Shown: positions 1-16,406, counted from the first letter of the stretch. The stretch: 16,406 bases of DNA from Candidatus Heimdallarchaeota archaeon (GCA_019058275.1 JAHLVW010000095.1:1-16406), one strand, 5' to 3'. Numbers and translations: made by a program. The notes: generated from the letters alone by a model not told the origin.

Positions 1-35
1 GATTGGTTATGAGTGAATCAATAACCATTATTACC

Positions 36-61
36 AAAAGAAGAGAAAGGAAATCTCTTCT
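36..61 (-). terminator. Putative terminator of the M20 peptidase gene (8-bp hairpin plus pyrimidine/T-rich tract)
   Basis: AGAAGAGA (39-46) and TCTCTTCT (54-61) form a perfect inverted repeat overlapping the TAG stop (60-62). On the - strand the region reads TTTCCTTTCTCTTCTTTT. A second imperfect hairpin, TGGTTAT/ATAACCA, lies at 4-27. Confidence 0.45.
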
Positions 62-1478
62 AGGTTATATTTTCTTTTGCAAAATACTGAGCTATTACAG
101 CAAGTAAAGCTAAACTTGGATGGATGGAATTTACTGGAATATTCTCGTTAGGTGCATGGCCATTTAGACCTGAAACGCCATTTCCTGCCATGCAAAGACC
201 AGTGTGTTCAGTGAAAAGGTAAGCAGGACCAGAACCATAAGCGATTGGAACAGTATAAACTGGTTGTGGGTCAAGAATTTCCTTCAATATTTTCCTCAGA
301 ATTTTAACAAAAGGATGGTTCACAGAGGTTTTAGCTGGATCATAGCCAGGAAGCAATTTGACATCTAAATAATCGATTCCATGCTTTTCGAAGTGCTTGA
401 GCAATAATTCGTGAGTTTTTTCCTTAGTTAAATTAGGAACTAATCTGAAATCAACCTTAGCCATCGCTTTTGCTGGAACGATAGTTTTGGATCCTTCACC
501 TTGGAAACCACTCTTCAAACCACAGATGGATAAAGAGGGTTGTAAGCTTAACATCGTTTTAAGATCCACACCGGTACGATTCAAGAGGAGCCTATCCAAT
601 TGATAGTCTTTTTTGAAGTTCTCTTCGAATTCAGTACTGTGCTCCTTTATCACATCGATATCCTCTTGCAGTGGTTCTCGAACGAGTTCATTGAAACCAT
701 CGATGAGGATATTCTCGTTAGAATCTTTGAGAGTGTTTAGTGCCCAGATAAGACTCCAAGCAGCATTAGGAGTGGCAGCAGCACTACCAGAATGAACGTC
801 AGTTCTAGGGAAAAAGGGAGGATCTTTGGTAGTAATCTCAAAGTAAGCGTTCCCCTTCAGACCGCAAACAAGGGAACCGGGAGTAACAAATTTTGTTAGA
901 TTATCACCTTCTGCTGGGTAAAGGGCTGCTCCTTCCCAGATGCAACCATCGGATTTGAGTAATTCAGGATGTTTGTTGGTGAATAATGGGAGGTTTTCAG
1001 AACCAGCTTCTTCTTCACCCTCGAGAACAAATCGAACATTAACAGGTAGTTTTCCAAGAGAATCTTCGAGCATTTGCATAGCAATAAGACTGGAAACAAA
1101 TTCCCCTTTATCGTCACAAGTTCCTCGAGCATACAATCGACCATCACGTTCATGTAATTCCCAGGGAGAGGAATCCCAAAGGTCATGGTCACCCTCAGGT
1201 TGAACATCATAGTGATGGTAGAAGAGGAGAGTTTTTTCAGCACCAACATCCTTCTCTCCAAAAACAACAGGAGCTTGTCCTTCAGCAGTTGGGTACTGTT
1301 TGGCTTTGTACCCATATGACTTGAGATAAGATTCCAGACTATTAGCACAATCACTAATACCTTCAGGTTCACGATAAGCAACAGTCGGAAACTTGACAAG
1401 TTCAGCTAGTATTTTACGATAACCGGCTTCATACTTTGAAGCGCTCTTTAGATGTTTCAGAAAGTCTTTTTTTATCAT
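60..1478 (-). CDS. M20/M25/M40 family metallopeptidase (ArgE/DapE/dipeptidase-like)
   Basis: Family motifs HHYDVQP, YARGTCDDKG, EGEEEAGS, DVHSG, dimerisation-domain KTIVPAKAMAKVDFRLVP and C-terminal GHAPNE. ATG at 1478 preferred; an alternative TTG lies at 1487. Confidence 0.93.
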   Translation of the reverse strand: MIKKDFLKHLKSASKYEAGYRKILAELVKFPTVAYREPEGISDCANSLESYLKSYGYKAKQYPTAEGQAPVVFGEKDVGAEKTLLFYHHYDVQPEGDHDLWDSSPWELHERDGRLYARGTCDDKGEFVSSLIAMQMLEDSLGKLPVNVRFVLEGEEEAGSENLPLFTNKHPELLKSDGCIWEGAALYPAEGDNLTKFVTPGSLVCGLKGNAYFEITTKDPPFFPRTDVHSGSAAATPNAAWSLIWALNTLKDSNENILIDGFNELVREPLQEDIDVIKEHSTEFEENFKKDYQLDRLLLNRTGVDLKTMLSLQPSLSICGLKSGFQGEGSKTIVPAKAMAKVDFRLVPNLTKEKTHELLLKHFEKHGIDYLDVKLLPGYDPAKTSVNHPFVKILRKILKEILDPQPVYTVPIAYGSGPAYLFTEHTGLCMAGNGVSGLNGHAPNENIPVNSIHPSLALLAVIAQYFAKENIT

Positions 1479-1510
1479 TGTTATCAACTCAAATGGAAAT
1501 AACTTTAATT

Positions 1511-1525
1511 AGATAATAATTATCA
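1511..1525. promoter_or_regulatory. Palindromic operator-like site resembling a Fur 7-1-7 box upstream of the M20 peptidase
   Basis: GATAAT-A-ATTATC is a perfect palindrome at 1512-1524. The - strand reads TGATAATTATTATCT, one mismatch from TGATAATnATTATCA. The AT-rich context lowers significance. Confidence 0.3.
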
Positions 1526-1551
1526 ACATTAATTAATTTATTAGGAATCAT

Positions 1552-1839
1552 TCACTTTCTAGTGAGTTCTTTTTCAGGTACAATCCCTTCTATAGGCATT
1601 TTTTTATAGGCAAGCAGGACATTTACCTATAACTTTAACAGCTTCTTGCATGTGTAATAAGTAATCTTTTGCTTCATAGAGTGAGCATTGACCTGTTTCA
1701 TCATCAAAAGAGATAGTTAATTTGCAACTGAACACTTTAGTGATTCTTTTTTACAGCCTGAACATTGTTTAGAATCAAGTTCTACGGGATTACCACAATT
1801 GAAGTAAGTATAATGTTTCTAGGTAGAATGAGTTTTCAT
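1552..1839 (-). pseudogene. Degenerate double zinc-ribbon + RING-finger (E3 ubiquitin ligase-like) gene
   Basis: Manual translation with two 1-nt frameshifts (about 1727 and about 1606-1609) gives MKTHST*KHYTYFNCGNPVELDSKQCSGCKKESLKCS(V)CKLTISFDDETGQCSLYEAKDYLLHMQEAVKVIGKCPAC(L)KKMPIEGIVPEKELTRK*. In-frame TAG at 1819-1821. The frame may extend, with further stops, to an ATG at 1962. Confidence 0.75.
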
Positions 1840-1982
1840 ATCATTTAAAAGCTTCTCAGTGTCTTTTTTATGATTAGATACTTCATTACATCACTGACAA
1901 CTATTCATTATGATGTTTTAGTCTTTGTTGTAAAAGTAAAAAACATCTCTTATTTCACTCATTTTATAAATATAATTTTTTT

Positions 1983-1998
1983 GAAAAAGTTTTTATTA
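1983..1998 (+). promoter_or_regulatory. Candidate archaeal BRE/TATA promoter of the 4-gene operon
   Basis: GAAAAAG-TTTTTATTA: a purine-rich block followed by a TATA-like box, upstream of in-frame ATGs at 2017 and 2059. Confidence 0.35.
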
Positions 1999-2058
1999 GA
2001 GAATTTAATTAGAATAATGTTAAATTTCATATTTGAAAGAACGTGGGAAGATATAGGA

Positions 2059-3531
2059 ATGGAAGAGGAAATTAGTAAATGCGATATTTTATTAATTAAT
2101 CCTCCATATCATAGAAGAATTGGGAGCGGAATAGTACCACCATTAGGTTTAGCTTATTTATGTTCATCTCTCATTAATGCAAATTTCAATCCTGAGGTTT
2201 TGGACTGTTCTCTTGTCATTCAAGATCTTTTTGAGGATTCCTTAAGAAAATTGAAAATATTTGTAAAAGAGCAAATAAAAAGTCTAAATCCTAAATATGC
2301 TATTGGTATTGGGCCATGTACAACTGCAACACTAAAAGCAATTATAGAAATCATAAATGCTTGTAATGAAGTTTGTCCTTATAAGCCCATTATTATGGGT
2401 GGACCATTAACATTAATACCACAGATAGATTGGCTGTTTTTTGATAAACTTAAGGTTTTTGCTGTTATAAAAGGAGATGGGGAATCAAGAATAGTAGAAT
2501 TACTTTCACGTATGAAACATAAACAGGAAATAAAAGGAATACAAGGAATTCAAACACAAAAGAAAGAAAATGTTGTGCCATATTTTGAAAGGAATTTAAA
2601 TAACCTACTATTTCCTACATGGGACAAATTTGTCTTGAAATCGTATAAACCTTCAATTAGAAGAGATTTATTTTACTATCCATTTGTGCCAGTGATTGGT
2701 TCAAGAGGATGTTATTTTGATTGTAGTTTTTGTTTTTCTGGCCAATGTATAAAATATAGAAAAAGGAGATTATCTAATATTATAGAAGAGATTAGGTTTC
2801 TAGTTAGTAAATATGATATTCAATCTATTATTTTCTATGATGATTGTTTGTTCATTAATAACAAAAAGATAAATCCAAAAATTGTCGAATTTTCAAATAG
2901 TATAGGAAGAATAAGTGATGAATTATTTTGGCAATTTGAAATCCGACCAGATCTTTTTTCTAAATTAGATGTTGAAACAACTAAAACCCTCTATGAAAAT
3001 GGTTGTAGACAAATAAACTTGGGAATTGAAAATGTATCCCAAAAAAATCTTGAATTCTTAAACAAAGAATATAGTGTAGATTTAGTAAAGGAAAAAAGTG
3101 ATATGATAAGAAAATATGTCAAGAAATTACGATTAACAGGAACATTTATTTTTGGTGGACCATATGAAACAGAAAATACAATAAGGAATACAATCGAATA
3201 TTCAACAAAACTTAACCTATTGTATGCTCATTTTTATCCACTAGAAATATATCCAGGAACTCCATTATATGATATATATGTTGACAATAAAAAGAACATC
3301 TTTTGGTATGAAGAAATACTTCAAAGTGATAAACCATGGGGTGAAATCATTTACGAATCAAAGGAATTACCAATAAATAAATTATTCAATTTTATAAATT
3401 TAGCTTATAAAAGCTTTTATGAAAGAAAGGATTGGCTAAATCTTGCGAAATTTCTTTTAAAAGAAAATTTTGAATCTGTTTTAGGAATAATTAATCATTG
3501 GAAGAAGAATAGATTTAATATTGAGGTATAA
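2059..3531 (+). CDS. Cobalamin (B12)-binding domain radical SAM enzyme (class B methyltransferase-like architecture)
   Basis: N-terminal B12-binding Rossmann motifs ILLINPPY, PPLGLAYL, IIMGGP, GDGE. Radical SAM motif SRGCYFDCSFC (CxxxCxxC, 2710-2733), then FYDDCLF, LGIE, FIFGGPYET, YPGTPLY. Start moved from 1870 to ATG 2059 (2017 possible) because the upstream extension is promoter-like DNA. Confidence 0.92.
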   Translation: MEEEISKCDILLINPPYHRRIGSGIVPPLGLAYLCSSLINANFNPEVLDCSLVIQDLFEDSLRKLKIFVKEQIKSLNPKYAIGIGPCTTATLKAIIEIINACNEVCPYKPIIMGGPLTLIPQIDWLFFDKLKVFAVIKGDGESRIVELLSRMKHKQEIKGIQGIQTQKKENVVPYFERNLNNLLFPTWDKFVLKSYKPSIRRDLFYYPFVPVIGSRGCYFDCSFCFSGQCIKYRKRRLSNIIEEIRFLVSKYDIQSIIFYDDCLFINNKKINPKIVEFSNSIGRISDELFWQFEIRPDLFSKLDVETTKTLYENGCRQINLGIENVSQKNLEFLNKEYSVDLVKEKSDMIRKYVKKLRLTGTFIFGGPYETENTIRNTIEYSTKLNLLYAHFYPLEIYPGTPLYDIYVDNKKNIFWYEEILQSDKPWGEIIYESKELPINKLFNFINLAYKSFYERKDWLNLAKFLLKENFESVLGIINHWKKNRFNIEV

Positions 3532-3535
3532 TTCA

Positions 3536-4870
3536 ATGAGTTTTATTTATGACAGGTTATACTCCAAAATAAAATTTCCAAAAATTATTACAAGCTTATT
3601 AGATTGTCCAGGTTTATTACGTTTAAGGGAAATAAGTATGGCTAATATACCATTTTTTAATTTTCCATCATTTACAGCTGTCACACGATATGAGCATTCT
3701 TTAGGAGTATGTCATCTAGCTAACATTGCTTCAAAATCTCTAAAACTTGATAATAAAGATTCATTAGAATTAATGATTGCTGGTTTATACCATGATATAA
3801 CAACACCCCCATTTGCACATTTATTTGAGAGCATTTTGGAAAAGAAATGGAATTTTGATCATGAGAGTTATTTTTATGATTTGATTACAGCAAGTTCAAA
3901 GGATTTAGGAAAAGAATTTACACAAATATATATGGGACGAGCTTTAAAATTAAACTACTTTGTGCAATCAAGTACAGCACGTAAAATGGGAATTGATGCT
4001 ATTCGAATAGCAGAATTAGTACTAGGTAAAAAAGAAGATTATTTATCTTCATTAATTAGTGGAGATATTGATTTAGATAATATTGACAATGTTATTCGTG
4101 CATCAAGTGCAATGGGAATTATAGGAGGTTCAGGAAAACTAGCAGAAAGACTAGCTACAGCATTTGTTATAGATAGTAAAAAACAAGTGAATTTTTCTGA
4201 AAGTTCAAGGGAATCCATAGAAAAATGGATGGAGTTGAGAGAAAAACTATATGAAATGATATTGTGCTCAGTAAGTGATTTCAGTTTACAAACTATGCTA
4301 AAAAATTGTTTAGATGAATTATTCCAATCTAATGATGAAAATTACAAATTAACTGAATTAGATTGGCGTTTAACTGAAAGAGAAGTTTTTGAAAAAATAA
4401 GAAAATATGAAAAAACATATCCAATTTATAAGAGAATGGCATTAAAGGATTTATACAACTGTTTGAATCTTGTTTTATTGAAGGGACCAAAATTAATCGA
4501 AATTATTGAAAAGGTACAAAAGGATTTAGAAGAAATTTGTACAGAAATATTTCATGTTGATACAATTATGAATTATTATGTTGATAAACGCATTAGAACT
4601 TTGAAACGACTTTTTGTTCATTTTAACAAAGTAGTTGAAAAAGATTATGAAACTTCTAAAAATGATGAAACAATGCTTTTAGGATTCTTCACTCCTGAAA
4701 GAAAAAATTATTTTATTAAAAATAACAAGAAAGTGTTCTTTTCTAAAATTCAACAAAATGATTTCTTAAGTAGAATACGAAAGATATTACCTAACAGTAT
4801 ATCGATATATAGAATTGAAATCATTCAAAAAAACTATCCAAAACTAAAAATAATAGAGGAGGTAATCTAA
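3536..4870 (+). CDS. HD-domain phosphohydrolase, SAMHD1/dNTP triphosphohydrolase-like, with divergent active site
   Basis: RLREI...TRYEHSLGV...AGLYHD (3791-3796)...PFAHLFE...DHE...DIDLDNID match the H...HD...D metal motif and layout of dNTPase-like HD proteins. ATG 3536 is preceded by SD-like GAGGT (3523-3527). Confidence 0.88.
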   Translation: MSFIYDRLYSKIKFPKIITSLLDCPGLLRLREISMANIPFFNFPSFTAVTRYEHSLGVCHLANIASKSLKLDNKDSLELMIAGLYHDITTPPFAHLFESILEKKWNFDHESYFYDLITASSKDLGKEFTQIYMGRALKLNYFVQSSTARKMGIDAIRIAELVLGKKEDYLSSLISGDIDLDNIDNVIRASSAMGIIGGSGKLAERLATAFVIDSKKQVNFSESSRESIEKWMELREKLYEMILCSVSDFSLQTMLKNCLDELFQSNDENYKLTELDWRLTEREVFEKIRKYEKTYPIYKRMALKDLYNCLNLVLLKGPKLIEIIEKVQKDLEEICTEIFHVDTIMNYYVDKRIRTLKRLFVHFNKVVEKDYETSKNDETMLLGFFTPERKNYFIKNNKKVFFSKIQQNDFLSRIRKILPNSISIYRIEIIQKNYPKLKIIEEVI

Positions 4871-4874
4871 AACA

Positions 4875-6098
4875 GTGATTTTAAACAAAATTAGACAGCT
4901 GGAAGACGTTGATTGGGATTTTCTTGATTATCGTGGTATTAATTCTATTCCAAATGATATAAATTCTATACATTGGTATCCTGCTCCATTCGTACCTCAG
5001 ATACCTTCAATATTAATTCAGACATTTACAAAAGAAGAGGATATTGTATTTGATCCATTTGCTGGTGCAGGGATTGGATTAATAGAAGCCACAAGATTAG
5101 ACAGAAAATTTATTGGAATAGATATAAATCCTTTTTCAGTTGAAATTATGATGGGGAAATTCATAGCTTTATCAGATGTAGATGAAAAATGGTATGAAAA
5201 CACAAAAAATGAATTAAATTTTGCAGTGGATAGTTTCAACTCAAAAGAAATATTCCATCCAAACAAAGATGATTTAGAGAAATGGTTTCACAAAAAAACT
5301 TTAGAAGAACTACTTATGTTGTATAAATTTGTTAAAATTGAGAAAAATAGTAATAAACAACATCTCAAAAGAGTTCTTTTAACATCAATTCTTAATAGAT
5401 GCTGCTCTCAAATAAAAAGTTTCACTCATATAACTGACAATTGCCAACCTGAAGTATTATTTGAGAAAAAGAGTCCTATTAATGCCTATACAGCACAAAT
5501 AGATAAGGTTTATAGTTCTGTAAATAACTTTAGGGAGCAATTTCACAGGAAATATAACAAAAAATGGAAAAAAATTAATATCAAAAACAAAACAAATCAA
5601 TGGGAAATAAACGGTAATTATATTTTTGAAGCAGATTCCAGAAACATTGATTTTTTAGAAAAAGAATCGGTTGATATGGTTATGACATCACCACCATATT
5701 TAGGAATCAATGACTATATTAAATCAATGAGATTAAGTTGGTTATTTTTTCCGAAATTAAATTTAAATAAAAGTTTAGAAAATGAGATTGGTGCTAGAAG
5801 AAAGCGAGGAAGAAAACATATTTATGAAGAATATGTTAATGATATGAATTTAGTTTTTAGAAATATCAATTATGTTCTTAAAAATGAAAAGATATTTTGT
5901 CTAGTTATTGGAAAAGGAAAAGGTAGGGTCAACCAAAATAGGAATGTAGTAAAAGATCTATTAGATTTATTAGAAAATACACATAACTTTGAATTATTAA
6001 AAACTTTTGAACGTAAAATCTCTTTTCGAAGAATACTAGGAATAAGTGACAATTTAGAAAATATTTTCATTTTTAGAAAAAGAGGGAATTCTAAATGA
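4875..6098 (+). CDS. SAM-dependent amino-methyltransferase, alpha-class, N4-cytosine DNA methyltransferase-like
   Basis: Motif X HWYPAPF, motif I DPFAGAG (from 5052), motif II GIDINP, a central variable region, then ADSR and motif IV TSPPY (5688-5699). GTG start preceded by GGAGGT (4858-4863). Confidence 0.88.
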   Translation: MILNKIRQLEDVDWDFLDYRGINSIPNDINSIHWYPAPFVPQIPSILIQTFTKEEDIVFDPFAGAGIGLIEATRLDRKFIGIDINPFSVEIMMGKFIALSDVDEKWYENTKNELNFAVDSFNSKEIFHPNKDDLEKWFHKKTLEELLMLYKFVKIEKNSNKQHLKRVLLTSILNRCCSQIKSFTHITDNCQPEVLFEKKSPINAYTAQIDKVYSSVNNFREQFHRKYNKKWKKINIKNKTNQWEINGNYIFEADSRNIDFLEKESVDMVMTSPPYLGINDYIKSMRLSWLFFPKLNLNKSLENEIGARRKRGRKHIYEEYVNDMNLVFRNINYVLKNEKIFCLVIGKGKGRVNQNRNVVKDLLDLLENTHNFELLKTFERKISFRRILGISDNLENIFIFRKRGNSK

Positions 6099-8509
6099 AA
6101 GTTACTAAATGGAAAGCTGCTATAATTTCCACAGGTAGAGATTTGAAATATTTGAGAAGCTCAGTTTTTTCATACTTAAAAAAGAGAAAATTTGAGGTAA
6201 TAGCATATGAAAAGACAGGATATCCAGTTGAACCATCAGTATCAGCTCACGAAGCATGTATTGTAGCACTTAAAGAATGTGATATTATTATATTATTAAT
6301 AGATAAATCATATGGTACCTTTTTTTTGGATGAAAATATTTCTATTACTGAAACTGAATATAATGAATCTGCTAAATTAGGCAAAATAATTATACCTTGT
6401 ATAAATCAAAAAGCTGATCAAGATAGAAATACAATTTTGAAAGCAATTAAACAAATCAAAGAAAAAAAAGGAATTACAGAAGATAAAGCAAAAACTCTAG
6501 TTTCTCCGCATTATGTAGATTCTTGGAATGTTATTGATTTTATTACAAATGTTTATGATGCCGATAAAGATAATTGGGTTATAAAATTTAGTACGCAAGA
6601 TGATTTACTGCCAAATTTAGAGAGTAGATTGAAGGGATTAACTAGAGCTATTTATACTAAATGCTTAGAGTCACAAGTTAAAGCCATAAAAAGACAAAAA
6701 ACTGTCACATTGTCATTATCCTTAGATGATATAATTAATAAAGGATATTTTATAGAACCTGAATATGAGGTGCAAAGTGGTGTTGAAAAAGGTGGTTTGT
6801 TGCAAGATTGTAATATTGGAAAAAGTAAACAACATATTATGCTCATTGGAAAACCTGGATTGGGAAAGAGTACATTATTGTCAAAATCATTTATTGAGAA
6901 TGCTGAACAATGTTTGAATGACAAATCTACTGAAATTCCAATATATATTTCATTAAGAGGAAGGGGAACATCATATCATTTTGATTATAATAAATTTAAT
7001 AATGAATATTTCAAATTATATATTGGGAAAGAGATTTATCCCTTATTAGATGAATCAAAAATTACTCGGTTATTCTATATAGATGGATTTGATGAAATTT
7101 CAGAAATACCTTCCTCTTTAGATAGAGACTTGATAAATTCTTCATTATTTTTCGCAGAACCTTTTGTATTGTGTATAAGGACAAGATTTGCGGAAAAAGT
7201 TGTTAAGAAACTTAGTATAGATGATAAATGTGATTTAATTATCAAGCTTTTACCTTGGCACAAAGAGAAAGCTTGGAATTATATAGAAGAATACTGTAGA
7301 ATTCGAAATAAAGAAAAATTATATGAAAAGATCTATGATTCTTATTTTGATAATGATGAATTAAGAGATATTTTTGAAAGTCCATTATTCATAATGATGT
7401 TTTTAATGCTAATTGAAGAACCAAGTATAAAATTACCATTAGATAAAATTAATATAGTTTTTCTTTATAGCGAGTTCATAAATCAATGGATAATTAGAGA
7501 GATTATTAGGGCAGGAGATGACGAATTAGAAAGCATTAAACGCGATATTTTGGATGCTTTGAAATTCACTGCTTGGTATTTTTATAAAAGTCGCTTTGAA
7601 TCAGAAATTCATTTTGTTAATAAAGAAAAAATTTCTGAATATTTGAGCAAAATTGATTCGAATTTACCTAGTGTAATTTCCAAACAGGCTTTTACCTCAC
7701 TTCTAGATATAAAACCTTATACAAATGAAATAAATGGGTTTATTCATGAACAATTTATGGAATATTTAATTGCAGAAAAATTCATTGAGTGTAGTTATAC
7801 TAAAGATTATCCATTTAAGGAATATTTGGGATATGAAATTCGGTGGGAAATTAATAGATTAATAAAATCTATTTGGAAAATAAAAAGTTTAGAATATTTG
7901 AGGATTATACTAGATAATTTGTGGTCTTTTTATGAGGAAATTGTCCATAGTAATGAGAAAAGTAATTTAGCAATTAGAAACCATATTATGTACTATATAG
8001 GAAGATTACCTATCAAAGAAGCTAAGAGAAAATTATTAATAGCTGATGATATTGAGAAAGATGTTTTTGTGAAACTTTCTATAGCATTTGGACTTATAAA
8101 GCTGTCTGATTATAAAAAGGAGGATGAATTTTATACTTTACTAAAAAGTGATGATTTATTTGATAAAGCAAATAGGGGATATCATTTAGTATATTATAGA
8201 GATTGGAATATTAAAAATGAACAACCACCTTATTTAGATACAGGTCAACATAAATGGGATGCAACATTTCAAGCACTAAGAAATCATTTGCTTAGCAAAG
8301 AACCACGTCACCTAACTTTAAGAAGAGTAGAATATTTTACACTAAAAAGATTTATTGAAGTAAGAAAGAAGAGTGAACCCTTGAGTAAGGAAGATCTGAA
8401 ATTGTTTGAAAATGCAATTACGGATATTGAAAATAAAGATTTTAGAGATAAAGCTTATGCAGAATTTAAAAAGTTGAAAAAAGTTTGGAAGAAATATCTT
8501 AGTAAATAA
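6095..8509 (+). CDS. DUF4062 (TIR/nucleoside-deoxyribosyltransferase-like) - NACHT/STAND NTPase - helical repeat protein (NLR-like)
   Basis: N-terminus IISTGRDL...CDIIILLIDKSYG...SITETEY fits the DUF4062 pattern. Walker A GKPGLGKST (6848-6874), Walker B FYIDGFDE, sensor IRTR, SPLF (GxP-equivalent) and winged-helix GFIHEQFMEYLIA. HEAT-like C-terminus (YYIGRL...FVKLSIAFGL...NRGYHLVYYRD). ATGA overlap with the methyltransferase stop. Confidence 0.87.
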   Translation: MKVTKWKAAIISTGRDLKYLRSSVFSYLKKRKFEVIAYEKTGYPVEPSVSAHEACIVALKECDIIILLIDKSYGTFFLDENISITETEYNESAKLGKIIIPCINQKADQDRNTILKAIKQIKEKKGITEDKAKTLVSPHYVDSWNVIDFITNVYDADKDNWVIKFSTQDDLLPNLESRLKGLTRAIYTKCLESQVKAIKRQKTVTLSLSLDDIINKGYFIEPEYEVQSGVEKGGLLQDCNIGKSKQHIMLIGKPGLGKSTLLSKSFIENAEQCLNDKSTEIPIYISLRGRGTSYHFDYNKFNNEYFKLYIGKEIYPLLDESKITRLFYIDGFDEISEIPSSLDRDLINSSLFFAEPFVLCIRTRFAEKVVKKLSIDDKCDLIIKLLPWHKEKAWNYIEEYCRIRNKEKLYEKIYDSYFDNDELRDIFESPLFIMMFLMLIEEPSIKLPLDKINIVFLYSEFINQWIIREIIRAGDDELESIKRDILDALKFTAWYFYKSRFESEIHFVNKEKISEYLSKIDSNLPSVISKQAFTSLLDIKPYTNEINGFIHEQFMEYLIAEKFIECSYTKDYPFKEYLGYEIRWEINRLIKSIWKIKSLEYLRIILDNLWSFYEEIVHSNEKSNLAIRNHIMYYIGRLPIKEAKRKLLIADDIEKDVFVKLSIAFGLIKLSDYKKEDEFYTLLKSDDLFDKANRGYHLVYYRDWNIKNEQPPYLDTGQHKWDATFQALRNHLLSKEPRHLTLRRVEYFTLKRFIEVRKKSEPLSKEDLKLFENAITDIENKDFRDKAYAEFKKLKKVWKKYLSK

Positions 8510-8561
8510 ATCGCTTAATAAAAATATAAACAAAAATCACTAAAATTATGTTTTTTAGAAC

Positions 8562-8587
8562 AAAAATTATATTTTATGACTTTATAA
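8562..8587 (+). promoter_or_regulatory. Candidate BRE/TATA region for the 8622 gene
   Basis: AAAAATTATATTT (8562-8574) and TTTATAA (8581-8587) lie upstream of a purine-rich leader and ATG 8622. Confidence 0.3.
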
Positions 8588-8621
8588 CAAACACAGCGCG
8601 TATGAAAGAAGGGAAGAAAGA

Positions 8622-9569
8622 ATGATATTACCGAAATATGTTGCCGTACAAGCATACCTAGAGGCTACAGGAACAGCCTTTGCAGAACTAAGGTATATAG
8701 AACCATTGATAGAAAAAATACTGGAAATGAAAGAAATAACTGCTGAGTATGGCAGAGAAATACTAGGACACAAAAGTGATGTGGCAAAAACGATCTTTAA
8801 CCTATTCCAGCACATAGGCATCATAAAGAGAAGACTGGATCCCGAAGCAAATGTCGAGTACTTCTCATTGACGAATTATGGAAGGTTCGTGTTAGAGAAC
8901 AAGAAGAAAGGACAATCAATCATTCAACCGCTAACCTCGTTCTTCCTTACTTGGTTGCCATTCAAGATCTTTCTAAAGTATCTGTTGCGTAACCCCGGGG
9001 CAGAACTAAACGAAGTGAGGACAAACCTAGGATCGCAGGTAGTAAAACATACAACAGATATCAAGAATTTGATTCAATCGGACATTATTCGAAGAGGAGC
9101 ATACATTCCCTTCAATGAGATGGTTATTGGGAAGGTGCTATCAAACGTTGGGGAATACCTAGGGTTGGTCAATTGTGATAAGTCCAGTGGACCCTACTAC
9201 TTGAGCCCGTTAGGAAAGTATGTTACTAATTCGATCGATTTTCAGAATTTCCAATTTAAGAATTTGGATCCGAAACTAAATCCCTCTCATCTAGCACTGA
9301 TGGATTTTGTTGAAAGAGGGTTGAAGAATATCATAGTCTTCGCAAACACAAACGAGATTGAACATATGAAGAAGTTCTACCAACACTATGCTGAGAAGAT
9401 GAAAATAAAGCATGTCGTACGAATTGTTTACAATAAGAGTAATTTCAATGCAGTCATTTCCTTGGATAGTGCTTTCTGGAGTTTTACCTATAGATTCTCA
9501 AATATTACATACGACCAAATAAAAGTGCTCGAGTTCAACTCCAAAGTAATGGATTATCTTGAAGTATGA
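8622..9569 (+). CDS. Hypothetical protein with probable tandem winged helix-turn-helix domains
   Basis: 315-aa ORF with GC content like the M20 gene. Two similar helix-G-hydrophobic-wing signatures: LFQHIGII...YFSLTNYGRFV and VGEYLGLV...YYLSPLGKYV. C-terminal domain not recognised. Confidence 0.6.
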   Translation: MILPKYVAVQAYLEATGTAFAELRYIEPLIEKILEMKEITAEYGREILGHKSDVAKTIFNLFQHIGIIKRRLDPEANVEYFSLTNYGRFVLENKKKGQSIIQPLTSFFLTWLPFKIFLKYLLRNPGAELNEVRTNLGSQVVKHTTDIKNLIQSDIIRRGAYIPFNEMVIGKVLSNVGEYLGLVNCDKSSGPYYLSPLGKYVTNSIDFQNFQFKNLDPKLNPSHLALMDFVERGLKNIIVFANTNEIEHMKKFYQHYAEKMKIKHVVRIVYNKSNFNAVISLDSAFWSFTYRFSNITYDQIKVLEFNSKVMDYLEV

Positions 9570-9597
9570 TAAGGGTGCTATGCTCTTAGCAAAGAAC

Positions 9598-11250
9598 TCA
9601 ATTTTCCTCTTTTAGTATTCCATCCCGATTTATTTTACCATCAACAAGCTCGATAACTCGCATTCCTTTTTGAATTAGATTTATATCATGTGTTGAAAGC
9701 AGTATTGTTTTCTTTTGATCTCGATGTAGTTGGAATAAATTCTGTATGACAAGTTTTGCTAGGTCGGAATCTAAATTCGCAGTTGGTTCATCAAAAACAA
9801 ATATCTTTGGAGATTTATAAAATGATACAGCAAGGGAAGCTCTTTGCAATTCCCCAGCAGAAATCTCTGATGGAAATGAATTTTGACGATGAAGAATGTG
9901 AAAGAGAGTTAAGAGTTTGGAAAAATTGTCTTTATTTAATTGAGTTTTCTTTTGTTTAAAAGCAAAAACATCTTTTAAATAGAGATTTTCTTCGACAGTC
10001 AAAAATGGATGAAGATTACCATGTTGCATAACAATACCAAAATGATTCCTTCTGAAATATGCTTTTTCATTATCTGAGAATTGAGTAAAATGTTCATTCA
10101 AAAGAAATATTTCACCTTTGGATTCTCCTTCAAGACCTGTGAGGACTTTAAGCAAAGTACTTTTTCCTGAACCACTAGGACCGACAATGAAGATGAATTC
10201 ACCCGAATGCACACTTAAATTGATGTCCGATAAAGCTTGTACATCTCCTCCTAATGGCCTGTAGGTTTTTGAAAGATTCTTAGTTTCAATAATAATATCT
10301 TGTTCTTTATGATAGTCATTTTGTAAATTTTCTAGAATGAGTTCTCTTCTAAGTTTCGTTTTTTCTTCTAACGTGACTTTCTCAGGGACGATGTTATTTG
10401 GGTGTTTTAAGGTAACTTGACTTTCTTCATTCATTTCAAGCTGAACATTGTCCTCAAATTTCAGTGTTTTGTAAATTAACTCGGGGATTCGTATGCTTTT
10501 TGATGAATCAATATGCCTCTTAAATTTCAATGGAAATTCAGTTTGGTCTGTTTTATCTTCTTTCTCCAATATCGCTGAGACACGTCCATCTCTAATGATA
10601 TAGGTTTTATCAACACCTTCAAGAAACCGTAAATCATGGGTAACAACAATGACAGTAGTGTGGTATTTCTCGGAAACTTTGGATAGCATATCTTTAACTT
10701 TCTTAGTATTTTCACCATCTAGTTGTCCAGTAGGCTCATCACATAATAGAACTGGAGCTTTCTTAGCAATTGCACAAGCAATAGCTACTCGAATCATCTC
10801 CCCTCCTGCCAAAGTCTTAGCTAATCTTGAAGTGAGATGATCAATGCCTAAATCATTCATGATTCGCTTGTTTCTTTGCTCAATTGTTGGAGTAAGATCC
10901 TTCTTATCTAAAGTACTATACAATGAGAGATTTTCCTTAACTTTTACATTTAGAAATAAATTCCTTTCAGGGAATTGATCCACTAGACTGATTTTTTTCA
11001 AACGATAAGAAGACAAATCCCTAATAGATAGTTTTTCAAGATTAATTCCATCAACCTTCACTGTTCCACTAGAAATAGTCTCTTGCCCTGCTAGAATATT
11101 GATAAGAGTAGTCTTCCCAGAACCACTGGGACCAATAAAAGTAACCAATTCACCTTTTTTCACTTGAAAATCACAACCTCTTAGTGCTGGAATTCTCAAT
11201 TGTCTCTGTTCATCTTCATAGATTTTTATCAAGTCAAAGCATTCAATCAT
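9598..11250 (-). CDS. ABC transporter ATP-binding protein with two LolD/MacB-type ATPase domains and an AbrB-like linker
   Basis: Domain 1: GPSGSGKTT, LAGGE, LLCDEPTGQLD, VTHD. Domain 2: GPSGSGKST, ISAGE, FVFDEPTANLD, STHD. Linker HIDSSKSIRIPELIYKTL. SD GAGGAG at 11258-11263. Confidence 0.93.
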   Translation of the reverse strand: MIECFDLIKIYEDEQRQLRIPALRGCDFQVKKGELVTFIGPSGSGKTTLINILAGQETISSGTVKVDGINLEKLSIRDLSSYRLKKISLVDQFPERNLFLNVKVKENLSLYSTLDKKDLTPTIEQRNKRIMNDLGIDHLTSRLAKTLAGGEMIRVAIACAIAKKAPVLLCDEPTGQLDGENTKKVKDMLSKVSEKYHTTVIVVTHDLRFLEGVDKTYIIRDGRVSAILEKEDKTDQTEFPLKFKRHIDSSKSIRIPELIYKTLKFEDNVQLEMNEESQVTLKHPNNIVPEKVTLEEKTKLRRELILENLQNDYHKEQDIIIETKNLSKTYRPLGGDVQALSDINLSVHSGEFIFIVGPSGSGKSTLLKVLTGLEGESKGEIFLLNEHFTQFSDNEKAYFRRNHFGIVMQHGNLHPFLTVEENLYLKDVFAFKQKKTQLNKDNFSKLLTLFHILHRQNSFPSEISAGELQRASLAVSFYKSPKIFVFDEPTANLDSDLAKLVIQNLFQLHRDQKKTILLSTHDINLIQKGMRVIELVDGKINRDGILKEEN

Positions 11251-11254
11251 TTTT

Positions 11255-14107
11255 CTACTCCTCTTTTATTGGTTTGTAATTTCTAATTTGTGGGAATAAT
11301 CCTATGAAATAAGTTAGCAATAGTGGCAATCCTAAAGGAAAGATTAAGAAAATATATAGCCAATTTCCACCCCATGAAAAGTTTGCATAAGGGACTGGAA
11401 AGTTAAACAGCATTGGCATGAGGATTGCTAATAAACCCAAACCCACACCTATTGAAATGAGTATTGGTACAAACGATGCTACAATGAATTCAAACAAGAA
11501 ACTCAACAGAAGCTGGCTTTTAGCAGCTCCAACTCGAATACTTGACTCAATGATTTTTATTCGTTGCAGATAAACATTCCTTGCTAAAAAGTAGCAGAAC
11601 ATACAAAGTATCATTATTGAAAGAATAATGTTAAGAATAGCGATATTTTGTTTCCAGAATATGAATGGGAAATTAATCTGTTCAGCAAAATGCTCTTTAT
11701 CAAATGCATTTAGATTTGTTTCTTGATAGATTTGTTCTTTGGTTGTAGTGAGGTTAGCATTATCTTCTATTTTTAGCAAGAGATAGGTTTCCTCTTCTAC
11801 TGGTTCAGTCATAGCAGTGCTTTTAATATGGGTTAAAGTATTGAAATTTGTTACTAGATTATATTGAATGATATTTTTCTGAAACATTTTACCATTATCA
11901 GGCAAACTTAGAAGAGGAAATGATTTGAAACTTGCTATATAATTTAGTGGAAACCGCTCATAATATGTAGATGTGAAATCATCATTGTAGAGGATTTCAT
12001 CTTTATCATAACCATTATTCTTTGAATATGTGTAGTCCATTAGATATGTGTTATCTACCTCTAAAGCAATTATAGCTTCAAGTGAGCAATATAATTCATC
12101 TATGAAATCATTTGAACTGATGATTTGAATAAATTCAGTAATATTATTAATAGCTAATATCGACACTTGAATTCTAGTTAATAGTGGGGGATCAATTAGC
12201 AATTCAAAATGACACTTACTAACTTCTGCTGAATATTCAATCTCATCAATAGCCATGATACTTTCTCTAATGGTTTGATTTGCAACCCAATCAGAGATAA
12301 CAAGATCTGAATAACCAGACCGTAATTCTGATTCATATTCGAAATGTCTTGGATAAGATTTATTTAAAATTAATCCTGGTGTAACTGCTAAGGCAAAAAT
12401 CATCAAACTAAGTACGATGTTACGAAATGGCATATAGCTCATTGAAAAATTCTTCAGCGAGAAAGTAAACAAATTCTTTTTCAAAACCCAAATTTTCTTC
12501 CCAATAAAGCTCCATAATTTTACAATTAGTTTGGATATCAAAAGGAAGATGATTATTCCTAACACTAAGAAGCCAAAATAGATTAGACTAGTAAATAAAA
12601 TAGTTGTAGAATAAATTGTAACAGGGGACCGATATCCTATATAGCTTAGAAATAAACCAAGAAATCCTATACTTATACAAAGTGAGCTGGGTAGTAACAA
12701 TATAACTTCAATGAAAGTAAATATCTTCCTTATTCTCTTTGTTCTTTGTTTTTTGAATAATTCAGATTTAGAGCGATTAAGCATCTTTAATAGTTTGTTA
12801 TCAAATAAGTACCCACCAATATAGAGAGCCAACATTAGAATCACAGTTGGAATAATAAATAGTGACTCACCCAAACCAGCAAAGATATTCATACCTATAA
12901 CTGATTTCCAAGTAATTGACAGAATTACTAGACCAATAATAATCCCTAACAACATTCCCATGAATATACTACAAAAAACAAAAAGGCTCTTTTCAAGCAG
13001 TATAACTTTTCGAATTCTTTTATCCTCTAAACCTTGATTTTTTAAGAGAAGTATTGATTGTTCAAAGACTCTTTTATCAATATTAGATATATCAAATACT
13101 AGAAGTAATAGTAAGAAAATAATTGGCAAGCTAAGCAACAAAATACGATTCGTTTCTTGAAGCCAATATTCATGATATGAATTCAATCTTGTAGAAAGAT
13201 CAAGAAATGGGCTAAAGCGATTCCAAGGACCATGAAAATCCGAAAACTCTTCAAAATAGTGAATGAGCTCTTTTGATTCAAGAGCTAAATCATTATAATT
13301 AATGTCGATTGCAATACCCTTTATACTACTAACAATCGGAAAATTATTGATAAACTCAAAGAAGAACTCCTGCTTTGAAATAAATTTTCCTTTCAATTTA
13401 AATTCATCAAATTCCTCGTGGTCAATATAGTCTTCCCAATTAGGGATATCAGCAGAATAACCCGCTTGATGGAAAAGAACATCTAAATTTGAGACAATCC
13501 CAACAATTGTTACTTGCTGATTTGTTATTGGATACATAGTACCAGCTGTATTTAGATTGACAGTATCATTTATCTCGAATATAGGCGATGAATCATATTC
13601 AGTATAATATAATACCTCACTCATATTGGCTGGCATTCGTCCTGAAATGAGATTGCCCAGAATTAGTTGATACATTACATCAGAGAATGTATAATAACCA
13701 TATGCATTATCGAGAATTGGATTATACCGATTTTCATATACTTGAAAAGCATATAACCAGGAATAGTTGTCTGTCATCAAATTTGGAGCAATACTGTTTA
13801 GAGTGCTTTTCATAGAATTTAGTAATTCAGTAATATCAGAGAGAGAATAATCAGGTTCTCCGGAAGTAACTATTGATATATAAACACTAATTGATGCATC
13901 ATCATACCAATCATTTCTCTGATGATATTCTTGAAAAGCTTGCTCCCTATTATTATACCATACAACTGAAAAGGTGGTTAAAAGTATAAAGATTAAAGAT
14001 GCAGTTAGAATAGTAAGGAAGAAACGTTTTCTATTTGTTCTTAGAAAAGTTCTAAAAAGAATAAGAAAACCATTTTTTCTCAAGCTTGTTATTTTCTTTA
14101 GTACCAT
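11255..14107 (-). CDS. FtsX/MacB-like ABC transporter permease (two-repeat, multi-pass membrane protein)
   Basis: 950 aa with alternating TM bundles and large extracytoplasmic domains. GRMP...EV and TIVGI MacB-type motifs, FtsX-like LLKNQGL..KRI and IRVGAAKSQLL..FLFE. SD GGAGG at 14116-14120; adjacent to the ATPase. Confidence 0.85.
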   Translation of the reverse strand: MVLKKITSLRKNGFLILFRTFLRTNRKRFFLTILTASLIFILLTTFSVVWYNNREQAFQEYHQRNDWYDDASISVYISIVTSGEPDYSLSDITELLNSMKSTLNSIAPNLMTDNYSWLYAFQVYENRYNPILDNAYGYYTFSDVMYQLILGNLISGRMPANMSEVLYYTEYDSSPIFEINDTVNLNTAGTMYPITNQQVTIVGIVSNLDVLFHQAGYSADIPNWEDYIDHEEFDEFKLKGKFISKQEFFFEFINNFPIVSSIKGIAIDINYNDLALESKELIHYFEEFSDFHGPWNRFSPFLDLSTRLNSYHEYWLQETNRILLLSLPIIFLLLLLVFDISNIDKRVFEQSILLLKNQGLEDKRIRKVILLEKSLFVFCSIFMGMLLGIIIGLVILSITWKSVIGMNIFAGLGESLFIIPTVILMLALYIGGYLFDNKLLKMLNRSKSELFKKQRTKRIRKIFTFIEVILLLPSSLCISIGFLGLFLSYIGYRSPVTIYSTTILFTSLIYFGFLVLGIIIFLLISKLIVKLWSFIGKKIWVLKKNLFTFSLKNFSMSYMPFRNIVLSLMIFALAVTPGLILNKSYPRHFEYESELRSGYSDLVISDWVANQTIRESIMAIDEIEYSAEVSKCHFELLIDPPLLTRIQVSILAINNITEFIQIISSNDFIDELYCSLEAIIALEVDNTYLMDYTYSKNNGYDKDEILYNDDFTSTYYERFPLNYIASFKSFPLLSLPDNGKMFQKNIIQYNLVTNFNTLTHIKSTAMTEPVEEETYLLLKIEDNANLTTTKEQIYQETNLNAFDKEHFAEQINFPFIFWKQNIAILNIILSIMILCMFCYFLARNVYLQRIKIIESSIRVGAAKSQLLLSFLFEFIVASFVPILISIGVGLGLLAILMPMLFNFPVPYANFSWGGNWLYIFLIFPLGLPLLLTYFIGLFPQIRNYKPIKEE

Positions 14108-14123
14108 TTAACTTTCCTCCTTT

Positions 14124-16406
14124 TCATACTTCTTTCACCAATTTGTACTTGTTAATTCTAGGAATTATTCCCGATAGCCATCCTATTGTTAGCGAACTCA
14201 CAACCATAATTATTGCCAATACAAATAGACCTGTGAATTTGAGACTAAATGATGAATAGGTTTGATTATTACTTGTTAGAAATATTCCGATTAGTTTTCC
14301 AAAAAAGATTCCACAAATCGAACAAATAACAAGTGGAACTATTGCAACAATACTAATTTCAAGAATAAATCCCCTTAGAATTTGTTTTTTTGAGATTCCA
14401 ATTGTATACTCAATTTCAATTGCTTTTGTCCTAATCTTCAGAATATTTGTAATTGTAATGTAACTGTAAAGTATTATTATAAGAAAAGAAACTATTGAGC
14501 TAAATACTAGAAATATTATGGTGAAATTAATACTTTCTAAATCATTCTGATTAGTGATTGAGTTAATATCCAAAACTTCTACATTCGGAGATATTTGATT
14601 AATTTGTTGTTTGATGGAAGTAACGATCTCACTTGAATTTGTTTTAATTAACATAGAATAAGTCTTTGTAATAGATGGTAAAACTAAAGAATCTTCTAAC
14701 GCAGAGCTTGTTTCCAAATTCATAACTAATGAGAATTGGACAGTACTTGATATGAGAGGATTTCTATTAGGTTGTGGTAAAAGTGGGAAGAAATTGAAAC
14801 TGTTTATAAAATTTAAAGAAATGCTTTCTGTTACATCCCCAAATAACTCATTTGTAAATTCCAATCCATCATTATAACCATTTTTTACAGCATAATCTCT
14901 ACACATTAGAAATGATAGATTCTGCTCTAAACTTAAAATATCATCTGTTGTAAATCCATATTCTAAAGTTGATAAATCGATAGTTTCAAGAAGTTCAGTC
15001 TGATTATGAACACACAGAATGGGTACAGTATATTGCTTTTCTCCAAAAAAAGTATCTCTTTCAAGAGTTAGAGTTGAAGTCGTTAGTAAAGTTGTTTTTT
15101 CTACTCCAGAGATATTCAGGACTTCGATTTGCGATGGAAGGAAATTAGAACTCCTAGATATGATAGCTAAATCAGCCCCACCAGTGGATAAGGTGTTTTC
15201 AATAGCTAAATGATTGGTTATAGAGGGCTTTAGAATAATTCCTGGAATGAGACCAATCCCAATTACTAATATAAAAGAAATTATCGTTTTGTAATAACTA
15301 TTGTTAAACTTGATATTCTTTAAAGAAAAGATAAAGAGATTCTTCTTCTTGCTCCAAGATTGCTTACTCAACCAAGAAAATAGTAAAACAATTAACCGTG
15401 AAATCAGGAAAAATACTACTAGAGTAATCATTACAGCTCCAAAGAAAACCAACCCCCAAGCAATATCATGTAAGAATGCATATGAAGGTGGAGCTTCAGA
15501 TGTAAATCTCAAAACAAAAATACCTATACTTGTAGCTGTTACACCAGGAATACTCAGCATAATTTCTGGTATTGAGAAGAATTTTTGTAACCAACTTCTC
15601 TCATGATATGCAAAAGGAATTGATTTTATTGAAGGAATTCTTCTAACTTTTCTTAATTCAATAACTAATCCTAGTATAAGATAAATAATCGAATAGGTTA
15701 ATATCACAAATAAAAACAACGGTGTTGTAATAAAGGAAAAATATTCTTGAAACGAACTAGTACCAAGAAGGTAAGATAAAGGCAAGCCAATTACTACACT
15801 AAATAGATTGCCAATAATCAAGCTAAAAAAGAAAATACCTACCACTTCTATAATTACAATTCGAGATAGGTTTTTCTTACTTATCCCTAGAGTTTGTAAT
15901 AGTCCTAAAGATGCCAGATATTCCTTTTGATTGTAGTTAAAACTTTCATAACAAAGGAAAGAAAGCAAAATAATCAATGGAAAAGTTAGGGATAGTAAAA
16001 TGATTGTTTTCTGAATCCAATTGTTTCGAAAAGTGGTTAATGCATCATATAAATCTAAACCAATTGTATAAGTTTCTTGAGGATCTGAAGCTAATTGCTC
16101 AAGTGAGGTCAGAGTCTTTTGATATTGAGATAAGTATCTGCTTATTTTGCTACCCTTTATTGCTTCATTCACGTAATCAAAATCAACAATAACAGCTCTT
16201 CCAGCAGACAAAGAAGGATATGAATTAGCTATTTCAGCTAGAAACAAGCTAGTCGTAAAGAATTTTTCAAGGGGAGTATAACAATAACGATAGGATTTGA
16301 TATTCGATGTCCAATCTAAAATATCAACTGAAAGCCCATTCAATAGAAAGGCATTATCGAGATTATTGAGGATGCCAACAATAGTGAAATTCATTTTGAA
16401 GGCAAA
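14124..16406 (-). CDS. FtsX/MacB-like ABC transporter permease, paralog of the downstream gene (5' end outside the window)
   Basis: The frame stays open to the window edge (FAFK precedes M at 16394). FtsX-like LLQTLGISKKNL...E and YTIGISKKQIL..FILE motifs. Colinear similarity to the 11255-14107 protein. Confidence 0.85.
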   Translation of the reverse strand, partial: FAFKMNFTIVGILNNLDNAFLLNGLSVDILDWTSNIKSYRYCYTPLEKFFTTSLFLAEIANSYPSLSAGRAVIVDFDYVNEAIKGSKISRYLSQYQKTLTSLEQLASDPQETYTIGLDLYDALTTFRNNWIQKTIILLSLTFPLIILLSFLCYESFNYNQKEYLASLGLLQTLGISKKNLSRIVIIEVVGIFFFSLIIGNLFSVVIGLPLSYLLGTSSFQEYFSFITTPLFLFVILTYSIIYLILGLVIELRKVRRIPSIKSIPFAYHERSWLQKFFSIPEIMLSIPGVTATSIGIFVLRFTSEAPPSYAFLHDIAWGLVFFGAVMITLVVFFLISRLIVLLFSWLSKQSWSKKKNLFIFSLKNIKFNNSYYKTIISFILVIGIGLIPGIILKPSITNHLAIENTLSTGGADLAIISRSSNFLPSQIEVLNISGVEKTTLLTTSTLTLERDTFFGEKQYTVPILCVHNQTELLETIDLSTLEYGFTTDDILSLEQNLSFLMCRDYAVKNGYNDGLEFTNELFGDVTESISLNFINSFNFFPLLPQPNRNPLISSTVQFSLVMNLETSSALEDSLVLPSITKTYSMLIKTNSSEIVTSIKQQINQISPNVEVLDINSITNQNDLESINFTIIFLVFSSIVSFLIIILYSYITITNILKIRTKAIEIEYTIGISKKQILRGFILEISIVAIVPLVICSICGIFFGKLIGIFLTSNNQTYSSFSLKFTGLFVLAIIMVVSSLTIGWLSGIIPRINKYKLVKEV

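Follow-up and report, generated by a model that had tools for sequence, protein, structure and literature searches.

An intact four-gene cassette at positions 2059-8509 of a 16,406-nucleotide stretch from a Candidatus Heimdallarchaeota archaeon (GCA_019058275.1 JAHLVW010000095.1:1-16406; the whole stretch is hereafter the window) probably links cell suicide against viruses with the synthesis or removal of an unusual nucleotide. The genes encode a radical SAM enzyme, an HD phosphohydrolase, an exocyclic-amine methyltransferase and an NLR-like STAND protein, and based on the predicted proteins we consider it likely that this is an antiviral cassette combining an NLR NADase with a module of nucleotide enzymes. 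It is rare, mobile and apparently undescribed.

ORF calling across the whole window revealed four co-oriented, translationally coupled genes on the plus strand, those for the radical SAM enzyme (2059..3531, 490 aa, or 504 aa from an alternative start at 2017 proposed by the gene caller), the HD phosphohydrolase (3536..4870, 444 aa), the methyltransferase (4875..6098, 407 aa, GTG start) and the NLR-like protein (6095..8509, 804 aa). The ORF coordinates reproduce the 4-nt gaps (3531/3536 and 4870/4875) and the ATGA overlap (6095-6098) described in the earlier note, and the Shine-Dalgarno motifs GAGGT, GGAGGT and GAGGG were found, as it had read them, within the last codons of the respective upstream genes. 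The very low GC content reported before was also recovered (27.1% in the cassette vs 40.4% to its left and 32.1% to its right). An AT-rich TATA-like stretch near 1961-1976 on the plus strand, within the upstream control region (1517..2058, plus strand), may serve as the promoter.

The identical set of four genes in the same order was detected at about 50 loci of anaerobic prokaryotes, both archaeal and bacterial. Species-representative genomes contained 14 complete and two truncated loci with the order radical SAM-HD-methyltransferase-NLR, an NLR-anchored search of metagenomes retrieved 31, and the order was the same in archaeal and Firmicute loci. Full-length orthologues of all four proteins elsewhere showed 33-54% identity, and the pairwise identities of the four genes correlated at 0.90-0.97, a pattern of co-evolution. 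As all four proteins have full-length, same-order orthologues in many other loci, the comparison confirmed that the four-gene cassette is real, far beyond chance. The proposal of a single coupled cassette is upheld by the gaps and overlap, by recurrence as a unit across taxa, and by neighbors that include recombinases and known defense genes. The earlier note had recognized no named system of this composition, and we likewise found no full fit in PADLOC v2, NCBIfam 2026 or the papers searched; no system model in either collection fitted the cassette, and the literature search found no paper describing it. The PADLOC candidate PDC-M51 was matched by the radical SAM enzyme alone, weakly (PDC-M51A, 1.1e-14), with no PDC-M51 match for the other three proteins.

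The cassette lies in a low-GC (27%) island spanning about 1517-8558, which is absent from a sister-strain contig (C62) within the same MAG. Similarity to that contig ends at window position 1516, the left island end, and is back at 8559 with 92% identity, placing the right island end at 8510..8558 (plus strand). No copy of the NLR gene was detected among 120 related genomes. The flanks of cassette loci are rich in serine recombinases and contain defense genes (BrxC, LmuB, a CBASS cyclase and effector, a type IIG restriction-modification enzyme, RmrA and capP), Thoeris, Cas1 and relaxase/IS21 genes adjoin such loci, and the HD tree conflicts with taxonomy. The genomic context indicates that the cassette is horizontally mobile, we regard it as self-contained, and the GC dip, the absence from the sister contig, the 120 relatives without the NLR gene, the flanks and the HD tree together support its reading as an antiviral cassette.

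The NLR-like protein has an N-terminal DUF4062 domain (PF13271, residues 12-91; 3.7e-12, 46.7 bits vs a cut-off of 24.7) and a NACHT domain (1.4e-6, 28.7 bits vs 26.7), and is organized as NIR/DUF4062 (about aa 7-200), NACHT, and a helical C-terminal domain (about aa 560-804). The Walker A (G252-T260) and Walker B (D330-E334) motifs are present, with G252-K258-T260 and D330/D333/E334 invariant in 17 orthologues (alignment A3). According to the same alignment and the structural model, E88 of the NIR/DUF4062 domain is invariant and E86 conserved in most sequences, the two lying where a helix begins; the catalytic glutamate of published NIR proteins is E97, E108, E98 or E103. DUF4062 (NIR) is an experimentally shown NADase effector, and NIR domains have this role in Avs2, Vulcan, Vesta and Swarozyc (three 2026 preprints, bioRxiv 10.64898/2026.09.04.749371, 2026.05.01.722283 and 2026.06.25.731849). 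The N-terminal effector claimed in the earlier note, with DUF4062 above the Pfam cut-off, can thus be refined to a NIR NADase domain, no longer one of unknown function. The modeled protein (pLDDT 86) had NOD2, NLRC4 and NLRP3 as top folds (E 1e-9). The model is helical, with high pLDDT, over residues 560-804, a part that includes an NRGYHLxYY motif at aa 693-701 and is tentatively read as HEAT-like from a high-scoring atlas lead. In general, these features indicate an NLR-like STAND protein with a predicted NAD+-hydrolyzing effector. PsAvs2, Vulcan, Vesta, Swarozyc and Evangelion combine an N-terminal DUF4062 domain and its conserved glutamate with a STAND NTPase and C-terminal helical repeats, as the cassette protein appears to do, and the expected outcome shared by NIR-bearing NLR-like proteins is NAD+ depletion and abortive infection. 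However, those are one- or two-gene systems, whereas the NACHT/C-terminal family of the cassette is tied to enzyme partners, and an operon with radical SAM, HD or methyltransferase genes is not mentioned in any of the three preprints.

The radical SAM enzyme (PF04055; 5.8e-15, 56.3 bits) has a CxxxCxxC motif at C218/C222/C225 that is invariant among orthologues, and 263 homologues were retrieved at E<=1e-10. Its profile matched AprD4 (7e-18), OxsB (6.7e-13) and TsrM (1.9e-12) in the PDB; the alignment to OxsB had the longest coverage, including both the B12 domain and the core. These matches suggest an enzyme like the cobalamin-dependent (class B) ones. Many orthologues carry the B12-binding domain PF02310, which scored 18.3 bits in this copy, below the cut-off of 32.1. 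The gene identities given in the earlier note hold for the radical SAM, HD, SPPY methyltransferase and DUF4062-NACHT proteins, except that the B12 domain is sub-threshold here.

The HD phosphohydrolase (Pfam HD, 5.2e-9) belongs to the SAMHD1 family based on its profile matches to the PDB (2hek, 1.4e-14; SAMHD1, 3e-11). The metal ligands H54, H86-D87 and D181 are invariant (alignment A1) and the RxEHSLGV / DxDxxD signature is present; we take H210 and Y315 in SAMHD1 numbering to correspond to T90 and N185 of the cassette enzyme. The enzyme scored 20-22 bits with the NCBIfam dGTPase families, not reaching their cut-offs of 152-393, and matched the PADLOC dGTPase weakly. Homology to OxsA was considered and rejected, as the profile search of the PDB (E<=0.01) listed SAMHD1-family chains only and OxsA was absent; the two appear related no closer than the HD superfamily.

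The methyltransferase (PF01555, N6_N4_Mtase; 2.1e-17, 64.3 bits vs 26.7) has an FxGxG motif I followed by a helical insert and then an invariant TSPPY (alignment A7), and the insert contains a motif that is invariant in both archaeal and bacterial orthologues. It matched the PADLOC MTase_II models over its full length, PDB sequence matches to N4C methylases were confined to the motif I region, and the nearest folds of the model (pLDDT 88.9) were the tRNA m2G methylases Trm11 and Trm14 (Z 17.7-18.8), and Dam. As for the 'N4C-type' label used before, the SPPY motif is present and is the label's sole basis.

Variant loci showed which genes stay together. L133-135 encode radical SAM-NUDIX-NLR, with NUDIX in place of HD and methyltransferase, and L157, L161 and L162 encode NLR-HD-radical SAM without methyltransferase, with HD, B12 domain and radical SAM in one 915-aa ORF in L162. 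The radical SAM and hydrolase genes were neighbors at every locus. NLR relatives with other N-termini (EAD7, or unknown) still have the NACHT/C-terminal part beside HD and radical SAM, and this family almost never occurs without a radical SAM enzyme and a hydrolase, even after the effector has been swapped. Judging from gene neighborhoods, the constant partnership is that of the NACHT/C-terminal domain, a radical SAM enzyme and a nucleotide hydrolase (HD, in distant relatives HD fused to the radical SAM, or NUDIX in one variant). Its persistence despite different N-termini suggests that the enzymes go with the sensor part of the NLR, and the constant adjacency, the L162 fusion, the NUDIX swap and the OxsB profile match suggest that radical SAM enzyme and hydrolase are partners.

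The fusion partner of HD differs among relatives: some join it to radical SAM and others to the methyltransferase, the latter as single proteins of 814-822 aa in four lineages. The HD-methyltransferase pair is, from its distribution, the core of a far larger undescribed family, found in many systems without an NLR and without a radical SAM enzyme, so the enzymes can likely work without the NLR. Its other partners are an FAD-oxidoreductase-like protein, a kinase-dCTP-deaminase-like fusion, a DUF7411-like protein (weak match) and a PurM-like protein. Archaeal cassettes have a fifth, (d)CMP-kinase-like gene, which matches the kinase domain of anti-phage dCTP deaminases (7.7e-17; 1.4e-11), far below family cut-offs, and also resembles viperin-kinase. 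Anti-phage dNTP depleters (dGTPase, kinase-dCTP deaminase; PADLOC dGTPase/dCTPase, NCBIfam NF041025) and prokaryotic viperins with kinases share the HD triphosphohydrolase family and the kinase match with the cassette, but the depleters are single-gene systems and the cassette scores all fall far below the family cut-offs.

We infer the defense function, the substrate, the product and how that product connects to the NLR, and our preferred explanation, which we hold to be moderately probable, is a two-module antiviral cassette. In the first module, the triggered STAND ATPase would oligomerize via NACHT, switching on the N-terminal NIR/DUF4062 domain to hydrolyze NAD+ and abort the infection. 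In the second, the class-B-type radical SAM enzyme and the SAMHD1-family HD enzyme would work jointly, as OxsB does with OxsA, with the amino-methyltransferase attached to HD. During infection the radical SAM enzyme, alone or together with the methyltransferase, would modify a (deoxy)nucleotide to an unusual form that acts on the NLR at its sensor side (NACHT and C-terminal domain), and in healthy cells HD (NUDIX in the variant) would hold the level of the phosphorylated product low by hydrolysis. We tentatively propose that the NLR ligand is a modified nucleotide not described before and produced by the radical SAM-HD(-methyltransferase) module. Precedent for HD as a safety catch comes from Metis, with an NAD+-depleting effector and a phosphatase in this role (bioRxiv 10.1101/2025.11.05.686725), and from Vesta, where a NIR effector is paired with a phosphatase, with escape mutants traced to a host-DNA nuclease (2026 NIR preprints); the kinase gene of archaeal cassettes adds to the nucleotide theme. 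Against the preferred explanation, the HEAT-like repeats at the C-termini of Vulcan and Avs proteins sense viral proteins, not small molecules, HD-methyltransferase pairs occur in systems without NLR and radical SAM, and the full-length type II DNA methylase match makes DNA marking possible. The analogy to OxsB/OxsA is weakened by the better match to AprD4, the HD enzyme not being an OxsA homologue and the sub-threshold B12 domain.

Alternatively, the enzymes may make a polymerase-blocking nucleotide or nucleoside analogue, comparable to oxetanocin or the viperin products, while the NLR, as a second and killing layer, separately detects a viral protein or stands guard over the enzymes; we regard this as unlikely. 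Its model is OxsB/OxsA, a cobalamin-type radical SAM enzyme and an HD phosphohydrolase that, by the account in PMC7074753 (citing Bridwell-Rabb 2016/2017), act jointly on dAMP, dADP and dATP to give the antiviral nucleoside oxetanocin A. The radical SAM-HD pair of the cassette is likewise adjacent, and fused in L162, but its radical SAM enzyme is similar at the class-B level only, its HD enzyme is a SAMHD1-family protein of 444 aa, and a methyltransferase and an NLR accompany the pair. Radical SAM partners in validated systems also speak for chemical defense: Ophion pairs one with a phosphoesterase, and the NLR-like operon KpAvs2-Avap1-Avap2 needs its radical SAM protein Avap1 against some phages (Bechon et al. 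2024, PMC11564622). The latter resembles the cassette as an NLR-like defense with a radical SAM accessory gene, but Avap1 is not B12-class, the effector is a nuclease and there is no HD or methyltransferase (PMC11564622); the Avap2 domain (DUF6375) was not found in the four cassette proteins using Pfam. The kinase resemblances, the HEAT-like NLR C-terminus as a sign of protein sensing, and the NLR-less HD-methyltransferase contexts point the same way. However, such a scheme leaves unexplained why a radical SAM enzyme and a hydrolase are nearly always beside the NACHT/C-terminal family, effector swaps included, and it would seem self-defeating to encode a triphosphohydrolase beside a triphosphate poison, except where the nucleoside is what is made.

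We find it rather improbable that the methyltransferase, perhaps with the radical SAM enzyme, puts a private mark on host DNA, that viral nucleases free the marked nucleotide to turn on the NLR NADase, and that HD clears its basal level. The SPPY motif and full-length type II methylase match would suit this scheme, as would the Vesta pairing and its nuclease escape mutants, and one locus (L143) has a methyltransferase-NLR fusion ORF, which may be an error since the radical SAM gene on that contig is frameshifted. The tRNA m2G methylases, as the folds closest to the catalytic domain, argue against DNA marking, and DNA is, to our knowledge, not a substrate of any B12 radical SAM enzyme. The earlier note had proposed such marking by both enzymes, which is unsupported as stated because L133-135, L157, L161 and L162 keep radical SAM, hydrolase and NLR without the methyltransferase. 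It is further weakened by the SAMHD1-like and NUDIX hydrolases, which act on tri- and diphosphates while nucleases release monophosphates, by the fusion of HD to radical SAM or methyltransferase, and by the nucleotide kinases that accompany the module. The same evidence favors, as far as sequence comparison goes, the second model of that note, in which the nucleotide is made directly. The Metis authors do predict a type III with its own DNA-modifying enzyme (bioRxiv 10.1101/2025.11.05.686725), and the logic proposed for the cassette resembles that of Metis, in which an NAD+-depleting effector is combined with a nucleotide phosphatase as its safety catch and, optionally, with a methylase encoded by the system. 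In contrast, MisA is a calcineurin-like phosphoesterase, MisB a HAD phosphatase, and the sensed molecule a monophosphate from Dam-methylated DNA, with no homology to the cassette; MisA (PF00149) and MisB (PF13419) homologues were absent among the Pfam matches of the four proteins.

It is doubtful in the extreme that the core is restriction-modification-like, with HD as a nuclease or DNA-triggered dNTPase, the methyltransferase protecting or recognizing self DNA, and the radical SAM and NLR genes as add-ons. The conserved HD-methyltransferase core, fused in four lineages like type IIG enzymes, the resemblance to type II methylases, and the weak PADLOC match to HD-family dGTPases, which are known anti-phage dNTP depleters, would fit. 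However, HD has the SAMHD1 dNTPase signature and not that of a Cas3-type nuclease, the partners (kinases, dCTP-deaminase-like, PurM-like, NUDIX) point to nucleotide pools, and the insert motif of the methyltransferase is invariant across archaea and bacteria, whereas a restriction-modification enzyme is expected to have a variable specificity domain. A methylase is present, but no nuclease family was detected in the cassette by Pfam, PADLOC or the HD profile search of the PDB. A non-immune role, as a mobile secondary-metabolite or nucleotide-salvage operon with the STAND ATPase as regulator, is hardly credible given the NIR NADase effector and NLR architecture, the defense-island and mobile-element surroundings, the extreme patchiness and the horizontal transfer, even though OxsAB-type genes are natural-product genes.

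If the tentative proposal of a nucleotide-gated NLR is true, the cassette would be the first case of an NLR under the control of a nucleotide that enzymes make, its radical SAM enzyme would be the first of B12 type in immunity, and the HD-methyltransferase core would define a nucleotide-based immune superfamily spanning over 15 bacterial and archaeal phyla.

The four-gene neighbourhood that the earlier note had put forward as a candidate antiviral cassette recurs across taxa in the same gene order. A search from the radical SAM enzyme recovered it in an archaeal genome, in Ca. Methanoperedens, where it adjoins Cas1, RadC and a Prok-E2/JAB set, and on a Kineothrix chromosome, where it lies within an element that also carries relaxase, ParB and IS21 genes. 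All four proteins have full-length orthologues (33-54% identity). An HD-profile scan of ~185,000 species genomes yielded 14 complete and 2 contig-truncated cassettes, hosted by Methanothrix, Syntrophaceae, Acetobacterium, Lachnospiraceae, Oscillospiraceae, Acutalibacteraceae, other Clostridia, Treponemataceae and Nitrospiraceae, and a metagenome scan anchored on the NLR-type receptor (hereafter, NLR) added 31 further four-gene loci. The pairwise identity matrices of the four genes correlate at 0.90-0.97 (16 loci); since the kin are not independent, this shows joint inheritance and nothing beyond. The archaeal cassettes with the radical SAM gene carry an extra (d)CMP-kinase-like gene, akin to the kinase domain found in the anti-phage dCTP deaminase. 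One metagenome copy has a ~1.5 kb insertion in the interval between the methyltransferase and NLR genes (L120, 5326-6821). On a gut metagenome contig, a single 1311-aa ORF unites these two genes (L143, 5498-9430), which, given the frameshifted radical SAM gene on that contig, may reflect either misassembly or decay of the copy.

In the window, ORF calling places the four genes at 2059-8509 on the forward strand: the radical SAM enzyme (2059-3531), an HD phosphohydrolase (3536-4870), an amino-methyltransferase (4875-6098) and the NLR (6095-8509). The layout read earlier from the sequence was borne out, with 4-nt gaps at the first two junctions, an ATGA overlap at the third, GAGGT, GGAGGT and GAGGG motifs within the upstream genes, and a low GC content of 27.1% vs 40.4% and 32.1% in the flanks. 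The window is the entire contig C90 of a metagenome-assembled genome (4.1 Mb, 118 contigs), which is archaeal because it holds a PolD large subunit; McrA was looked for in this genome and not found. The sequencing runs containing the stretch are two sediment-metagenome DNA runs, possibly its source, with no RNA run listed. The cassette is flanked by ordinary genes, namely those for an M20 peptidase, an ABC ATPase and two FtsX-type permeases and an orphan ORF of 315 aa; no tRNA genes were found in the window. The 315-aa ORF (8622-9569, forward strand), just right of the low-GC island holding the cassette, has no Pfam, PADLOC or NCBIfam match and is probably host DNA because it is missing from the other cassette loci. 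It is followed on the reverse strand (9598-16394) by the double-ABC ATPase gene and the two very large permease genes (950 and 756 aa), and the PADLOC mad3/mad8 matches there appear to reflect generic ABC similarity.

The source genome also holds a second strain. On the sister-strain contig C62, PAS/histidine-kinase genes come after an M20 gene that shares 85% nucleotide identity with that of the window, and beyond them the window's post-cassette sequence resumes at 92% identity; this comparison brackets the island to ~1517-8558. The PAS/histidine-kinase block stands in the cassette's place between two copies of window 8559-8721 (76% and 92% identity), and partial copies of the M20 peptidase gene (window 36-1516; 82-85% nucleotide identity) occur on C62 and on another contig, C43. 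No direct repeats flanking the island were found in the window. The NLR was not found in the 120 relatives searched, 10 of them of the same genus, a search of 40 relatives gave no HD orthologue, and the HD tree conflicts with taxonomy throughout. Large serine recombinases, with 7 members, outnumber every other family among 131 non-redundant ORFs flanking the cassette loci, and strong matches include BrxC, LmuB, a CBASS cyclase and effector, a type IIG restriction-modification enzyme, RmrA and capP; no gene is conserved in the flanks. Judged from these genomic comparisons, the cassette is mobile and found in the company of defence genes. Searches by tblastn with the NLR against plasmids and with the HD enzyme against phage genomes gave no match. 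A variant-B HD match was located on a plasmid of Rhizobium etli, where the neighbouring genes carry no annotation beyond hypothetical.

The first gene encodes a radical SAM enzyme with a CxxxCxxC motif. Its N-terminal B12-binding match is sub-threshold in the window copy, and many orthologues carry a B12-binding domain. A profile of 17 sequences matched AprD4 over the core only (7e-18), OxsB over the B12 domain and core (6.7e-13), and also TsrM, TokK and CysS; by NCBIfam it is close to class-B enzymes, yet far under every cut-off. The second gene encodes a SAMHD1-family HD enzyme (PDB matches 2hek, 1.4e-14, and SAMHD1, 3e-11), and its metal-ligand motifs are invariant in the alignment. The third was labelled an N4C-type methyltransferase in the earlier note. 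The amino-methyltransferase part of this label stood, with a full-length match to type II methylase models and motif I followed by a ~170-aa helical insert and an invariant TSPPY. The closest structures to its confident model (pLDDT 88.9) are Trm11 and Trm14, both tRNA m2G methylases (Z 17.7-18.8), and Dam, and for this reason it may, but need not, be an N4C-type DNA methylase; Foldseek matches (TM 0.3-0.46) are too weak to settle the substrate.

The NLR combines DUF4062 and NACHT domains (Pfam), and its model (pLDDT 86, pTM 0.81) superposes on NOD2, NLRC4 and NLRP3. The last 245 residues form a helical C-terminal part that an atlas lead alone marks as HEAT-like and that carries a strongly conserved NRGYHLxYY motif. 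DUF4062 has since been demonstrated to be a TIR-like NADase named NIR, which serves as the effector in Avs2 variants, Vulcan, Vesta, Swarozyc and Evangelion (bioRxiv 10.64898/2026.09.04.749371, 2026.05.01.722283 and 2026.06.25.731849). The NLR family is small but diverse, with 87 clusters (50% identity, E<=1e-30) among 1.84 billion representatives, and the N-terminal domain is swapped in many relatives.

Three loci (L133-135) have a radical SAM-NUDIX-NLR arrangement lacking HD and methyltransferase genes, and they adjoin a Thoeris system and a serine recombinase. In L135 (5075-11588), ThsA-Macro, ThsB-TIR and TIR_2 lie directly downstream and a large serine recombinase upstream. In L157, L161 and L162, the NLRs are divergent and differ at the N-terminus (EAD7 in L157), and HD and radical SAM come after them; L162 (7782-10526) encodes HD, B12 domain and radical SAM as one 915-aa protein beside a divergent STAND protein. 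As read from these variants, the invariant partnership is that of the NACHT/C-terminal part, a radical SAM enzyme and a nucleotide hydrolase, not all four genes. Because relatives with swapped N-termini keep HD and radical SAM, the enzymes would belong with the sensing half of the NLR rather than with NAD+ chemistry. The HD, B12-binding and radical SAM arrangement of L161 (2177-5005) is apparently split by a frame break. In Symploca (L013, 1417-6571), the STAND protein ahead of a radical SAM homologue (36% identical) is of the NB-ARC-WD40 type rather than the NIR-NACHT type, and a PIN toxin pair lies downstream.

The HD-methyltransferase pair is itself the core of a far larger family, with ~60 further loci in >15 phyla (L032-L095; for example L045, 5182-11001, L051, 5078-9893, and L054, 5141-9335), and this operon family with other partners is apparently undescribed. 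In 38 loci the pair is joined by a small protein, an FAD-oxidoreductase-like protein and a guanylate-kinase-dCTP-deaminase-like fusion; in 9 loci by an AAA_18 kinase, an unknown protein and one that weakly matches DUF7411; and in 5 loci by a PurM-like protein. On the HD tree, which is at odds with taxonomy for this family too, every partner type makes up a single group. In four unrelated lineages the pair is fused into single proteins of 814-822 aa (L048, 6959-9406; L049, 2505-4946; L053, 5955-8420; L068, 6929-9382). PADLOC gave no matches for proteins of this family except generic methylase models, and the family is a pool of additional candidate systems.

Following published NIR and STAND work, a trigger would lead to NLR oligomerisation, NADase activity and abortive infection. 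As a precedent for the enzymes, OxsB/OxsA would serve best; there, an HD phosphohydrolase and a cobalamin radical SAM enzyme are reported to act jointly on deoxyadenosine phosphates, yielding the antiviral nucleoside oxetanocin A (PMC7074753). The currency of the enzyme module would be a modified nucleotide, because radical SAM and HD are adjacent everywhere and fused in one locus, NUDIX replaces HD in one variant, and nucleotide kinases accompany the module. We tentatively prefer a model in which the enzyme product would act on the NLR and HD or NUDIX would be a safety catch, because the module tracks the sensor half and because Metis (bioRxiv 10.1101/2025.11.05.686725) and Vesta (among the 2026 preprints) are described as joining an NAD+-depleting effector to a nucleotide phosphatase that prevents self-activation. 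Nearly as likely, the enzymes would act in a parallel chemical defence. It is also possible that the methyltransferase and radical SAM enzyme place a Metis-type-III-like mark on host DNA and that a released nucleotide triggers the NLR, as the earlier note had suggested, or that the HD-methyltransferase core is restriction-like. Processing of NADase-made ADP-ribose by the enzymes was considered and rejected, as relatives with other effectors retain HD and radical SAM.

No model in PADLOC v2 fits the cassette, as had been expected of a novel system, and no NCBIfam (2026) family scored above its cut-off. The four-gene combination was not found in the literature searched, with a passing depiction possible in figures and supplements of 2026 preprints, which lay outside the search, nor is it described in the eLife 2020 paper on conflict systems. 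Set against these sources, the cassette would in kind be NLR-based abortive infection with accessory enzymes, and its enzyme chemistry has a real chance of being new. Among described systems, the closest in kind are Avs2 proteins that bear NIR, the KpAvs2-Avap1-Avap2 operon (PMC11564622), in which the part played by the radical SAM gene is unexplained, and Ophion, a radical SAM enzyme with a phosphoesterase. NLR-type receptors are common to bacterial, archaeal, plant and animal immunity, and the cassette offers a conserved, compact and testable case of how their activity could be tied to small-molecule chemistry, with an NLR bearing a proven type of NADase effector genetically locked to an oxetanocin-type radical SAM/phosphohydrolase pair. 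It occurs in archaea and in Firmicutes of the human and animal gut, so a new antiviral nucleotide or immune messenger could come to light through it, as could a new reaction of cobalamin-type radical SAM enzymes and a new role of SAMHD1-like enzymes.
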